64,000 bases of DNA from a virus. Positions within the stretch are counted from its first letter, which is position 1. The number at the start of each line of letters is the position of its first letter. Below, piece after piece: positions 1 through 64,000 of the stretch. The notes below the pieces were generated by a model. It made no database searches and was not told the origin of the DNA. It saw nothing but the letters and a program-made list of their open reading frames with translations. The DNA lies in IMG/VR virus record IMGVR_UViG_3300021594_000641, positions 32,001 to 96,000 of that record; one strand, 5' to 3'. The position numbers and the translations under genes are program-made.

Positions 1-1
1 A

Positions 2-1399
2 GTAAACCCTGAGCTCTACAGAATCTCTGGTAGTCGTGTTTTGAATTGCTGTAAGACACCTTCTGTGCATGTCAGGAAAGTTTCCATAGAGCAGAACAAA
101 CATTGTTATCTTTCCGCCTATGTGCGGAGAGTCTACGAGCCTGGTACCGGCGGATTGTCTGACCACAGGTCCGTTGAAAGCATCAACCATCAAGTTAGTT
201 CTTGGAGACGCCAGCTCTGGGGTCACTAGCTTTGGAGGACCTGTGTCTATTGTTTCCTTCTTGTTTACCGCCAAAGACAATTCAGTCACTGCGTAAGGTG
301 TTTCATTTATGGGCATGTCCAACATCTGTTCGCTCATGGTAGGTTCGCCTCCTTCCCTTAAAACGAACAAGCTGAACCTTTCCTCGCCTTGTTTAAAAGT
401 TATAGGCTGGGTTACATCTGGAAGCACCATACCCTCCAATAACGGCAAAGTGCCGTCTAGGTAATAACTCAAAACAGAACCTACCACTTTTTCAACAGTT
501 ATCATGTCCATGCACAGCGGAACCATCTGACCTTTTTCCGCCTGCACTGGATACGAGCAAAAACTTCTGTCTCCTTCAGCCCTTTGTACTTTATTTTTCC
601 AGCAGCCTTTCTTGGCGCAGCAGTCAAGCTTTCCTATGGTGTGAAGATATCTATGGCTTACAGGCAACAAATTTTGAACCGGCACCAGAGCGGGATTTCT
701 TTGGTGATACGCTTCCCACCACCATTCTTCCCTGCCAGCACCTGTTACTACGCAAGGCTTTCCAAAGGCTGCGGCTATGTGCATCGCTGAAGTGATTGTG
801 CAAATAACTCCGTCTGCGCTGTTTATCAGACGCATCATTTGTCTGATGTCTGTTTTTCCCACCATGTCTAAAACGTTGTTCAGTTTAGGGTGAGCGTGTG
901 TAGGATGACTTCCTTTACCGCCTACCTGAACAAACTTTATTCCAAAGGGCCTTAAAGAATCCACAACCTTCTGGCACCTGTCGTATATCCAGTGCTTTGT
1001 TGTAAAGTCGTTCTTACCCCCAGCCACTATTACCCAATAGCGTCCTTCTATCAAAGACTCTTGCTCTTCTTCGTTTAAATGTAAATCTGGATGAGGCTGA
1101 AGCAGAGACACTTTTATGTTAGTTTGTTTTTCAAAATCTTTATGGAAAGAGCTTATGAAATGAGTATGTTCTGTAGCCGCTTTTTTTATGTAAGCTCCGT
1201 ACGTTAGGTTTACTATCCTGGCGTTCTTCTTGTCAGGCATTGGCTTAACGTAAGGATTGTTAAGCCACACGTCTCTAAACGTAGTGTCTACATTTATGTG
1301 AAATCTTCCTGGGTAACTCTTCTCAAGATCGCGTGCAAGGGCGGTCATTACGACTATGTCGCCTAAAGCCCTTTGGTGCCTTAATATGATCTTTTCCAT
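2..1399 (-). CDS. Glycosyltransferase fusion: N-terminal GT9 (heptosyltransferase WaaF/RfaF-like) domain plus start of a GT2-like domain; 3-prime partial, not in ORF track
   Basis: Hand translation from ATG at 1399: MEKIILRHQRALGDIVVMTALARDL...WVIVAGGKNDFTTKHW...VQVGG...LDMVGKTDIRQMMRLINSADGVICTITSAMHIAAAFGKPCVV (GT9-type LGD and MHIAAAFGKP motifs), then GGKITMFVLLYGNFPDMHRRCLTAIQNT (GT-A/GT2-like start). The frame stays open to the window edge (466 codons). Confidence 0.85.
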   Translation of the reverse strand, partial: MEKIILRHQRALGDIVVMTALARDLEKSYPGRFHINVDTTFRDVWLNNPYVKPMPDKKNARIVNLTYGAYIKKAATEHTHFISSFHKDFEKQTNIKVSLLQPHPDLHLNEEEQESLIEGRYWVIVAGGKNDFTTKHWIYDRCQKVVDSLRPFGIKFVQVGGKGSHPTHAHPKLNNVLDMVGKTDIRQMMRLINSADGVICTITSAMHIAAAFGKPCVVTGAGREEWWWEAYHQRNPALVPVQNLLPVSHRYLHTIGKLDCCAKKGCWKNKVQRAEGDRSFCSYPVQAEKGQMVPLCMDMITVEKVVGSVLSYYLDGTLPLLEGMVLPDVTQPITFKQGEERFSLFVLREGGEPTMSEQMLDMPINETPYAVTELSLAVNKKETIDTGPPKLVTPELASPRTNLMVDAFNGPVVRQSAGTRLVDSPHIGGKITMFVLLYGNFPDMHRRCLTAIQNTTTRDSVELRVY

Positions 1400-1408
1400 T
1401 TAAGCCTT

Positions 1409-1855
1409 TCAAGACACCGGCTCGTACTTATCGCATTCCGTGCATACGGCTATATCTTTATAGTCACCAGCGCGCCTACATTTTTCAAACAAATTACACT
1501 TGTGCGTTACTGCGCCATTGCAACCGCAGCTTGAAGCTTTTTCTAGCGGTGGTCCTAGATGTACGCAAGGCACTCTAAGCCTTTGAATTTTTTCGTTAGC
1601 TGTTCCTTTGACGTTTATAGTTTTGGGTACTGGTACAGGGTTAGTGTAAGAGCTGCTAAGCTCAACGGGATGTCCCACCATTTCTGGATGGTTTTCTTGA
1701 ATGTATTTAATCAATTCTGCTTTGTAGGGTATGAAAGAAGCGCTAATCTTTAAAAAGTCCAAGCTGACGCTTCCAACAGGTGTCAGCTTGCCGTCGATTA
1801 CTCGCATCTTAACGTTGTGCTCTGCGCACTTAGCTAATATTTCTTGAGGTGTCAT
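1409..1855 (-). CDS. Hypothetical protein with small N-terminal helical domain and C-terminal Cys cluster
   Basis: Start moved to ATG 1855 (ATGA overlap with upstream stop at 1852-1854). C-terminus CVHL..SCGC..HKCNLFEKC..VCTEC. Confidence 0.65.
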   Translation of the reverse strand: MTPQEILAKCAEHNVKMRVIDGKLTPVGSVSLDFLKISASFIPYKAELIKYIQENHPEMVGHPVELSSSYTNPVPVPKTINVKGTANEKIQRLRVPCVHLGPPLEKASSCGCNGAVTHKCNLFEKCRRAGDYKDIAVCTECDKYEPVS

Positions 1856-3279
1856 CGGCACTCCATTTGGTACGTTTGACCTTCTGTCGGATACGGTGAA
1901 AGTGTAGCAGGGTCTGGAGGAGACGGACAAGAGCACGTGTAACCCATGTTACTGTGACAATTAGACGAATCCAAAACCCAAGCCTCAAACAAAGAACTGA
2001 AAACGTAAGTGCATATACCAGAACAGATATACTGGTTAACGCTTACGGCATTAGTACCAAAATTTCCGCAACTTGGAGTTGTGCCTGTGCCCGTGTAGCA
2101 CAATTCTGGAAGAATGTCTGGGTTAGGAAACTTCATCGCGTAGATAAATACGCGAGCTTGTAACATAGCAAAATCAACTTGCATAACGTATGGAGTAGCG
2201 TCAGAAACAACAGTTACGGAGCTAGCTACCTCGTAGGCGTATGGGAAACTCGTAGCCCTAAGCACAAAGCACAAGCTACCGTTACCAACATCTTTAGCTA
2301 TAATCTCATAGCCTGCGCTAGAAAACACTCCTAACTGCACTTTTTGATAGACAGTATCGCCTTCACCTGGACAACCTAAATTAAAGTAGTTGTCTAAGAC
2401 TAAAAAGTGATCTGCCGTGACACTGTTTTGTCCCGTCTTCTTGCCGTAAAGGCAATTACACTTTAGTTGCGCGCCTGAGCTGGCGCAGCCGCTGGTGTAA
2501 GTATCTCCGTTTTTTAGTCCTGGAACCGTCCACCAAGGAGGAGGCCCAACACAAGCGCAGTTGTTGTAGAACAAAGCTCTAAAGCATGTAAACATCCTGG
2601 TGCCGTCAAAAAACGAGCAGACAGGACCCGTCACAGACAAACCAGGCAAAGACTCCACTTCTGGCCCACAGCCTTCAAACCAAGGAGACGTTCCAGCGTT
2701 TATTTTTACGAATCTAAGATCGCCGTGGCAAACTACAGAAGATGGACTGACTGGTATAAAATCACTAGCGTAGCTTCTTCCGCAAGGTAGACACAGGTCG
2801 GCATCTTTTCTAACTAACGAAGTACTGACGTTAAAATAAGGTTGCCAGTACGAGCCGACTAAAACATTGAATTGCAGGTCTACCTGCGCTGTCGTGTTGT
2901 TTATCTGAGTAAACTTAGCCAAAATTTCTAAGAGAATAGAGCCGCCATCGCTGGTAGGCCTGGAACTTCTCTCCGCTCTACCTACCCAAATGTTAGCTGC
3001 GTACTCTTCACCTTCGCCTACAGGTGGGCAGGCTAGTTGTATTTCTGTTTCTTCAAAACCCCAAAACCAACTAGGAGACGGATAGTTGGAGTTCTCGTTA
3101 ACATATGTTTGATTGCCGGTGTTCAGACGGCAGGGGACGGTATAGAACGAAAAAGATATTCGGCCTGTTTTCATAGGCCAGCCAGCATTGCACAAAGAGC
3201 ATTCAAGAAAAGTACCGATTACTTCGTAGTAATCTTGTTTGCACAGATTGTATGCTACGGACTGAGTTTCTTGCGGCAT
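1852..3279 (-). CDS. Cys-rich putative tail-fibre/receptor-binding-associated protein
   Basis: 475 aa, 26 Cys by hand count, rich in beta-strand-forming and aromatic residues. Translationally coupled within the fibre operon. Confidence 0.55.
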   Translation of the reverse strand: MPQETQSVAYNLCKQDYYEVIGTFLECSLCNAGWPMKTGRISFSFYTVPCRLNTGNQTYVNENSNYPSPSWFWGFEETEIQLACPPVGEGEEYAANIWVGRAERSSRPTSDGGSILLEILAKFTQINNTTAQVDLQFNVLVGSYWQPYFNVSTSLVRKDADLCLPCGRSYASDFIPVSPSSVVCHGDLRFVKINAGTSPWFEGCGPEVESLPGLSVTGPVCSFFDGTRMFTCFRALFYNNCACVGPPPWWTVPGLKNGDTYTSGCASSGAQLKCNCLYGKKTGQNSVTADHFLVLDNYFNLGCPGEGDTVYQKVQLGVFSSAGYEIIAKDVGNGSLCFVLRATSFPYAYEVASSVTVVSDATPYVMQVDFAMLQARVFIYAMKFPNPDILPELCYTGTGTTPSCGNFGTNAVSVNQYICSGICTYVFSSLFEAWVLDSSNCHSNMGYTCSCPSPPDPATLSPYPTEGQTYQMECR

Positions 3280-4520
3280 TACGGCACCAGATAGGCAGCG
3301 AAGTTACCCATGCTTATAACTCTTTCTACAGTTTCGTTTGAGTTTAGAATTTTCAATTTTAAACGCGCTCCCCAATCACCTCTAGGTGAACCGCAAAGAA
3401 AATAGGTTTTGTCTGGAAAACATATGCCCCTAATCTGCGGATTCCAGGTGTTTCCAATAGTGTTGTTCGGCCTCCAGAATCTTTTAGAACATATCCTTGG
3501 AGACTTAAGAGAACCAGGGCTTGCAGGGCTAGCTACCATATAAATGTGAACGTCAACGCTGTGAGCGTCCTTCCATCGCTTAACTGGCGGTTGAGGGTTT
3601 TCTGAAGATGTCCAGTCTATAGGCAGGTTTCCTGGGTCTGCCGCTGTCTGCGCTCCTTGGTCATTAGCTCCAACATAAAAGTTATTATTGAAAAAAATCA
3701 TATGACAAAGCCCGATGTACTGCCCTAAAGGCGTTCCGCTACTGTTGTAAGCGGTTATAGGCGTACAAAACGGTATCAGCCCTTTACCTGTGGGCAACCA
3801 GGTAGTAACTGGTGTCGCGCCCGAGTCTTCCCACCAGTCAGTTGCTTGAAAAGGTTGTGGTACGTCTGCATTCGTCCATATGTGTTTTGCTGGATAGCTG
3901 AATCCAAGGCTGTCTTTAGGACAGTTTGGTTCGCCGTCCGTAGTCATGTCCGTAACGCCTTCATCCGTAAAACACCAGTTAAGGTAGTTAGAATACTGCG
4001 CATCGCAAGACGTTCTTCTTTTAACTGTGTAATAAGCGTGATAGTTAGCTATACCAGGACCAACAGCGTACATTGGCGGGTCAAGCGGGTTTTCTATTTC
4101 TGGAGGGTGCGCGGCTGCTGAGTTAAGCTGTGGTGGGCTAAAAGGCGGGTGAGTTCTTCTAAACTTCCATTTGTCCAAGTCTGCGCTTGAAAAACGCAAA
4201 GTCGGCAAACTTTTAACTCTGTAAGGATTATGCTGATTTATTAAGTTTTCTCCAGAATGCCCGTAGACTGCTCCTGTTTTTTCGCTACCTATTCTCGAAG
4301 AGAGCGGAAGAAACAAGTCTTGTATGTAGCCGCTTTCAAGGGACTCAGGGTAAAACTGAGCTGAAGCACAGTTTCCTAAGTTATAAACTATAGGGTAGCT
4401 GCCTGTTTGAGAGCTGTGAAAAACATGTACGGTAGCTGTCTTGAAAGGTTCACAGACATATGACTGCTGAGAACCCCCACCACATTTGGCTAACAGTCTA
4501 TGTGCTGATCTGCCTCGCAT
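3279..4520 (-). CDS. Putative tail-fibre-associated virion protein
   Basis: 413 aa, AGGAG RBS, rich in Pro/Trp/Cys, lies in the fibre gene cluster. Confidence 0.5.
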   Translation of the reverse strand: MRGRSAHRLLAKCGGGSQQSYVCEPFKTATVHVFHSSQTGSYPIVYNLGNCASAQFYPESLESGYIQDLFLPLSSRIGSEKTGAVYGHSGENLINQHNPYRVKSLPTLRFSSADLDKWKFRRTHPPFSPPQLNSAAAHPPEIENPLDPPMYAVGPGIANYHAYYTVKRRTSCDAQYSNYLNWCFTDEGVTDMTTDGEPNCPKDSLGFSYPAKHIWTNADVPQPFQATDWWEDSGATPVTTWLPTGKGLIPFCTPITAYNSSGTPLGQYIGLCHMIFFNNNFYVGANDQGAQTAADPGNLPIDWTSSENPQPPVKRWKDAHSVDVHIYMVASPASPGSLKSPRICSKRFWRPNNTIGNTWNPQIRGICFPDKTYFLCGSPRGDWGARLKLKILNSNETVERVISMGNFAAYLVP

Positions 4521-4533
4521 AAATCAACTCCTA

Positions 4534-5547
4534 TTAACCTTCAGGAGGTGGTGGTTCTTCTGTAGTGGTTGTAGTGGTAGGTTCCTCAGTTGTAGTAGTT
4601 GTAGTTGTAGTGCCGCAGTTGTTTAAACAGTTCTGCATTGTTGAGTATCTTTGACTACTACTAGACGGTGTTCGCATAAAGTAATCACAGCCAACCACAG
4701 ATTGCTGCAAGGTCGGGTTGTAATAATTGTGGCAGTAAAATCCAGGACCTTGATTAATGTAACAAGCGGCTAAACAAGCTTCTTGAGTTGGATAAGCGTC
4801 CTTCGTTGATCCCGATGGTCGGGCGTCTGATTGAACACAGTTACCAGACACACACCACCACGGGTTAGGCGTATTACCGCCTCCTGCGCAAGCCGAATTA
4901 CAGTCGCTTGTTGATGCGTAAGGACCGCTCAAAACCGTCACAACACCGCTAACCCCTGGGAAAAACCAAGAGGTAACGCAGCCATACGTATCACTTTGCT
5001 CGTAGCGTACGCACCAGGTGGGTGGGCGGTCGTTGGGTCCTGGCTCGCAGGCGCCCGTGACGTAACCTCCCCACGAGGTTATTTCAAAAGGCATTTGGCA
5101 TATGCCGTTGTTGACTATTCCACTCATGTTGAATGTGACGTTTCCAGACCCATCAGTAGAGCACGAGCCTGTAACAGACGTAGCATTAGTTACTTTCCAT
5201 CTGTCAGTAAACGCTGAACCAGACAGGCTAGAGCCTTTACAAATGGGATAAAAGTCGTTTGCAGTGCTGGCTATAAACAAGCCAAAACTGTTTATGCCTG
5301 GAGCTGAGTAACTTATGCTTGGGCACGGACTCGTACGCCACAATGTCACAGGAGTTTCGCTTAATGGCCAATTTAACGAAGACTGACAAAATGAGTTAGG
5401 AAAAAAAGGATTAATGCTTGTAGCTGGGCCTATAGTGCCACTGAAATACAGAGGAAAGTCACAACAAAAACCGCAGCATAACCTAGACTGAGGAGCCGCG
5501 GTATCTAATGCTTCGGAACCTGTGCAATTAAAAGACTGCGTTGTCAT
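4534..5547 (-). CDS. Cys-rich protein with three 4-Cys repeats and a Thr/Glu/Pro C-terminal tail (putative fibre tip)
   Basis: Start moved to ATG 5547 (ATGA overlap). 23 Cys in 337 aa; ends CGTTTTTTTTEEPTTTTTTEEPPPPEG. Confidence 0.65.
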   Translation of the reverse strand: MTTQSFNCTGSEALDTAAPQSRLCCGFCCDFPLYFSGTIGPATSINPFFPNSFCQSSLNWPLSETPVTLWRTSPCPSISYSAPGINSFGLFIASTANDFYPICKGSSLSGSAFTDRWKVTNATSVTGSCSTDGSGNVTFNMSGIVNNGICQMPFEITSWGGYVTGACEPGPNDRPPTWCVRYEQSDTYGCVTSWFFPGVSGVVTVLSGPYASTSDCNSACAGGGNTPNPWWCVSGNCVQSDARPSGSTKDAYPTQEACLAACYINQGPGFYCHNYYNPTLQQSVVGCDYFMRTPSSSSQRYSTMQNCLNNCGTTTTTTTTEEPTTTTTTEEPPPPEG

Positions 5548-6356
5548 GATTGGTACTGCACAATCAGTTGGTTGCCCTGACAATAAACACCAGTAACTAT
5601 AGAACCATAATAGGTTTGAGGGCAACAGGCCATAGGTGTCTCTGTGCCGTCGCTGCCGTCCGCTCCGTCTGAACCATCGTCTCCTTTTATATTTGTATCA
5701 CGAGGCCCCCAGTTTCCATTCTTTTTCTTATAAACATCACCTCTACCAACATTTCCGTAAACTCCTGACCCTAGATAAGTTTCTCCTCTGTTTAGGTAAA
5801 AGTCGTTGTCTCTACCTATTGAGTTTGACGGAGGACCGTAACCGGATAGCCAGATACTTGGCTTGGGCACACCAAATTTAAAAGTAAGTACGCTGCCACA
5901 CTTGTCTTCAGACGGATACTTATCTCTTTTCTTAACAGAGGCTGTAGGTATCTCAGCAGCTGGTAGAGAAGAAGCTGAAGCTTCAAAGTCAAAATCTGGA
6001 CAAGGCAGCGATAGGCTTATCTGAAAATCATTGTCGTATTCGCATATGGACGAGCTAGAACTTTTATCAAGATTTACTATGAATCTTGGATTTGTAGCTT
6101 TCTTGGAGTATTCAATCTTTGACCCTGTGACGTTTAGATTGACTCTAGGGCAGGGTCCGTCCAGACCAGGCAAGCCTGCAACTCCGGCTGGCCCTACAGG
6201 GCCTATCTGCGGAAGGTCTATGTCTAAAACAGGGCAGTCCATTATAGGGGGCGGAATAAACGGTATTTCGCAGTCATCAACATAGGCAAAGGCATCAGCC
6301 GGTATTGCTGCTATGGATGAGATGCTGCATTTGCTTGTGTCAAAAATAGCTGGCAT
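5544..6356 (-). CDS. Tail fibre protein with short collagen-like segments
   Basis: GPVGPAGVAGLPGLDGP and GDDGSDGADGSDG G-x-x triplets; fibre-type segment WLSGYGPPSNSIGRDNDFYL...GDVYKKKNGNW..IKG. Confidence 0.7.
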   Translation of the reverse strand: MPAIFDTSKCSISSIAAIPADAFAYVDDCEIPFIPPPIMDCPVLDIDLPQIGPVGPAGVAGLPGLDGPCPRVNLNVTGSKIEYSKKATNPRFIVNLDKSSSSSICEYDNDFQISLSLPCPDFDFEASASSLPAAEIPTASVKKRDKYPSEDKCGSVLTFKFGVPKPSIWLSGYGPPSNSIGRDNDFYLNRGETYLGSGVYGNVGRGDVYKKKNGNWGPRDTNIKGDDGSDGADGSDGTETPMACCPQTYYGSIVTGVYCQGNQLIVQYQS

Positions 6357-6376
6357 GTCTGGTTTCCTCAGGATAC

Positions 6377-7393
6377 TTACGCAGGGCAGCCAGCTAGTCC
6401 GTGACTGTCGCCTGATATGATTATCGTGTGCGCGTCGTTTCCTGGTTTTACCTCAACTCCTTGTCCGCCCACTATCCGCACTACCTTACCGCTAACTCCG
6501 TTTATTGATTGAAATATTTCTTTGCAGGCGGGTCCGCCTGTGTAGAACAAGCCTCCGTCTGGAGAAACTTCTTCTGGATAAAATTTAAACTCAGAACAAG
6601 GCTCTCCTTCTCCTGCGCCTACTTCTCCACCTATTGTCATGGAATTATCGTTAGAGTTTAACCTGAGGGTGCAGTTGAATCCTGGTTTTATTTTAACGTC
6701 TCCAAACAAGCACTCAGACTGCACATACACTAAATCGTCTACAGGCTCTACGTTGTCGCATCCAGCGACATTTGTTACCACGGTCCTAGACCTGTTAGCC
6801 ACGTTTATTGTTCTAACGTAGCCATCTGACAAATTTTGAATCAAAGCAGGCTCTACGTATATACCTTTAGTATTGTCAGCTACGGATTCTCCGTCAGGAG
6901 CCGCGTCAGCATAAAGAATAAAATTTTCTCCAGACTTGTGCAGCAAACCGTCATACACGGTTTTCCAAGTCAAAATAGTAGTGGGTATAAAAGAAAGATC
7001 GGCATAAGCCAGCTTTCCTATAACCATGAAGCCTTCCCATTTCACATCGTCGTTGCAGTACCCTTCCACCTGCGACTGCGTAAGATACTCTTCAGAAACA
7101 ATCTCGTTTGAAAATTGAGTAGCGTATTCAGGATCGCCAGTTCTGAACCTAAAAACCAAAGACTTACCAACTAATCCTGGAGCATCGCATTTAAAATGAA
7201 AAGTATAGTCGTCAGAAACTTTAGTTATTTGGTACAGCCATACTTTATGCGTTCCTGGAACAAACCCAGAGTTAGCCCGCATGGTACAGCCAAAGTCCAC
7301 TATGGCTTTGTTTGATAGAACAAAAGCTCCAGAGTCCTTTACAAAAGGATAAGCCCTAAACTCGTTATCAGAATAAAAACCTGCTCTGCTCAT
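6377..7393 (-). CDS. Baseplate/tail-fibre paralog family member
   Basis: N-terminal FYSDNEFRAYPF motif and QSINGVSG motif shared with neighbouring paralogs. Confidence 0.6.
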   Translation of the reverse strand: MSRAGFYSDNEFRAYPFVKDSGAFVLSNKAIVDFGCTMRANSGFVPGTHKVWLYQITKVSDDYTFHFKCDAPGLVGKSLVFRFRTGDPEYATQFSNEIVSEEYLTQSQVEGYCNDDVKWEGFMVIGKLAYADLSFIPTTILTWKTVYDGLLHKSGENFILYADAAPDGESVADNTKGIYVEPALIQNLSDGYVRTINVANRSRTVVTNVAGCDNVEPVDDLVYVQSECLFGDVKIKPGFNCTLRLNSNDNSMTIGGEVGAGEGEPCSEFKFYPEEVSPDGGLFYTGGPACKEIFQSINGVSGKVVRIVGGQGVEVKPGNDAHTIIISGDSHGLAGCPA

Positions 7394-8163
7394 TAGTTTC
7401 CTCCCAGCTGCTGACCGGCCAGTTCGATTCTTATCGAGTTTCCTCCGGCTTCTGGGTAAATCCTAAGAATAGTGTCTGCTGCTATTTCGTTATTAACAGA
7501 TAGCTGGAAGTCTCCGTAGCTGTTTGGCGGTATGTTATTTATTGTCTTTACAAAATTAGGAGTTGTGAAGAACTCTGTGCTTGAGCACAGCTTTCTTTTA
7601 AAGAGCGGATCACCTATCAAATCTATTCGTATAGAGTCGTCAGTGTCTTGCCTGACAGCTACTCCATTTTCTCCAACAAGCCAGATGTCGCCTGTAACCA
7701 CCGACCCGTCTGGAAGCAAAAATCCACTAACGTGATTTTGTGGCATAGGTATTACGGTAGAAGCCACAAACTCGGCGTTTATACCAAAGTCATGATCTCC
7801 GCTTTGCCAACTTTGAAAAACAGACAGTCTTTGTTCATCACTAACTATTATTCCCGCAGACCTTCCGTGTTTGTCGTAGAGAGGAACTTCTCCCACATCT
7901 CCAAGAGGGTCGAATGTTCCTGTTATTAAAACAGTGCCTGACGAGTTTCCTATAGTTAATATAACTTCCCGTATTTGAACTGATATTTTTTTAAGATACA
8001 TAGGAGACGCTAACCCAGCAGGGTATATGGCAGCGTCCAAAAAAATATCTTTGGGTAGGTCGTATCCGGTGTCTGCTTTAAGGCTTGAGGAGTCAGAAAA
8101 CGGATATCTGGTATCAGCCAGCTCGTCCCTATACTCAAGACCAAAGACTCTTTCTACTGACAT
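7393..8163 (-). CDS. Baseplate/tail-fibre paralog family member
   Basis: YRDELADTRYPFSDS and KTINNIPPNSYGDFQL motifs. Confidence 0.6.
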   Translation of the reverse strand: MSVERVFGLEYRDELADTRYPFSDSSSLKADTGYDLPKDIFLDAAIYPAGLASPMYLKKISVQIREVILTIGNSSGTVLITGTFDPLGDVGEVPLYDKHGRSAGIIVSDEQRLSVFQSWQSGDHDFGINAEFVASTVIPMPQNHVSGFLLPDGSVVTGDIWLVGENGVAVRQDTDDSIRIDLIGDPLFKRKLCSSTEFFTTPNFVKTINNIPPNSYGDFQLSVNNEIAADTILRIYPEAGGNSIRIELAGQQLGGN

Positions 8164-8175
8164 GGCTGTCTCCGG

Positions 8176-10410
8176 TCATGCCTTCTCAATGTGAAAATAA
8201 GAAAACAGGGCAGGGCTCTTGTCTGACCCTACGCCAGAAACACCAACAGCTTTACCGTAAAGTGACGTTTGCGTAGTGACGGTCATCAGCCTTTCTGCTG
8301 AGGATGTATCTTCAAGAGCTACATTTATTTTTGCAGACTCGCTGTCTTCTCCAGGCTTTACTGACACAGACAGCCTGTACCATTTGTTCTTTTCTATCTT
8401 TATTTCAGAGGACGAACTTATTGGGTAAGCAGACTCCCCCGATATCTTTGAAATATTTACCTTTCCGTTCTCTTGGTCTAGTTCTACAAAAATGAACTCG
8501 TTATTTTTTGTTTCCAAATTAAACTTACTGTTAAGGACTATTCCGGCGTTGCTGCCTTCTTCAGGTATCAATATTTCTGAAGATATTAGTAAATTACTTG
8601 AAGATGTGTAACCGCAGTCGTGCCACAATGCTGAATTGAAATAAGTTGTGCTCAAAGCTCTATAGACAGTCTCCATAGACAAGAACCCAGAGTCTATCTC
8701 TGGAGGCTTTACTGTGTTGAATTCTCCTGAGTCTATGTACCACTTATCCGCAGTGTCATTGTTGAAATACAAAGTCACAGGTAAATCTTGACAGTCAAGA
8801 GTTATTACAGAAACACTTTCGTCTAACAAAGCGGCAGGTGTTGGAGTTGTCGTAGGCTTAGGTTCCCACTCTATGCTCATCTGGCCAGCAGGGTCGCAAG
8901 GCTTGGTCATGTCTGCAATAGCCGGGCAGTCATTATGAGTTGATAGCCTGACAGAAAGAGAAGTGCTGTGGTCATTTATAGCGTAAAGCTCAACTTTAAA
9001 AGTGCTGTTAGATTTAAAAGCGGTTCCTCCAAATTTTTGATTTATTTCTGTACTCTTTCCGTATTCAAGTTTAACTTTTTTAGAAGTAAAAATAAGCCTT
9101 TCTTTTAATGAGTCAAACAAGACTCTGTAGACCTTAACGTATATACGAACTTTTTTATATATTTCCAGAAGAGTCCCAGACGGTAGACTTACTTTAAAAT
9201 AAAAAAACCAATTACTTACAGGTAAATTAAAATCATGAGGAATAGGGTTAGGATCGCAAGGCACGTTAGAACAAAACTGTAGAAAAGGGACATCCCCGCA
9301 ATCAGTGTATGTATGTACATACGTTTCTAACTTTATTTCTTTTTTGGGGGCTATAGCTTTTTCGTAATAGCTTGGACCTCCCGGACAACAACAGTCTGCC
9401 CCAGGAGGACAGTCGCATCCGTGATAGCTTACTCTGCCATATTCGCCTATATGCCCAAAAGGCCTACCGGGAAGAAGTGGATAATAATGTCTGACTAGTT
9501 CACACTGAGGGTCTTTACTTCCTCCAAAATCTCCTGCGTCATCTGGAAGTCTGTTGGTAGCCGCGCAAGTATCTATAAGACCCAGCGGGTAATCTACGGC
9601 TATTCCTCCTATTTCATTTTCATCTTCATCAACATATTTGGCTGTTTCAAAAGGTTCTTCAAATATTATGTTTATATTCCCTGCGCAGTCTGGCACAGCA
9701 GAGTTTATGAACTGAATACCTTCCTTGTTGCACGTGTTGCTTTCAGGTCTTCCAGAGCAACTACCTCTGTACTTATCAAATACGTTAGTGTTAGGGTCTT
9801 CTTTCAATGCGACGACTATGGCTTGCCTTTCTATCCCGTCTATTAACTTTGTTTGTTTTGTTATTGATACATTGGTTCCTTCCTTTAGCTCTATCAGACC
9901 TTTAAACAATATGGAGCTATTTACTTTAGACAAAGAAGTCACGGGAAAGTTAGAATAGAACCTAGAAGTTTTTGGATTCAAAGACGACTGGCTAGAACTA
10001 CTAAACCTTCCGCTATACTCAGTGTTGGTGCCTTCTCCAAATACTATCCAGCCGCCAACTCCTTCGCTGAGAGGATTGACAGAATAAGGCTTACCTATCT
10101 GAAGAGGTTTTTTTACAGTCACGGCACAAACAGGAGAATACGTTTCTACGGCTACAGGTTGATCTGTGTCTGAATAGTTGGCCGGATGCTTTACTGCCAC
10201 AAGAGTAACTGTTACTAAAGTTTTAGTTACGTTTACGCCGCTGACCATTACCAGTGAGCCTAAAGACTTCGGCAGCCTAAGATTTATATCTGTAATTATA
10301 GTGTCAGACATGTTGACGCCGTTGTCGTCAACGCCCGTGACTCCATCGTCCAGAGGATACTGCCTGGTCGAATTAAGGTTATACCAGTTGTTGTTTACAA
10401 CCGAACCCAT
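8176..10410 (-). CDS. Baseplate/tail-fibre paralog with C-terminal concanavalin-A/LamG-like beta-sandwich
   Basis: WYNLNSTRQYPLDD and FINSAVPDCAGNINI motifs; C-terminal AGIVL...FVELDQENGKVNI...KNKWYRLSVSV...GVSG pattern typical of lectin-like folds. Confidence 0.6.
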   Translation of the reverse strand: MGSVVNNNWYNLNSTRQYPLDDGVTGVDDNGVNMSDTIITDINLRLPKSLGSLVMVSGVNVTKTLVTVTLVAVKHPANYSDTDQPVAVETYSPVCAVTVKKPLQIGKPYSVNPLSEGVGGWIVFGEGTNTEYSGRFSSSSQSSLNPKTSRFYSNFPVTSLSKVNSSILFKGLIELKEGTNVSITKQTKLIDGIERQAIVVALKEDPNTNVFDKYRGSCSGRPESNTCNKEGIQFINSAVPDCAGNINIIFEEPFETAKYVDEDENEIGGIAVDYPLGLIDTCAATNRLPDDAGDFGGSKDPQCELVRHYYPLLPGRPFGHIGEYGRVSYHGCDCPPGADCCCPGGPSYYEKAIAPKKEIKLETYVHTYTDCGDVPFLQFCSNVPCDPNPIPHDFNLPVSNWFFYFKVSLPSGTLLEIYKKVRIYVKVYRVLFDSLKERLIFTSKKVKLEYGKSTEINQKFGGTAFKSNSTFKVELYAINDHSTSLSVRLSTHNDCPAIADMTKPCDPAGQMSIEWEPKPTTTPTPAALLDESVSVITLDCQDLPVTLYFNNDTADKWYIDSGEFNTVKPPEIDSGFLSMETVYRALSTTYFNSALWHDCGYTSSSNLLISSEILIPEEGSNAGIVLNSKFNLETKNNEFIFVELDQENGKVNISKISGESAYPISSSSEIKIEKNKWYRLSVSVKPGEDSESAKINVALEDTSSAERLMTVTTQTSLYGKAVGVSGVGSDKSPALFSYFHIEKA

Positions 10411-12176
10411 TACGGCACCTTGAGGTACGTAGTGTTTGAAATTATTCCTTTAGGTATCACAGTTCCGTTTGTTCTAGCTGTCAGCTGTATAGTCACAAAA
10501 TCAGAATCAGTTATAGGATGCCCAGGAGTGTGCGGTATTTTATAATCCGCGTACAGAGGACCGCTGTAAACTATTTCTTGTTTTCTTTTGTAATTAGTCG
10601 CGTAATAGTCCGTGTTGTTCTCATACTTCACATGCAATGACTTCATGTTCACAGAGTAAGGGTTAGGATCGTCGACTAGTTTTATTGAGAAGCTGCCTAT
10701 ATCTGTAAAGGTAGTACTGTTTAATGCCCCAGCAGCTCCTGTTGTGCTTTCAGACGGTATGTAGGTAACGATTCCCTTGTCGGCAAATCTTGCTTGATCT
10801 ATGAAACCTATCCAAGCTCCAAAGTTTCCTCCTATTAGTCCTATGAAAGCTTTAGTGACAAAGTTTCCGTTAGGAGCGTCTAGTAGAGGAATTTCTCCTA
10901 TCCAAGTAAGGTCTTGGCTCTTGTAGAAAGATATATCGAATTTTACTTGAGCCAACCTTTGTTGGTTTATGGCGTTCCACTCCACATAATGGTTTGGCCA
11001 CTCTCCTCCTATGGAATAGCTAGTAGGTTTGTTGCCTTTACCGTCATATATAAAAAGGCTGTCTGGATTAATTCTTCCAACCAAGTCAGTCGACCCTGAA
11101 AAGTCTAAGTTTACTTTTACTGTACTTTTGCAAGCTTCTGAAGAGTTACACAGACCAAAAGCCACTTTGGCGCAAACGCTGTCTTTGAACCTGTACGGTA
11201 TTACAGATATGCTCAAAGGGCTGTAGCTGTCTCTACATAATTTAAATTGCTCAAGCCTGGCCACATTAGACGAATGATTAGTCCGAACTCTAGCCGCTGC
11301 CTCGCTTATTGTTTTATATATCTCATGAACTTTCTTTAGAGCTCTATACGTGTTAACGAAATCGTCGCAAGAACAACAAGGCAGGCAGTTGTTTCTAAGG
11401 CTGAATCCGTTGTTGTTTCCTATAAGTATTTTCTTGTTTTCTCCTGTTCCAGATGTTGTGCCAGTTCTTGCTGTCCAAAAGCAGTCTTTAGCTTGAACCA
11501 CGAAATTCCCATTAGCGTCTGGTCCAACACCGTTTATTCTTTTCAACTCAGCGTAAGTATCTACGCATCCTGGGTATTGTCCTTGCCCGTACCCTGGCAC
11601 AGCTTCAATGTATACTTTGTTTACCCTAGCTTTTCCTGCGGTTGTTACTGTTTCGGTATTATCTAGTTTGAAGTTATAGCCTGCTACAAACTCAACAGCG
11701 TTTTTTATAGTGTTACCGTTTACTATCAGACTAGTTACAGTTTTTGGTAAAAGCTCAGAAACCCTTTCGTCCAATATCGCGTTTTCTGGCTCTATGAATG
11801 AAGGGTAAGAAATTACGTCTTCCAAGTCATGTTGGCCATTATGCTGCACTATTCTGCATATTGCGTCTTCTGCTTTCCACTCGTGAATTGTAAAACGGTC
11901 TGACCAAGTATCTACTCTATATTCAGTCTCATCTGATACGAATACCGTAGAGCCGTTAGCGTCTACTACCCAGACCTCCGCTCTTTCTTCTGAAGGAGGC
12001 TGAGTTATATTTAGTACTGTTTTTATTTTTAAAGGTAAGACCGCGCTTTCTACGTTATGACACAAGTACATATCGGCCAAAAGCCGTGGCATCTCTGCGA
12101 CTTCATGAATAAATGGAAAGTGCTGCCCGTAAGGGTTAACGGCTATTCCATATCCTCCTTCCGCAACGACGCCCAT
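10410..12176 (-). CDS. Baseplate/tail-fibre paralog family member
   Basis: Start moved to ATG 12176 (TAATG overlap with HNH stop). KRINGVGPDANGNF and LPCCSCDDF motifs. Confidence 0.6.
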   Translation of the reverse strand: MGVVAEGGYGIAVNPYGQHFPFIHEVAEMPRLLADMYLCHNVESAVLPLKIKTVLNITQPPSEERAEVWVVDANGSTVFVSDETEYRVDTWSDRFTIHEWKAEDAICRIVQHNGQHDLEDVISYPSFIEPENAILDERVSELLPKTVTSLIVNGNTIKNAVEFVAGYNFKLDNTETVTTAGKARVNKVYIEAVPGYGQGQYPGCVDTYAELKRINGVGPDANGNFVVQAKDCFWTARTGTTSGTGENKKILIGNNNGFSLRNNCLPCCSCDDFVNTYRALKKVHEIYKTISEAAARVRTNHSSNVARLEQFKLCRDSYSPLSISVIPYRFKDSVCAKVAFGLCNSSEACKSTVKVNLDFSGSTDLVGRINPDSLFIYDGKGNKPTSYSIGGEWPNHYVEWNAINQQRLAQVKFDISFYKSQDLTWIGEIPLLDAPNGNFVTKAFIGLIGGNFGAWIGFIDQARFADKGIVTYIPSESTTGAAGALNSTTFTDIGSFSIKLVDDPNPYSVNMKSLHVKYENNTDYYATNYKRKQEIVYSGPLYADYKIPHTPGHPITDSDFVTIQLTARTNGTVIPKGIISNTTYLKVP

Positions 12177-12682
12177 TACTTCTCCTCGTTTGTATACCTC
12201 TTGAGCCAATTACAGTTAGCGCACAGCAGCTGATAGTTTTCAGGATTCTTGAGCACCTTTCTATACCTTTGCAGAGAGTTAGCATTCCTTCTTTCCTTGG
12301 AGCCTCCTCCGGCTATGTGGTCTATGTGCAGCACGTCTCTTAACGATATTCCGCAAGACTTGTTTGCACACTTTCCTCCCAACAGCTCTATGACTTTTGC
12401 TCTCTCTGCCGCGCTCCTTTCCCTGAACGACTTACTCTCTACCCTTCTTTTTTCTTGCCTAATTTTTTTAAAGTCTTCCAGCTGCGTTCTCTTTAAGATT
12501 GCCCTGCTCCTGTCTGACATGCCTCCTCTTCTTTTTGGTATTTTCTTTATGCTCAAGCATACTTTGCATGTCTTCTTGTAATTGATTACTCCCCTGTATG
12601 TAAAAGTATCAAACTCAGACAGCGGTTTTTCTTTATTGCATACATTACAACGGGGCGCTGGAACTTTCGCATCCTGTGTCAT
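12176..12682 (-). mobile_element. Free-standing HNH homing endonuclease
   Basis: N-terminal CNVC...CKVC zinc finger; C-terminal LLGGKCANKSC...LHIDHI...YQLLCANCNWLK HNH core; overlaps both neighbouring genes. Confidence 0.85.
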
Positions 12683-13613
12683 TTAGCTTGCTCCCCAGGA
12701 CTGTGGTAGTCATGGCTGTCACGCTACCATCAAGCCTGCTGATGTAGTTACTTAGACTCAGGGCAGAATTTTGCAAAGACTGCAAGTCATTTGTTACGGC
12801 CTCCAGCTCTTGACAACCACAACAAGGTTTTGAGTAAAGATCGTTTACTTGAAGCCCGTTAACTTTTGCGTCTAGGCTTACATTCGTGTCAGTCTGGAGA
12901 GTAAAGTTTCCTTCTGGAGTAGGCGCTATTCCGTTTATTGTTCTTATGCAAGGAGATTGAGATGCTTCATCGGTACAGACGCAGTCTTTTGTAAGACCCT
13001 CTCCGCTAACGGCATCAAATCTTATTTTTGGAGCATCTGTTCCTTGCTGAGAATAGGTTAAGGATACATTCGTTCCAGCTATAAGTTCTATTGCCCCAGT
13101 AAGCTTTTCTGATCTGTCGTTTCCATTCACTAAAGTTATTGAAGTGACGCCTCTTATTATTGGCCGGATACAGTCTGTATCTAGCTTACCGCCAGAGTAG
13201 TCAAAAAAGTATTGCCCAGCAGGCAGAGCTTTTATTTCTTCTAGTTTTCCAAAAACTATTTTACCAACAGAGTCTGAATAACTATCTATTCCTACTAACG
13301 CGTAGCTCTTGTTTTCTGTATGCGCGGAAAAAGCCATAGACGTGCTGGCTACGGCGGTTACTGAATTGTTGCTTCCTAAGTATCCCAAAACCAAAGTAAG
13401 CCCTGTGCTGAACATGGACATGGAGTAAATAAAGAAATTTTCAGGAACTACGTTTACGCCGGCATTTACAGGAAAGTATAAAGATAAAATTATCGTGTCT
13501 GGGATACGAAATGACGAGCTCTGATCTAGCTTTGTGGCGCTGTCAGCTAAAGGATAACTTCTTAGGGCATTGGCATTTAGCCACTCTAAACCCCATACTG
13601 CTGGTGATGGCAT
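12645..13613 (-). CDS. Baseplate/tail-fibre paralog family member
   Basis: WLNANALRSYPLADS, RTINGIAPTPEGNF and KPCCGCQEL motifs; C-terminal coiled-coil-like segment. Confidence 0.6.
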   Translation of the reverse strand: MPSPAVWGLEWLNANALRSYPLADSATKLDQSSSFRIPDTIILSLYFPVNAGVNVVPENFFIYSMSMFSTGLTLVLGYLGSNNSVTAVASTSMAFSAHTENKSYALVGIDSYSDSVGKIVFGKLEEIKALPAGQYFFDYSGGKLDTDCIRPIIRGVTSITLVNGNDRSEKLTGAIELIAGTNVSLTYSQQGTDAPKIRFDAVSGEGLTKDCVCTDEASQSPCIRTINGIAPTPEGNFTLQTDTNVSLDAKVNGLQVNDLYSKPCCGCQELEAVTNDLQSLQNSALSLSNYISRLDGSVTAMTTTVLGSKLNDTGCESSSAPL

Positions 13614-13621
13614 TTGGCACC

Positions 13622-15418
13622 TTAAGCTGAGTACAACACGGCTACGGCATCAATTATTCCTATCTCTCCCAAATACCCGTCTGTAGCACTTCTCTCTACA
13701 GTAAACAGTACTTCAGCCGACTCTGTTACCACAATAGCCGCAGTTTCAACTTCCTTGTATTGTCCTGAGGTTATTGTCACAGAGACGCTGCCGTGAATAG
13801 TGTCAGAGGTTGGAAGAGCCGTGGCAGCCACAGGCCTGGGCAGTAGCCTATAAGATACATTTAGACTTGGAGAGCCTGAAGCGTCTCCATATAGCCACAG
13901 TCTTAGTTTTATCCTAGGGTTGGTTGGAAAGTTGCTAGCGCCAGGCATTCTAAACTTATACCTGACTGATGATGTTTTTTCGGCTTGAAACCCTAGGTAC
14001 ATTATTTCAGATTCATATCTTTCCTTAGCGTCTATTACTCTGACTACTTGAGGAGTTATGAATCTTTCAAGGCCTTCAACATCAGCACGTATGCTGACTA
14101 CCCCTTGGTGAACTGTGTCTGAGTCTCCATTTACAAAAGAGTGAGTGCTGGTGATGACCACAGAGTCGTCAGCGGCTATTAGCCCTTCTGTGACGTAACC
14201 CCTTTTAAACTTATTGTTAACTATGTTTTTTAGCGCCAAGCTACCAGATACATTTTCCTGGTCTATCTGATAAGTGCTATCAAACTTTAATATTACGTCG
14301 CCAGCGGTGACGTTGTTTCCGTCTTGATCTACTACCCTTATTGGAGTGGCGTCGTTGTAAGGCCTTATGCTTGTTACTACAGAGCTGTCGTTACCGTATC
14401 TAACTTTAGAAAAATAAAGTACAAGCTTGCTCTCAGCGTTTCTTGGACACTCTGGGTAACTTGTAGCGCTTTGAACAGAAGAAGAGCTGTAGTATTCTTG
14501 CCACGGAGCCTCTCCGTTACAGTTGCTCATCCACCATATGCCATTCCTGTCGACAATAACTAAACCGTTAGGTCCGGTAGGCACCTCTAATCCAAAATTT
14601 TGTAACGCTGCTCCTATCTCTAAATCCATAAAAACAGTCAACGACGCACTAGATTCAGGAAGAGGCGGCCAGAGTGGAGCCAGCTTTGTGTCCTTATCTA
14701 GGTTATAACCGAAAGCCGATCCGTACGGAGCCAGGCCATTAAAAACTTCATGGTCTGCTGGCAGCCAACCCATTAAGTCAGGGTCTGGAGATGTGATTAC
14801 AGCCCTATCCGCTCCATTAACGTTTTGTACGGTAGCCGTACCGGCTGGCTTCATGTAAAGCTCAGCCTTGTAATGAACATGCGCCTCTAAAAGATTTTTA
14901 GATTGAATGCTTACGTAAACAACGCCATTTCCGTCAGCGTACAGTACTGATATTGATAAGCCTGGAGACTGTTTTAGTATTTTTCCAGCTTCCTGTCCTG
15001 ATAAATAATACCTGCCTGGAGTTACAGACCCTACTACCGCTGGAGATATGTCTAACGATACTTTTCCTGAAAGAACAAGCGTGGCAACAGTAGCTGAAGC
15101 CTTGCTGTACACAACTCCAACAACTTCAGTTCTGGAGGTTGTTTCGAACGAGCCGTTTGTTGTTGAGTAGACCTCAGCCAGAGCTTTCTCAAACCTCTGG
15201 TTGGCCACATTCCAATAAACAGCGTTGCCTACAACAACGGTCTCGTCCACGGCCACATCAAACGCAAACGTAGCTTGTCCGTTGTCTATGGCGTCTATTC
15301 TATCTTTAAGATATACAGTCCTATCTGCCAAAGACCTGTCTGGACGCCCAGAGATATTTGCGTCTACGCGTTCGCCGTCTTGAATAAATTTTACGTTGTC
15401 TGTCCAGTTTCCAGCCAT
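13622..15418 (-). CDS. Tail fibre / baseplate-attachment protein
   Basis: N-terminal GERVDANISGRPDRSLADRTVYLKDRI resembles phage fibre baseplate-binding N-termini; beta-rich body. Confidence 0.6.
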   Translation of the reverse strand: MAGNWTDNVKFIQDGERVDANISGRPDRSLADRTVYLKDRIDAIDNGQATFAFDVAVDETVVVGNAVYWNVANQRFEKALAEVYSTTNGSFETTSRTEVVGVVYSKASATVATLVLSGKVSLDISPAVVGSVTPGRYYLSGQEAGKILKQSPGLSISVLYADGNGVVYVSIQSKNLLEAHVHYKAELYMKPAGTATVQNVNGADRAVITSPDPDLMGWLPADHEVFNGLAPYGSAFGYNLDKDTKLAPLWPPLPESSASLTVFMDLEIGAALQNFGLEVPTGPNGLVIVDRNGIWWMSNCNGEAPWQEYYSSSSVQSATSYPECPRNAESKLVLYFSKVRYGNDSSVVTSIRPYNDATPIRVVDQDGNNVTAGDVILKFDSTYQIDQENVSGSLALKNIVNNKFKRGYVTEGLIAADDSVVITSTHSFVNGDSDTVHQGVVSIRADVEGLERFITPQVVRVIDAKERYESEIMYLGFQAEKTSSVRYKFRMPGASNFPTNPRIKLRLWLYGDASGSPSLNVSYRLLPRPVAATALPTSDTIHGSVSVTITSGQYKEVETAAIVVTESAEVLFTVERSATDGYLGEIGIIDAVAVLYSA

Positions 15419-15426
15419 TACTCACC

Positions 15427-15993
15427 TCACTTGAATTTTTCAATCCAGCTAACGCCTATTTGGCTGGAAGCCTGCTTGGCTACCTGGTTTGCAGTAGCGT
15501 AATATTTTCTAGCGAATACTACGTCTCTAGTGCTGTCACTCCAGGAAGGAGTGGCCACAAGGGCAAGACCGTATACTTTGCTGTTCGAGCCATTTGAAAA
15601 AGTTTTGCCGTGTACTCCTTGAGTACCGGCTGTCTGGGCTAAGAAAGTTAATTGATTGAAAGCTATGCCGTGATACCCTGAGGCCAAGCCTTTGGCCGGA
15701 CTTGAAAGCAGAGGCACTCTTAAAAAATCTTTTGTTGCCGACATGTACAAGGTGTCGTAATATTCTTTTCCTTCGTCTCTCGTGTAGCTTGGAGTTGTTG
15801 GAGTTCCAGAAGTGTTCTCAAACTCTACATACATGGCTGAGATTTTATAGTCCGGGTTTCCGTCACCAAAAAGATGACAAGCTATTTCGCCCCAGCTCCA
15901 CTGTATTTGGTTGCTTTCAGTAGATCGGATAGTCCACAAGCCGTGCTTGTTGATATCGTAAAGTGATACTGTTCCCTGCACTTCTGCGTTCAT
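15427..15993 (-). CDS. Tail-collar/baseplate wedge-associated protein
   Basis: Start moved to ATG 15993 (GAGGTG RBS). C-terminal GLALV...VVFARKY...KQASSQIGVSWIEKF resembles tail-collar fibre proteins; follows the wedge gene. Confidence 0.55.
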   Translation of the reverse strand: MNAEVQGTVSLYDINKHGLWTIRSTESNQIQWSWGEIACHLFGDGNPDYKISAMYVEFENTSGTPTTPSYTRDEGKEYYDTLYMSATKDFLRVPLLSSPAKGLASGYHGIAFNQLTFLAQTAGTQGVHGKTFSNGSNSKVYGLALVATPSWSDSTRDVVFARKYYATANQVAKQASSQIGVSWIEKFK

Positions 15994-16006
15994 CGCTACA
16001 AGCACC

Positions 16007-17503
16007 TCACAGCAAATTTCCCCGCACAACGCGTGCGACTATTGTGTCTGACACATCGGTTGTGGTTATTTCTGTTTCAAAGGTTGTTCCCATACCTGTG
16101 AACGACCCTATCTCTTCAGTATCCTCGTAATCAGCTTGCAGCACTTCTTCTTCAATGTCTTGCAAGTCTATTAGAAGAAACATGGTTGTGTGAGGCGGTA
16201 TCAGGTTTCTTAAATAAGTAATATTTTCTATTCCAGCGAAACCTGGCCTAACCGATCCTGCCTTTATTTTTACCAAAAAAGCGCCGTTTCTTAAAACGTT
16301 TTCGGCCAAAAATTTCAAAGGGTTGATTACTGAAGGTACGTTAGTGGGTCCTGGCTCTCCGTATTTCACAGGCCTATTATCGAATGCGTCTGCAAGGGTC
16401 ATGGCCATAGCCAAGCCCCTCTTGTGCGTGTCATCCCAGAAAGCTTCCACATCAAAAGGATGCCCGCCAAGATAAAAGCTCATCTTGGCTTTTCCATTAC
16501 TGTCGTACTCAAAATCTACCGGCACTTCTTCGTTATTAAATCCTATGTCGCCTATGTATTGTATTCCCATGTATCTTTTTGAAAGGTTTAGACCCTTCAA
16601 AGATTCTGGCACCTCTCCTCTGTTAAACTCATGCACTAAAATTCCATCAGTCATTTCCTGGTCTACTCTTAACGAGTCACCGATAGAAACAACGGCTTGA
16701 GAATTTTTGTTAAACTTGTAAACATTTTTATTTGTAATGACAAGTAAGTTATTTCTGTCGTAAGTTATGTCTTCTACGGTTTCATTTCCTTTTGCCAGAG
16801 GTATGCCGGTAGTGGCGGCTATCCCGTCCAAAGTTTTTCCCATGGACGTGCCTAAAACCATTGAATCGTATACGTTGTTCAACAAATCTTTGTATGGCTG
16901 ACTAGACTTAGCCCACAGTCCTATAACGTAGCCAAAATGGCTGTACAGGTATTCTTTGTCTATTCTTGGCAATTGAAGCCATAAAACTATCTCTTCGTCT
17001 CCTTCTGTGGTTTGATGCGCAAAACTGTCATTATTGAAAGGGTTCTCAGCGAAGAATAAACGATGATTGGCTGAGTCTATATAAAAATCAAGGTTTCTAA
17101 ATAGAACAGTTGAAGGGCTGGATATTCTATTTGTGATTATGGGGCAATCTACTATTTCTTCAGGCAGAGGATAAAAAAAAGAAAATCCTGAAGACCTTCT
17201 TCCGTAACTGGCAGCGGTTGTTCCGTAATAGCTTTCTTCGCCATAATTATTAGCCAGGCCGGATATTACTGACTTTTTCATAGTCAGCTCTAACCAGTAT
17301 TCTTTTCTAAATACTGGAATGTCCAATCTGCTTCTGCAATCTATGGCTTCTTGAAGCCTTTCAAAAGTTTGCTTTGTTAGATTGCATCGTCCTTTTAATG
17401 CTTCGGCCAGGTAGTCGTTGCCGGTATAAACTTCCTCCCAGAATCCTCCAAGGAGTCGGAGGATCTGACCCTTGTCATCCAGCTGGGTAGGAAAATTTAT
17501 CAT
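16007..17503 (-). CDS. Baseplate wedge protein (gp7/P2 gpI-like position)
   Basis: 498 aa, downstream of baseplate J; ends with the YLRNLIPPHTTMFL motif typical of wedge subunits. Confidence 0.55.
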   Translation of the reverse strand: MINFPTQLDDKGQILRLLGGFWEEVYTGNDYLAEALKGRCNLTKQTFERLQEAIDCRSRLDIPVFRKEYWLELTMKKSVISGLANNYGEESYYGTTAASYGRRSSGFSFFYPLPEEIVDCPIITNRISSPSTVLFRNLDFYIDSANHRLFFAENPFNNDSFAHQTTEGDEEIVLWLQLPRIDKEYLYSHFGYVIGLWAKSSQPYKDLLNNVYDSMVLGTSMGKTLDGIAATTGIPLAKGNETVEDITYDRNNLLVITNKNVYKFNKNSQAVVSIGDSLRVDQEMTDGILVHEFNRGEVPESLKGLNLSKRYMGIQYIGDIGFNNEEVPVDFEYDSNGKAKMSFYLGGHPFDVEAFWDDTHKRGLAMAMTLADAFDNRPVKYGEPGPTNVPSVINPLKFLAENVLRNGAFLVKIKAGSVRPGFAGIENITYLRNLIPPHTTMFLLIDLQDIEEEVLQADYEDTEEIGSFTGMGTTFETEITTTDVSDTIVARVVRGNLL

Positions 17504-18591
17504 TATGCATGTTTACCTGGCTTAGCGTTAATATCCATGGCCAGCTCTACTATAACCCTCGAGCCTTCACCAAAGAGTTGCCTAAATTTAAGCTTGCTGG
17601 CGCTTACAAAGTCTTTTTCTTCTATGACTACTTGAGTGCAGTTTTTCTTTTTTACTAAAGCTACTTTAGGCTCTTTTAAAACCAGCCTCTTAGGGTTTAA
17701 AAGACCCCAGCCATAGTCATTGTCAAATCCGTTTGTTCCGGCATCTGTAGCGCTGGCTTTGACTGCTTCTATGAAATCTCTTGAAGACTTCAAAGAGCGA
17801 GACTTTTTCTTCCGGTCATACTCTAAAGCCAAAGCGGCTACGCCTGCAACAAAAGGAGTAGCCATAGAAGTACCAGAAAGTTTGGCGTAGTTCTTAGGAG
17901 GGTATGCTGACAAGATGTCTACCCCAGGGGCCGCTACGTCTACTTGCGGACCTCTGCTTGAGAACTTAGCTATTCTGTTGTTAGAGTCTACAGCGGCTAC
18001 GGATAGAACCGTCTCATACCTTGCCGGGTATCCAACAGTTTCAGGGTCAGGGCCTTCGTTACCAGCAGCTGCGATTAGGATAACTCCTTTACTAGCCGCG
18101 TATTTCAAAGCTGCTTCAATGTCAGGGCAAGAAGACGGAGAGCCAAAACTCATAGAAATTATGTCAGCCTTTTGAGACACGGCCCACTTGATACCAGCGA
18201 CTATATTTTTGGTAGAGCCTCCTCCTGAGTCAGACAAAACTTTTCCAACTATAAGGCAGGCATCAGGAGCCACTCCTACTATTCCTACCCCATTCTTCTT
18301 AGCCGCGATTACTCCACAGCAGTGTGTGCCGTGTCCGTTTGAATCTCCAGGGCCTACAGGACTTTTTGTAAAATCTTTATGGGCGCATATCTGTTCTTTT
18401 AAATCTGGATGCAGCATGGCGCATCCGGTGTCCAGAACGGCAACCTTTATACCTTTGCCTGTGGCGTGCTGCCACAATTCAGGTATGCCAAAAGCCGTTA
18501 AACTCCAGTCCATAGTTTCTGAGCACGTCGATACGAAATGCTCAACCGAAAAGGATGGAATTTTAAAATCTGGAACACCGGGCCTAGCCAT
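17503..18591 (-). CDS. Subtilisin-like serine protease (peptidase S8)
   Basis: Complete catalytic set: VAVLDTG (Asp), GHGTHC (His), AAAGNEG (oxyanion Asn), SGTSMATP (Ser). No signal peptide. Confidence 0.95.
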   Translation of the reverse strand: MARPGVPDFKIPSFSVEHFVSTCSETMDWSLTAFGIPELWQHATGKGIKVAVLDTGCAMLHPDLKEQICAHKDFTKSPVGPGDSNGHGTHCCGVIAAKKNGVGIVGVAPDACLIVGKVLSDSGGGSTKNIVAGIKWAVSQKADIISMSFGSPSSCPDIEAALKYAASKGVILIAAAGNEGPDPETVGYPARYETVLSVAAVDSNNRIAKFSSRGPQVDVAAPGVDILSAYPPKNYAKLSGTSMATPFVAGVAALALEYDRKKKSRSLKSSRDFIEAVKASATDAGTNGFDNDYGWGLLNPKRLVLKEPKVALVKKKNCTQVVIEEKDFVSASKLKFRQLFGEGSRVIVELAMDINAKPGKHA

Positions 18592-18601
18592 TTTGCTTAT
18601 C

Positions 18602-18922
18602 TCACTTTTTGGTAAGCCAGATAGTAATCAACTTAACTATCACGGGCAGCAACCAAAGAGGAATGGCTTTGGCGGAATGACCGCCGTCCAACACGCCTTG
18701 CAGCGCATCGGCAACCTTCTTCTTGGTAACTCTTCCTTCAGGAACCTTGTTTTGCAGGGTTACTTGGGAATCACCAAAAGTTTCAACTAGCCATTGGGCT
18801 ACCTTAAGCCCCAAATTAATAGCTTTCCACTTATCGAATCCGTCCTTGCTATTGAGAAGGTCGATGAACTCTTTTATGAGTTCTGTTGGAATAGCCACCT
18901 TGGTCTCAAACTCTGCTGACAT
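18602..18922 (-). CDS. Small protein with C-terminal hydrophobic/amphipathic cationic helix
   Basis: 106 aa, GGAGG RBS, ends AIPLWLLPVIVKLITIWLTKK. Confidence 0.7.
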   Translation of the reverse strand: MSAEFETKVAIPTELIKEFIDLLNSKDGFDKWKAINLGLKVAQWLVETFGDSQVTLQNKVPEGRVTKKKVADALQGVLDGGHSAKAIPLWLLPVIVKLITIWLTKK

Positions 18923-18998
18923 AACTAACCTCCCTATTCTGCAGCTAAAGCTGCTTTACAATCCTAGCACAGCCAGCAAACGATTTCTAGCCTTGTTA

Positions 18999-20651
18999 TT
19001 ACGCTAATGAAGTATCAGAGTTTTTAATGTAAATACCTATGTCGTCTGGACTTAGAATAAAAACAACAGTTTTAGCCGATATCATGTTTTCATGATCTTC
19101 AGGAATTATTAGTGATTCAAAGCTTCTTAAGTATTTTTTTGTTAAGTCAGACTTTTGTATTGCGCCAAACATTTCTATAGCGCTAACCGTTTGGTTTTGA
19201 GCCAAATAACTATGAATGGTGGACTGGAGTATTGAAGCCGATAGTTTTCCGCAAAACCCCAGCTTGTTAACTCTATTAGCTAAAGCGTTTTTAATTGCTG
19301 ATTCGTCTATGTTAGAGTCGGTTGACTTTTTAAATATTGTAAAAGATAACTTTAGATCGCACGGTATTGCAGCTTTTACTAGAACGTCTCCTCCGGCAGG
19401 CCTAACATCACGACTGCTCAAAAAACTCTGTATGTTCTGTAAAAGATTCATTCCCCGAGCGTATATTGAATATTCAGCAGTAGCGCCTTCTGTTAAGCCA
19501 GGCGCAGTCTCTAAGTCTATAAACCTTATAATTGCAGTTTGATAAGGAGAATAGGCAGCCTCCTTGCTATTAACTATGTCAGGCACAAAAGAAGAACCGT
19601 CTTCGGATATGTCGTAACCTCTGATGTCTTCGTACACCCCTAAACCTGTTTCTGAAGCACTGTCTACCACAGTTGCTTTTATTATTTTTTCTATGTTGTA
19701 AAACCCAGGCACGTCATTCCTGGATATGGATACTTGCCACAAGCCTCCGCCGCCTTCTCTTCCTATTAGAGTAGCCGTCTTTGTTATTTTTCTTGAGGTT
19801 GGCAGCTGTTGGCTTCTTATATAAACATCAAGTCTGTTGCCAGTAGCCGTGGGAAGAATGCTGTGGTAGCGAATTTGTTCTGGATCACCAAATCCTATAG
19901 TCGATACGTCTAGAACCGTTTTGAAAGAAGTGTTTTCTTTTATGCAAGATTCTATTGTTGCCCTGTTTGACAAATCCCTAGCAGATATCCCTGTCTGAAG
20001 TCTCTTTACAAAATCTGAGTTAGACTCATAATCTGAACCGCCTGAAAAGTCAGACTCTGCATAGGCAGTTAAGAAGTAAGGTATAGCCGAGTCTGACTCT
20101 AAAGAAGTGTTTCTTTTTATGTTTGCCGTTACAGAATTAGTAGTAGACACGGCGTCGATCACATAATAGTATGTGCCGTCTCCAACAGGCTTTATAAGCC
20201 TGTCGTTGAAATTAACTACCTGGTCTGCAGAAGTCCTAGCGAAGAAAGACTGCAGAGGCGCATAAGTGTTACCCAGAGATGAAAAGGTATTTGATGTAGA
20301 CACACTAGACGGTACTAGCGCGCTTATCACTATGACTATTTTTCCTGAAGCCGGAGAACCTTCAAACCTTACTGCTCTAAAGTTTGAGGCCAGTTGATCA
20401 ACAACGTCGTCAACAGCGAGAGTTGGGTCGTTGTTTATAGCTAGAAGAGAGCCTGACTTCCTAAGCCTGTCAGCATACTCGTCCTGAGCTGTTTGCAGTA
20501 TTGCCTCAAAATGAAAAAGGATATCGTGCAGAACGCCTCTCTTGCTGTCTATGCTTGGGGCGTACTCAGTAATTTTTTGCGCTATGTAAGCGTGCGCCTG
20601 GTTTACGGCATCTGAGTTTAAAGTTGTCAGATCAGGTAAAGTTATAGCCAT
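18999..20651 (-). CDS. Baseplate J-like protein (gp6/gpJ)
   Basis: ITEYAPSIDSKRGVLHDIL, FSGGSDYESNSDFVKRL, VSTIGFGDPEQIR and GNRLDVYIR motifs; follows the gp25-like gene. Confidence 0.85.
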   Translation of the reverse strand: MAITLPDLTTLNSDAVNQAHAYIAQKITEYAPSIDSKRGVLHDILFHFEAILQTAQDEYADRLRKSGSLLAINNDPTLAVDDVVDQLASNFRAVRFEGSPASGKIVIVISALVPSSVSTSNTFSSLGNTYAPLQSFFARTSADQVVNFNDRLIKPVGDGTYYYVIDAVSTTNSVTANIKRNTSLESDSAIPYFLTAYAESDFSGGSDYESNSDFVKRLQTGISARDLSNRATIESCIKENTSFKTVLDVSTIGFGDPEQIRYHSILPTATGNRLDVYIRSQQLPTSRKITKTATLIGREGGGGLWQVSISRNDVPGFYNIEKIIKATVVDSASETGLGVYEDIRGYDISEDGSSFVPDIVNSKEAAYSPYQTAIIRFIDLETAPGLTEGATAEYSIYARGMNLLQNIQSFLSSRDVRPAGGDVLVKAAIPCDLKLSFTIFKKSTDSNIDESAIKNALANRVNKLGFCGKLSASILQSTIHSYLAQNQTVSAIEMFGAIQKSDLTKKYLRSFESLIIPEDHENMISAKTVVFILSPDDIGIYIKNSDTSLA

Positions 20652-21127
20652 TAGATAATACCTGCCGTTACTTTTATGGGTAGAGTCAACTTTCTTGAAA
20701 AACCCATCAAGTTAAATAACGAGACGTTTAAAACCAAAGACACTCCAGGTCTTACGGCAAAACTATCTAAGTGAGCGTCTCTATACCTGTCTTCTGGGTC
20801 GTCTGTCTCTGACTCTTCTATAAGCAGATTAGTTGCTACCTGTGACCTAGCTTCAGCAAAATAAGTATTTACAGCCAAGTCGTTTCGTATGAATCCGGCA
20901 GAGAAATTGTTTATGAAAGAAGATCCTCTGTTTGGCAGATAGGGTATTGAACCTCTTGGCGTCAAGAATTCTATAGTCCATCTTTGCGCCAACTTTTCTA
21001 TTCCAGTACAGATGTAGCCGCTATTGGTATTGTCCGACAACACTTGGCTCAGCTGTCTGTTTGCGGCAGAAGGCTGAAAAGCCAATATGTCTATGGTCTT
21101 ACCGACATAGTCAGCGACTGTGCTCAT
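20651..21127 (-). CDS. Baseplate wedge gp25/gpW-like sheath initiator
   Basis: TGIEKLAQRWTIEFLTPRGSIPYLPNRGS motif; precedes baseplate J. Confidence 0.8.
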   Translation of the reverse strand: MSTVADYVGKTIDILAFQPSAANRQLSQVLSDNTNSGYICTGIEKLAQRWTIEFLTPRGSIPYLPNRGSSFINNFSAGFIRNDLAVNTYFAEARSQVATNLLIEESETDDPEDRYRDAHLDSFAVRPGVSLVLNVSLFNLMGFSRKLTLPIKVTAGII

Positions 21128-21129
21128 TC

Positions 21130-21564
21130 TTACTGGCCTCTAGCGAGCTTTTCGTTTGCGTACTCTATGGAAGACTCTCTCAACACATACTTTGCCGCGT
21201 TCTTCCTTCTATTAGCCGCAAATAGCTCAGCCCTTATTGAGTTAGCGTGCCTTGTTCTAAACGCTCTGTCCATGGCAGCCATGTAGTCGTTTTGAAACCT
21301 TAAAACCATAGACGAGGCTTTTGTTCCTGGATCGTCTATGTCTAAAGCTTTTGAAAATAAAGAGTTTGTATGCTCCCTGTTAAAAGCGCTTTTCATTCCA
21401 GATACATCAGACATGTCTCCTTCCCAGCTGCCAGACATCCACACCCTGCCAACTCCCGTCAGGCTAGCCTCGTAACATTTCTGGTTTTGTTCTGACAACT
21501 TATCTATTTGATTAACCAAGTCCTGGCTAATAGAGCCCACGTTGGTGCCTGTTTTTGAAGACAT
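21130..21564 (-). CDS. Hypothetical protein
   Basis: 144-aa ORF with GAGG RBS inside the operon. Confidence 0.6.
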   Translation of the reverse strand: MSSKTGTNVGSISQDLVNQIDKLSEQNQKCYEASLTGVGRVWMSGSWEGDMSDVSGMKSAFNREHTNSLFSKALDIDDPGTKASSMVLRFQNDYMAAMDRAFRTRHANSIRAELFAANRRKNAAKYVLRESSIEYANEKLARGQ

Positions 21565-21571
21565 GCTATCC

Positions 21572-22405
21572 TCACATGAGTCTTATGTCTGATTGCTTGT
21601 CTAGTTCAGCTTGAATCTTTTTCTTTCTAATGCTTACAGCTGCTGGCGTCACTCTAAGTTTTTTAGCTATAGCTTCATTAGACAACACAGGACTTCCGAA
21701 CATTCCAAAAGCGCCTTCCATAATTATTTTATCAGTATCAGATGCTCCATAATAAACTAACTGCCTCCACCCATCCGCGCTGCTGGTATCCTTCATTAGC
21801 CTTACGCCTGGATCGTTGAAGTCTTCGCTTTCTGATCCGGCCATAGGCTTCAAAACTGTTCCTTCGCTAGAAGGCATCCTTAACTTTCTTACGTACTCAA
21901 TTCTTTTTGGAGAAAGCCCTGTCTTGTCAGCCAGCTCACTTAAAGACGGGTGTCTTCCCAATTCTTCTTTTAATTCATCCTCTGCTTTGAAAAGACCTAC
22001 GTAGTCTAACTGCACTTGTTCAGGAATACTTATTATCTGATTGCTTTGCAGAGTAAATCTTTTCAATCCTTGCAGCTGATTAAACACAAATGTTTTTAAC
22101 TTAGTCTTTGACGGGTCGTACCTGTGAAGAGAGTCTATGACTATTTGTTTAGCCTTGCTCCCAACCATAGGGTTTGACGAGCTTCCAGCGTAAGTTTTAA
22201 CGGCTGTATCTATTACGGGTTTCAAAGCCTTTAAAACTCTGTCGTTGTTAGCTATGTCAGGATTTCTTTTCCAATCTTCATATATTTTATTATATTCAGG
22301 CTCAAGGCTTATAGTCGGCTGAGCGGGCGCAGTTCCAGGAGGCCTAGGTCCGCCTGTTGGCTGACTAGGGTTACCTACTCCAGGTATGTTGTACATCCCA
22401 GGCAT
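21572..22405 (-). CDS. Sigma-70 family (FliA/SigB-like) RNA polymerase sigma factor, divergent
   Basis: Region 2-like RYDPSKTKLKTFV; region 3 ELKEELGRHPSLSELADKTGLS; region 4 HTH LSNEAIAKKLRVTPAAVSIRKKKI. Start moved to ATG 22405 (AAGGA RBS). Confidence 0.8.
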   Translation of the reverse strand: MPGMYNIPGVGNPSQPTGGPRPPGTAPAQPTISLEPEYNKIYEDWKRNPDIANNDRVLKALKPVIDTAVKTYAGSSSNPMVGSKAKQIVIDSLHRYDPSKTKLKTFVFNQLQGLKRFTLQSNQIISIPEQVQLDYVGLFKAEDELKEELGRHPSLSELADKTGLSPKRIEYVRKLRMPSSEGTVLKPMAGSESEDFNDPGVRLMKDTSSADGWRQLVYYGASDTDKIIMEGAFGMFGSPVLSNEAIAKKLRVTPAAVSIRKKKIQAELDKQSDIRLM

Positions 22406-22416
22406 AGGTCCATCCT

Positions 22417-24066
22417 TTAAACAAGAGAAGTACCGCTCCAAACCGTATCATAAAGCGGATTGGAATCAAAAACTAGATCCGTGTCGTTATTCTCTGATTC
22501 TGTCCTTACGCTACTTAAAGAAAATGAAGTCATTGCCGTAGCTGAAGTTGAATCAAGGATAAGATTCACTTCATTGACCATACCTAGAAAGTCATTAACG
22601 TTAGTAGTATCGTTTTGTATGCCTCTTGCTCCTGAAGCTTCAATCTTAACTATGGAGCCTGGAGATATATCCATTCTAAACTTTCCAGAAAAGGTGCCGG
22701 CTCTAAATTTAAGAACTTCATTGCCATAAGACAGTTTGGCGAACCTAGCGGCTGTAGACTCTATAGCTTGTAGGTTATTTTTTATTCCATCGTTATTTAT
22801 TTCAGGAGCAGACCCGTCTATTCTAACTTGACCAGGTCCTTGTTTAGTTGCTTCAGCTGGATCTACTATGTTGTCTAGCCAAGTAGGTCTCTTGTGTATT
22901 ACGAAAGTTCCTGTTCCCTTATCTGATTTAAAGTGAGCAGCTCCTAATAACCTTTCTCCTAAAAAAGCTCCAGCTTCGCTAACGTGGCTTACTGGCATTA
23001 GCACGCCTCGTATAAGCCTAGGCATTGATGTAGTTATATCAAAGTTAGTTATTTCTGTAGCTTTTACGGTTATAAGAGAATTTTTATAATTTGGAAGTTT
23101 GGGCGTCAGTACAGCTCTAGACACTAGAGGAACTACATTGAACATGAAAGAAGCGCCCGCAGACACCAGTATGTCCCAAAAAGTTTGACCGTCTATTCCG
23201 CCTATGGCTGTTTTCTTTAAAGTGTTTACTATATTTATTTGAATTTGTTGAGACGTAGCAGTTTTTGAAGATAAGCTCAAAGCCACATATCCGTCTTCTC
23301 CTGGCTTTAAAAATCTTTCTACAGCTTTAAGCCCTATGTTGTTTACATCCGTATTAGCGGGAACGGCAAACAACGCGGCTAAGTCAGGAGGTAAGCTGCT
23401 AGTAGCTGTATAAAAGTCGTTTTGACCGATTATTACACTTCCAGCTATTCCATTGAAAAACCTATACAGGCCCTTAGCCCATAAGTCAGAAGGGGTCTCG
23501 CTTATTGAAAAATACTTGTCAGCCCTGTTACTGAGCACTCCAGCGCTTGAAGCTCTTGTTTCACAAGGGAATAAATGAGTGAAAGGAGTTCCAGGCTGTA
23601 GTTCTGGCGTAAGAGCTGTAGAAGCTGTCATGTCAGACAGCCAGTGTTCTAAAGATATAGTGTATTCTACGCTAGCAGAGCCTCTTCTATACCCAGCTCC
23701 AGAAGTATAACCTTCAAAAGCAACAAAATATCCTATGTCAGTTATCTTGTCTTTTGTAACGTCTAAACCAGCTGACTCGTATCCCTTATTCAGTTTTACA
23801 AAAACTTTAGCTTTTTTCTTGTAAGTAAGGTTTTGAAATACCTCATGTATCTTTGCCGTCTTACTGGGGTTCGACATGTCCAAACCCATGGACACGCCGC
23901 ATGACGCTGTAGGTATTCCGTTCAAAGAATAATTAGCCGTAAACCTTATTATGTCTAATTGAACTAAGTTAGGCGCTGGAGCAGCTCCGCCTATGGGATA
24001 GTCAGCCAAGTCTATTTCTAAGTAAGCTTCAAATAGTACTTGTTGAATTGCTTGATTACTTGACAT
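22417..24066 (-). CDS. Baseplate hub protein (gp27/gpD-like)
   Basis: 549 aa, downstream of the tape measure; C-terminal FSGKFRMDISPGSIVKIE...GMVNEVNL hub-type signature. Confidence 0.65.
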   Translation of the reverse strand: MSSNQAIQQVLFEAYLEIDLADYPIGGAAPAPNLVQLDIIRFTANYSLNGIPTASCGVSMGLDMSNPSKTAKIHEVFQNLTYKKKAKVFVKLNKGYESAGLDVTKDKITDIGYFVAFEGYTSGAGYRRGSASVEYTISLEHWLSDMTASTALTPELQPGTPFTHLFPCETRASSAGVLSNRADKYFSISETPSDLWAKGLYRFFNGIAGSVIIGQNDFYTATSSLPPDLAALFAVPANTDVNNIGLKAVERFLKPGEDGYVALSLSSKTATSQQIQINIVNTLKKTAIGGIDGQTFWDILVSAGASFMFNVVPLVSRAVLTPKLPNYKNSLITVKATEITNFDITTSMPRLIRGVLMPVSHVSEAGAFLGERLLGAAHFKSDKGTGTFVIHKRPTWLDNIVDPAEATKQGPGQVRIDGSAPEINNDGIKNNLQAIESTAARFAKLSYGNEVLKFRAGTFSGKFRMDISPGSIVKIEASGARGIQNDTTNVNDFLGMVNEVNLILDSTSATAMTSFSLSSVRTESENNDTDLVFDSNPLYDTVWSGTSLV

Positions 24067-24941
24067 TATCGTTGCTCTCTTTCTTCTTCAATTTTATAAG
24101 CGAGAGCTAGTGACACGGCAGCAACTCTATTTACGAACGAGTCGTCTTTAAACCATCTGGTTTTAAACTCTTCGTACTCAGGGTATTTTCCAGAGAATAT
24201 GTAATTTAAAGATTCAAGCGGCAGAGCGTCTAAGTTAGCTACGACTGAGGCTATGTTTATTAAAGGTTTTGAAAAAACGTCTAAATTCCAGGTAGTATAA
24301 TCGTACTCTCTTATCTTAACTGTCAAATCTGATTGTCTTAATGGTATAGCTTCAGATAACCCATTTTGAAAAGTTACAGTTCTGTTCTCTTCACTTACAG
24401 GAGCAGTCAAGCATTCTATGGTCATATAGTCAGAAGATTGGTAATACAAACGCCACTTATTTAAAGCTATGCCTTTGCCGTCATTAGGCTTAAAGTTTCC
24501 TGTGATAAATATAGCCAGGTCTTCTTCGTTATTTGCTCGTAAGAAATTTTCTTCGTTAGAGCTAAATACAAATGTGTTTTCTTTCTTTGTGTACGTTCCT
24601 TTTTTAGCCGTATTGTTTTGAATCTTGGTTACTTCTACTGAATCAAAACCCTTTATAAATTCTGACGCCTCGTAAGGGTCGTAAGTTATTCTTGAATCAA
24701 ACTTAGTAACGTGTTGGGAAAGGTCACTGGTATCCAGGCATCTGACTATTTCAAAAAGCCTGTAGTTCAAATAAGCTCTATCCGGTTCTTTTCCAAAAAT
24801 TGTCTGCCAAATGTTCTTACACAGGCCTGACATCTTTGCCGGTCTAAACCCTTCAGGCACGTATTCTTCTAGAGGGAAGTCTTCTCCAAAAGAGTTACTT
24901 CCAGACTGGTTTAACAACAATGTTCTTATGTGGTTTATCAT
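24066..24941 (-). CDS. Hypothetical tail/baseplate protein
   Basis: 291-aa ORF between the tube-like gene and the hub. Confidence 0.5.
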   Translation of the reverse strand: MINHIRTLLLNQSGSNSFGEDFPLEEYVPEGFRPAKMSGLCKNIWQTIFGKEPDRAYLNYRLFEIVRCLDTSDLSQHVTKFDSRITYDPYEASEFIKGFDSVEVTKIQNNTAKKGTYTKKENTFVFSSNEENFLRANNEEDLAIFITGNFKPNDGKGIALNKWRLYYQSSDYMTIECLTAPVSEENRTVTFQNGLSEAIPLRQSDLTVKIREYDYTTWNLDVFSKPLINIASVVANLDALPLESLNYIFSGKYPEYEEFKTRWFKDDSFVNRVAAVSLALAYKIEEEREQR

Positions 24942-24950
24942 GTCCGCGCC

Positions 24951-25601
24951 TTAAACCTGATTTGTTGTCTTGTCTTGGATGTAATACATGGTCAGATTGA
25001 ACGACCCAAGCATTTGTCTAGGATCCGTGATGCTTTGATTCAAGCTGCACAAGAAACATTTAAAGACTACGGTTTTGCCTCCTACAGAAGTAAGAGTTAG
25101 CGTGAGAGGATAATTGTAAGTTGAAATTCTGTAGGCTTGGTAGAACTCGTATACCCTATGGAAACCTGTAGTTGCAGCGGCAGTCGCGCTATTAGCGCAA
25201 CCTACTAAAAAGCATATACCGCTAACGCTCATCTGCCCTATTTTTTCACCGAAGGTGTATATGTAGTGCGTATTTCTCAGCGACGGCATGAACTGAACGT
25301 TGCATTCTTCATTTAAGTTTATTCCTGTGACGACAGAGGCCATTGTTCCAAACGCGCCTTCATTGCTAGAAAATACTACGTTGTTGTTTCCTCCTCCTCT
25401 ATCTGCTGTGATCGTTATAGTTAATACTTTGTCTTTTTCAGATACTGATCCTTGCATTACGCTACCTGGAGAACTAATAAATATATCTCCAGAAGGCTGA
25501 GCCTCTAAAAGACCTAGCAAAGTTTCAGCTACTTGTGCTTCTCCAGCAAGTACCTCTTCTATACCTCTTTGATTTATTTGGGCAGCGTCTAGAACAGCCA
25601 T
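24951..25601 (-). CDS. Tail tube initiator (tube paralog, gp48/gp54-like)
   Basis: VTGINLNEECNVQF...YIYTFGEKIGQMSVSG matches the tube gene motif VQSFQATYQQQVNQI...YYVVGRTQGTMTLG. Confidence 0.65.
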   Translation of the reverse strand: MAVLDAAQINQRGIEEVLAGEAQVAETLLGLLEAQPSGDIFISSPGSVMQGSVSEKDKVLTITITADRGGGNNNVVFSSNEGAFGTMASVVTGINLNEECNVQFMPSLRNTHYIYTFGEKIGQMSVSGICFLVGCANSATAAATTGFHRVYEFYQAYRISTYNYPLTLTLTSVGGKTVVFKCFLCSLNQSITDPRQMLGSFNLTMYYIQDKTTNQV

Positions 25602-25611
25602 GGCTTTATCC

Positions 25612-28600
25612 TCACATAGCTCCTAGTTGAGCGTTTTCTAGATTTAGAGTTACTACTCCAGTGGATAACGCCAGTGAGCCAGTCAGGCCTCCAGACATTT
25701 GGAATTTTTGAGCAGACGCTGTGGTGGTAGCTGCTTTTTCTTGTTCTTTTAGTTTATTTAAATAATCTGTTCCCACCGACCTTCCTTCCATCTTCAATTT
25801 TATTAACTGATTTTCTTTTCCTCCCAGCTCTTTTAACGCCGACTTCTTTTCTTCGTCGCTGCCTTTTTCTATAGCGTCCAGCTCGGCATCGGATAGCTTG
25901 TCTTTGTCTCCAAAAACTTTGCTAACCAAATAAGCTTCTCTAGCCAACCGGCCTTTTGAAACCGGGTTCAAGTCTGTCCATTCTTTGCTACTTTTATCTA
26001 TATCCTGCAGCAAACTTTTAGCCGCTTTGTTAGACACTTCCTTAGGGTCTGCTTCCATCTCTCGCATCAGATGGTCTATAGCGCTATCTCTTTCTCCTTG
26101 CTTTCTTATTTCTTCAGCTGTGCTGGCTGTTCCCTGGCTCTGCATTTGTCCAACAGCTGACGCCTCTCCTTCGGCAGTTCTAAGCATAGCTTCAGCCGCT
26201 CTTCTTCCTATTTCTCCGCTAGCTTCTCCTAGCCTTGAGTTAGGATCATTTATAGACCTTATCAAATTATTTTGAGCATTAACTAGTTGTTTAATTCCTA
26301 CTCTAGCTTCTTCTTGTTGCTTTTGCGTTAAACTGCTTTTAAACCCAGCTTCTAGAGACTCTACGTTGTAACCTCCCTCTTGAGCTCTCTTTCTTAGCCT
26401 GCTTTCTACGTCTCTATACTTATTTTGTAATTTTTTCCTTTCTTCCAAAGACGCTGGGTCTGTTTTTTCTCTAAGAGCCGCATCGGCTTTAAGTATGTTT
26501 TCACGCTCTGCTAAATCAGCTGCTGCCTCTGCCTTTTGCGCGTCTGTCGCCCCTATTTCTTTTAGTATGTCTCCAATACTTCCTTTCTTTATACCAGACA
26601 AGTTTTTTTCTGCTCTTTCTACTTCAGACACTAAAGGCGCAAAAGCAGCTGTGCCTGCGTCGGTCTTGTTAGCATTTAAATAATCTTTTCCGGTAACGGC
26701 TTTCTCTCGGTCTGAGCCTGTAAATATCTTGGCTATCTTATCCAAAGCGGCTGCAGTCCCTGACAGCCTTTCCTGCGCTTCTTCTCTCTTTGCTTTAGAC
26801 AGAGTAGTTCTAGCGCCCACAGTTCCTTCAGTAAACGATCTAGCCAAAGTGTTTATAAAGTCTACGCTTCCTCCGCTTTTTCTTTGTATTGAAGATATAA
26901 CGTTATTAACTGCAGCTGGGCTTACTGTTGCTGCGTTATCTTCTAGTACAGACAATACTCCTGCATCTACTTTACTTAAAGCTTCTGCAAAATTTGTGCT
27001 AGCTCTTGTTCTTAAATACCTAGAAATATTGTCTATAGATTTTCCTTGAATGTTCTTGGCGTATTCTTCTGGAGATACTCCGTATTTTTTCATTAAACCT
27101 TCGTCTTGAACGTCCTTCAGCTTTCCAGCATCTTGAATTAAATCTGATGTAGAAAACCTGGCTTTTATAGTACCGTCAGCTTCCAAGAACCCTGAGAAGG
27201 CTTGAGTAACGTATTGAAGCTGAGAAGCTGGTATTTCTCCTATGCCTCCTCGAATCAAATCTTTCAGGTTAGCTTTGGGTCCAGCGTTCATCAAAAGGTC
27301 TGCTGCCCTTTGCATAGCAGTTCCGCGACCAAGCCTTGAAAAAGCTTTTTGAACATTAGCTTCAGCGTTTCTTACGCCTTCTTCTGCTCTGATCGCGTCT
27401 GCTGCTCTGGCGTTGTACTGAACTAGGAACGCGTTTCCGCTTTCATACCTGTTGTTTCTTGCAAAAGTGTCTATGTTTAATCTTCCAAGCGCCATTGAAG
27501 ATTTAAATGTGTCTACTTGGTCTTGTTTTATTAAGCCAGCCTTCAATGCCTCATCTGCCAAAAATCCAAAATCTCCTTTGTTATATCTCTGCAGCTGATC
27601 ACTATTCATGTTCATAACTTGCCCAGCGACGAAATCGCTAAGCTGTTTTGACTTTGCAGTTATTGCCTCTGTTTCTTGCTTTGTAGTTCCTTCTCCAAAA
27701 AGTCTATTGGTAAGAATGGCGTTAGCAAGCTGGCTAGATACTCTACCCTGAGCTTCTCTTCCCTGGAACAGGGAAGCTACTTTTCCTCCAATGTTGTATT
27801 TCTCTGTGTATTCTTGAAGACCTTTATCGTTAGCTTTAAAAGCGTTAAATTTTACGATGTTGTTTCCTAGCTTTGATTTTATTTCATCTTCGCTAAGCAT
27901 GACATCTGGGCCTGATGCCGTTTTTAGCTTTTGAACATAAGAAGATAATTCTGGACCGAGATCTATGCCTGCTTCTTGCATGGCTATCAAAGCAGAGTGA
28001 TTCTTGGCAAGATCGCTGCCTGCTGCGGAGGCTTGCGCTCTCATCTCGGTCATTGCCATGTTTTGCTTGGTAGGCATTCCAAAACCTTGGACGCCGCCAA
28101 ATAGTTCTCCTCTTACTGAAGCTCCAGTAGCTGCGGCTATGCCTATTTGAGGAGCCAGGTTTCTGTTCAAACCCATCTGGTCAGTAAGTTGACCGGCGTT
28201 TGCCATGAGCGTAGTCATGGCTTGCATACTCATGCCCGCTCTCTTGGCGGCAAGACCCGCATTCCTTACAAGCATCTCTACTTCTTGAGGAGACTTCGAG
28301 GCTAATCCGTTTTGAGTAAGCAGCTCCAGGGCATTCATCAACTGACCTATTGGAGCGTCCGGTTGACCGGCTTCCCCAAATATGTCTTTCATAGCTGAAA
28401 TAGCCCCAGCCATTCCTTCTAGCTTTTGAGATATTCTTTCAGCTTCAAATCCTTGTACTTTTGTGCTGAACTCAGTACTGGACATCTTAAGCAAATCATC
28501 TACAGACTTTCCTGTAGACGCTGCCATGGCCTGCATGTTTACTCCGCCACCGCCCATCAGTCCTCTTGAAACCATCTCAGAAAACATTGAACCAGCTTGT

Positions 28601-29247
28601 CCAGCGGTTATTCCGCGCATCCTAGACACGTCCGCTGTTTCTCCAAACAGCCTGTCAAATACTTGCTGCTGTATTCCTTTGAAGTTTTCCTTACCCATAC
28701 CCAACATTCCTGAAGTTGGGTCCATGGCAAACCTAGCGCCTTCAGCCATCCTCTGGGCCATGATGACTGCAGAACCTCTTGACCCGTGCAAACGGTCAAA
28801 GAAGTCAGGATCAGCCATGGCAAAAAACGGCATCATTGCCGACAAGTCTCTAGACATTGTCGCAGCGCCGGCTCTTTCTCTGTCTCCAAAGTTAGCGCCT
28901 GTAAGATTGGCCGCGCCTTGAAAAGCTTTTAAATAAGCTCGTTGATCTTGAGCTGCGGCGGCTCGCATAGCTTCTTGCTGCATCGCAAATGCTGCATTGT
29001 TTTGCAGTTGCGTGTGCAAGTTCATTGTTGGATTGAATTGCCCGAACACGCCTCCCTGCATGTTGAACACGCTAGGGATTATGCTCTGAACAGCGCTGTT
29101 GACCATCATTGCCATGGGGCCTTGAATACCAAGGGCTCCGGCAATGTTGAATGTAGGTACGGGCTGTATTGGAGGAGCGGCGAACAGATTTGAGTTCTGG
29201 GCCGCTAATCCGAAAAACCCTTGGTCTAATGGTCCAGGCACATTCAA
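25612..29247 (-). CDS. Tape measure protein
   Basis: 1211 aa, Ala/Gly/Met/Gln-rich helical protein after the tail chaperones; TTG start overlaps the upstream TGA. Confidence 0.85.
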   Translation of the reverse strand: MNVPGPLDQGFFGLAAQNSNLFAAPPIQPVPTFNIAGALGIQGPMAMMVNSAVQSIIPSVFNMQGGVFGQFNPTMNLHTQLQNNAAFAMQQEAMRAAAAQDQRAYLKAFQGAANLTGANFGDRERAGAATMSRDLSAMMPFFAMADPDFFDRLHGSRGSAVIMAQRMAEGARFAMDPTSGMLGMGKENFKGIQQQVFDRLFGETADVSRMRGITAGQAGSMFSEMVSRGLMGGGGVNMQAMAASTGKSVDDLLKMSSTEFSTKVQGFEAERISQKLEGMAGAISAMKDIFGEAGQPDAPIGQLMNALELLTQNGLASKSPQEVEMLVRNAGLAAKRAGMSMQAMTTLMANAGQLTDQMGLNRNLAPQIGIAAATGASVRGELFGGVQGFGMPTKQNMAMTEMRAQASAAGSDLAKNHSALIAMQEAGIDLGPELSSYVQKLKTASGPDVMLSEDEIKSKLGNNIVKFNAFKANDKGLQEYTEKYNIGGKVASLFQGREAQGRVSSQLANAILTNRLFGEGTTKQETEAITAKSKQLSDFVAGQVMNMNSDQLQRYNKGDFGFLADEALKAGLIKQDQVDTFKSSMALGRLNIDTFARNNRYESGNAFLVQYNARAADAIRAEEGVRNAEANVQKAFSRLGRGTAMQRAADLLMNAGPKANLKDLIRGGIGEIPASQLQYVTQAFSGFLEADGTIKARFSTSDLIQDAGKLKDVQDEGLMKKYGVSPEEYAKNIQGKSIDNISRYLRTRASTNFAEALSKVDAGVLSVLEDNAATVSPAAVNNVISSIQRKSGGSVDFINTLARSFTEGTVGARTTLSKAKREEAQERLSGTAAALDKIAKIFTGSDREKAVTGKDYLNANKTDAGTAAFAPLVSEVERAEKNLSGIKKGSIGDILKEIGATDAQKAEAAADLAERENILKADAALREKTDPASLEERKKLQNKYRDVESRLRKRAQEGGYNVESLEAGFKSSLTQKQQEEARVGIKQLVNAQNNLIRSINDPNSRLGEASGEIGRRAAEAMLRTAEGEASAVGQMQSQGTASTAEEIRKQGERDSAIDHLMREMEADPKEVSNKAAKSLLQDIDKSSKEWTDLNPVSKGRLAREAYLVSKVFGDKDKLSDAELDAIEKGSDEEKKSALKELGGKENQLIKLKMEGRSVGTDYLNKLKEQEKAATTTASAQKFQMSGGLTGSLALSTGVVTLNLENAQLGAM

Positions 29248-29663
29248 TTACCTCGCGAGTATGCCTGTTTAAGTATTTCCTCTACAGCTGCCTTGAACTT
29301 TGGATCCTCCATTCTTTTCATGCCTTCCTTGTATTGCTCAATCAAACTCAGGTTATTAGGCCTGCTATCACTTTCAATATTCTTTTCTTTCCAAGGCAGA
29401 GTCAATTCTTCAAATAGCTCTATTGCGGCTGTGGAGTTCTCCCAAGCCTTTCCAAACAATTCGGAAGACGAGGTGGAAAGGGCAGCTATGAATCTATGCA
29501 AATATAGCTTGGCCATCTCTGCATTTTTCAAAGCCCTATACTGCTTCGATATAAGAAGCAGCCTTGCGTCCCATTTGCGATCAAATAGCCTTGTTTTCGA
29601 GAAGTCGATAACTCCTTCGGTTGCAAGGCTAACCAAAAGAGAGGCTATCCGATCGCTTTCCAA
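29244..29663 (-). CDS. Tail assembly chaperone, downstream (T-like) part, probably reached by -1 frameshift
   Basis: Only a TTG start, overlapping the end of 29645..30706 in the -1 frame; directly precedes the tape measure. Confidence 0.65.
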   Translation of the reverse strand: MESDRIASLLVSLATEGVIDFSKTRLFDRKWDARLLLISKQYRALKNAEMAKLYLHRFIAALSTSSSELFGKAWENSTAAIELFEELTLPWKEKNIESDSRPNNLSLIEQYKEGMKRMEDPKFKAAVEEILKQAYSRGN

Positions 29664-30706
29664 AAATCCCGTGATTCCGCCATAGTCTGCAGTTTATCAC
29701 ATAGGGACTGGAACTCGGTATAGAGATGACTAATTGTGTTACGCATAACTTCGTTAGGCATTATCTGACTAACTAAGTCATCAAATAACGGAAACAACTT
29801 AGTATCCGGAATTTTATAAGAGTCTTCTGGAACGTCTATTTCGTCTATAGTTGGTACTTCAATGATATCTTTTTCTGTCTCTATCCTTTCAACAGCCATT
29901 ACGCATCTGTAAGACATCAGCGTTCTCCAGTAGAAGCTGGTGTCTCCAATAATCTTAGATTGAACGTCTTTTTGCGCGTCTACCACTAGCTGCTTGTAAG
30001 CCAGGTCTGACTCTTTGGTAGTCAAAGACCTAAAGGTGACGATCATCCTTCCGCCAAAGATGCTGTATTTCTTTTTAAATCTGACATCGCCCAAAAGGCA
30101 TTGGACAAAATTTACTTTGTCTTCTTCGTTTATTTCAACTAAGTCTTCTTTGGCCAGGTCCCAACCGCAATGCGGACAGGCCTTTGGTTCTTGTTTTGTT
30201 ATTCCTGACTCAGACTTATTTTCGTCTACAGGCGGAGCTGGCTCTTCTACAGGAACAGCCGGAGCAGCCTTTGCCGCTTCTACAGCCTGAGGCTCTGGTA
30301 AGTCGTCTACTACAAACGTATCGTTTATTGTTTCTTTAAAGTTAGCGGAGTCTAAAGCTGCTGCCGGGTTCTTAGCTGCGTTTAAAACTTCTGTTACTTT
30401 TTTACGTTGCTCCTCCGACAGCTGGCTAATGTCAACTGGCTCTGGAAGTTTCATGTTCTGTCTTGGAACTTGAGGCAAAGCTTCAGGAACAGCTTCGCTT
30501 ATTCTCTGAGCTATGTTTGCCGGAAGAGTAGAAGGGTCTGCAACTACTCCGAGCTTCATCAGCCCGTCTCTTTCCATTTCAGTCAGAACTGTACCTGGAG
30601 GCATACTTCCTGGCGAGTCAGGAAGCTGGCTTATCGTAGGTTTGGCTGGTGGAGGAACTGGAGGAAGTTTTTTAAAAGATCCAACCCGTTTGATCGGTTT
30701 ATCCAT
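29645..30706 (-). CDS. Tail assembly chaperone (G-like) with Pro-rich N-terminus and CxxC
   Basis: Upstream of the tape measure; IFGGRMIVTFRSLTTKESD chaperone-like motif; CPHCG. Confidence 0.7.
   Translation of the reverse strand: MDKPIKRVGSFKKLPPVPPPAKPTISQLPDSPGSMPPGTVLTEMERDGLMKLGVVADPSTLPANIAQRISEAVPEALPQVPRQNMKLPEPVDISQLSEEQRKKVTEVLNAAKNPAAALDSANFKETINDTFVVDDLPEPQAVEAAKAAPAVPVEEPAPPVDENKSESGITKQEPKACPHCGWDLAKEDLVEINEEDKVNFVQCLLGDVRFKKKYSIFGGRMIVTFRSLTTKESDLAYKQLVVDAQKDVQSKIIGDTSFYWRTLMSYRCVMAVERIETEKDIIEVPTIDEIDVPEDSYKIPDTKLFPLFDDLVSQIMPNEVMRNTISHLYTEFQSLCDKLQTMAESRDFWKAIG
29661..29670 (-). other. Predicted programmed -1 ribosomal frameshift site (GG GAT TTT TG)
   Basis: Zero frame reads CGG GAT TTT TGG (RDFW); the -1 frame reads GGA TTT TTG GAA and is open to 29244. 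Confidence 0.6.
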
Positions 30707-30716
30707 GATCGCCCTT

Positions 30717-33326
30717 TCACTGAATCACTGGGTAGTTTCCGTTTGGAGACTCTGGACTTTCTTCTTCTATCGTAGCAGACGCGTATTCTTCTCCAGGCTT
30801 CTTTGCCATAAAGCCGTTAGATCCTTGTGCAGTGTACAGTTTGCTATTTAATTTTCTATAGCTAGTTCCAAGCCAAGCGTCTCTTCCTGGATACGGATAA
30901 GTCTCGTTTGAGTTTGTTACTACAGGCTTTTCTTTCCACTTATACGCTGTAAGCCCTGAAGCCCTAGCTCTTTGCGCCCATCGGCTCTCGAACAGCATGA
31001 ACCCTTCTGCTTCGCATTGCTTTGTTGTTCTAAAAGAAAAACCTGCTCCTTCAGCTACGCCTATTCCCTTATAAACTCCGTCAGCAAAATGATTTGAAAA
31101 GTTTTGAATCTTTTCTTCTTTTAAACCAGCGCCTAGATTCGATATGTCGTCCGCGTATTGATTTAAGATGTCCTTACCTTTCTGGTCTATTTCCCCGACA
31201 TATTGAGTTCCGGCAGTAGTAGCTATATGACCATTATTTATTTGAACTGAGCTCTGAAATACGCCGCCTCCCAAAAAGTCTCCTCTGCCTGTCACGTACA
31301 GGCCTCCAGAGATGTATGTGTTGTAAGCTGTGTACTGGTTAGTGGCTATCAGTTGATCTCCAGGACCAAAGTTGTCTGATATGTAAGAAGAAACATAATT
31401 GTTTATAGCTTGGCAGCTGGTAGTTATTGAGTTTGACGCTTCAAACGTCATTTTCCCGTTTCCGACAGTGCCAGCTCCTGACTTTATGTAAACTTCTCCG
31501 GCAAACACAGCAGCTTGATTTGCTGACTTTATTATCACACCATTTGATACGGTATCCGTGCCTATTTGCCCAAAGTCTTGAGTATCTCCTTCTCCTCGGC
31601 TTTCCAGAAGAAGTCCGCCTGTCTTTGAGTTTCCAGCTAGAAGCTGCATGTTCTTTTCAGCTTTTAGCCTAACATCGTTTTCTGAAGCGGATATTTCTAC
31701 AGACTTCCTTGCCCTTACTACAGTGTCTTTTCCAGTCAGAGCCACTAGGTTTCTTCCAGGCCTTAGCTGTATATCCCCAGGACAGCTTATTTCTATACTG
31801 CCTCCTCCCATTCTTATTTCTTCGCCGCCAGGGCCTGCAATAACTACAGTACCGTCCCTAAGTATCGATATAAAACTTAAAGACGGATGGTAGTTTGCTG
31901 AAAACCTGTGGTCTACATCTTTTTCTTTAGCCTCTGGCCTAGGCAAGTAATGATTAGAAGAAAGGTTGGATATAGCGACAGCACTTTCTTTCTCCGGGTC
32001 ATCAAATAATTTCCAATCGTTCGTGTGCTTATAAAAAGGATGAGAAGACCTCCATTTCATGCCATAAGCAAGTTCATCGTCAGCAAGAAGCGCGGCTCCT
32101 GTACCGTCTGGAAAATCGCCACTAAGGCCTGAAGCTATTCCATCTGATTGACTTCCTGTTGGAACGTATCCAGGCGATCTATCTCCGGTTCCGTCTTCAG
32201 GTCTTTTGAATTGAACAGGGCTGTTGAATACCGGAACGTGGGCCAGGAATATTCCCTGAGACGACACCATGTGGTAGTTGCCGTCTAGAGCCAAATGCTC
32301 TTCCCAAACAGCAGGGACGTTCGTAGGGCTGTCCATGCTGAAAATCTGTTTTCCCGGCGGAGGAAGCCTTAATTGCTTCTTGAAGCCTTGCCCAAGAAAA
32401 CCTGCGTATTCCACAAGTCTATGAAAAGGTGTTTGAGTAAGTTCTTTTAGGTCTATCAAAGAAAATTCTGTAGAGTTTTTAAGCACAGCCTCTTGGGTTC
32501 TTTGCTTAAAAAGCTCGATACCTTTTACCAAGCCACCAAGAGATTCCCATAGATAAGGAGAGTGTCCTATTATTGAGGACAGCTCGCTCTCATCGTCAAA
32601 GAAATCCATACTTGTAGTTGCTGACCGTATTTGCAGATTGTGCCCGTGCATCCTAGCTAGCTGATCGTGCCAGAACGCCCAGAATCCGCAGTTTTCATCT
32701 GACCTTAGAAAAGCCATGAAAGGGTCTAGGAATACGGAAGACCCTGTCTCGGTCATTCGACCCCATTCGCCCAAGCATGTCTCGTCTACAGGAGATCCGT
32801 AGGACAGCTTGGCTGGAGGTATAAAGTTTGGATTAAACCTAGCCGTGGTGACTTGTTCAGATATTGGAGTGTTAGTAGACGCCTGGCTTATGAAATCTCT
32901 TATGCTTTTTTCGTTTTCTACAGAGTAACCGTTATCTACTCCAATTATTGTTCCGGTAGTTTCTCCCAAGCCATAGATTACAAATACTCTTGAGCCTGGT
33001 CGTATTGTTCCTACTTTTTGAACACCTGACCCTTGAGTGCCTACTTCTGATAGACAAGAACAAACCAAGGACGCGTTCTTGCCGTCAAGAGTTACCTTGT
33101 ACCAACCGTAAAAAGGAAGAGAGTCATCAACGAAACCGGCCAGCACCCGAGATGTAGTCTCAAGCGCCAGCCGGTTTATTGTTGAGTTTCCTGACTTGTC
33201 GTGCCTTGGCCTGTTAGGGTTCAAGGTCACTTGGTCTAAAGCGTTTATCCGGTTTGACAGTTCCCCTATAAGCCTTTCCATGCGTTGAAGGTAATCAACG
33301 ACATTAAAATGCTCGGGACTCGGCAT
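30717..33326 (-). CDS. Baseplate central spike (gp5/gpV/VgrG-like)
   Basis: OB-fold-like GWYKVTL...IRPGSRVFV and beta-helix-type repeats ISILRDGTVVIAGPGGEEIRMGGGSIEISCPGDIQLRPG; ATG at 33326. Confidence 0.75.
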   Translation of the reverse strand: MPSPEHFNVVDYLQRMERLIGELSNRINALDQVTLNPNRPRHDKSGNSTINRLALETTSRVLAGFVDDSLPFYGWYKVTLDGKNASLVCSCLSEVGTQGSGVQKVGTIRPGSRVFVIYGLGETTGTIIGVDNGYSVENEKSIRDFISQASTNTPISEQVTTARFNPNFIPPAKLSYGSPVDETCLGEWGRMTETGSSVFLDPFMAFLRSDENCGFWAFWHDQLARMHGHNLQIRSATTSMDFFDDESELSSIIGHSPYLWESLGGLVKGIELFKQRTQEAVLKNSTEFSLIDLKELTQTPFHRLVEYAGFLGQGFKKQLRLPPPGKQIFSMDSPTNVPAVWEEHLALDGNYHMVSSQGIFLAHVPVFNSPVQFKRPEDGTGDRSPGYVPTGSQSDGIASGLSGDFPDGTGAALLADDELAYGMKWRSSHPFYKHTNDWKLFDDPEKESAVAISNLSSNHYLPRPEAKEKDVDHRFSANYHPSLSFISILRDGTVVIAGPGGEEIRMGGGSIEISCPGDIQLRPGRNLVALTGKDTVVRARKSVEISASENDVRLKAEKNMQLLAGNSKTGGLLLESRGEGDTQDFGQIGTDTVSNGVIIKSANQAAVFAGEVYIKSGAGTVGNGKMTFEASNSITTSCQAINNYVSSYISDNFGPGDQLIATNQYTAYNTYISGGLYVTGRGDFLGGGVFQSSVQINNGHIATTAGTQYVGEIDQKGKDILNQYADDISNLGAGLKEEKIQNFSNHFADGVYKGIGVAEGAGFSFRTTKQCEAEGFMLFESRWAQRARASGLTAYKWKEKPVVTNSNETYPYPGRDAWLGTSYRKLNSKLYTAQGSNGFMAKKPGEEYASATIEEESPESPNGNYPVIQ

Positions 33327-33338
33327 CAAACCCTCGCT

Positions 33339-33860
33339 TTATGCCGCCGCTTGTTGCTTGTACATAGCGCCGGTCTGACAGGAAACATTTTCGCTAATCA
33401 TCATATCAGCGGCCTGCACAGAGTAAGCAACGTTGCTAGCGATAACGTCGCGAGCAATCAGAGACATTACTCCCTGGCCCTGCCCTTGGCCTGGAACAGA
33501 CCAGTTACAGGGAGCCGAGCCTAGTACGAAAGCTAGGGTGTGGTCTTCAGCTTTGCCGCTGCAAACATCACCAAGCTTTTGTAGCAGATCGGTCTGAACA
33601 CTGATAGGTCCGACGATACGCCCCAAGGTCATGGTGCCTTGAGTACGACCGACGACATAATAACGATAGGCGCTACCAACTTCAAAGATCTGATTGACTT
33701 GCTGTTGGTAGGTAGCTTGAAAACTTTGCACCAAGCTGCCTGCAGGCCCGTTAGCGCCAAGCAGACCACCGCCGAAGAGCAAAGCGTTGTCAGCCGTGAA
33801 GGCCCCACCCAATTGTGAGGGCCTTCTGCCTAGAACGTCAAAACCTGCACCCACACCCAT
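33339..33860 (-). CDS. Tail tube protein
   Basis: 173 aa directly after the sheath; LVQSFQATYQQQVNQIFEVGS...GRTQGTMTLGRIVGP. Confidence 0.85.
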   Translation of the reverse strand: MGVGAGFDVLGRRPSQLGGAFTADNALLFGGGLLGANGPAGSLVQSFQATYQQQVNQIFEVGSAYRYYVVGRTQGTMTLGRIVGPISVQTDLLQKLGDVCSGKAEDHTLAFVLGSAPCNWSVPGQGQGQGVMSLIARDVIASNVAYSVQAADMMISENVSCQTGAMYKQQAAA

Positions 33861-33883
33861 GTTATATACCTCCCCTCAGTTGA

Positions 33884-36646
33884 TTAGACGACCAACTTAA
33901 GTTCAATGTTGTTAAGAGGATAAGGAATGGTCAGGTTGATTTCGACCACAACCCTGTCCTTGTAGAGAGCGTGAGCTCTTACTACAGCAACAGTACCTTC
34001 CAGAAGCTGGGGACCTGCGGAGGTTCCAGCGACGGGAGCCTTCAGGGCGTCGACAGAGGAATCTACCAAGAACCTGATGGCCTGGATGGTGTCTCTGTTG
34101 ACGTTAGACTTACCGATGAATGGAGACAGGGCTTCCTTCAACACGTAAGCTATGGCGTCAACGTTCACGCGCACCATTTCTTCTCGGGTGTTTAGATCCG
34201 AGGGATCTGTGGTAACAGCGTGACGGTTGAAGATTTGACCTGCGGCGTTCTTGGCGATTATCCAACCGCCAGAACCAGCGACTATGTTTAGCTGACTGCC
34301 GTTGAGGCTTCCAACCAAGCTGCCCACGTCATCGATACCAGATACCGTGACATTGGTTAGGCCTTGCTGGGGAAGTACGCCTGAACGAAGACCAGCTATA
34401 GCCGCTGCAGCGAAGTAACCTGCGAAGGTTAGCCCGTTTGCGCCTACAGTGTCGTTGGCGATAGCCACAACTCTTCTGTTTGCGTACTGAGCAACCTTGT
34501 CCTTGGCAGCGTTAGCCAAATCAGTTTTGTTCAGGTTACGCCAAATTTCTACGCGCTGAGCTACGGTCACTGCTGACGTATGCCCAGATACTAGGCGCAA
34601 GCTGCCTTCAGACAACACTTCGTCCACAACGAACTCAGAGTAGGATTCGTTGCCAAAACCATCGGTGCTGTATAGGAAGCGAACGATGTCGCCAGCTCTT
34701 ACACCGTTTGTTTGGAACTTAGCGTTGTTAGCTGGAACTGACAGCAGGGTGTACTGAGTTCCTGAGGTGAAAGGATCGTCGGCAATCTTGGCAAGAGCCG
34801 CGCTGCCGTTAGAGGTCAAGCTGGAATCAACTACAGCCTTTACTCTAGGTACTGTGATTCCGAATACTGCTCCCTTGTAGTTAGCAACTTCAGGAGCTGA
34901 TTCGGCCAGAACCTGAGCCTTCCAGGCGTCAAGGACTGTTTCGTTATCTGTTAGAGGTACCAAGTTGTAAACTTGATTGTTACCTTCTACCAGCTCAAGA
35001 GCTTGCAGCCATGATTCTGTGTCAGAGGGATCAGCGATACCCGTGAAGTACACAGGCTGGCCGTTGGAGTTTTGCAAAGCCAAAGACACGCCCCAGAACA
35101 GGGGATTGTCAGGAGAGCTCTGCCCAAGCAAACCTGGAAGGTCAGCTATGTTTGTAACGCTTTCAAGAGCGCCAACATAATCAGACAACCAAGCTCGGTA
35201 CTCTACAAACAGCGTTCCGCCCTTTAGAGGCAAAGGAAGCTTAACGCCGCCGTCTGTCCAGCTTGAGTCGTAAAGCTGGATTCCGGAATGCACTGTTATT
35301 TCAGTGTCTGTTGTTGTGTAAGAAAGATTTGGAGCGTCAGCCTCCAACTCTTGAGCGATCTGCAAGTTCTTTTTGATGTAAAGCTTAAGGTCTAGGTCCG
35401 TGGCTGATTGAATAGCCTCGGGTAGGTCGTCAGCTAAGATCAGGGTTTTGATAGCGCCCTGCTTAGCTGCAGTTACTAAGACGTAATACTTGTCGCCCTT
35501 GCATAGGGCTGTTTGGTTGAAAGCAGCCGTAACGCCGTAGTTGCCTACCGGCTTAGCTACGTTTGCAGCAGTTACAACGGTAGGACCGCTTACATCGTAA
35601 CCAGTTGTTGTGGTCACGGTGATTTCGGGGCCAGAGGCATAAGCTCCGCCCTTGGTCACTTCAATAATGTAAGTAGTATCCTGAGTTCCGCTGTAAGTGC
35701 CGGCGGCTGTAATTGTAGGAGCAACGAAAGCCTGGTTTACCGTAAAGCTCCACTTCTGTCCTACAACCAGATCGTTTTCGCTAATACCGTTTAGGTTAGC
35801 TATCGAGCTGGTTGAGTTAGTGTCTACAGCGTTAAATGTTACAAGCAGGCCTCTTGTGCCAATTTCTGTGGCGCTTCCTGCCGTAGCTGGCGTTATGCTA
35901 GCTTGGTTATCTCTACCGCTAGCGCTTGTAACTCTAAAACGAGCAGTAGTAAAGTCTGCGTCTACTGAACTTTTGATGACTTCAACAGTGTAAGTTTCTG
36001 TTATGTCACCAGTCGGTCTGCCGTCATAGGCTGATGCGTTGGCAGAGACGGTTACAGCGTTCTTTAGACCTAGTGTTTGAGAAACTACACTCAAAGTCTG
36101 ATTGGTCTTGTTAGAGGAGTCGTAAACTTCTGTTGTGTTAACAGCTCCTGCTATGGTCTCACCAGCAAACCCCTTGATTGAGGTAGTTAGCTCGTAAGGA
36201 GTTCCGGAGTTGATTCCGCGCACGTAAACCACGTCGCCAATTTGGGCATCGCGGTCGTACATGACTGCAGATCTTGGATAGGACGTTCCGTTAGACTTGA
36301 ACGAGGTTCCAGCGTCACGGACTCTGTTTTTGAATCCTGATACTGGTGCTACAGTTGAACCTACGCTTGAGTCATTTACGTAGTATTCAAGAAGAGCGTC
36401 TTCGGCATACAGCTTCACAAAGCTGAAGTCCACCTGAGACCCGGCTGGGCGCTCAGGCCACAGGTATGGAGTGTCGCTTACAGAGTCGTACTCTCCAAGA
36501 TTGATGACATCCTTTTCATCAGAATTGGAGTACCTGAAAAGCTTGGCTTGAGGTCCAGCGATGTGTGCCGATCTTGGCACAGCCGTGGCCGCAGGCGCGA
36601 TATTGAATTCTTGGAATACCAAAACCTGTGGAAGAACGTATGCCAT
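33884..36646 (-). CDS. Tail sheath protein
   Basis: N-terminal MAYVLPQVLVFQE and C-terminal KDRVVVEINLTIPYPLNNIELKLVV, typical of contractile sheaths; 920 aa. Confidence 0.92.
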   Translation of the reverse strand: MAYVLPQVLVFQEFNIAPAATAVPRSAHIAGPQAKLFRYSNSDEKDVINLGEYDSVSDTPYLWPERPAGSQVDFSFVKLYAEDALLEYYVNDSSVGSTVAPVSGFKNRVRDAGTSFKSNGTSYPRSAVMYDRDAQIGDVVYVRGINSGTPYELTTSIKGFAGETIAGAVNTTEVYDSSNKTNQTLSVVSQTLGLKNAVTVSANASAYDGRPTGDITETYTVEVIKSSVDADFTTARFRVTSASGRDNQASITPATAGSATEIGTRGLLVTFNAVDTNSTSSIANLNGISENDLVVGQKWSFTVNQAFVAPTITAAGTYSGTQDTTYIIEVTKGGAYASGPEITVTTTTGYDVSGPTVVTAANVAKPVGNYGVTAAFNQTALCKGDKYYVLVTAAKQGAIKTLILADDLPEAIQSATDLDLKLYIKKNLQIAQELEADAPNLSYTTTDTEITVHSGIQLYDSSWTDGGVKLPLPLKGGTLFVEYRAWLSDYVGALESVTNIADLPGLLGQSSPDNPLFWGVSLALQNSNGQPVYFTGIADPSDTESWLQALELVEGNNQVYNLVPLTDNETVLDAWKAQVLAESAPEVANYKGAVFGITVPRVKAVVDSSLTSNGSAALAKIADDPFTSGTQYTLLSVPANNAKFQTNGVRAGDIVRFLYSTDGFGNESYSEFVVDEVLSEGSLRLVSGHTSAVTVAQRVEIWRNLNKTDLANAAKDKVAQYANRRVVAIANDTVGANGLTFAGYFAAAAIAGLRSGVLPQQGLTNVTVSGIDDVGSLVGSLNGSQLNIVAGSGGWIIAKNAAGQIFNRHAVTTDPSDLNTREEMVRVNVDAIAYVLKEALSPFIGKSNVNRDTIQAIRFLVDSSVDALKAPVAGTSAGPQLLEGTVAVVRAHALYKDRVVVEINLTIPYPLNNIELKLVV

Positions 36647-36678
36647 GGTTTCCTCCGTAAGAGCCCCTACTCGTTAAT

Positions 36679-37305
36679 TTAAGGGATGAACTTAGACAAC
36701 ACAATCCTTTTCAACACTGGACTTTGCGTTACAAGCTGCCAATTTTCATCAGCAGCATACGACACTGTTACCGGTACGCCGTAATTCTCTTTCGATTCCT
36801 CAAGCTCAAAAAGTCCGCCGACTTGAGCTAAGGTGAATCGTTTAAGATCTAGTTCTTGTCTGATTATCGGGCCAAACTGCATCATTTCTCTGTAAACTTC
36901 AGCAGCCAATATTTCTGCTTCTGTACCCTTGCCCGATATGCAGAAGAAAGTGTGGCTGCCTGTAATCAATGCTGAATAATCTCTAGCTCCTGTTAATGGT
37001 ACATTACCGAGGTACCTATCGTCTATACTGATTCTTTGCACTTGCCAGTCATTTCTTTTAATTATGATTGCAGGCCTTTTTTGGGTCAAGTCAGGCCTCC
37101 ATTGAGTTATAGATTCAACAACTAAATCTGTTGAAGGTACAGCTTTCCATAACTTACCCCTTAACTCTTTTGCCTCTATATTGTTAGGGTCTGAAAAGTG
37201 ATTTATAAACCACTCTCTAAAGAACCCAGTCATCAAATGGGGTCTTGGCGCTATTGAGCACCAGTTGCTTATCTTCTCTGGGTCATGCGTCTCTGGCGTG
37301 CTCAT
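36679..37305 (-). CDS. Tail terminator / tail completion protein
   Basis: Upstream of the sheath; TQKRPAIIIKRNDW motif. Confidence 0.6.
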   Translation of the reverse strand: MSTPETHDPEKISNWCSIAPRPHLMTGFFREWFINHFSDPNNIEAKELRGKLWKAVPSTDLVVESITQWRPDLTQKRPAIIIKRNDWQVQRISIDDRYLGNVPLTGARDYSALITGSHTFFCISGKGTEAEILAAEVYREMMQFGPIIRQELDLKRFTLAQVGGLFELEESKENYGVPVTVSYAADENWQLVTQSPVLKRIVLSKFIP

Positions 37306-37441
37306 TATTCTTCTCCAAACCCAGAGACTTAGCTATAACTTTTTTAAGATTTTCGTCAGGTTCCCAATTAAGCAGACTTTTCTTGGGAAGAAGCGTTGTT
37401 CTCTTAGTGTTATCGTCAAGAGTTTTAGCGGGCTTGTCCAT
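37283..37441 (-). CDS. Small hypothetical protein (52 aa), not in ORF track
   Basis: ATG overlaps the upstream TAA (TAATG) and fills an otherwise empty 135-nt gap: MDKPAKTLDDNTKRTTLLPKKSLLNWEPDENLKKVIAKSLGLEKNNEHARDA. Confidence 0.55.
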   Translation of the reverse strand: MDKPAKTLDDNTKRTTLLPKKSLLNWEPDENLKKVIAKSLGLEKNNEHARDA

Positions 37442-38259
37442 TAAGATCCCTCTAAAGGAATAGTATAAACTATATCAGAGAAATTAGCCTGTCTAACGTT
37501 TACTTTGGTGACAATAGGATAACCGCGCATTTCCGCAGCCGCCACCACTTCGTGAATTATAAATCTCCTGTCGCTTCCAGAGTCTACGAACACGTCGTAG
37601 CTGTCTGGTATTGGATCTCCAAGCATTCGGCACTCTTGAAACACAACTTCTTTTTTAGTGCCTACAGCCTGGACGTTGTCCATCTCTTCTCTTGCTGCGT
37701 GCAAAGCTAGCTCTAGATATGAAGGGACTGCTGCAAAATATCCTTGAGTTATTCCAGTACCTTTGCATACAGAGCAGTTGCTGTCAGTTACTTCTTCAGT
37801 CAAATAGTCCGTACAGGTAGTACATCGCGACCCGTAACGTTTCCTTTTTAAGAGAAATCCCTTCAATGAAGTGTACTTTTTATGCCTAAGGGTTTCTTTT
37901 CTAATTACGTCTCTAGATAGACGCCAATCTCTAAATTGTAAGTTTTTACTAGCTGAAACTATCTCTGAATAGTAAGTGCGTACTGGAGTTACTAGCTTAA
38001 CTCGGTAATAAAAATCTTGAGTTTGAGCGAATATCCTTTTTTCATCATCTTCCAAAAAATAAGTGTTAGTAGCCGATAAGCCTATGTTTGAAAACTGAGG
38101 ATTGTTTGTAGAAGAGTAAGCGCCCTGCAGAGTAAACGTATGAGGCTGTTTGTCTGTAAACAGCCTGGACAATACCCATTCAACTCTAGTCGTTCCCTCG
38201 ACAGAGTATTTTATAAAGACCCGTTCAAACGGACTGGCTATTTGTGACCTGTCGGTCAT
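37441..38259 (-). CDS. Neck/head-closure protein with CxxC pairs
   Basis: RCTTC...CSVCKGTG...GY motif; lies between adaptor and tail terminator. Confidence 0.65.
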   Translation of the reverse strand: MTDRSQIASPFERVFIKYSVEGTTRVEWVLSRLFTDKQPHTFTLQGAYSSTNNPQFSNIGLSATNTYFLEDDEKRIFAQTQDFYYRVKLVTPVRTYYSEIVSASKNLQFRDWRLSRDVIRKETLRHKKYTSLKGFLLKRKRYGSRCTTCTDYLTEEVTDSNCSVCKGTGITQGYFAAVPSYLELALHAAREEMDNVQAVGTKKEVVFQECRMLGDPIPDSYDVFVDSGSDRRFIIHEVVAAAEMRGYPIVTKVNVRQANFSDIVYTIPLEGS

Positions 38260-38262
38260 GGC

Positions 38263-39189
38263 TTATCTCCAACGGCCACCGTAATCGTAGCCAGAGCCGA
38301 ACGAGCCGTTCCAGTTTTGAGCGTTGTACTGGGCTTTCTTGTTCTTTACCCAAGCTTGGTATTCTCCAAGCATCTGAGCGCCCATCTGCTCGTATTCTGC
38401 GGCTTTGTTCTTGTCGTCTATCTGCATACCGCCAGCAGAGTAAGGAAGATGGTTTCTTCTGTAGTGCTTTGCAGCTATCTGGTACAGATATCCCATTATC
38501 CCGTTTAGTAGCATGACGGGATTTGGAAAATTGGTGCTGTCAAACTTCTGGGTTATTGGAGGCTGAGCTGAATTGAAATGCTGCAAGCATCGTATAGCTG
38601 ATTCTACAATTTCTGTAAGATCGAACTCTAGTTCAGACAACAAATAGTTATCTTCTGGAGAATTGTCCCTGAGAAACACTCTGATGTCTTCAGGGGAAGG
38701 AACTCCCTTGAAATTAACGTTTGTTCCAAACTCGCCTCTATCTACCATCAAGAAAAAGGAAGAAGTAAACAGTATTGACGAGTCAGAGTCCATGAACGCA
38801 AACTGACCGCGCATTATTCCATTCAGTTCAGTGGCGGCTGCAGGCACTCTAGCCCTAATTACTCCAGCCTCTGGGTTTATGACAATAGCTTCTAGTTCTA
38901 CTGGAGCGTTTTCTTGTGATTCGCTTATAACCTCACGCATTTTTCCTATTATTCTTTGAGACCCGGATCCTTCGCTCATTGAGCTTGAAATGCTTGAGCT
39001 GAAACCGCACTCAGTAAGGTTTATAGGTCTGCCTTCGGAATCCCTCAGGACTAACTCCATTACCGGAGTAACTCCCTGACTGGTTAGCAAAGAAGGTATC
39101 TTGGCCAGTATAGGCTGACCTTCAACTCGGGTTACTCTAGGTCTGATTATGATTTGTTCAGAACAATTGATTATCGAAGGATCAGGCAT
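38263..39189 (-). CDS. Head-tail adaptor/neck protein with N-terminal Ig-like domain
   Basis: IRVFLRDNSPEDNYLL...YRRNHLPYSAGGMQIDDKNKA neck-type motif; first gene after the morons. Confidence 0.65.
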   Translation of the reverse strand: MPDPSIINCSEQIIIRPRVTRVEGQPILAKIPSLLTSQGVTPVMELVLRDSEGRPINLTECGFSSSISSSMSEGSGSQRIIGKMREVISESQENAPVELEAIVINPEAGVIRARVPAAATELNGIMRGQFAFMDSDSSILFTSSFFLMVDRGEFGTNVNFKGVPSPEDIRVFLRDNSPEDNYLLSELEFDLTEIVESAIRCLQHFNSAQPPITQKFDSTNFPNPVMLLNGIMGYLYQIAAKHYRRNHLPYSAGGMQIDDKNKAAEYEQMGAQMLGEYQAWVKNKKAQYNAQNWNGSFGSGYDYGGRWR

Positions 39190-39265
39190 TTATTGACCCT
39201 CTGGGTAAATTTAGTTTATAGCTTATTTGGTCATACTACCATACGTAACTTTATGCCTGATAGCT

Positions 39266-39306
39266 AAAAAAAACCCACCGCCAAGGCGCTAGCCTCAACG
39301 GTGGTT
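39266..39306 (-). terminator. Rho-independent terminator
   Basis: Minus strand ACCACCGTTGAGG-CTAGCG-CCTTGGCGGTGGG followed by T8, just after the 39311 stop. Confidence 0.85.
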
Positions 39307-39310
39307 CTGG

Positions 39311-39712
39311 TTAAACCAGCTTGAACGTCATAGCGGCCAGAGCCGCAAGGCTGGTTATGAGCCAGGCTCCTCCAAGCACCGCCGCTGAAAAGAATGCGGC
39401 CTTGAAAACTACAAACAGCGCTGTTTGTAGTTTTTTCTCCAATTCTTTCATGATGAGGAAAAAAACGGAGAAAACAGCAAAAGAAGCGGCTGCCTCAAAA
39501 CAAACGCCATCCTTACCCTCAACTTCTGTTGAGAGTATAGGGCTCTGCTGATCCACCTCCACAACACTCTTGTGTCCTGGGAGGTGAAGCCAGCCGCCAT
39601 CCGGCAGCTGGCTGAAATGGTCGCCGTTTGCGGCGGCGGCCTTAGCGGCCCTGCTGGCCGCTTTGGCCTGGTCTGGGCCGAAGACTCTGAGGTTGTTGTG
39701 TTTAATTTCCAT
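39311..39712 (-). CDS. Membrane protein (moron), two C-terminal hydrophobic segments
   Basis: FEAAASFAVFSVFFLIM and ALFVVFKAAFFSAAVLGGAWLITSLAALAAM; GGAG RBS; has its own terminator. Confidence 0.7.
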   Translation of the reverse strand: MEIKHNNLRVFGPDQAKAASRAAKAAAANGDHFSQLPDGGWLHLPGHKSVVEVDQQSPILSTEVEGKDGVCFEAAASFAVFSVFFLIMKELEKKLQTALFVVFKAAFFSAAVLGGAWLITSLAALAAMTFKLV

Positions 39713-39741
39713 GTTCGTCTCCAGAAATGCTAATTAGACAC

Positions 39742-39761
39742 CATATGAATATGACAGGTTT
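39742..39761 (-). promoter_or_regulatory. Candidate promoter motif copy 1 (AAACCTGTCATATTCATATG)
   Basis: 17/20 identical to 40489..40508; contains extended -10-like TGnCATATT; lies between a terminator and an RBS. Confidence 0.55.
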
Positions 39762-39788
39762 AAAGCTCGACTTAAGTAACTGACGGCT

Positions 39789-39827
39789 AAAAAAAAGTCC
39801 CTCAATGCGCTTTGGCGTTGAGGGACT
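39789..39827 (-). terminator. Rho-independent terminator
   Basis: AGTCCCTCAACGC-CAAA-GCGCATTGAGGGACT followed by a T-tract, after the 39845 stop. Confidence 0.85.
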
Positions 39828-39844
39828 AATTGTGACACTAAAAA

Positions 39845-40435
39845 CTAACTAAAGTTTTTAGCATACCATGTCCAACCGTAGCCCGCTGCAACGCAGGCCA
39901 CTATTGGAAAAACTACAGGTAGTTCTGAGTAAAAATATCTACAGGCGAAAAAGACGGCGATGCCGCCTACTACTGGCATCAGAGAGACACCTCCTGATGC
40001 CTTAGGCCTCTCTCTGACGTTTCCTGAAGCCTCAGTATCGTAGTCTTCTTGCCGGAACTTGTCCGCCAATTCCATGACGGACTTGACGTTCCGTTCTAGC
40101 CTAGCAACTACCTCCTTCCCCAAATCATTTTTAGCCTCATCTTCTTTTATTGCTTTGATTATTTCTTCGTCGGACATACCTAGTTTGTTCCGTTCGTTGA
40201 AATATCTTTGTTTATTTATCTGCACCGCCAACATCCTGTTGATCGCGTACGTCTGAGGCGACGGCTTATCCATCACCTCAAACTCAGCGTCAATAACGTC
40301 GTCAGAATCCTTTTCAGGTTTTCTGTCGTGCCTGCTGCTGTCTTGGCTTTTATGCCTCCTTTGTTGGCTACCGTTTTTCTTTTTACGATTACCGCCAATG
40401 GAAAAAGACTCACCTTCACCAAGGTTCCAGCTCAT
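39845..40435 (-). CDS. Membrane protein (moron) with charged N-terminus and two C-terminal TM segments
   Basis: VSLMPVVGGIAVFFACRYFY and LPVVFPIVACVAAGYGWTWYA; GGGAG RBS. Confidence 0.75.
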   Translation of the reverse strand: MSWNLGEGESFSIGGNRKKKNGSQQRRHKSQDSSRHDRKPEKDSDDVIDAEFEVMDKPSPQTYAINRMLAVQINKQRYFNERNKLGMSDEEIIKAIKEDEAKNDLGKEVVARLERNVKSVMELADKFRQEDYDTEASGNVRERPKASGGVSLMPVVGGIAVFFACRYFYSELPVVFPIVACVAAGYGWTWYAKNFS

Positions 40436-40488
40436 GGTAACACTCCCAACCCTTCAGCTGCCGCGAAAGCGAACAGATATACTGAGGG

Positions 40489-40508
40489 CATAGGATTATG
40501 ACAGATTT
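40489..40508 (-). promoter_or_regulatory. Candidate promoter motif copy 2 (AAATCTGTCATAATCCTATG)
   Basis: TGnCATAAT extended -10-like core; near-identical to copy 1; sits just after the capsid-operon terminator. Confidence 0.55.
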
Positions 40509-40516
40509 TTGAGTAC

Positions 40517-40555
40517 AAAATAAAACCACCGCTCCCTTTTGAGAGCGGTGGTTTT
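40517..40555 (-). terminator. Rho-independent terminator closing the capsid operon (possibly bidirectional)
   Basis: AAAACCACCGCTC..GAGCGGTGGTTTT stem with T-rich tails on both strands. Confidence 0.85.
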
Positions 40556-40591
40556 AAATATCTAGTCTCTGTTACTACTGACTTAGTTAAA

Positions 40592-40933
40592 TCAGGAGAT
40601 AGAGCTAGAGTACGCGCCCCAGCAAGGATCGACGTCGTTGACCACGCTGTTTGCAACAGTGATGATCTTGGTGACGTCTAGGGTTGCGTCGTAGTAGTGT
40701 TGGGAAGGAGTGCTTACGATCACTAGGTCGCCAGAGTTTACCGCAGCTTCAAACCCTGCCAGTTGACGGGCGCGGGTTCTGAAGTTGGGCTGACTTAGGC
40801 GAGTGACTAGGTCACCAGTGAACGTATACTCTTCACCAGGAGCAAGGCGCTTGCCATGAGCCCCGAGAAAACCAAAGAACTTGGTTGCCCCGGACATGTT
40901 GCGCACTTTTGTTTGAAGGCAAGTGATTGCCAT
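40592..40933 (-). CDS. Hypothetical virion protein downstream of the capsid genes
   Basis: 113 aa, GGAGG RBS, C-ending codon bias like the capsid gene; ends YSSSIS. Confidence 0.65.
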   Translation of the reverse strand: MAITCLQTKVRNMSGATKFFGFLGAHGKRLAPGEEYTFTGDLVTRLSQPNFRTRARQLAGFEAAVNSGDLVIVSTPSQHYYDATLDVTKIITVANSVVNDVDPCWGAYSSSIS

Positions 40934-40947
40934 TTAAAACCTCCGGT

Positions 40948-41346
40948 TTAGTTAGCGGCCAGGTGTTCAGCGATAGCTTGGTGGTACACGGCCACGGCTT
41001 CTCTGACGTTAGGATTTAAAGCTAGATTGGCTGCGGCTGCCTTTACCAGACTTTCTTGCTGGGCTGACTTAACCTGAGCTTCGTTACCTAGGCTCGAGGG
41101 ATTAAGTACGCCTTCAAGGTTCTGAGCGGCTGCAGTAATCAGGCTGCTGTGAGCGCTGGCTTGCTTGGCCAGTTCCTGTTCCTGAATGCTAGTAATGCTG
41201 CTAGCAATTTTTAGAAGTTGTGCAACTTCTTCTTCAGTCTGAGGAACAATGCCGTAATCGCTTGCCAGCTTCTCTAGGAAGACAGGCACATACACTTCCT
41301 GCATGAGGAAAGCATGGGCAGCTTCTGGAGTAGCGTTGGTGGACAT
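40948..41346 (-). CDS. KxA-repeat helical protein (scaffold/inner-core-like)
   Basis: All five lysines are in K-x-A context (KLA, KIA, KQA, KSA, KAA). Confidence 0.65.
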   Translation of the reverse strand: MSTNATPEAAHAFLMQEVYVPVFLEKLASDYGIVPQTEEEVAQLLKIASSITSIQEQELAKQASAHSSLITAAAQNLEGVLNPSSLGNEAQVKSAQQESLVKAAAANLALNPNVREAVAVYHQAIAEHLAAN

Positions 41347-41413
41347 CTAAGTTGCTCCTTTCTTTGCACGACAGGGTAGCGGCGGTTAAGCCGCTACCCT
41401 GTTACGATGCGGA

Positions 41414-42346
41414 TCAAGCGAAGTCGGCGCGGGCCAGAGAGTTGGTGTTGCCGATAGCGCCACCAATTGTCTCGTAAGCAAAGAACTCAAGCATGTAAGC
41501 CTTACGCTCGATGTACATTGTGGTGTCTTCGAGGACGTAGGACTTGCCCATGAACTTGGGATCAGCAAACAAGTACATTGAGTCGCTGGGGACCAAGTCT
41601 TGCTTGATGGTGATGATCCAGTTGGCGTTCATGAAGTTCTGCTCAGACCAGCCGTTCTTGAAGACGTCCTGGCTGAAGTCACCACCCATTTCTTCACGAC
41701 CAAACTTCATGATCTCGCGGATCGTGAGGTTGTTCAGAAGAACTGTGCCGGTTTCTAGGCGGCTGATGGTGCGGGGCAGAATCTTGAAAGCCTCTTGGAG
41801 GTTATCACGAGTGATACCGCCGTAGAGGGTTTCCCACTGAACAACGCCGGAGTTGGTGTTGGTGGCGTCGGCGGAGCCGCCCAAGCCAGCATCAACAGAG
41901 GCCAAGAACTTGCGGTCTTCTTCAGCCAGCATGTCCTTGATGGAGTTGTCAGAAAGAACCTGACGGATGTCGATGTAGTACGTCCGTAGTTCGTCAACGT
42001 CCTTGGTGAACCGAGGGGTGACGATACGATCGAAGCTAACGCGATAGCGCTGGCCGCGAATGTACAGGTTCATTGGTAGGGTGGCGAAGGGGATGCTGAT
42101 CGCGGCGGGGGAATCCGGCTCGCGGTCAACAATCTTCACGGGCTTGTCGGTATCAACCTGACGATCGAGATCGTCATTGCTGATCTGGACGGGTGGAAGG
42201 ATTCTGCGGTAGAAGCCTTCTTCACGCATCCTGTACCGGGTGAAGTCATTAACAGCGTCAAGTGCGCGCTTTTCCATGCCTGGGGTTTCCAGGTAGGACA
42301 TGAAGGTCTCGTTGCGCAGCTTGACATCTTCGCTAACTGATGCCAT
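41414..42346 (-). CDS. Major capsid protein (probable HK97 fold)
   Basis: 310 aa, follows protease-scaffold-decoration genes; strong codon bias; EEGFYRRILPP...RIVTPRFTKDVDELRTY...AEEDRKFL...FFAYETIGGAIGN pattern. Confidence 0.85.
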   Translation of the reverse strand: MASVSEDVKLRNETFMSYLETPGMEKRALDAVNDFTRYRMREEGFYRRILPPVQISNDDLDRQVDTDKPVKIVDREPDSPAAISIPFATLPMNLYIRGQRYRVSFDRIVTPRFTKDVDELRTYYIDIRQVLSDNSIKDMLAEEDRKFLASVDAGLGGSADATNTNSGVVQWETLYGGITRDNLQEAFKILPRTISRLETGTVLLNNLTIREIMKFGREEMGGDFSQDVFKNGWSEQNFMNANWIITIKQDLVPSDSMYLFADPKFMGKSYVLEDTTMYIERKAYMLEFFAYETIGGAIGNTNSLARADFA

Positions 42347-42382
42347 GTCTAAATTCTCCTGCAGTTACCTTGGGGTTAAGAA

Positions 42383-42961
42383 TTAGTTACCAGTCTTGCC
42401 GGGTTTGTAAACGGGCCAGAACGCCAACACGGTGTTGCGGTCAGACTGACGCTTACGAGGAGCGCGGCTTACAACCCCTACAATCGCTGTGGGGTTGGTG
42501 CTGCTGCTTAGCGAAGATGAGTTTTCCAGAGTTATGACGCTCTGGTTTGTCAAACGACCACCGGTTGTCTGGTTGCTGTTGCTAGCAACAGCGCGCAGGT
42601 AATCGTTAGGGTAGTAAGTCTGAGCGGTGTCGAACTCGGTTGTTTCGAGTTCATAAGCGCCCTTGGCTACCAAACCCGTCAAGTTACCGTCAGGTCCGAT
42701 GGGATACCAGAGAGCTCCGCCGTTTCCGTTGGAGTCGCCAGAATTAGCCACATCGCTATCGGTACTGTTCTGCAGCAAGAAGATAGGCATCTGGGAACCC
42801 AGAACACCCATTTCAAACTCACCGTCGTTGTTCAGGTGAACGCAACGACCAGCGTAAGCTGTGATCGTGACGTTGTCGCTGAGCTTAGCGGTGAAGTCCA
42901 GGGCGGCCATGTGGAACCAGCCCTTAACCGCATCCAAGGTGTGAGCAAACATCTGAGCCAT
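42383..42961 (-). CDS. Capsid decoration/cement protein
   Basis: 192-aa beta-rich ORF immediately upstream of the MCP; GLVAKGAYELETTEF...VGVVS motif. Confidence 0.65.
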   Translation of the reverse strand: MAQMFAHTLDAVKGWFHMAALDFTAKLSDNVTITAYAGRCVHLNNDGEFEMGVLGSQMPIFLLQNSTDSDVANSGDSNGNGGALWYPIGPDGNLTGLVAKGAYELETTEFDTAQTYYPNDYLRAVASNSNQTTGGRLTNQSVITLENSSSLSSSTNPTAIVGVVSRAPRKRQSDRNTVLAFWPVYKPGKTGN

Positions 42962-42985
42962 GTCAAAAACCTCCTAAGGTTAGAA

Positions 42986-43369
42986 TTAACCGTTAAGACC
43001 AAGAACTTCATCGAACCTCAGATCGCTGGCGCGGGCCTGAGAAGAACGCAGGCCAACGTAAGGAGAAGGGGCTGAAGCCTTCTTTTCCTGCACGGCATGG
43101 CCTAGCTGCCGTGGCCTAATGGTGCGATTGGTGTCAGCGGTCTTCTCAAGGATTTCCAGCACTTTGACTGGGTCCTTTAGAAGGGCAGCGCACTTTTCGC
43201 GATCTTTGGGATCAATCCTCTCATGGGCGACTAGGGCGTCGACCACGGCGGGGATGAGCTCAGATGCCTTCTTAGTGGCAGCTTCGCTCTGCTTGATCAG
43301 CTTATCGGCTGCGTCAAGAGCAGCGGCGCTGCACTCGACATAATCAACTACTGCAAGAAGATTGCTCAT
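42986..43369 (-). CDS. Small scaffold-like helical protein with KxA sites
   Basis: 127 aa; TKKAS, EKTAD, EKKAS. Confidence 0.6.
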   Translation of the reverse strand: MSNLLAVVDYVECSAAALDAADKLIKQSEAATKKASELIPAVVDALVAHERIDPKDREKCAALLKDPVKVLEILEKTADTNRTIRPRQLGHAVQEKKASAPSPYVGLRSSQARASDLRFDEVLGLNG

Positions 43370-43389
43370 GATTACCTCCTAGTTTCGTA

Positions 43390-44670
43390 TCAACCAACGA
43401 TGTCAGCGATGCATTTCTTGATCTCTTCGCGAAGTTGCCGTTGTCCAGCAGTCTTAGCATCAGAGATTCTGAATTTGCCGCTTTTCTGCCTGGCTTTGGC
43501 GGCTTTCATCAAAGTCACAATTTGGTTATTGGACTTGTCAGAAGCCATCTTTGGAGCAGCGCCCATTTCAGGAGGCATAGCCCCTGCACCTTCGCCGCCA
43601 GCAGCCGCTTGCATGATCTCTTCTGGGCTTACACCCATTTCAGCCAAAGCTGACAAGAGTTCATCTACAGCTGCTTGGTCACCACCAGGAACTTCGGCAG
43701 AACCGGCTTCGGGACCTGCTTCTTCGCCTAGCCCACCGGCCATAGCGGCCATGTCGGCATCAGTTAGACCAAGGTCACCGCCGGCTTCGTGAGACTCTTC
43801 GCCGCCTGGAGCGTGCTCAGCAGTCTCCTCAGCGGGGCTCTCCGCAGCTTCGTGCTTTTCTGATTCTTCTGCGCTCTTTACTAGCTGGCGATTAAACTCA
43901 GCTACATAAGCACCAGTCAAATCAGCGGCTTGAAGAGCCCCTCTGATGATATTTTCTGAAGCGGTCTTGAAGAACTCTTCAATCTCGGCTTCGTTGGCTT
44001 CGGCAGGCTGGCCTGCTTGAACAGCTTGGTCGTAACCTACAGCTGCTGCAGTCTTAGCCGCTTCTTCCTTAGTTTCTTTTTGTTCCGTTACCCCTTTCTT
44101 TTTTTTTAAGAGGGGAAAGTCGGCAGAATCAATTTTGCCGTTCTTGTTAGCGTCAATCTTATGCTGATCGCCAACTAATTCAGATTGCTTGGTCAAAGCA
44201 ACTGAAATGTCAGCAATAAGAGCGTTAGCCTTCTTCTCAGTCAAAGACTTTAGCTTTGAGAAGTTCATTGAGCTGTACTTCTCGCCGTCTTCGGTCTTGG
44301 CTGGATGGCTTGTGCCTGGGTCTTCCTTTTCACCCTTGTAGTCGTCTTCGTGGGCTGGGTCTTCGCCAGTCGAAGTAGACTTTAGACCAACATCAAACTG
44401 CTGGTCTTCTTGGTCTGGTGTTGAGTCGGTAGCGGAATCAACGCCGCCGCCAGGAACCTGTGCTTTTACGTCGGCGGTGTTCTCAGAAGAACGAGTGCCT
44501 TCGTGAGCGTCGGCGGTTTGATCGTCCACGCTCTTAACAGGATGGCTGGTTCCGCCTTCGTAGCTACCAGCTTCGGTGTTAGCTTCAGCTTTCTTTTTGC
44601 TAGCTGCAGCCTTCTCCTGCTGTCCTTCTACTTCGGCCAAGAAAGACCTTAGCTCGTCAAATAAAGCCAT
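43390..44670 (-). CDS. Prohead scaffold/core protein (acidic, KxA-punctuated, with an EF-hand-like loop)
   Basis: Start moved to ATG 44670 (GAGGAG RBS). Very acidic, low complexity; lies between protease and MCP. Confidence 0.7.
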   Translation of the reverse strand: MALFDELRSFLAEVEGQQEKAAASKKKAEANTEAGSYEGGTSHPVKSVDDQTADAHEGTRSSENTADVKAQVPGGGVDSATDSTPDQEDQQFDVGLKSTSTGEDPAHEDDYKGEKEDPGTSHPAKTEDGEKYSSMNFSKLKSLTEKKANALIADISVALTKQSELVGDQHKIDANKNGKIDSADFPLLKKKKGVTEQKETKEEAAKTAAAVGYDQAVQAGQPAEANEAEIEEFFKTASENIIRGALQAADLTGAYVAEFNRQLVKSAEESEKHEAAESPAEETAEHAPGGEESHEAGGDLGLTDADMAAMAGGLGEEAGPEAGSAEVPGGDQAAVDELLSALAEMGVSPEEIMQAAAGGEGAGAMPPEMGAAPKMASDKSNNQIVTLMKAAKARQKSGKFRISDAKTAGQRQLREEIKKCIADIVG

Positions 44671-44751
44671 TTCAGGACTCCTCGCTAATGGATACAAACC
44701 CGCCGTTCGGTAATGTATACCCTCTATTTAAAATTATCCAAATCACGCACT

Positions 44752-44780
44752 AAGTCTGCAAGAGTAAATCTTGCAGATTT
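44752..44780 (-). promoter_or_regulatory. Inverted repeat without a strong U-tract between protease and scaffold genes
   Basis: AAATCTGCAAGA-TTTAC-TCTTGCAGACTT (9-bp perfect core stem). Confidence 0.45.
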
Positions 44781-46258
44781 CAAGATAGGTAATTGGAGCG
44801 TACGGCGTGCTCCTTATACCAACTGAAATTCGGTTCGCTCTTGAGCTCATTTAAGAAATATAGCTGGTAAGCAGCATAACGTCTAGCTAGTTGTTCGCTA
44901 TCGTCTGTAGCTGCTGTTTTAACCAGTTCAGAATTTCTAGCTCTAAAACTTGCTTGCTTAGTATTTCCAGACAAAACTTGCTTGAAAATACGCTTTTCAA
45001 ACAAATTAGGTCTTATCGACTTTGAAACTGCTACCTTGTGAGCCCATTGCTGAATCTTTTCGCTTGGGAAAGCCATAGACGGGTCACAAGTTCTTTCTTC
45101 CAAACACTGCTCAAAACTTGCAGAATCACTTATAAGTCTAGAAAAAACGCCTGGAAGCCTTGCTTCTACGTCTTTATAGGACGCAGACTTCAAAATTATG
45201 CTGTTTGAGTCTTTTCCTACCAGGTCTAGCCAGTCTTTTACGCTCAAAGCCACTTTTTCGCGGCTCAAAGCCCTCCAAATCTGCACTCCGGCCATTTTTC
45301 CCATAGGAACGTCGGTCAAAGCCGTTTTCTTATCGTCAAGAATGGTTGAGTCCTTCTGAGACACTCCAAACTTGCCGTTTTCTAGAGAACTTTCCATTTC
45401 TGCAAGTTCGTAGGCAAGTTTGAGCAAAGAAGCTGACCTTTCAGGCATATTTTCAAAACACAGCCTGAAAGGAGCTGTCACACCCATTTCTTCAGCTAAA
45501 AGAGCTCCTCCAGCCACTTGACTGGCGTTAGCCGCCTTCATGTGGCCAAAAACGTAAGCAATTCTGTCGGCGGGTCGATAAACGTCAGAAATATCAAACC
45601 AAGTAGGGTCAGGGTTGTCCACATGCAGTACATGACCATCAGCGGCCACTTTTGTCAGGTTGTTATAGCATCCGCCGTACTTACAGTTTCTTTCTGTGCA
45701 GTAAGTAGACCTGTTAGCGGCTTTGTTGCCACAACCGCTGCAAACGTCAAAAGGAACCCTACAAGCCATGGAAACGCCCCAGTCATTTGAACCGGAGGCT
45801 ATTTTTTGCATTTCCTTGTCAGCAACCAGGCCTTTGTTGCGGTCAGCTGCTTCTTTAGTGCCGTTAAGCGCTACAAGCAGCTCAATACGCTTCATCGCCT
45901 CGTTGAACGCCGACATTTTGATAATGCCATAACTTTTCGCTTCATCTTTATTTTGGTGGTTGCGGTACCACCTAGCGTGTTTGACGAACGTAGGATGGTA
46001 TTTGCGGCAAGTCGCAGACTTGAAACCGTCTCCGTTACGGTTTGGACCGTATGACTCCGTAGCTCCAATAGCAATAAGGTGAACGAGCTGCTCACCTGGC
46101 GCGACGTTGACATCGCGAAGTTTATCAGCGAATTCATGCCCAGCTCTTTTTATAAATGACTTAAGATCGTCGCCGCGAAGCCCGCGACTTGATTGCTTTA
46201 CCATCTCTACAGCTGGTACGCCAAAGTCTTGGGAGTCTGGAGAAGTTATCTTTATCAT
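44780..46258 (-). CDS. Prohead maturation protease (His/Ser, HK97/herpes-assemblin-like) with Cys-rich insert
   Basis: NRNGDGF, YRNHQNKD (His), WGVSMAC (Ser), CSGCGN..C, FDISDVYRPAD; canonical position upstream of scaffold and MCP. Confidence 0.8.
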   Translation of the reverse strand: MIKITSPDSQDFGVPAVEMVKQSSRGLRGDDLKSFIKRAGHEFADKLRDVNVAPGEQLVHLIAIGATESYGPNRNGDGFKSATCRKYHPTFVKHARWYRNHQNKDEAKSYGIIKMSAFNEAMKRIELLVALNGTKEAADRNKGLVADKEMQKIASGSNDWGVSMACRVPFDVCSGCGNKAANRSTYCTERNCKYGGCYNNLTKVAADGHVLHVDNPDPTWFDISDVYRPADRIAYVFGHMKAANASQVAGGALLAEEMGVTAPFRLCFENMPERSASLLKLAYELAEMESSLENGKFGVSQKDSTILDDKKTALTDVPMGKMAGVQIWRALSREKVALSVKDWLDLVGKDSNSIILKSASYKDVEARLPGVFSRLISDSASFEQCLEERTCDPSMAFPSEKIQQWAHKVAVSKSIRPNLFEKRIFKQVLSGNTKQASFRARNSELVKTAATDDSEQLARRYAAYQLYFLNELKSEPNFSWYKEHAVRSNYLS

Positions 46259-46267
46259 GGCATCCTC

Positions 46268-47749
46268 TTATTCGTCAAAAAGTGGGAATCCGCCTTTAGT
46301 TGTGGCTCTCTGTATGTCGCCAACTATGGCTTCCAGCTTGTCTCTGCTTAAAGGCTTGGTGTAAAGACCATACCAGTCTTGTTTAGGGTTTTGTTCAAGA
46401 ATATTTTGCAAGAAACTTCCCTGCTCTTTAGCTTTTTCAGGCGTTATTTCCCCACTAGCCAGCTCTGCCTCGGTTCTACCTTTATAAATATTCAATAAAT
46501 TATGCAATTGCCGCATTCTTTCTTGATCTGGACTAGCGTCAACCAGGCTGGGATTAACAGCAGTTGTTCCAGCTAGGGTTAGACCTATTAGCCCAGCTTT
46601 GCTTCCAGCATTTCTAGTTAATCTTGTAATTAAAGGCTCAGACACGTGCGAAGACGACGGCTGAGTGGCTTTTGAGTCTACTAACCTTTGTTTGTGTGTA
46701 GGAGCTCGTCCGCCATAAGCAACGTACTCTCCTACAGTTTGAGGTAGCCGTAATAATGATCCTGCGTTTATTTTAGGGCTTGGAGCTTTAAGATAGCTTT
46801 TTACTAAACCCTCCCTTTCTCCAGAGCCTACTTCTGATAAGCTTTTTACAAAACTTTGTCTTTGAGTTTGATCCATACTTTCAAAGAATTCAGATAATGG
46901 CGAACCGCCCAGCGCTGTTCTTGGATCTTCAACCAATTTTTTCATTTGTTTAGGGTCTGTTATAAATTTTCTAAAACCGCTAGACGGGGATTCCATGTAT
47001 GAAACAAATTCTTTTATTCCTTTATTAAAGTTTGCTTCAGTATTAGGGTTGTTTGGTATTGCACTAGTGGCTGGAAGAGCGTTTTTAAGCGCGGGCCAAA
47101 AAGCCTGTAAGTTTTTCTGAAAGTCAGGCCTAAACATGTATTTCATGTTAGCCTGGCCTCTGTTGAAACCTTCAACACCTTCACCAATGGTCGCAGCGCC
47201 TCCAAACAAGGCAGAACCTAAAGCTGCGGTTGGAGCCAACCTTGCTCTAAAAAAGTTATTAATTATGTTTGTATCCCTTGAAACATCTCTAGCTATTGTT
47301 GCTGTGTCTCTAGCTATTGAGCTATTAGCTGGTCTAGCAGAAGGTAAAATATTTTCTTCTGCTTTCCTTTTTAGCTCTTCAGCAGATTCTGAAGACCTGT
47401 CATACAAAGCTCCGCCGCCGGCACCTAGAGCTGAGCCAAGAAGCCCGAACAAGGCGGCGTCAGAAATAGCCCGCATTTTCTTTTTCTTATGCCGGCTAAG
47501 TCCCAGCAAACCGCCGCCCAAAGCGCCTGCTCCCAGTCCAAGAAGAGCTCCTGGCAATACACTGCTTTTTGCTGCAGGCTTGTTGTCTTCTGCTTCTTTT
47601 GTTAAACCAATTTTTTCATAATAAGCAGCGGCGGAAGTTCTAACACCGTCAGCCCAGTCTGGATAAACTCCGGCTTTCTCCAAAGTGTTAGATTTTTCAG
47701 CAAAAGCTTTCTTTTCAAAAAGAGCTTCTACCGCTTGCTTTACTTCCAT
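46268..47749 (-). CDS. Putative internal head/ejection protein with KxA leader and glycine-zipper helices
   Basis: EKKA and TKEA, then GALLGLGAGALGGGLLGL-RHKKKK-AALFGLLGSALGAGGG; two further Gly-rich hydrophobic segments. Confidence 0.55.
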   Translation of the reverse strand: MEVKQAVEALFEKKAFAEKSNTLEKAGVYPDWADGVRTSAAAYYEKIGLTKEAEDNKPAAKSSVLPGALLGLGAGALGGGLLGLSRHKKKKMRAISDAALFGLLGSALGAGGGALYDRSSESAEELKRKAEENILPSARPANSSIARDTATIARDVSRDTNIINNFFRARLAPTAALGSALFGGAATIGEGVEGFNRGQANMKYMFRPDFQKNLQAFWPALKNALPATSAIPNNPNTEANFNKGIKEFVSYMESPSSGFRKFITDPKQMKKLVEDPRTALGGSPLSEFFESMDQTQRQSFVKSLSEVGSGEREGLVKSYLKAPSPKINAGSLLRLPQTVGEYVAYGGRAPTHKQRLVDSKATQPSSSHVSEPLITRLTRNAGSKAGLIGLTLAGTTAVNPSLVDASPDQERMRQLHNLLNIYKGRTEAELASGEITPEKAKEQGSFLQNILEQNPKQDWYGLYTKPLSRDKLEAIVGDIQRATTKGGFPLFDE

Positions 47750-49140
47750 CAGATAACTCCAAGCGTAGGAGACCCTTCGACTTTTCTCTGTAAGGAAGAG
47801 TCGGTATCGCGGTCCTTAAGCTTAGACTCAATACTTAGCAGCTGGTCTATTTCGTAAGGGTCTACGTTATTACCAGAAGCTAGCCTTTTTCTAAGTATTG
47901 ACCGCACTAAAGACTCTTGAGTTGAAGCCCTTGGAGCCAACTCGCTAATTTGGTTGTAGTGATCCAGAACTGCGTCAGGATCATAAGTGCTTATCACATC
48001 GTCGTTTGCCATCAGATCTGTAAGCATCGACTGAGCTTCTATGTTGCGAAGTGTCGCTGCCTGTATTGGATCTGATGTTCTCTTGGCCCAGCTTAGTCTG
48101 GCGTCTGCTGTGCTAGGCACAGACGTAGACATAGCCAGCTCTTTGCCAGCCGCTGTAGCCCCTGCCGCAGGAGAAAGAATATAACCTGCGGCAAGAGCTC
48201 CTAGATTAGACTTCTTTTCAAACGACCCCAGGACCCCAAGGCTCGTTGCTTGGTCCTGGGGTACGACAAAAGGGAGGAGGGTTTCCTCCGACAAGGCAGA
48301 AGCTTTCTTTTGAAATTCTTCAAAAGAAGCCTGCTTTTTCAAATAGTCTTCTGCGTTTTCCAAGCATTCTTTTACTAGGCTGTAAGGCTGCTTGGAGAAT
48401 TCGACCAAAGAAAAGAATTCTTTTCCTGATCCGGCTTGCTTGGTCAAAGACCTGTTTCTTTTCTCAAGTATCGAGAACAGGGCTTCAGCTTTCTTGCCGA
48501 AGATCCTGGTCATGTTGCCTTTTACGCCAAGGAAAGGCTCGCAGTCAGTTTTTCTAAAGTATTCGCCAAGCTTTGTTATAGATCCAACAAGCTTGTCGTG
48601 TGCGGCGGAAGCTACACCTCTTTGGTTATCCAACTCTCTGGCTGCGTCTAGCATTCGGCAGTGAGCTTTCTTCATAGCTTCCACAGGATCTGTGGGAAGA
48701 GGCTCAACGCCAGTGATAGCTTTACCGGCTTTTGTCACAAGAGGTGGCAGCTCAAGTTTTGCGGCTGCCGCTTTCACGTGTCTCTTGTACCAAGTAGGCG
48801 GAGCAGAATATTCTTCTGACACCGCTGTCTCGGTATGAATTTGACTAGCCGTCTTTACAGACTTGGGAAACATTTTCCCAAGAATGTTTTCAGCGTCGGC
48901 TAAATCAAACTCAGCGGCTTTTTCGAATATATCGCCGCCTATTTTTCTTTGAGTTTCGGCTCTGCCTGTATTGAACGCGTTAACCATAAGGTTAACGTGT
49001 CCAGCGGGTAGAGACCTTTCAGAAGCCACTTTTACAATAGCTTCGTCTGGATGCGATCCGTCCGCAACCATCTCAGCTACTTTCTCAAGTGCTTCAGTTA
49101 TGTTTCGCTCAGCTTCTTTGCTAAGCCTATTTATGGCCAT
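47749..49140 (-). CDS. Putative inner-head protein, KxA-rich
   Basis: 11 KxA in the first ~300 aa by hand count; start moved to ATG 49140 (GGAGG RBS). Confidence 0.6.
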   Translation of the reverse strand: MAINRLSKEAERNITEALEKVAEMVADGSHPDEAIVKVASERSLPAGHVNLMVNAFNTGRAETQRKIGGDIFEKAAEFDLADAENILGKMFPKSVKTASQIHTETAVSEEYSAPPTWYKRHVKAAAAKLELPPLVTKAGKAITGVEPLPTDPVEAMKKAHCRMLDAARELDNQRGVASAAHDKLVGSITKLGEYFRKTDCEPFLGVKGNMTRIFGKKAEALFSILEKRNRSLTKQAGSGKEFFSLVEFSKQPYSLVKECLENAEDYLKKQASFEEFQKKASALSEETLLPFVVPQDQATSLGVLGSFEKKSNLGALAAGYILSPAAGATAAGKELAMSTSVPSTADARLSWAKRTSDPIQAATLRNIEAQSMLTDLMANDDVISTYDPDAVLDHYNQISELAPRASTQESLVRSILRKRLASGNNVDPYEIDQLLSIESKLKDRDTDSSLQRKVEGSPTLGVI

Positions 49141-50077
49141 TATCACCCTCCGGCTCAGGCAAGCGCATCTCTTGAATAGGTTCTTCAGTTACCCCGCCGT
49201 TTAAAATTAACCCTATTTCTCTAATCCTCGGTTCAGCAGACCAGCCATCCATATCTTTCATGCAATCAAGTACAGGATGCTTTATCGTACCGTTACCGCT
49301 TGACCAAGGCAAACTAAGCATAACCTCAGTAAGCTTTTTACCTACTAAACCTTCTGATCCAGGTGCCGCGCTAGCCAGCTCTGCCTTCTTATATTCAAGC
49401 GCGATACTCTTTATGTTGTGGGCAGTAAATCCGTTTATTGGTTCAACTATGTTGGCAACTGCGGCTCTCACCGAATTAACCAAACCGTGAGCGTCGTCCA
49501 AAATTCCTTTAATATCATCTTTGGATATTGGATTACGCCCTAGACCTACTAATCCTGTTCTGTTTATGAACGCGCTCAAAATGTCAGGACCGCCGTGATA
49601 GCCATACATCTTCCAGATAAGGTCATAGTCTCTGTCAGAAACCCCTTGGTGTATGGATCTGCCCATCACCACCTGGATTATGTAGCTGGAGCTATCTAGC
49701 CTGTCCCTCACGTTGAAAAATACTTTTTCGTAAAGGTCTATAACTTCAGGGCTGGCAGAAGTCAGCTTAGCTATTTCCTCGTCTGTCTGCCCGCTTAGAA
49801 GCCTGGCTTCTACTTCCCATCTAAGATCAGAAGCCCCATCTTTTGAATACAAAGTATAAGCTTGATGCATCAAAGGATAATCTTCGTATATATCAAGCTC
49901 GTCAAACGTGTCCGATTCTCTTCTGGCAAAGTACTCGTTAGAAAACCGCAAAGCCTCAACTAGAAAAGAATCCGAGTCTGCTGGCTTTAGCCTTTTTCTT
50001 TTTTCTCTGCAGTGGGTAGCTCTCTTCCAACGCCAGTCTGGCGCTCTTAGAAAGCTTTCCTTTACGAGTTCAAGCAT
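49127..50077 (-). CDS. Hypothetical protein with possible HTH-like segment
   Basis: 316 aa; EARLLSGQTDEEIAKLTSASPEVIDLYEKVFF; translationally coupled to the upstream gene. Confidence 0.55.
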   Translation of the reverse strand: MLELVKESFLRAPDWRWKRATHCREKRKRLKPADSDSFLVEALRFSNEYFARRESDTFDELDIYEDYPLMHQAYTLYSKDGASDLRWEVEARLLSGQTDEEIAKLTSASPEVIDLYEKVFFNVRDRLDSSSYIIQVVMGRSIHQGVSDRDYDLIWKMYGYHGGPDILSAFINRTGLVGLGRNPISKDDIKGILDDAHGLVNSVRAAVANIVEPINGFTAHNIKSIALEYKKAELASAAPGSEGLVGKKLTEVMLSLPWSSGNGTIKHPVLDCMKDMDGWSAEPRIREIGLILNGGVTEEPIQEMRLPEPEGDNGHK

Positions 50078-50517
50078 CAGCCTACGTCCACATCACCACC
50101 GATTACCAAATCCCAGGTAGCGTCACCGCTGCCTACAGGAGTGATTTGGACATAAATTTTCTTAACTGGCAATGTGTATGTTCCGTCTTGGTTACGGAAT
50201 GCGCGTCCAAAGTTGTCTGATATTTCCATAAGCTCTCCGGCTGTTCCGGCAGTTGGAGGAAATACCACATACATGTCTGGAGAAGCTATGCACTTGGCTG
50301 GACCTGAAGGTCCGTCAGAATCTCCAATAGAAGATGAGTTAGGCTGACAAGCGGCCAGAGAGTTATAGACGGTTACTGTAAAGTTAGCCGTCGATCCTCC
50401 AGTCTGCTTGACCAACAACCTCTTTATCTGAGCTTCTGGAGGAAAGCCTATCTGCCAGCAGGTTGTTTGCCCGCATGGCGCACTTAGGCTGCAGACCCTA
50501 CGTTCGTATATACGCAT
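50077..50517 (-). CDS. Hypothetical beta-rich virion protein
   Basis: 146 aa, GGAG RBS, contains a Ser-rich loop. Confidence 0.55.
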   Translation of the reverse strand: MRIYERRVCSLSAPCGQTTCWQIGFPPEAQIKRLLVKQTGGSTANFTVTVYNSLAACQPNSSSIGDSDGPSGPAKCIASPDMYVVFPPTAGTAGELMEISDNFGRAFRNQDGTYTLPVKKIYVQITPVGSGDATWDLVIGGDVDVG

Positions 50518-50530
50518 CGTTAGCTCCTAA

Positions 50531-53410
50531 TCAATCGGCTGTATCTGACAGGTCTGCGCTGAACCCTTCGTCAGGGAATGGCTCAACAGTCTTTTGCTTG
50601 AGGAACAAGACCACATCCCCTACGGCTTCAAAAGCATTCCTGAGAGATTCTTCCAACTCAGGCATGTCTTTCTTTCCGTAGCGATCTTGCATCTCGTCTC
50701 CGTGCCAGTAGAAGGAGAACATAATTCTGCCAATTCTGTCCAGGCCCTTCATCAGATCACCGAGGTGCTGATCTATCATGCTATCACTTCTTACGTTTTT
50801 AAGAAGTGAACCCATCATAGCAGTATCAAACACTTCTTTTTGCCCAGACTGTGCGGCGTTGTAGCCGATAGCCATAGTCTTGGGGTCAGGAAGCCTTGGG
50901 TCATAAAGCTGTTCGTTACCAACCAGCTGGCTGGAAGACGGCATGACAGGCAGAGCTTCTTGCTGGGGATACAGCGACTGAACGCTGCCCAACATTGTCT
51001 GCTCTAGGCCTGAAGGAGGAGAGGGGAAAGGAGGAACGCTGGTTGTTCCGCCCATTCTTGGATCGATAGGATCTCCAGGAGCAGCTTCCTTTACTAAGGT
51101 TTCAAGCCACTCAGGAGGAGATACCACAAAGTCCACAGACTTTTTGGCAGCCGCCTTTTCAATTATGGCTCTTGCCTGCTTTTCCCTTAGAGACCAGTCG
51201 CGAACAAGGTGAATGACTGCTGTCTTTGGTGTAAGCCTTACGTCATTAACAAGAACTTCCGTTCCGTTATGCTTGACGTTAAGAGAAGCTGTCTTTTCGT
51301 AGATGGCCTTCTGAAGGTCAAGAAGATTGCCATAGGCTACTGGAGACTTCTCGCTACGGTCAGCGTGATGGTCTCCAGGCTCTTCTAGCTTGATTACCTT
51401 AAAGCCCTCAGGAACATAAACTTCGTTGTTCATGTTCCTGAGCCGACCGCCGGTCTTATTGGTCAGGTGTAGGATGGATGAGCATCCGCAACCCCAGCCA
51501 ATATTGTGACCGTCGCGTCCATAACCCCAATAGCTGTCCTTGTTTCCTTCCATCTTTGGAAGATAGCCAGGACGATCTGTTGAGGCGTAGTCCATAAAGT
51601 GGACTTTGAAAGAAGCGCCAGCGTCGTCTTCTTCAAGTTTCTCCACAACCCTGAAAGGAAGCGTTCCTTCCCTTCCATGGCAGAAGATTATGTAGCAGCC
51701 GTCTTCCTTTAGGGCAGATGGCTTGGCTTCTGGAAGACTTTCGCACAATTTAACGCAATCGTCTTCCTGAGTCTCTCTTTCACGAGACCAGAGATGACCA
51801 GCGTGAATGTTTGTCCATGACTTCTTTTCATCGTCTAGGTCTACGATGGTAGCAAAGTTGGCTGTTCCCTTAGGACCTACTGGTCCGTGGATAACCAAAG
51901 ACTTGCAGAAAGAAGATGGGCGGCAAAGTATGTCATAAACGCCAGTTTGAGGAGGATTGGTTAGCTTCAGAGGCGTTTGAACCTCGTAAGCTATTCCGGT
52001 CTCTGGCCTTTCGTCACGGATCGAGAATCCTTCAGACAAGATTTTTTCTTTTTCCTTGTCAGTAGGCTCAAAAGCCACACCGCGCTGCACCACGGTCTTC
52101 ATAGTAAGTACAGCTACAGTGCCTGCCTTCTTGGTCATGTCGCCATTCTTGGCTTCAAGAACTCCCTTGCCGGCAGTTGGAGACTTCTGCTTTGGCTTCT
52201 TTTTCTTATCGATACTTTCCATCATTTCCTGGAAAGGACCTTTCTTGGCTGCTCCTTCCTTGTAGTATTCGTCGTCATCGTCTCTACGACGCCTTTTGGA
52301 AGTAAGCGCGTTGTAAAGAGCGTAAGCTCCGCCTAGGCCTAGACCTACGGCTGGAATTCTAAATCCTTGAGGTATGTAGTTCAGACCTGGGATAACTCCA
52401 GCGTAATCTTCTACAGCGTTGTAGCCAGATACGATAGGGTCGTACCAGTTTTCTTGTTTTTTTGCGGGCGGCGGAGGAGCAACTTTTGGCTCTTCAGCCT
52501 TTGGCTGATTAACTGCCTTAGGTTGTTTTGGTCCAGTCAATGGGTTAGCGACAGAGCTAGTTAAAGCTCCTAGAGGGCCTGCGGAGCTAGCTCCTACTAA
52601 GCTGGCAGCCTGATTAGCACGCGCCTTATTGACTGCATCTATAGAAACAAGTCCAGTATTGTTTGAATGATCGGCGGCTTCCTTGACAGCTTCTTTTAGC
52701 TCGCTGCTTTTATAAAACTTGCCGATAGAGTCCATGATGGCTGGATACTTTTCCATGCCGTCTAGAAGGGCCAGTACCGTTTCTTTTCCGGCAGCCTTCA
52801 AAAAGCCAGGCAAGTCTTTTATACCTTCGTACTTGCTGTCATTCAGAGGATTGCTGGTGGCAAAATGGGCAAAAGCAATCTTTCCGTCCAACATGCTTCC
52901 ACGATTGTCAGAAGCAAACTTGGCTGGAGGCCTTGAAAATGCCTGCAGGTCTGGAGATAGAACGCCTAGAGCCTGAAGGTTTCTGTTTGTCTCGCTGCCA
53001 AGGCTCATAGGCTTGCGGCGAAGAATATAGTTCAGCCAGTTTTCCTTTAGAGGAACGAACTGATCCTGATCTTTGATATACAGAAGCTCCGTTCCCTTTA
53101 GATCGCCGTTTAGAAAGAAGACTGGGCAGTATAGCCACTGAGAACCAATCTTAAATCCAAATACGCCAACGGCTTTAGTGTTGTCGTCATTTCTGTCCAT
53201 CAGCTGGAAGCCAACTTCGTAATCAAGCAACGAAGGTGCTTTGTCCTTGATGAACGCATGAGCCAAGTTGCTAAAAGCTTGCTCAAACTGCGTATCGTTA
53301 CCGTCGCCGCCAAGAGCTGCAGACTTTTCGCTGCCCCAACCGGCAAGGTATTCGCGCATTAGTGAACGGCATTCTTTTAGATGCTGTAGAGTCTTGCTAG
53401 ACATCGACAT
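50531..53410 (-). CDS. Large KxA-punctuated head-associated protein with an internal Pro-rich/TM cassette
   Basis: 959 aa, GAGGTG RBS; multiple KxA sites; internal GLGLGGAYALYNAL-KRRRR segment. Confidence 0.6.
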   Translation of the reverse strand: MSMSSKTLQHLKECRSLMREYLAGWGSEKSAALGGDGNDTQFEQAFSNLAHAFIKDKAPSLLDYEVGFQLMDRNDDNTKAVGVFGFKIGSQWLYCPVFFLNGDLKGTELLYIKDQDQFVPLKENWLNYILRRKPMSLGSETNRNLQALGVLSPDLQAFSRPPAKFASDNRGSMLDGKIAFAHFATSNPLNDSKYEGIKDLPGFLKAAGKETVLALLDGMEKYPAIMDSIGKFYKSSELKEAVKEAADHSNNTGLVSIDAVNKARANQAASLVGASSAGPLGALTSSVANPLTGPKQPKAVNQPKAEEPKVAPPPPAKKQENWYDPIVSGYNAVEDYAGVIPGLNYIPQGFRIPAVGLGLGGAYALYNALTSKRRRRDDDDEYYKEGAAKKGPFQEMMESIDKKKKPKQKSPTAGKGVLEAKNGDMTKKAGTVAVLTMKTVVQRGVAFEPTDKEKEKILSEGFSIRDERPETGIAYEVQTPLKLTNPPQTGVYDILCRPSSFCKSLVIHGPVGPKGTANFATIVDLDDEKKSWTNIHAGHLWSRERETQEDDCVKLCESLPEAKPSALKEDGCYIIFCHGREGTLPFRVVEKLEEDDAGASFKVHFMDYASTDRPGYLPKMEGNKDSYWGYGRDGHNIGWGCGCSSILHLTNKTGGRLRNMNNEVYVPEGFKVIKLEEPGDHHADRSEKSPVAYGNLLDLQKAIYEKTASLNVKHNGTEVLVNDVRLTPKTAVIHLVRDWSLREKQARAIIEKAAAKKSVDFVVSPPEWLETLVKEAAPGDPIDPRMGGTTSVPPFPSPPSGLEQTMLGSVQSLYPQQEALPVMPSSSQLVGNEQLYDPRLPDPKTMAIGYNAAQSGQKEVFDTAMMGSLLKNVRSDSMIDQHLGDLMKGLDRIGRIMFSFYWHGDEMQDRYGKKDMPELEESLRNAFEAVGDVVLFLKQKTVEPFPDEGFSADLSDTAD

Positions 53411-53476
53411 GAGACACCTCTCTGGCTGCTGCTATCGAAATTATGTCACGTTGTCTAAAATGAATCAATTACAATG

Positions 53477-54007
53477 CTATTTACCAGGCTTTTGGCCGTG
53501 CCACCAGTTGCTAATATAACCTTTGGCTTGATTGAAGGCTGGTTGAACATAGTTGTTAGCAATGTATTTATTAGTCATATCTGTTTTAATTTTGTTAAAT
53601 TGACCACTTATATTGTTAGCTAAGTTTTCATAAGCTGGACCGCCTAAAGACTTAGCGTCTTCTCCGCCTCTAAGCGCCAGATTAGCTAAAGCTCCAACTC
53701 CAGCCAAGCCTCCAACAGAACCTACAGCTTTAAATATTGGAGAACCTAGACTAGCTACCAACCCGTAGGCATTTTCTGGATTCATGTAATTACTCAAAGC
53801 CCAAGGAGGTGTTCCTGGAGGCGGAGTATACTTTGGCTGAGCTGGCTGTTGCGGCTGAGCTGGAGCCGCCGGAGCTGTAGGCTTTTGAATTGGTTTAGCT
53901 GTTTGATTTGCAGCGTCCAGCATTGGATTGCCGCCAGCTGGTTGCTGTAAGGCAGACTTTACAAAGCTAATTGCAGCCTTTTGAGCTAATAGCTGTGCTA
54001 TCCGCAT
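53477..54007 (-). CDS. KxA-leader, Pro/Gln-rich protein with a glycine-zipper segment
   Basis: AQKAA and VKSA, then a PAAPAQPQQPAQP tract and VGSVGGLAGVGALANLAL. Confidence 0.55.
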   Translation of the reverse strand: MRIAQLLAQKAAISFVKSALQQPAGGNPMLDAANQTAKPIQKPTAPAAPAQPQQPAQPKYTPPPGTPPWALSNYMNPENAYGLVASLGSPIFKAVGSVGGLAGVGALANLALRGGEDAKSLGGPAYENLANNISGQFNKIKTDMTNKYIANNYVQPAFNQAKGYISNWWHGQKPGK

Positions 54008-54015
54008 GTCTCACC

Positions 54016-55506
54016 TTAAGAATGATGGCTTCCAACTTGTTTTAGGATTTCTCTGAACTTGTTGTTCAGGTCTTCCTTTTCTCTAGCTATTCCTTCTATT
54101 ATCTCATCGCCAGTTCTATATTTTTTAGCTCCAAGCATTTTAGAGAAGAAGCTGGGCTCTTCAGCCTGACTTATATACTTTTGTATAATAACGTCTTTCA
54201 GCTCTTCAGGTAAACCTACGTGAGAATCGAACCTTAGGCCTCTTCCTTTAGCCTGTTGAGTTCTCGACTCATGGAAGTGAGGGTCAAGTATTTGTATAAG
54301 ACTGGTGCCCTTGGTGCTTAAACCTTCTGCTCCAGCGGGACCAATCAATAAAGCTCTTAATTTACCAGCGTTGTAAGCATCTACGGCTTTCTTACGCTCT
54401 CTTTCCTTTACTCCTCCATGGAAAAACCCGTAAGGAATTTTCTCTTTGGCTAGAGCCGCAGCGTATGGGTCTAATCCTGCGCCTATATAGTTAGAGTATA
54501 TCAAAGCTTTTTTACGCTTATCTTCTTGTAGAACTTGTTTTAAGTTTTTTAAAGCTTCAGTCAACTTACCTGACTGCTGGAAAGACTTTATAAGATTCTT
54601 GTCTGCTCTAAACGGCGAAGTAGACAGACCTACTTGTCTAAGACCTGTCATGAAGCTGTTCAGCCTCTTTGACTCTTCTGCAGATAGGGGAAACTCTCTG
54701 TCTAGTTTCCATAAAAACTTAAGAGGAATCTTTTCCCTGATAGCGCTTTGAATTCTTTGCTGTTCTTGAGTTAGAGGAACTTTTATTAGCTGCTCGTTTA
54801 TGCTGACGCCTTCTGGAAGCTTTCCTGGCTGGTAATCAACTTTATTTTCAAGAAGCTTACGAAGTATGTGTTCGTTTCTTATTGTTTCTCTTTCGCCTGG
54901 CATGATGCCTCTAAGTTTGGCGAAGAAACCTGGGTCTACTCTTTTCTTTCGTATAAAAGCTTTGTTGAAATCTTCAGGATCTATCTTGAAACCGGTAAGC
55001 ATTGATAGCGGAGTAGCCAAATCAGATGGTTCGTTGACTATTGGAGACCCAGACAAGAGCATCAGCTGATTGGCTCTATTAGCGGCTCTGGCTATAGCCT
55101 CAGTTGCGGCTGAAGTTGGGCTTCTGAGCCTATGCGCTTCATCTACGATTATTGTTTTAGGAGGCTGTTTGAACTTTTTGCCTAAAGCCGCGCCTGTGTA
55201 AGAGAGTATTTCAGGCTCGCTACCGGTGGTGAATCTGTCTACTTCTTTCTGGAAGTTTTCTCTTAGGCTTGCTGGGGCTATTACGCCGTAATCGTCACCG
55301 AATTTCTTTTTGGCGGCTTCGGCTGCAAGTATTGAAGCTAAAGTTTTGCCGGTTCCTAAGCCGTGGTAGACCAACATCTTAGGACTTTTTGTAACTAATT
55401 TCTTAGCGACTCTAAGCTGATGAGCCTGAGGAATTACCTCAGGCTTCATCTCCGCGCTCTTCCCAATCTCTGAGAAGAGCGCTATTAGCTTGGAGTATTG
55501 ATTCAT
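54016..55506 (-). CDS. SF2 SNF2-family helicase/ATPase (NPH-I/D11-like)
   Basis: Motif I YHGLGTGKT, II IIVDEAH, III LSGSP, V GAEGLS, VI QQAKGRGLRFDSH; 18-aa leader ending GKSA. Confidence 0.9.
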   Translation of the reverse strand: MNQYSKLIALFSEIGKSAEMKPEVIPQAHQLRVAKKLVTKSPKMLVYHGLGTGKTLASILAAEAAKKKFGDDYGVIAPASLRENFQKEVDRFTTGSEPEILSYTGAALGKKFKQPPKTIIVDEAHRLRSPTSAATEAIARAANRANQLMLLSGSPIVNEPSDLATPLSMLTGFKIDPEDFNKAFIRKKRVDPGFFAKLRGIMPGERETIRNEHILRKLLENKVDYQPGKLPEGVSINEQLIKVPLTQEQQRIQSAIREKIPLKFLWKLDREFPLSAEESKRLNSFMTGLRQVGLSTSPFRADKNLIKSFQQSGKLTEALKNLKQVLQEDKRKKALIYSNYIGAGLDPYAAALAKEKIPYGFFHGGVKERERKKAVDAYNAGKLRALLIGPAGAEGLSTKGTSLIQILDPHFHESRTQQAKGRGLRFDSHVGLPEELKDVIIQKYISQAEEPSFFSKMLGAKKYRTGDEIIEGIAREKEDLNNKFREILKQVGSHHS

Positions 55507-55512
55507 CTGTGA

Positions 55513-56445
55513 TTACTTCTTCTTTGGAAGATTGTCCATCACATCGATCTTGGAATAAGGCTTCTTTGAGCTCTTATCCTTGTAGTTCATACCCTCTGAC
55601 CCGCAAGAAGAAGCGGCTTGCTTGAGGGTGTTGAGCATCCTTATTACTCTGTACTTCCTGTCTAGGCTTTCTTTTACGCTAGCCGTAGTTGTTTTAAACT
55701 CAGACTTTCCACTTTCAGTGTTTTTAGTCTGAGCCTTTGAAGTATCTTCTTTAGGCTTGGCTGCTTCAGGCTTGGGAGCTTCAGCCGCAGGTGGTTTAGC
55801 TGGAGAAGAAACATCTCCTCCGGCTATTGCGTTACCTACGTTTGTACCCCTACGCTTTACTTCTTTAAAATTAGCTTTTGCGTTATCTAAAGCTTTAGAC
55901 CCAAGTTCTTGAATTTTGCTCAATCCCTGAGTTGCTAATTCTTTTCCTTTTCCGTAGCTGGAATCTGCAAACTGCCCTGGAACTCTTGTCGCATAGCCTA
56001 GGTAACCGCCTAAGCCTTTTGCTCCTCGGGCAGCAGCAGCGTGCCTGCTTTTCTGTTGTTCTAGAAGACCTGGTAGCTCAGATATTTGTTCAGGAGAAAG
56101 CCCACCTTGTTCAAGAGCCTCTTGATATTTTTTTAGATCTGCTTCTGTAGGCTCTTGCCCCATCATCGACAATTCTGTGGCTCCGCCTAAAAGGCCCGCG
56201 CCCGCAGTGCCGCCAAGTAGCCCATACAGAAGAGCATTACGTAAACGGTTCTTCTTTGATAGCGCTAGACCGCCTAGACCGCCCAAAGCCAGTCCAGGAA
56301 CGCCGCCAGCAATTGCTGAAGCGACAGTCGGGTCTAGGTTAGAGGTACTTATCTCTTTTGGATCTACTATCGTGGATAGATCTCCTTCGGCAGCCAATTT
56401 CTTTAGTGCGGCGGCTTTCAGGCTAAGCTCTGTCAAATTGCTCAT
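55513..56445 (-). CDS. KxA-leader glycine-zipper protein (paralogous hairpin to 46268..47749)
   Basis: LKAAALKKLAA, then GGVPGLALGGLGGLAL-SKKNR-NALLYGLLGGTAGAGLLGG. Confidence 0.55.
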   Translation of the reverse strand: MSNLTELSLKAAALKKLAAEGDLSTIVDPKEISTSNLDPTVASAIAGGVPGLALGGLGGLALSKKNRLRNALLYGLLGGTAGAGLLGGATELSMMGQEPTEADLKKYQEALEQGGLSPEQISELPGLLEQQKSRHAAAARGAKGLGGYLGYATRVPGQFADSSYGKGKELATQGLSKIQELGSKALDNAKANFKEVKRRGTNVGNAIAGGDVSSPAKPPAAEAPKPEAAKPKEDTSKAQTKNTESGKSEFKTTTASVKESLDRKYRVIRMLNTLKQAASSCGSEGMNYKDKSSKKPYSKIDVMDNLPKKK

Positions 56446-56495
56446 GATACACCTCGGTGTGGGTCTTGAAATAAATACTATCGTAACTGTTACCT

Positions 56496-59006
56496 TTATG
56501 CTAGCTCTTCGTCAGCATCTTCCTTTTTCTTACGCCTATCTTCTTTTAACTTAGTTAAATAGTCATATAGCTTATATATACCGTAAGCACCGCCGCCAAG
56601 AGCGGCTGTTGCGCCCAAGCCTTGAACCCATGGAGCAACCTTGTGAGAAGTGGCAGTAATATTGCCAGGCTGCTCAAGAGCCTTGACTATACCCATGTAC
56701 AAAGGCCCGATTGTCGCAGGGTTAACCCCCTGGTGAGGCTGAGCAGCTGACATGGCGTGAGCAGCGGCAGCCGTTGTCGGATCTTTTGTCAGAGCTTCGT
56801 AAATAAGCTTGGATTGTTCCCTGTCTGGAGTTGGATGGGCTTTCTGTACATCCTGCACTATCTGATGCATCCTGCTCATGGTGTCCACGACGCCCTGACG
56901 CCCAGATCCGTATCCTAGAAGCCTTTGCATAGCTGCGTTTTGCTTTGAGGCGGCTTCTGGAGTAGCGGCTGACTGCGCAAAAGCCGATTCTATGTCTTGT
57001 CTTTCTGCATCCGAAAGACTGGCTTTGCGCTTGCTGATCAAATCAAACAGTTTTTCAGCTGTGGCTTTGCTCTGAAGCCTGTTGTACTTGGTATCTTTTG
57101 AGAAGAATCGCATGGGGTTGGCGTGAGCCAAGTATCCGCCGAGTGTAGCTTCTTCTTCTGGCTTGTCTGTGCTCTTTAGCTCTGCCTGCGGAGCTATGAT
57201 GCCGGTAAGTTCTTCAATCCAGTCTTTCTTGTACTTATCCTCAGGCGAAATATTCTTATCAAAGTCAGGCTGGGGATAAGTAGGCTTTCTATTCATGCCA
57301 GCTCGAGATTTAATCTCTACTGTGGCTATTCTTTTGATCAAGTCTTCAAGAGGGTTAACTCCTTCTACAGTTTGCTGCATAAAAGCTGAAGACGGGTCTT
57401 TAGCGTAATAGTTGTAGTGAGAATAATGCCCGCCTTCTGGCTGAGGAACTCCTTCTCTTGTCTCTAGCTTGGGCTGTCCGTGAGTTTGAACTCCCTGAGC
57501 GCGTAGAGCTTCAAGAATATTCTTTCTCTGAGTGTTCAGCTCTGCGCTGCCTGGCTTGTTTACATCTTTGAACAAAGGTTCAAGAAAAGCGGAGGCAGCT
57601 TCTGGAGTTATGCCCCTAGCCTTAGCTAGTTCTTGTACAGCAAAGTCTTTCTTTGTTTCTATATCCCGGAATCTTTCGTCAAAATCTCTTCTACCTAGAT
57701 AGTTGGTGCCAGGAATTCTCTCCCATTCACCTTTTGAGTTCTTTCTGTACTCTGATCCCTCTGTTCCTGGCCTTGGAGGAGGTCCTCCAACATTCATAAG
57801 CGGCCCAACCCAGTTTTCATTACGCGGGCTACGCATCCAGTTCATTATGTCTAAGGCTTTTGTGTTGCCATAAGCTATTGTCGGCAATAGGTTATTGGCT
57901 TCTCTGATATATGCAAGCTGGGCTGTAAGCTTGTCTGGTGCGCTGAACAAATCTTTTACAGCTTCTGATCCGGCTCCAAACCCTTTTGTTCTACCTGGGT
58001 TTAAATCCCTAAGTTTGAAATTAGGCATTACCTGTATGGCGTCTTGCTTAGCATCATGCTCTCTTTTCATTCTCTCTATGACAGCTTTCTCTTCTGGCGT
58101 AGCTCCGCCTCTTAGAGAGCTTGAAAGAATGCCAAACCATCCTGGTCTTTCATCTTTTGGTAGGTTTCCGCGCAACTCGGCTCTAGCAGAAGCCAAGTCT
58201 ATCTGATTCTGAACGTCCTCAAGGGTCAGATTCCCTAGTTGCCTGAGTTTCGTACCGCCGTATATTCCAGCGGCACCAGCACCACCTAGCAGGGCAGATC
58301 CCAGCAAACCGGCAGTCGGAAATGAGGCTGTCGAGGGTCTTTTCTTTTTTTTAGCGGTCCTGCTGGGTGATTGCCCAATGTCGAGGTACTCTTTACCTTC
58401 TGCATCTTCAAATTGAAGATTTTCTAGCTCTTCACGATTTGCCTGATTAGCCAACAAATCATTTGCTTCTGCATTAAGTTGCCAGTTTTCAAGCTCATTA
58501 AGTCTATTTTTATTTAAATCAGGCAGCTCCGCCTTTTTCTCTGACTCTCTAGTTACTTTCTTCCAGTTCTTTGCTGTTGGGTATCCTTTCTCTCCAGGCT
58601 TTGCTGGAGCTTCTCCACGCTCTTTCTTGGCGTGAATGTTTGCCCAGAGGCCTGGTTTTCCGCCTGCTTCTTTCTGATTTTCTGTCTCAGCTCGCTTACT
58701 AAGAGACTGTAGTATCTCGGCTAGTTTTTCATGAGCGCTGCCACACTTCCATTTACGAAGAGACTTGTTTATTCGGCTATCTGGGTCGTTTGCCGTAGCT
58801 TTTGAAGTTAGCTTGGACTTCATGCCTTTCATTCTGGCGCAGAAGCTATCTTTTCTTGGACCTCCTTCTGGCTGAGGCCTTTTTATGTCATGGCCTTGGG
58901 CTTTTAGGCTCTTACGGCCTTTCTCGTTCAGACCGCCTTCTGGGTTCTTGCCTTCAGAACGCTGCCAAGCTGGTGATGCGGACTTTTCTGTATCTTCAAG
59001 GCTCAT
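56496..59006 (-). CDS. Modular putative polyprotein: two small basic modules plus a large Gly-zipper-flanked domain, separated by KxA sites
   Basis: KSA|SPAWQR..GGLNEKGR..SFCARM..RKWKC; KEA|GGKPGLWANIHAKK..; KKA|; coupled to the RNAP gene by an ATGA overlap. Confidence 0.7.
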   Translation of the reverse strand: MSLEDTEKSASPAWQRSEGKNPEGGLNEKGRKSLKAQGHDIKRPQPEGGPRKDSFCARMKGMKSKLTSKATANDPDSRINKSLRKWKCGSAHEKLAEILQSLSKRAETENQKEAGGKPGLWANIHAKKERGEAPAKPGEKGYPTAKNWKKVTRESEKKAELPDLNKNRLNELENWQLNAEANDLLANQANREELENLQFEDAEGKEYLDIGQSPSRTAKKKKRPSTASFPTAGLLGSALLGGAGAAGIYGGTKLRQLGNLTLEDVQNQIDLASARAELRGNLPKDERPGWFGILSSSLRGGATPEEKAVIERMKREHDAKQDAIQVMPNFKLRDLNPGRTKGFGAGSEAVKDLFSAPDKLTAQLAYIREANNLLPTIAYGNTKALDIMNWMRSPRNENWVGPLMNVGGPPPRPGTEGSEYRKNSKGEWERIPGTNYLGRRDFDERFRDIETKKDFAVQELAKARGITPEAASAFLEPLFKDVNKPGSAELNTQRKNILEALRAQGVQTHGQPKLETREGVPQPEGGHYSHYNYYAKDPSSAFMQQTVEGVNPLEDLIKRIATVEIKSRAGMNRKPTYPQPDFDKNISPEDKYKKDWIEELTGIIAPQAELKSTDKPEEEATLGGYLAHANPMRFFSKDTKYNRLQSKATAEKLFDLISKRKASLSDAERQDIESAFAQSAATPEAASKQNAAMQRLLGYGSGRQGVVDTMSRMHQIVQDVQKAHPTPDREQSKLIYEALTKDPTTAAAAHAMSAAQPHQGVNPATIGPLYMGIVKALEQPGNITATSHKVAPWVQGLGATAALGGGAYGIYKLYDYLTKLKEDRRKKKEDADEELA

Positions 59007-64000: not shown

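What the first reader, a model, noticed from the sequence alone, without database searches (positions are those of the whole stretch)
2..5547. Probable virion-glycosylation locus: GT9+GT2 fusion at the end of the Cys-rich/Thr-tailed fibre operon
Seen: an ORF missing from the track (2..1399) encodes a heptosyltransferase-like GT9 domain fused to a GT2-like start. It begins 9 nt after the upstream stop, in a tightly packed run that includes a protein ending in a mucin-like TTTTTTTTEEPTTTTTTEEPPPP tail. Established: GT9 enzymes transfer ADP-heptose in LPS core synthesis, and some mycobacteriophages glycosylate their own capsid and tail proteins with phage-encoded GTs. Inference: the phage decorates its fibres or virion with glycans (possibly heptose), or modifies host LPS receptors for exclusion.
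Basis: partly seen in the sequence, partly recalled or inferred. Interest (0 to 1): 0.75.

Follow-up and report, generated by a model that had tools for sequence, protein, structure and literature searches.

The report
Phage heptose protein-glycosylation locus
A large uncultured lake phage ends its tail-fibre gene block with a two-headed sugar-transferase, and also makes the activated sugar ADP-heptose itself, so it most likely coats serine/threonine-rich tails of its own particle proteins with heptose-containing sugars, though no sugar has been measured.

Summary
The ORF cut by the window edge is a 668-aa protein with three parts: a GT9 heptosyltransferase-fold domain (1-320), a disordered linker, and a GT-A/GT2-like domain with an invariant DDD motif (430-668). 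It starts 9 nt after the upstream stop, at the end of a tightly coupled run of Cys-rich proteins. One of these ends in TTTTTTTTEEPTTTTTTEEPPPP.

New evidence:
- The fusion is a conserved part of the baseplate/fibre module in over 400 uncultured phage sequences, many on 150-235 kb contigs.
- The phage encodes its own bifunctional HldE (ADP-heptose synthase), as do 15 of 28 large relatives.
- The GT9 domain belongs to a subfamily with five invariant cysteines. Its bacterial members, mostly Planctomycetota, sit in operons with HldE, a small Cys-motif protein and RHS proteins carrying long poly-Ser tracts.
- The phage gene pair repeats that pattern. A Cys-motif protein lies just upstream. A conserved 155-aa protein with Ser-rich termini lies just downstream, and most relatives without the transferase lack those tails.

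Most likely this is cytoplasmic O-glycosylation, heptose included, of Ser/Thr tracts on phage structural proteins. No glycan or activity has been shown. Host-envelope modification remains a live rival.

The scan noted the same fusion in two other genomes, and further transferase clusters in this genome.

The parts
2..1399 (-). First 466 codons of the 668-aa GT9 + GT-A bifunctional glycosyltransferase. The gene runs 607 nt past the window's left edge, to genome 31393.
   Evidence: ORF. Pfam GT9 above cut-off and GT2_3 below it. Model. Fold matches: GT9 Z 23.1-18.4, TibC Z 19.5, GT-A Z 17.1-15. Invariant D14, K129, H207, R223, E224, C260/261/266/281/296 and D523-D525.
1409..1855 (-). 148-aa protein with the C-terminal Cys motif C-x-H-x-G...C-x-C-x-G...C...C...C-x2-C-x2-Y. 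Possible accessory of the GT9 enzyme.
   Evidence: The start ATG at 1855 overlaps the upstream stop (ATGA). The motif lies just upstream of the transferase in 9 viral loci. In 4 Planctomycetota loci it lies in the slot between HldE and the RHS gene. No Pfam, PHROG or NCBIfam hit.
1852..3279 (-). 475-aa Cys-rich protein (26 Cys), part of the variable fibre-like cassette.
   Evidence: Homologues occur in only 4 close loci. No family hit.
3279..4520 (-). 413-aa protein (11 Cys), part of the variable cassette.
   Evidence: No family hit.
4534..5547 (-). 337-aa Cys-rich protein. Its last 25 residues (coded at 4537..4611) are T8-EEP-T6-EEPPPPEG. Candidate O-glycosylation acceptor.
   Evidence: No homologue in the 79 related loci. 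No Atlas hit.
5544..6356 (-). 270-aa protein with a short collagen-like stretch (GPVGPAGVAGLPGLDGP), an SSSSS run and 10 Cys. Fibre-like.
   Evidence: Translation. S run. Homologues in 3 loci.
6377..10410 (-). Three conserved baseplate/fibre-base proteins (338, 256 and 744 aa). They mark the upstream border of the variable cassette across the clade.
   Evidence: tblastn found them in 32-36 of 79 loci, always in the same order upstream of the transferase. Using the 256-aa protein as an independent probe, 33 of 46 loci hold the GT9 domain within 10 kb downstream.
18999..20651 (-). Baseplate J-like protein. It anchors the module as baseplate/tail.
   Evidence: Pfam PF04865, E=1.5e-8.

Best explanation
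The locus is a phage-encoded protein O-glycosylation system that uses heptose.

Proposed steps:
1. The phage's own HldE (genome 184399..185889) raises the ADP-heptose supply in the infected cell.
2. The 668-aa enzyme is soluble and has no signal peptide. It is made together with the last tail-fibre genes.
3. Its Cys-cluster GT9 domain transfers heptose, and its DDD-motif GT-A domain transfers a second sugar.
4. The acceptors are exposed Ser/Thr-rich tracts of phage structural proteins, modified before assembly.
5. Candidate acceptors are the Ser-rich termini of the conserved 155-aa protein encoded 7 nt downstream, the poly-Thr tail of the 337-aa fibre-cassette protein, and the poly-Thr linkers of fibres encoded elsewhere in the genome.

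Shown: domain folds, conserved catalytic-type residues, gene linkage, presence of HldE, and the parallel bacterial operons.

Inferred: the donor sugar, the acceptors, the order of the two transfers, that the acceptors are in the virion, and the benefit (shielding or stiffening fibres, or host recognition).
For: Enzyme:
- GT9 Pfam hit above cut-off.
- The N-domain superposes only on heptosyltransferases at the top of the list: 3TOV Z 23.1, WaaF 20.6, TibC 19.5, WaaC 19.0.
- D14 sits where HMMER aligns WaaF's VGD. It is invariant in 35 phage sequences and kept in 79 of 81 bacterial ones.
- The GT-A fold has an invariant DDD.
- In 11 related loci the two domains are separate neighbouring genes, so they are functionally linked.

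Donor:
- The phage encodes a full-length HldE (NF008454 E=6e-108; TIGR02198 and TIGR02199 both matched end to end).
- It has exactly one GT9 gene.
- 15 of 28 large relatives that carry the transferase have HldE.
- None of three near-complete relatives without the transferase has HldE.

Protein acceptor:
- Bacterial members of the same five-Cys GT9 subfamily share 34-39% identity over residues 1-318, and all five Cys are kept in 81 of 81.
- They lie in operons of the form GT9/methyltransferase, HldE, small Cys protein, RHS protein.
- RHS proteins with [ST] runs of 7 or more: 27 of 38, against 3 of 369 other ORFs of at least 300 aa in the same loci.
- TibC shows that GT9-fold enzymes can heptosylate protein serines. 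It has a Cys4 iron finger inserted in the same lobe (PMC4358343).

Phage acceptors:
- The 155-aa gene follows the transferase in 70 of 79 loci.
- Its family has a compact core (model pLDDT 87) flanked by poly-Ser.
- A run of at least 4 Ser within 30 aa of a terminus occurs in 22 of 41 members, against 14 of 1160 other ORFs.
- Ser-rich tails occur in 45 of 53 homologues from loci with the transferase, against 2 of 6 from loci without it.
- One of those two exceptions (L192) lies on the only transferase-lacking contig that still has HldE.

Context:
- The gene is third from last in a >60-kb co-directional structural run, with gaps of 13 nt or less.
- No convincing terminator-like site was seen between the fibre genes and the 99-aa gene.
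- Proteins with at least 5% Cys are enriched within 6 kb upstream of the transferase: 53 of 226 against 20 of 706.
- Extra GT2+TPR-like genes and a methyltransferase-like gene, judged from their sequences alone, sit beside the transferase in some relatives.
Against: - No glycan, enzyme activity, virion proteome or transcript has been observed, and no RNA run holds the locus.
- Fold and sequence do not separate a protein acceptor from an LPS acceptor. By sequence the nearest solved relatives are the LPS enzymes WaaF and WaaC, not TibC.
- Ser tails are not universal in the 155-aa family. Only 48 of 120 wider cluster representatives have a terminal run of at least 4 Ser, yet the transferase is present in those lineages.
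- The Thr-tailed protein is unique to this phage.
- 13 of 28 transferase-carrying relatives lack HldE.
- The phage lacks GmhA, GmhB and an HldD-type epimerase, so heptose supply would still depend on the host.
- The enrichment statistics count related sequences and are not independent events.
- The fold of the 155-aa protein matches nothing known, so its place in the virion is unproven.
Confidence: 0.5

Rival explanations
1. The enzyme modifies the host envelope. It would add heptose plus a second sugar to the LPS inner core or another host glycoconjugate during infection. The purpose could be to block superinfection or to stop progeny from sticking to debris.
For: By sequence the closest characterised relatives are the LPS heptosyltransferases WaaF and WaaC (NCBIfam heptosyltransferase I/II/III hits at E around 1e-5). 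T4-like cyanophages carry heptose-pathway genes that are annotated, not assayed, as heptose/ADP-heptose synthesis enzymes. The phage lacks part of the heptose pathway, which implies a host that already makes heptose.
Against: - All NCBIfam LPS-heptosyltransferase scores are far below the equivalog cut-offs (24 against 134.6 bits).
- The gene sits in the late structural run, not among early or lysogeny genes.
- In my clustering of the bacterial loci, the recurrent neighbours were poly-Ser RHS proteins, HldE, epimerase-like and GmhB-like genes. No recurrent neighbour was recognised as a core-assembly gene, but 38 of 79 loci had no classified neighbour.
- The N-lobe is compact, and a Cys cluster sits where the protein-heptosyltransferase TibC has its iron finger.
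Confidence: 0.2
2. The enzyme glycosylates some other target. This could be a non-virion phage or host protein, phage DNA bases, or a free or lipid-linked oligosaccharide. Its place after the fibre genes would then be historical rather than functional.
For: - The C-terminal GT-A domain has a stand-alone paralogue (30% identity, E=6e-29) in the nucleotide/replication block, beside what look by eye like ThyX-type and dCTP-deaminase-type genes.
- The genes downstream of the transferase (155 aa, 99 aa, 199 aa, AAA+ ATPase) form their own conserved block of unknown role.
- 13 of 46 loci sampled by a baseplate protein lack the transferase within 10 kb downstream, so it is dispensable.
Against: - No GT9-fold DNA glycosyltransferase is known to me (own knowledge).
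- The fusion, unlike its paralogue, always lies in the structural run.
- The poly-Ser correlations in both phages and bacteria point to proteins.
Confidence: 0.15
3. The GT9 domain is a non-catalytic scaffold, like the GT9-fold PnsB1 subunit of chloroplast NDH. Only the GT-A half would be an enzyme.
For: PnsB1 appears among both sequence and fold matches (E=0.017-0.021; Z 17.3).
Against: The catalytic-type Asp14, K129, H207 and R223-E224 are invariant or nearly so across phage and bacterial members. A dedicated HldE is encoded in the phage and in the bacterial operons.
Confidence: 0.05

Closest known systems
Bacterial autotransporter heptosyltransferases (BAHT: TibC, AAH; PDB 4RAP/4RB4; PMC4358343)
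   Same: - A cytoplasmic GT9-fold GT-B enzyme that uses ADP-heptose to O-heptosylate many serines of a surface protein encoded nearby.
- A catalytic Asp sits at the start of the catalytic domain.
- A cysteine metal finger is inserted in the C-lobe. TibC has Cys339/342/358/370. Here there are invariant Cys260/261/266/281/296 with similar spacing, at a similar distance from the C-terminal helix.
- Fold match: Z 19.5, 264 residues aligned, rmsd 3.1.
   Different: - No N-terminal beta-barrel; the phage protein begins where TibC residue 96 aligns.
- No detectable sequence match to TibC in the PDB profile search at E up to 10.
- Fused to a GT-A domain.
- Candidate acceptors are disordered poly-Ser/Thr tracts, not a beta-helix passenger.
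- Encoded by a phage.
- Metal content and oligomer state are unknown.
LPS inner-core heptosyltransferases WaaC/WaaF and the Veillonella GT9 structure 3TOV (CAZy GT9, Pfam PF01075)
   Same: Best sequence and fold matches (1psw E=5e-6; Z 23.1, 20.6 and 19.0). Same N-terminal G-D catalytic motif. ADP-heptose is the expected donor.
   Different: - NCBIfam equivalog scores are far below cut-off.
- The N-lobe is compact.
- The five-Cys cluster, the W-rich GGREEWWWEAY segment and the fusion to GT-A set it apart.
- Genomic neighbours are fibre genes or poly-Ser proteins rather than LPS genes.
Virion glycosylation in mycobacteriophages (Freeman et al. 2023, as summarised in PMC12619734, ref. 45)
   Same: Phage-encoded glycosyltransferases are linked to structural proteins, and glycans sit on C-terminal tails of virion subunits.
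   Different: - The enzymes there are not GT9 and heptose is not involved (own knowledge; the paper was not held).
- The hosts are Actinobacteria.
- Here the donor pathway gene (HldE) is phage-encoded and the enzyme has two domains.
Heptose-pathway genes of T4-like cyanophages (S-CAM1, S-CAM3, S-T4, S-SSM7; GenBank annotation)
   Same: Phage-encoded heptose 7-phosphate kinase / heptose 1-phosphate adenylyltransferase homologues, 30-31% identical to the HldE here.
   Different: They are split genes accompanied by phosphoheptose isomerase. No homologue of the GT9+GT-A fusion exists in any cultured phage record. Their role is also untested.
Glycosylation of collagen-like and Ser/Thr-rich surface proteins (C. 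difficile SgtA/BclA3; named by earlier scan note e1-5875361 for this genome's other transferase clusters)
   Same: Transferase genes sit beside Thr-rich fibre proteins. The same genome carries at least six further GT2-type domains near poly-Thr fibres.
   Different: Those are GT2/GT-A enzymes only. The locus studied here adds a GT9 domain, a dedicated ADP-heptose synthase and poly-Ser acceptors.

Membership tests
Pfam PF01075 / CAZy GT9 heptosyltransferase fold | Profile match above the curated threshold | tested here: met
   41.4 bits against a cut-off of 22; 43.8 bits in the six-frame genome search.
Pfam PF01075 / CAZy GT9 heptosyltransferase fold | GT-B two-lobe fold that superposes on solved GT9 enzymes | tested here: met
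   3TOV Z 23.1 (265 aligned, rmsd 2.8), WaaF Z 20.6, WaaC Z 19.0-18.4.
Pfam PF01075 / CAZy GT9 heptosyltransferase fold | Catalytic Asp in the N-terminal G-D loop (WaaC/WaaF Asp13; TibC Asp110) | tested here: met
   G13-D14 is invariant in 35 phage sequences and D is kept in 79 of 81 bacterial homologues. HMMER places it on WaaF's VGD. The equivalence rests on alignment, not on an assay.
LPS heptosyltransferase I/II/III (NCBIfam equivalogs TIGR02193/02195/02201) | Score above the equivalog cut-off | tested here: not met
   Best is 24.1 bits against a cut-off of 134.6.
LPS heptosyltransferase I/II/III | Acceptor is Kdo or heptose of the lipid A core | not testable with these tools
   Needs an enzyme assay.
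BAHT (TibC/AAH) protein heptosyltransferases | GT9-like catalytic domain | tested here: met
   Z 19.5, 264 residues aligned, model 1-321 on TibC 96-393.
BAHT (TibC/AAH) protein heptosyltransferases | Cys4 iron finger inserted in the C-lobe | tested here: inconclusive
   Five invariant Cys (260, 261, 266, 281, 296) lie in a loop-rich insert before the last helix. Their spacing resembles TibC Cys339/342/358/370. No residue-level superposition or metal data.
BAHT (TibC/AAH) protein heptosyltransferases | N-terminal beta-barrel domain (TibC 1-97) | tested here: not met
   The protein starts directly with the catalytic domain.
BAHT (TibC/AAH) protein heptosyltransferases | Sequence-level relationship to TibC/AAH | tested here: not met
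   The profile search of PDB sequences at E up to 10 lists WaaF, WaaC and PnsB1 but not TibC.
GT2 / GT-A inverting transferases | Pfam GT2 profile above threshold | tested here: not met
   PF13641 scores 19.6 bits against a cut-off of 27. PF00535 does not hit this gene in the own-genome scan.
GT2 / GT-A inverting transferases | GT-A fold with a DxD metal/nucleotide motif | tested here: met
   Z 17.1-15 to 6P61, BcsA, PcManGT, HAS, TarS, RmlT, TarP and SpsA. D523-D524-D525 are invariant.
HldE (bifunctional ADP-heptose synthase), for the gene at genome 184399..185889 | Both the kinase and the adenylyltransferase domains present full-length | tested here: met
   TIGR02198 positions 8-314 of 315, TIGR02199 positions 5-143 of 144, NF008454 positions 12-472 of 475.
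HldE (bifunctional ADP-heptose synthase) | Score above the equivalog cut-off | tested here: not met
   361 bits against a cut-off of 521, so this is a divergent member.
Phage virion glycosylation systems | Glycans on virion proteins that depend on the phage transferase | not testable with these tools
   No virions, proteome or RNA data. No RNA holder was listed.

The most novel reading that the evidence does not exclude
A previously unrecognised Ser/Thr O-heptosylation system is built around a five-cysteine GT9 enzyme, a dedicated ADP-heptose synthase and a small Cys-motif partner. It is shared by Planctomycetota, where it would coat the poly-Ser tracts of RHS surface proteins, and by a large clade of uncultured 150-235 kb aquatic phages. 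In the phages, fused to a second transferase, it would coat particle proteins. This would be the first case of heptosylated phage virions.
Probability: 0.35. Interest if true: 0.8.

Novelty: new variant of a known kind. Interest (0 to 1): 0.66.

Why it matters
Protein O-heptosylation is so far known only from one enzyme family (BAHT) acting on autotransporter adhesins. Phage-directed virion glycosylation is documented mainly in mycobacteriophages.

If this reading is right, a second lineage of protein heptosyltransferases exists, distant in sequence. It would be widespread in Planctomycetota and would have been taken up (or donated) once by an abundant, persistent group of large lake and marine phages. 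This phage's locus is seen almost unchanged in 20 DNA runs from 13 studies, 2019-2025.

Possible consequences:
- It could explain why these phages carry ADP-heptose synthase genes.
- It would give a function to poly-Ser/Thr tracts in fibres.
- It would offer a simple recombinant test: enzyme, HldE and a 155-aa acceptor.
- It bears on how phage particles resist proteases and how they recognise or avoid cell surfaces.

Tried and rejected
- PHROGs gave no hit for the transferase or any of nine neighbours.
- tblastn of the fusion against 50,697 cultured phage records found no match.
- The fold of the 155-aa protein had no usable match. BFVD best E was 0.039. The wide PDB search gave a best Z of 5.7, within the noise range.
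- ESM Atlas gave nothing usable for the Thr-tail protein or the 155-aa protein.
- The 148-aa Cys protein against DUF6171 by hhalign showed no relation (probability 1%). The link to the bacterial operons rests on the regex motif found in four loci. A different upstream protein in three relatives does carry DUF6171 (94.7%, E=6e-8).
- Own-genome searches for GmhA (PF13580, TIGR00441), GmhB (TIGR00213) and Epimerase (PF01370) found nothing.
- The sigma-70 promoter scan was uninformative, at 15 sites against 11.5 expected, and an earlier scan note says the phage has its own RNA polymerase.
- Literature searches found no paper on phage-encoded HldE function or on Planctomycetota heptosyltransferase/RHS links.
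- Freeman et al. 2023 (PMC10527164) is not held.
- The 'moraphage' lineage paper (PMC12619734) describes a different group, which lacks RNA polymerase.
- Foldseek and VIA could not tell an LPS-type from a protein-type acceptor.

Full report
**Where the window lies.** The window is bases 32001-96000 of a 189,675-bp IMG/VR virus record estimated 91% complete. All genes discussed are on the minus strand. They close a co-directional structural run of more than 60 kb. That run contains a Baseplate_J protein (window 18999-20651) and an S8 subtilase (17503-18591).

**Observation.**
- The ORF 2..1399 (-) is real and is cut by the window edge. In the full record it is 668 aa, at genome 31393..33399.
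- Pfam gives GT9 (PF01075) at E=1.4e-10, above its cut-off. It gives a GT2-like match (PF13641) at E=1e-3, below its cut-off.
- An AlphaFold model built on 35 homologues (pLDDT 82) shows a GT-B domain (1-320), a disordered linker (339-417) and a GT-A domain (430-668).
- The gene starts exactly 9 nt after the upstream stop.
- The upstream genes are tightly coupled, with two ATGA start/stop overlaps and gaps of 13 nt or less.
- They include a 337-aa, 25-Cys protein ending in T8-EEP-T6-EEPPPPEG, and a 270-aa protein with a short collagen-like stretch.

**The enzyme.**
- The N-domain matches heptosyltransferases at the top of the fold list: Veillonella GT9 3TOV Z 23.1, WaaF 20.6, TibC 19.5 and WaaC 19.0. 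The non-catalytic GT9-fold PnsB1 follows at 17.3.
- By sequence profile only WaaF, WaaC and PnsB1 are reached.
- G13-D14 aligns with the catalytic VGD of WaaF and is invariant, as are K129, H207 and R223-E224.
- Five cysteines (260, 261, 266, 281, 296) are also invariant. They lie in a loop-rich insert before the last helix.
- The protein heptosyltransferase TibC has a Cys4 iron finger (Cys339/342/358/370) inserted in the same lobe. Its spacing and its distance from the C-terminal end of the aligned range are similar. I could not make a residue-level superposition, so this correspondence is an inference.
- The C-domain is a GT-A fold (Z 17-15 to 6P61, BcsA, PcManGT, HAS, TarS, RmlT, TarP, SpsA) with an invariant D523-D525.
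- It has a stand-alone paralogue in the replication/nucleotide block, at genome 164503..165252 (30% identity, E=6e-29).

**Distribution and synteny.**
- More than 400 full-length homologues exist in public metagenome proteins, many on contigs of 150-230 kb. None is in cultured phages.
- In 79 viral loci the order is conserved: baseplate proteins (homologues of the 322-, 599-, 744-, 256- and 338-aa proteins), a variable cassette of 0.3-8 kb, the transferase, then a 155-aa gene (70 of 79 loci) and a 99-aa gene.
- The cassette is dominated by very Cys-rich proteins, with up to 65 Cys. Proteins with at least 5% Cys number 53 of 226 within 6 kb upstream against 20 of 706 elsewhere.
- 16 of 43 non-redundant loci hold a protein with an [ST] run of at least 5 within those 6 kb.
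- Some relatives add what look from their sequences like GT2+TPR genes or a methyltransferase next to the transferase. These were not run against any family library.
- In 11 loci the GT9 and GT-A halves are separate neighbouring genes.
- Sampling independently with the 256-aa baseplate protein, 33 of 46 loci have the GT9 domain within 10 kb downstream. The enzyme is therefore common in the clade but not universal.
- The Cys-rich and Thr-tailed proteins of this window are poorly conserved or unique.

**Donor sugar.**
- The genome has exactly one GT9 gene.
- At 184399..185889 it has a 496-aa bifunctional HldE whose kinase and adenylyltransferase domains both match end to end (NF008454 E=6e-108; TIGR02198, TIGR02199).
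- GmhA, GmhB and an HldD-type epimerase were not found, so the host must supply the remaining steps.
- HldE, fused or split, occurs in 15 of 28 large relatives that carry the transferase.
- It occurs in none of three near-complete relatives that lack it. These numbers are small.
- HldE-like genes are annotated in T4-like cyanophages, with no assigned role.

**Bacterial relatives.**
- Residues 1-318, Cys cluster included, have stand-alone or fused homologues at 34-39% identity. These are mostly in Planctomycetota chromosomes and MAGs, with some in Verrucomicrobiota, Acidobacteriota and Armatimonadota.
- They keep D14, K129, H207 and R223-E224. All five Cys are kept in 81 of 81.
- The phage domains form one clade (support 0.98), together with only two phage-like MAG contigs.
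- In the bacterial loci the recurrent arrangement has four genes:
  - a 900-1270-aa protein with this GT9 domain, plus a second GT9 and a Methyltransf_24 domain in the members scanned;
  - HldE (21 loci);
  - a small Cys-rich protein (DUF6171 type, or a C-x-H-x-G...C-x2-C-x2-Y type);
  - an RHS-repeat protein (31 loci).
- Those RHS proteins carry long poly-Ser tracts. 27 of 38 have an [ST] run of at least 7, against 3 of 369 other ORFs of at least 300 aa in the same loci.
- The C-x-H-x-G motif of the phage's 148-aa protein, encoded just upstream of the transferase, recurs in nine viral loci. It also occurs in four bacterial loci, exactly in the slot between HldE and RHS.

**A candidate acceptor next door.**
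- The 155-aa protein is encoded 7 nt downstream of the transferase.
- It has a compact beta-sheet-plus-helix core (pLDDT 87) with low-confidence termini. No known fold matches it.
- Across its family the core is flanked by poly-Ser at the N-terminus, the C-terminus or both.
- A terminal run of at least 4 Ser occurs in 22 of 41 members against 14 of 1160 other ORFs. In a wider set of cluster representatives the figure is 48 of 120.
- Six related loci have this gene but no transferase. For five of them the whole contig was searched and none was found.
- Ser-rich tails occur in 45 of 53 homologues from loci with the transferase, against 2 of 6 from loci without it (Fisher p=0.013).
- One of the two exceptions (L192) lies on the only transferase-lacking contig that still encodes HldE.
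- These counts involve related sequences and small numbers. They are suggestive, not proof.

**Interpretation.**
- The most economical reading is a cytoplasmic protein O-glycosylation system. HldE boosts ADP-heptose. The Cys-cluster GT9 domain puts heptose on Ser/Thr tracts and the GT-A domain adds another sugar, in an order I cannot determine.
- Candidate acceptors are the 155-aa protein, the Thr-tail protein here, and the poly-Thr fibres at 127-141 kb.
- Those fibres lie among further GT2-type genes, which I confirmed at 122-127 kb and 151-153 kb and which an earlier scan note had described.
- I put this reading at about 0.5.
- Modification of host LPS or another envelope glycan (0.2) fits the sequence kinship with WaaC/WaaF. 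It does not fit the late structural position or the neighbours of the bacterial homologues.
- A different target (0.15) and a non-catalytic GT9 domain (0.05) remain possible.

**Comparison with known systems.**
- It works most like the BAHT enzymes (TibC/AAH), but it is not a member of that family. It has no beta-barrel and no detectable sequence match, and it has a different acceptor type and a GT-A fusion.
- It is a member of the GT9 fold family, but it fails the equivalog thresholds for LPS heptosyltransferases.
- Phage virion glycosylation is known from mycobacteriophages (as cited in PMC12619734), with other enzymes and sugars.
- I therefore rate it a new variant of known kinds.

**Occurrence and limits.** The first 5.6 kb of the window occur almost unchanged (0.99 of sampled words) in 20 DNA runs from 13 studies, labelled lake-water, freshwater or 'fungus' metagenome and dated 2019-2025. 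Some of these may be the source sample. No RNA holder was listed.

**Earlier scan notes.** The scan had flagged the same fusion on two other genomes (e1-5812048, e1-6106049) without follow-up. It had also described other transferase clusters in this genome (e1-5875361).

Noticed in passing
L104, L109, L113, L121, L133, L146, L150, L155 and others (bacterial loci; genes start near position 8001): Planctomycetota operon with four genes: a multi-domain GT9(x2)+methyltransferase protein, HldE, a small Cys-rich protein (DUF6171 or C-x-H-x-G type), and an RHS-repeat protein. The RHS protein has long poly-Ser tracts and a Cys-rich N-terminus. It looks like an undescribed surface-protein heptosylation system in bacteria.
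   Followed up: partly
genome 164503..165252 (-), outside the window (L089): A stand-alone paralogue of the GT-A C-terminal domain (30% identity, E=6e-29). It lies inside the replication/nucleotide block, next to genes that look by eye like ThyX-type and dCTP-deaminase-type genes. It might act on a different target, for instance DNA bases.
   Followed up: partly
genome 184399..185889 (-), outside the window (L169 952..2442): Phage-encoded bifunctional HldE. The divergently placed 208-aa ORF beside it (genome 183798..184424, +) has no NCBIfam hit.
   Followed up: partly
genome 30611..30910 (-), outside the window; clusters 3, 13 and 44 in related loci: Small ~100-aa proteins follow the transferase/155-aa pair in 51 or more loci. 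They have a central C-x2-C (or C-x-C) and a conserved C-terminal half. Function unknown.
   Followed up: no
L017, L018, L019, L035, L046 (cluster 25); L025, L066, L077 (cluster 108); L012-L016 (cluster 64): In some relatives extra genes sit directly beside the GT9/GT-A gene. By their sequences they look like GT2+TPR genes (sometimes in tandem pairs) and a class-I methyltransferase. This suggests a variable glycan-tailoring island, but the genes were not scanned against any family library.
   Followed up: no
L023, L027, L028 (cluster 51, just upstream of the transferase): A 358-392-aa protein whose C-terminus is a DUF6171 domain (hhalign 94.7%, E=6e-8 against the bacterial operon proteins). It is a second type of Cys-rich partner shared by phage and bacterial loci.
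   Followed up: partly
L022, L024, L041, L061 (cluster 49, between the transferase and the 155-aa gene): A ~98-aa protein that looks by eye like a bacterial Ig-like domain and ends in SGSSEPL-type Ser tails. Another possible acceptor.
   Followed up: no
window 1..5600: The stretch is held at 0.99 of sampled words in 20 DNA runs from 13 studies, labelled lake-water, freshwater or 'fungus' metagenome, 2019-2025. The phage therefore seems persistent and widely sampled. Some runs may be the source sample.
   Followed up: no
window 5544..6356 (-): The 270-aa protein has six collagen-like G-X-Y triplets (GPVGPAGVAGLPGLDGP) and an acidic GDDGSDGADGSDG stretch, which fits a fibre protein.
   Followed up: no

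What the first reader, a model, noticed from the sequence alone, without database searches (positions are those of the whole stretch)
56496..59006. Apparent phage polyprotein: small basic peptide modules placed between KxA sites
Seen: MSLEDTEKSA | SPAWQRSEGKNPEGGLNEKGR..SFCARMKGMK..DPDSRINKSLRKWKC (aa 11-88, nt 58743..58976) ..EKLA|..SKRA|..QKEA | GGKPGLWANIHAKKERGEAPAKPGEKGYPTAKNWKK..EKKA (aa 115-159, nt 58530..58664) | large domain. Module boundaries coincide with KxA sites. From memory, not verified: both modules resemble small basic domains found as stand-alone ORFs or inserts in aquatic phages (the first as DUF6321), including T4-like cyanophages. Inference: these are mobile cargo peptides (possibly DNA-condensing or host-acting) that are placed behind whichever site the resident prohead protease cuts and are released inside the capsid.
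Basis: partly seen in the sequence, partly recalled or inferred. Interest (0 to 1): 0.85.

Follow-up and report, generated by a model that had tools for sequence, protein, structure and literature searches.

The report
Phage head cargo peptides, protease-matched junctions
A large freshwater phage encodes a protein whose front end carries two small, strongly basic modules; the same modules occur in thousands of aquatic phages, each time flanked by the cutting motif of that phage's own head protease, so they are probably cut free inside the capsid, though no cutting has been measured.

Summary
ORF 56496..59006 (-) is 836 aa. It reads: 10-aa leader, KSA, DUF6321 (aa 11-88; Pfam 59.5 bits), linker with three KxA, a second basic module (aa 115-159), KKA, then an orphan 75-kDa part.

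Both modules have thousands of independent homologues, stand-alone or fused.
- In this phage's lineage (7 of 7 checked proteins sit in the same slot beside the RNA polymerase and SNF2 helicase genes), DUF6321 is preceded by K-x-A in 41 distinct contexts and by x-x-E in 1.
- In the T4-like cyanophage pool the figures are 0 and 60. Many of those proteins start with a near-copy of T4's capsid-targeting sequence (MKTYNDFITE against T4 MKTYQEFIAE).
- Most stand-alone forms start MAK directly.

KxA is also the most jointly conserved X-x-Y motif in the lineage's head proteins and ends the capsid-protein and helicase leaders. A protease with the T4 gp21/herpesvirus fold lies at 44780..46258. In the nearest cultured relative, Salmonella phage Arash, the polymerase and helicase were detected in virion preparations.

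Cleavage, virion location and peptide function remain inferred. The scan had already noted T4-type bead polyproteins on other DNA; the match across two protease systems is the new point.

The parts
56496..59006 (-). Whole ORF, 836 aa (P0001): head-cargo precursor. Its ATG overlaps the TGA of the upstream RNAP beta-prime C-half gene (ATGA).
58977..59006 (-). aa 1-10, acidic leader MSLEDTEKSA ending in K8-S-A10.
   Evidence: Stand-alone homologues start at the residue that follows.
58743..58976 (-). aa 11-88, module 1 = DUF6321. With its tail to A96 it is 9.5 kDa, pI 10.3. Predicted small helical domain.
58665..58742 (-). aa 89-114, linker GSAHEKLA/EILQSLSKRA/ETENQKEA with three KxA. It is homologous to the GSAxEKLAxLLKxA linker of relatives.
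58530..58664 (-). aa 115-159, module 2 (GLWANIHAKK... type), 4.9 kDa, pI 10.1, ending in K157-K-A159.
58356..58529 (-). aa 160-217, acidic hypervariable linker (pI 4.1). It is replaced or shortened in the 95% relative, starting right after A159.
58251..58355 (-). aa 218-252, Lys patch (KKKKR) followed by a Gly/Ala-rich hydrophobic segment.
   Evidence: Read from the sequence. Similar segments occur in positional homologues.
56634..58250 (-). aa 253-791, large orphan domain, KxA-depleted, ending in K789-V-A791.
56499..56633 (-). aa 792-836, second Gly/Ala-rich hydrophobic segment and a charged tail.
   Evidence: Read from the sequence.
44780..46258 (-). 492-aa candidate prohead protease. The N-terminal domain (aa 51-243) has the T4 gp21/herpesvirus assemblin fold. 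The helical C-terminal half is rich in KxA (16 against 4.1 expected).
41414..42346 (-). Major capsid protein, 310 aa. Its single KxA (K26-R-A28, nt 42263-42271) is invariant in 19 dereplicated orthologues and in phage Arash. It ends a variable leader.
54016..55506 (-). SNF2 helicase with a variable N-terminal leader ending in K16-S-A18. KxA is kept at this place in 5 of 6 relatives.
   Evidence: The Arash homologue was detected in virions.
59003..60907 (-). RNA polymerase beta-prime C-terminal half, the upstream neighbour that defines the syntenic slot.
55513..56445 (-). 310-aa downstream neighbour with a KxA leader (SLKAA.., KKLA) and Gly/Ala-rich hydrophobic segments.

Best explanation
P0001 is a precursor that is loaded into the prohead of a roughly 190-kb freshwater myovirus-like phage. 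This phage probably also packages its own multisubunit RNA polymerase and an SNF2 helicase.

The lineage's maturation protease (44780..46258, gp21/assemblin fold) is proposed to cut after K-x-A. That would remove a 10-residue leader and free three products: a 9.5-kDa DUF6321 peptide, a 4.9-kDa second basic peptide, and a 75-kDa C-terminal protein with two Gly/Ala-rich hydrophobic segments, which is a likely ejection or envelope-contacting protein.

The two basic peptides would stay with the packed DNA and enter the cell with it, like the internal proteins of phage T4. The same two modules are portable across aquatic phages, and the junction in front of them is re-coded to the resident protease:
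- K-x-A in this lineage;
- hydrophobic-x-E, often with a T4-type capsid-targeting leader, in T4-like cyanophages;
- a bare MAK start in most stand-alone forms.

Shown here: the module identities, the junction statistics, the conservation of KxA, the protease fold and the synteny.

Inferred: cleavage, virion residence, and DNA binding or co-injection as the function of the peptides.
For: Modules:
- DUF6321 hit.
- The modules occur stand-alone or fused in cyanophages of T4 and T7 type.
- There are more than 7,800 fused clusters and 735 representatives for module 2.

Slot:
- P0003, P0046, P0027, P0111, P0022, P0045 and P0009 all lie beside the beta-prime C-half and SNF2 helicase genes of relatives.
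- Their lengths run from 178 to 1,292 aa and the module order is shuffled.

Junctions:
- T4-like isolates: S-CREM1 gp179 MKTYNDFITE|VAAW, S-CAM9 VIDE|, S-8S56 KLPE|, ACG-2014f DLPE| and DLME|.
- Of 98 near-length homologues, 66 have [LIVM]xE within 3 residues before the module and 1 has Kx[AGS].
- The T4 capsid-targeting sequence MKTYQEFIAE and its single cleavage are described in PMC8442874.
- Module 2 shows the same dichotomy.

KxA as a lineage motif:
- It ranks 1 of 77 X-x-Y motifs for joint conservation over 10 head proteins (0.39 against a mean of 0.19).
- The capsid-protein K26-x-A28 is invariant behind a variable leader and is kept in phage Arash.
- It ends the helicase leader and many neighbours' leaders.
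- A third module elsewhere in this genome is preceded by AKEA.

Protease:
- tblastn links it to annotated prohead proteases.
- The best structural matches are T4 gp21 (Z 8.7, 130 aligned, rmsd 3.1) and then 21 herpesvirus protease entries.

Virion context:
- In Arash the RNAP beta and beta-prime subunits, the helicase and the adjacent proteins were detected by LC-MS in purified particles (PMC10585845).

Other:
- The peptides have pI 10.1-10.3.
- DUF6321 also heads proteins carrying phage lysozyme, ART-PolyVal and PBECR5 domains. PMC5512222 predicts that this class of protein is packaged and injected.
Against: - No proteomic or biochemical evidence exists for cleavage at KxA in any member of the lineage.
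- The overall KxA count in P0001 is not above the compositional expectation.
- The C-terminal edge of DUF6321 is 8 residues before the next KxA.
- Junction motifs could travel with the modules by descent within each gene pool. Most metagenomic proteins were not individually assigned to a phage type; 7 were checked in one pool and 5 isolates in the other.
- The Arash particle proteome lists 116 proteins, including ribonucleotide reductases, so some detections may be carry-over. Its authors say so themselves. Arash has no DUF6321.
- DUF6321 matches no solved fold, so DNA binding is a guess from charge and context.
Confidence: 0.55

Rival explanations
1. The protein works uncleaved. The KxA-containing stretches are conserved helical spacers, and the two basic modules form an N-terminal nucleic-acid-binding end of a full-length ejection or membrane protein.
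For: The KxA count is not enriched in P0001. The linkers are Lys/Ala/Glu-rich and would give KxA often. The C-terminal edge of the module is offset from the site. Some packaged multidomain proteins stay unprocessed, for example the N4 virion RNA polymerase (PMC5512222).
Against: This does not explain why the same modules carry hydrophobic-x-E and T4-type targeting leaders in T4-like phages. It does not explain why K and A are the invariant positions at junctions with 41 different upstream contexts. It does not explain why KxA is depleted in the large domain.
Confidence: 0.2
2. DUF6321 and module 2 are not cargo. They are the loading device: a portable domain that binds DNA, scaffold or portal and drags whatever is fused to it into the head.
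For: DUF6321 sits at the extreme N-terminus (MAK start) of large proteins carrying lysozyme, ADP-ribosyltransferase and PBECR5 nuclease domains. The stand-alone 81-aa forms, which make up most of the IMG/VR hits, would need some way of their own to enter the head. The T7-type cyanopodoviruses show no annotated prohead protease in the regions examined; their small ORFs carry longer basic N-termini rather than a bare MAK start.
Against: In T4-like phages DUF6321 is itself placed behind a capsid-targeting leader, which marks it as the thing being loaded. In this lineage it can lie at the N-terminus, in the middle or at the C-terminus.
Confidence: 0.12
3. The gene has no virion role. It encodes intracellular accessory factors for the phage RNA polymerase or helicase, beside whose genes it lies.
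For: It is flanked by, and translationally coupled (ATGA overlap) to, the beta-prime C-half gene, and it lies near the SNF2 helicase gene.
Against: In the nearest cultured relative this polymerase/helicase block was itself detected in particles. In other phages the modules sit in late structural regions: between the capsid and tail-tube genes, or in the g16-g17 region with targeting leaders.
Confidence: 0.08
4. The coincidence of KxA with the module borders is chance or a composition effect.
For: Within aa 1-160 the count is 5 against 2.7 expected, P = 0.11.
Against: Uniform-placement P is about 5e-4. The pattern recurs in relatives with different module order. Fisher P is about 7e-28 for the lineage split. 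KxA ranks first of 77 motifs for joint conservation.
Confidence: 0.03

Closest known systems
[quoted passage not shown]
   Same: They are small, highly basic proteins loaded into the prohead core. The gp21 protease cuts them once behind a roughly 10-residue N-terminal leader, and they are kept with the DNA and injected. DUF6321 homologues in T4-like cyanophages carry a near-identical leader (MKTY[KN][DE]FITE). The window also encodes a gp21-fold protease.
   Different: The leader and cut motif here are K-x-A, not hydrophobic-x-E. Two modules and a 75-kDa protein are strung on one chain. T4 internal proteins are hypervariable, whereas DUF6321 is extremely conserved (38 of 78 columns invariant) across phages that infect different hosts. 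Nothing has been shown experimentally here.
Ejection and inner-body proteins of giant phages (phiKZ, SPN3US), processed by their prohead protease (PMC5694885 and PMC7411985 appear in the result list but were not read; the motif is from my own knowledge)
   Same: These are large phages that package a virion RNA polymerase and many head-internal proteins cut by a gp21-type protease at a short shared motif.
   Different: The motif in those phages is S/A/G-x-E (my own knowledge). They have no DUF6321 and a different polymerase arrangement.
Polyvalent proteins of phages and conjugative elements (Iyer et al. 2017, PMC5512222)
   Same: These are multi-module proteins encoded among virion genes and predicted to be packaged, sometimes processed, and injected. 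DUF6321 heads proteins that carry ART-PolyVal, PBECR5 and phage lysozyme domains.
   Different: P0001 has no recognised enzymatic effector domain. The paper has no occurrence of the terms 'cyanophage' or 'DUF4214', and no paper in the library holds the term DUF6321. Processing here is by the head protease at linker motifs, not by a built-in peptidase domain.
Herpesvirus assemblin cleavage sites (V/L/I-x-A|S; from my own knowledge)
   Same: The protease fold is the same. The proposed specificity also has Ala at P1 and often Ser at P1' (EKSA|S, EKKA|S, KVA|S).
   Different: P3 is Lys rather than a hydrophobic residue. The specificity is inferred from sequence only.
Adenovirus core protein precursors pVII and pX/Mu, cut by the viral protease inside the capsid (analogy from my own knowledge)
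   Same: Small basic DNA-associated peptides are released from precursors by the maturation protease inside the particle.
   Different: The virus, protease and proteins are unrelated. This is an analogy of mechanism only.

Membership tests
Pfam DUF6321 (PF19846) | Match to the family HMM above the gathering score | tested here: met
   aa 19-86, full-length model 1-72, 59.5 bits against a cut-off of 28.5, E 5e-16. The Atlas neighbours are all DUF6321.
T4-type internal proteins | N-terminal capsid-targeting sequence of the MKTYQEFIAE type | tested here: not met
   The window leader is MSLEDTEKSA. The T4-type leader is present on DUF6321 homologues of T4-like cyanophages, not here.
T4-type internal proteins | A prohead protease of the gp21 family encoded by the same phage | tested here: met
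   For 44780..46258, the best structural match is T4 gp21 (Z 8.7, 130 of 165 aligned, rmsd 3.1), followed by herpesvirus proteases. tblastn links it to annotated prohead proteases. Foldseek alone was not significant.
T4-type internal proteins | Small, highly basic mature product | tested here: met
   9.5 kDa at pI 10.3 and 4.9 kDa at pI 10.1, if cut at the KxA sites.
T4-type internal proteins | Cleavage behind the leader, and presence in the mature head | not testable with these tools
   No proteome exists for this lineage. The Arash supplement holds no peptide lists.
Polyvalent proteins (Iyer et al. 2017) | Two or more effector or enzymatic domains in one polypeptide | tested here: not met
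   Pfam finds only DUF6321 in P0001. The large domain has no relatives beyond one 95% copy. Other DUF6321 proteins do qualify.
Polyvalent proteins (Iyer et al. 2017) | Encoded among virion or packaging genes | tested here: met
   The gene lies in one co-directional block with the protease and capsid genes and with the polymerase and helicase genes, whose Arash homologues were detected in particles.
KxA-processed head proteins of this lineage (proposed here, not an established family) | K-x-A at the end of the N-terminal leader or at module junctions, conserved in relatives | tested here: met
   Five sites at or near the module edges. The same junction motif appears in positional homologues. 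Conservation across the lineage is shown.

The most novel reading that the evidence does not exclude
DUF6321, the GLWANIHAK-type module and a third CW-GY-PG module form a horizontally exchanged set of injected 'core' peptides, found across aquatic phage lineages and highly conserved. Their junctions are rewritten to fit each lineage's head protease. If that is right, both the specificity of an uncharacterised prohead protease (here K-x-A, with Ala at P1 as in herpesviruses) and the injected cargo of uncultured phages can be read directly from sequence.
Probability: 0.45. Interest if true: 0.8.

Novelty: new variant of a known kind. Interest (0 to 1): 0.68.

Why it matters

Placing it among protease-released head cargo gives it a testable role. 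It also supplies a natural experiment, because one module sits behind two different protease motifs, and that comparison lets protease specificity and packaged cargo be inferred from genomes alone.

The work also defines a populous lineage of uncultured phages of roughly 150-235 kb (at least 113 IMG/VR contigs). These phages have a gp21/assemblin-fold protease that appears to cut after Ala, as herpesvirus proteases do, and they probably carry their own RNA polymerase and helicase into the cell.

Tried and rejected
- **Large domain (aa 165-836).** Only the protein itself and one 95% copy were found among 5.8 billion proteins. There was no relative in IMG/VR and no Pfam or PHROG hit.
- **Module 2.** No Pfam family, even at E of 1 or below.
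- **DUF6321 fold.** The model is confident (pLDDT 86), but Foldseek found nothing at E of 0.001 or below, and an exhaustive structural search gave Z of 3.0 or below. No function can be taken from the fold.
- **Protease.** No Pfam hit and no PDB sequence-profile hit. Foldseek was not significant. Only the structural re-alignment and tblastn identified it.
- **Literature.** No paper holds 'DUF6321'. Only one paper holds both 'capsid targeting sequence' and 'cyanophage', and it is a T4 review.
- **Arash supplements.** They hold gene tables only, with no peptide lists, so termini following KxA could not be checked.
- **Nucleotide search.** A megablast of 14 kb against isolated phages found nothing.
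- **Raw KxA enrichment in P0001.** Rejected as an argument, because the count is below the compositional expectation.
- **P0111.** I first took this 1,292-aa protein on a 179-kb contig to be from a T4-like cyanophage. Its genomic context showed that it belongs to this lineage.
Full report
**What is there.** The window is part of a 189,675-bp phage genome. Nearly all its genes lie on the minus strand, and most have no PHROG or Pfam family. ORF 56496..59006 (-) encodes 836 residues. Its start codon overlaps the stop codon of the upstream gene (ATGA), which encodes the C-terminal half of an RNA polymerase beta-prime subunit (Pfam RNA_pol_Rpb1_5). Downstream come a 310-aa protein and an SNF2 helicase.

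The protein reads as follows:
- leader MSLEDTEKSA;
- DUF6321 (aa 11-88);
- a 26-residue linker with three KxA;
- a second basic module (aa 115-159) ending EKKA;
- an acidic stretch;
- a Lys patch with a Gly/Ala-rich hydrophobic segment;
- a large domain;
- a last KxA (K789-V-A791) in front of a second hydrophobic segment and a charged tail.

**Checking the observation.** DUF6321 is a clear Pfam hit (59.5 bits, cut-off 28.5). PHROG profiles show the same 80 residues either as whole small proteins or as the C-terminal end of larger families. The second module hits three further PHROGs. The raw number of KxA is unremarkable (6 against 8.8 expected), so count alone proves nothing. Their placement is unusual. 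All five N-terminal sites avoid the module cores (P about 5e-4), and the 676-residue remainder holds one where six are expected (P = 0.014). In a 95%-identical relative, residues 1-159 are virtually unchanged and the sequence is rearranged beginning exactly after A159. Stand-alone homologues begin MAK|SPAW and end at the Cys that matches C88. The front edge of DUF6321 is therefore exactly behind KSA, while its rear edge is 8 residues before the next KxA.

**The modules elsewhere.** tblastn finds DUF6321 in 493 isolated phage genomes, mostly cyanophages and also pelagiphages.
- In T7-type cyanopodoviruses the two modules are adjacent small genes, in the same order as here, within the structural gene region. 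In P-SCSP1u they lie between the capsid and tail-tube genes. In KBS-P-1A they lie between the connector/scaffold genes and psbA, upstream of the capsid gene.
- In T4-like cyanophages they lie in the variable region near the terminase genes, either free or at the end of proteins of up to 943 aa.
- The large protein collections hold more than 7,800 longer clusters and about 8,000 near-length clusters with DUF6321, and 735 representatives with module 2.
- Most IMG/VR hits are free 81-aa genes.
- Some DUF6321 proteins also carry phage lysozyme, cell-wall hydrolase, ART-PolyVal and PBECR5 domains. That is the make-up of the 'polyvalent proteins', which are predicted to be packaged and injected (PMC5512222).

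**A conserved slot in a populous lineage.** The proteins most similar to the window's DUF6321 were traced to their contigs. All seven that I checked lie beside the beta-prime C-half and the SNF2 helicase genes of relatives of this phage. Those relatives have a fused beta/beta-prime-N gene of about 1,483 aa nearby. The proteins in this slot range from 178 to 1,292 aa. They hold the same small modules in different orders, along with a Cys-rich mini-module, a CW-GY-PG module and Gly/Ala-rich hydrophobic segments. The capsid protein has at least 113 relatives in IMG/VR at 63-95% identity, on contigs of up to 235 kb.

**The junction test.**
- In the pool related to the window, the residues in front of DUF6321 are K-x-A in 76 proteins (41 distinct upstream contexts), K-x-G/S in 16 and x-x-E in one.
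- I searched again with the T4-like cyanophage version. The front flank is then hydrophobic-x-E in 77 proteins (60 contexts) and never K-x-A alone. Fisher P is about 7e-28.
- The isolates agree: S-CREM1 gp179 begins MKTYNDFITE|VAAWQRK, S-CAM9 has VIDE|KSAAW, S-8S56 has KLPE|DWQKK, and ACG-2014f has DLPE|GTSAW and DLME|GVSAW.
- The S-CREM1 leader, and the MKTYK[DE]FITE leaders of many metagenomic relatives, are near-copies of the T4 capsid-targeting sequence MKTYQEFIAE. T4 internal proteins are cut once behind that sequence and then stay in the head (PMC8442874; PMC3012670).
- Module 2 shows the same split (72 KxA contexts, 40 hydrophobic-x-E contexts), including leaders such as MKSFKEFRELSE|AKRGLY.

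**Is KxA a real processing motif in this lineage?** I aligned ten head-region protein families from up to 56 dereplicated relatives. KxA is both the commonest and the most jointly conserved of 77 X-x-Y motifs (0.39 against a mean of 0.19; 23% of sites are kept in at least 80% of relatives, against 7% overall).
- The capsid protein has one KxA, at residues 26-28. K and A are invariant and x varies. The leader before the site is variable and the sequence after it is highly conserved.
- The helicase has a variable leader ending in KxA in five of six relatives. Many neighbouring genes start with leaders of the type M...VKQA|.
- A third small module elsewhere in this genome is preceded by AKEA.

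**The protease.** The 492-aa protein at 44780..46258 has 16 KxA against 4.1 expected. By tblastn it is related to annotated prohead proteases of actinophages and to Bacillus phage G gp19. Its modelled N-terminal domain aligns best with T4 gp21 (Z 8.7), followed by 21 herpesvirus protease entries. Herpesvirus proteases cut after Ala, usually before Ser (my own knowledge). Many of the conserved sites here read K-x-A|S.

**Virion context.** The nearest cultured relatives are Salmonella phage Arash (capsid 32% identity, protease 36%) and three Vibrio phages. Arash keeps KxA at the aligned capsid position and is rich in KxA in its head proteins. Its particle proteome contains the RNA polymerase beta and beta-prime subunits, the adjacent helicase and the neighbouring proteins. 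The authors caution that abundant enzymes may be carried over (PMC10585845). No peptide lists were available, so termini could not be checked.

**What the peptides might do.** Cut at KxA, the products would be 9.5 kDa (pI 10.3) and 4.9 kDa (pI 10.1). DUF6321 is predicted to be a compact helical domain (pLDDT 86) with no match among solved folds. Half of its positions are invariant across phages. That argues for a universal partner such as DNA, and against a host-specific defence target. This step is inference only.

**Verdict.** It is best described as a K-x-A version of the T4 internal-protein principle, arranged as a polyprotein. The scan had already reported T4-type bead polyproteins and capsid-targeting leaders in cyanophages on other DNA. 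The new point here is that identical modules sit behind two different protease motifs, and that this defines a large uncultured lineage with an Ala-specific gp21/assemblin-fold protease. Cleavage and packaging still need an experiment.

Noticed in passing
window 44780-46258 (-): The candidate prohead protease carries a four-Cys insertion (C-x2-C ... C ... C, invariant in 19 relatives) inside the gp21-like domain. It also has a long helical C-terminal half full of conserved KxA, as if protease and scaffold or self-processing region were fused.
   Followed up: partly
L087:10001-11701, L176:10001-12271, L177:10001-10537 (positional homologues): A Cys-rich mini-module resembling metallothionein (for example MCSCCKKAPCQCPPDCGCGCK), itself bracketed by KxA, sits in front of module 2 in several relatives. 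It is absent from the window protein.
   Followed up: no
genome position 116431 (-), about 20 kb beyond the window end; also L087:11711-11917: A third small basic module (CW-x-GY-...-PG-KKPYS-...-SC) occurs elsewhere in this genome behind AKEA. In a relative it is a free 68-aa gene with its own KxA leader. In T4-like cyanophages the same module precedes DUF6321.
   Followed up: partly
window 54016-55506 (-): The SNF2 helicase has a short variable N-terminal leader ending in K-x-A that is kept in relatives. This suggests the helicase is itself loaded into the head and trimmed. Its Arash homologue is abundant in particle preparations.
   Followed up: partly
window 61142-61945 (-): A 267-aa protein with a KxA leader followed by about eight tandem GGAPPMDP(A/S)MMG-like repeats. 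The opposite strand carries long spurious ORFs because of the repeat.
   Followed up: no
window 56499-58526 (-), aa 161-836: KxA is depleted in the large domain (1 observed, 5.9 expected, P = 0.014), as would be expected if internal sites are selected against in a protein exposed to the protease.
   Followed up: partly
L173:2754-3062 and L174:2739-3047 (S-CAM9, S-8S56): The gene directly after the DUF6321 protein in these T4-like cyanophages also starts with a T4-type capsid-targeting-like leader (MKSFNQFLSE), so these regions look like clusters of head-cargo genes.
   Followed up: no
window 17503-18591 (-): A 362-aa protein in the tail region strongly matches the middle of phrog_3677 ('protease', E 6e-90). 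It is distinct from the head protease and was not examined.
   Followed up: no
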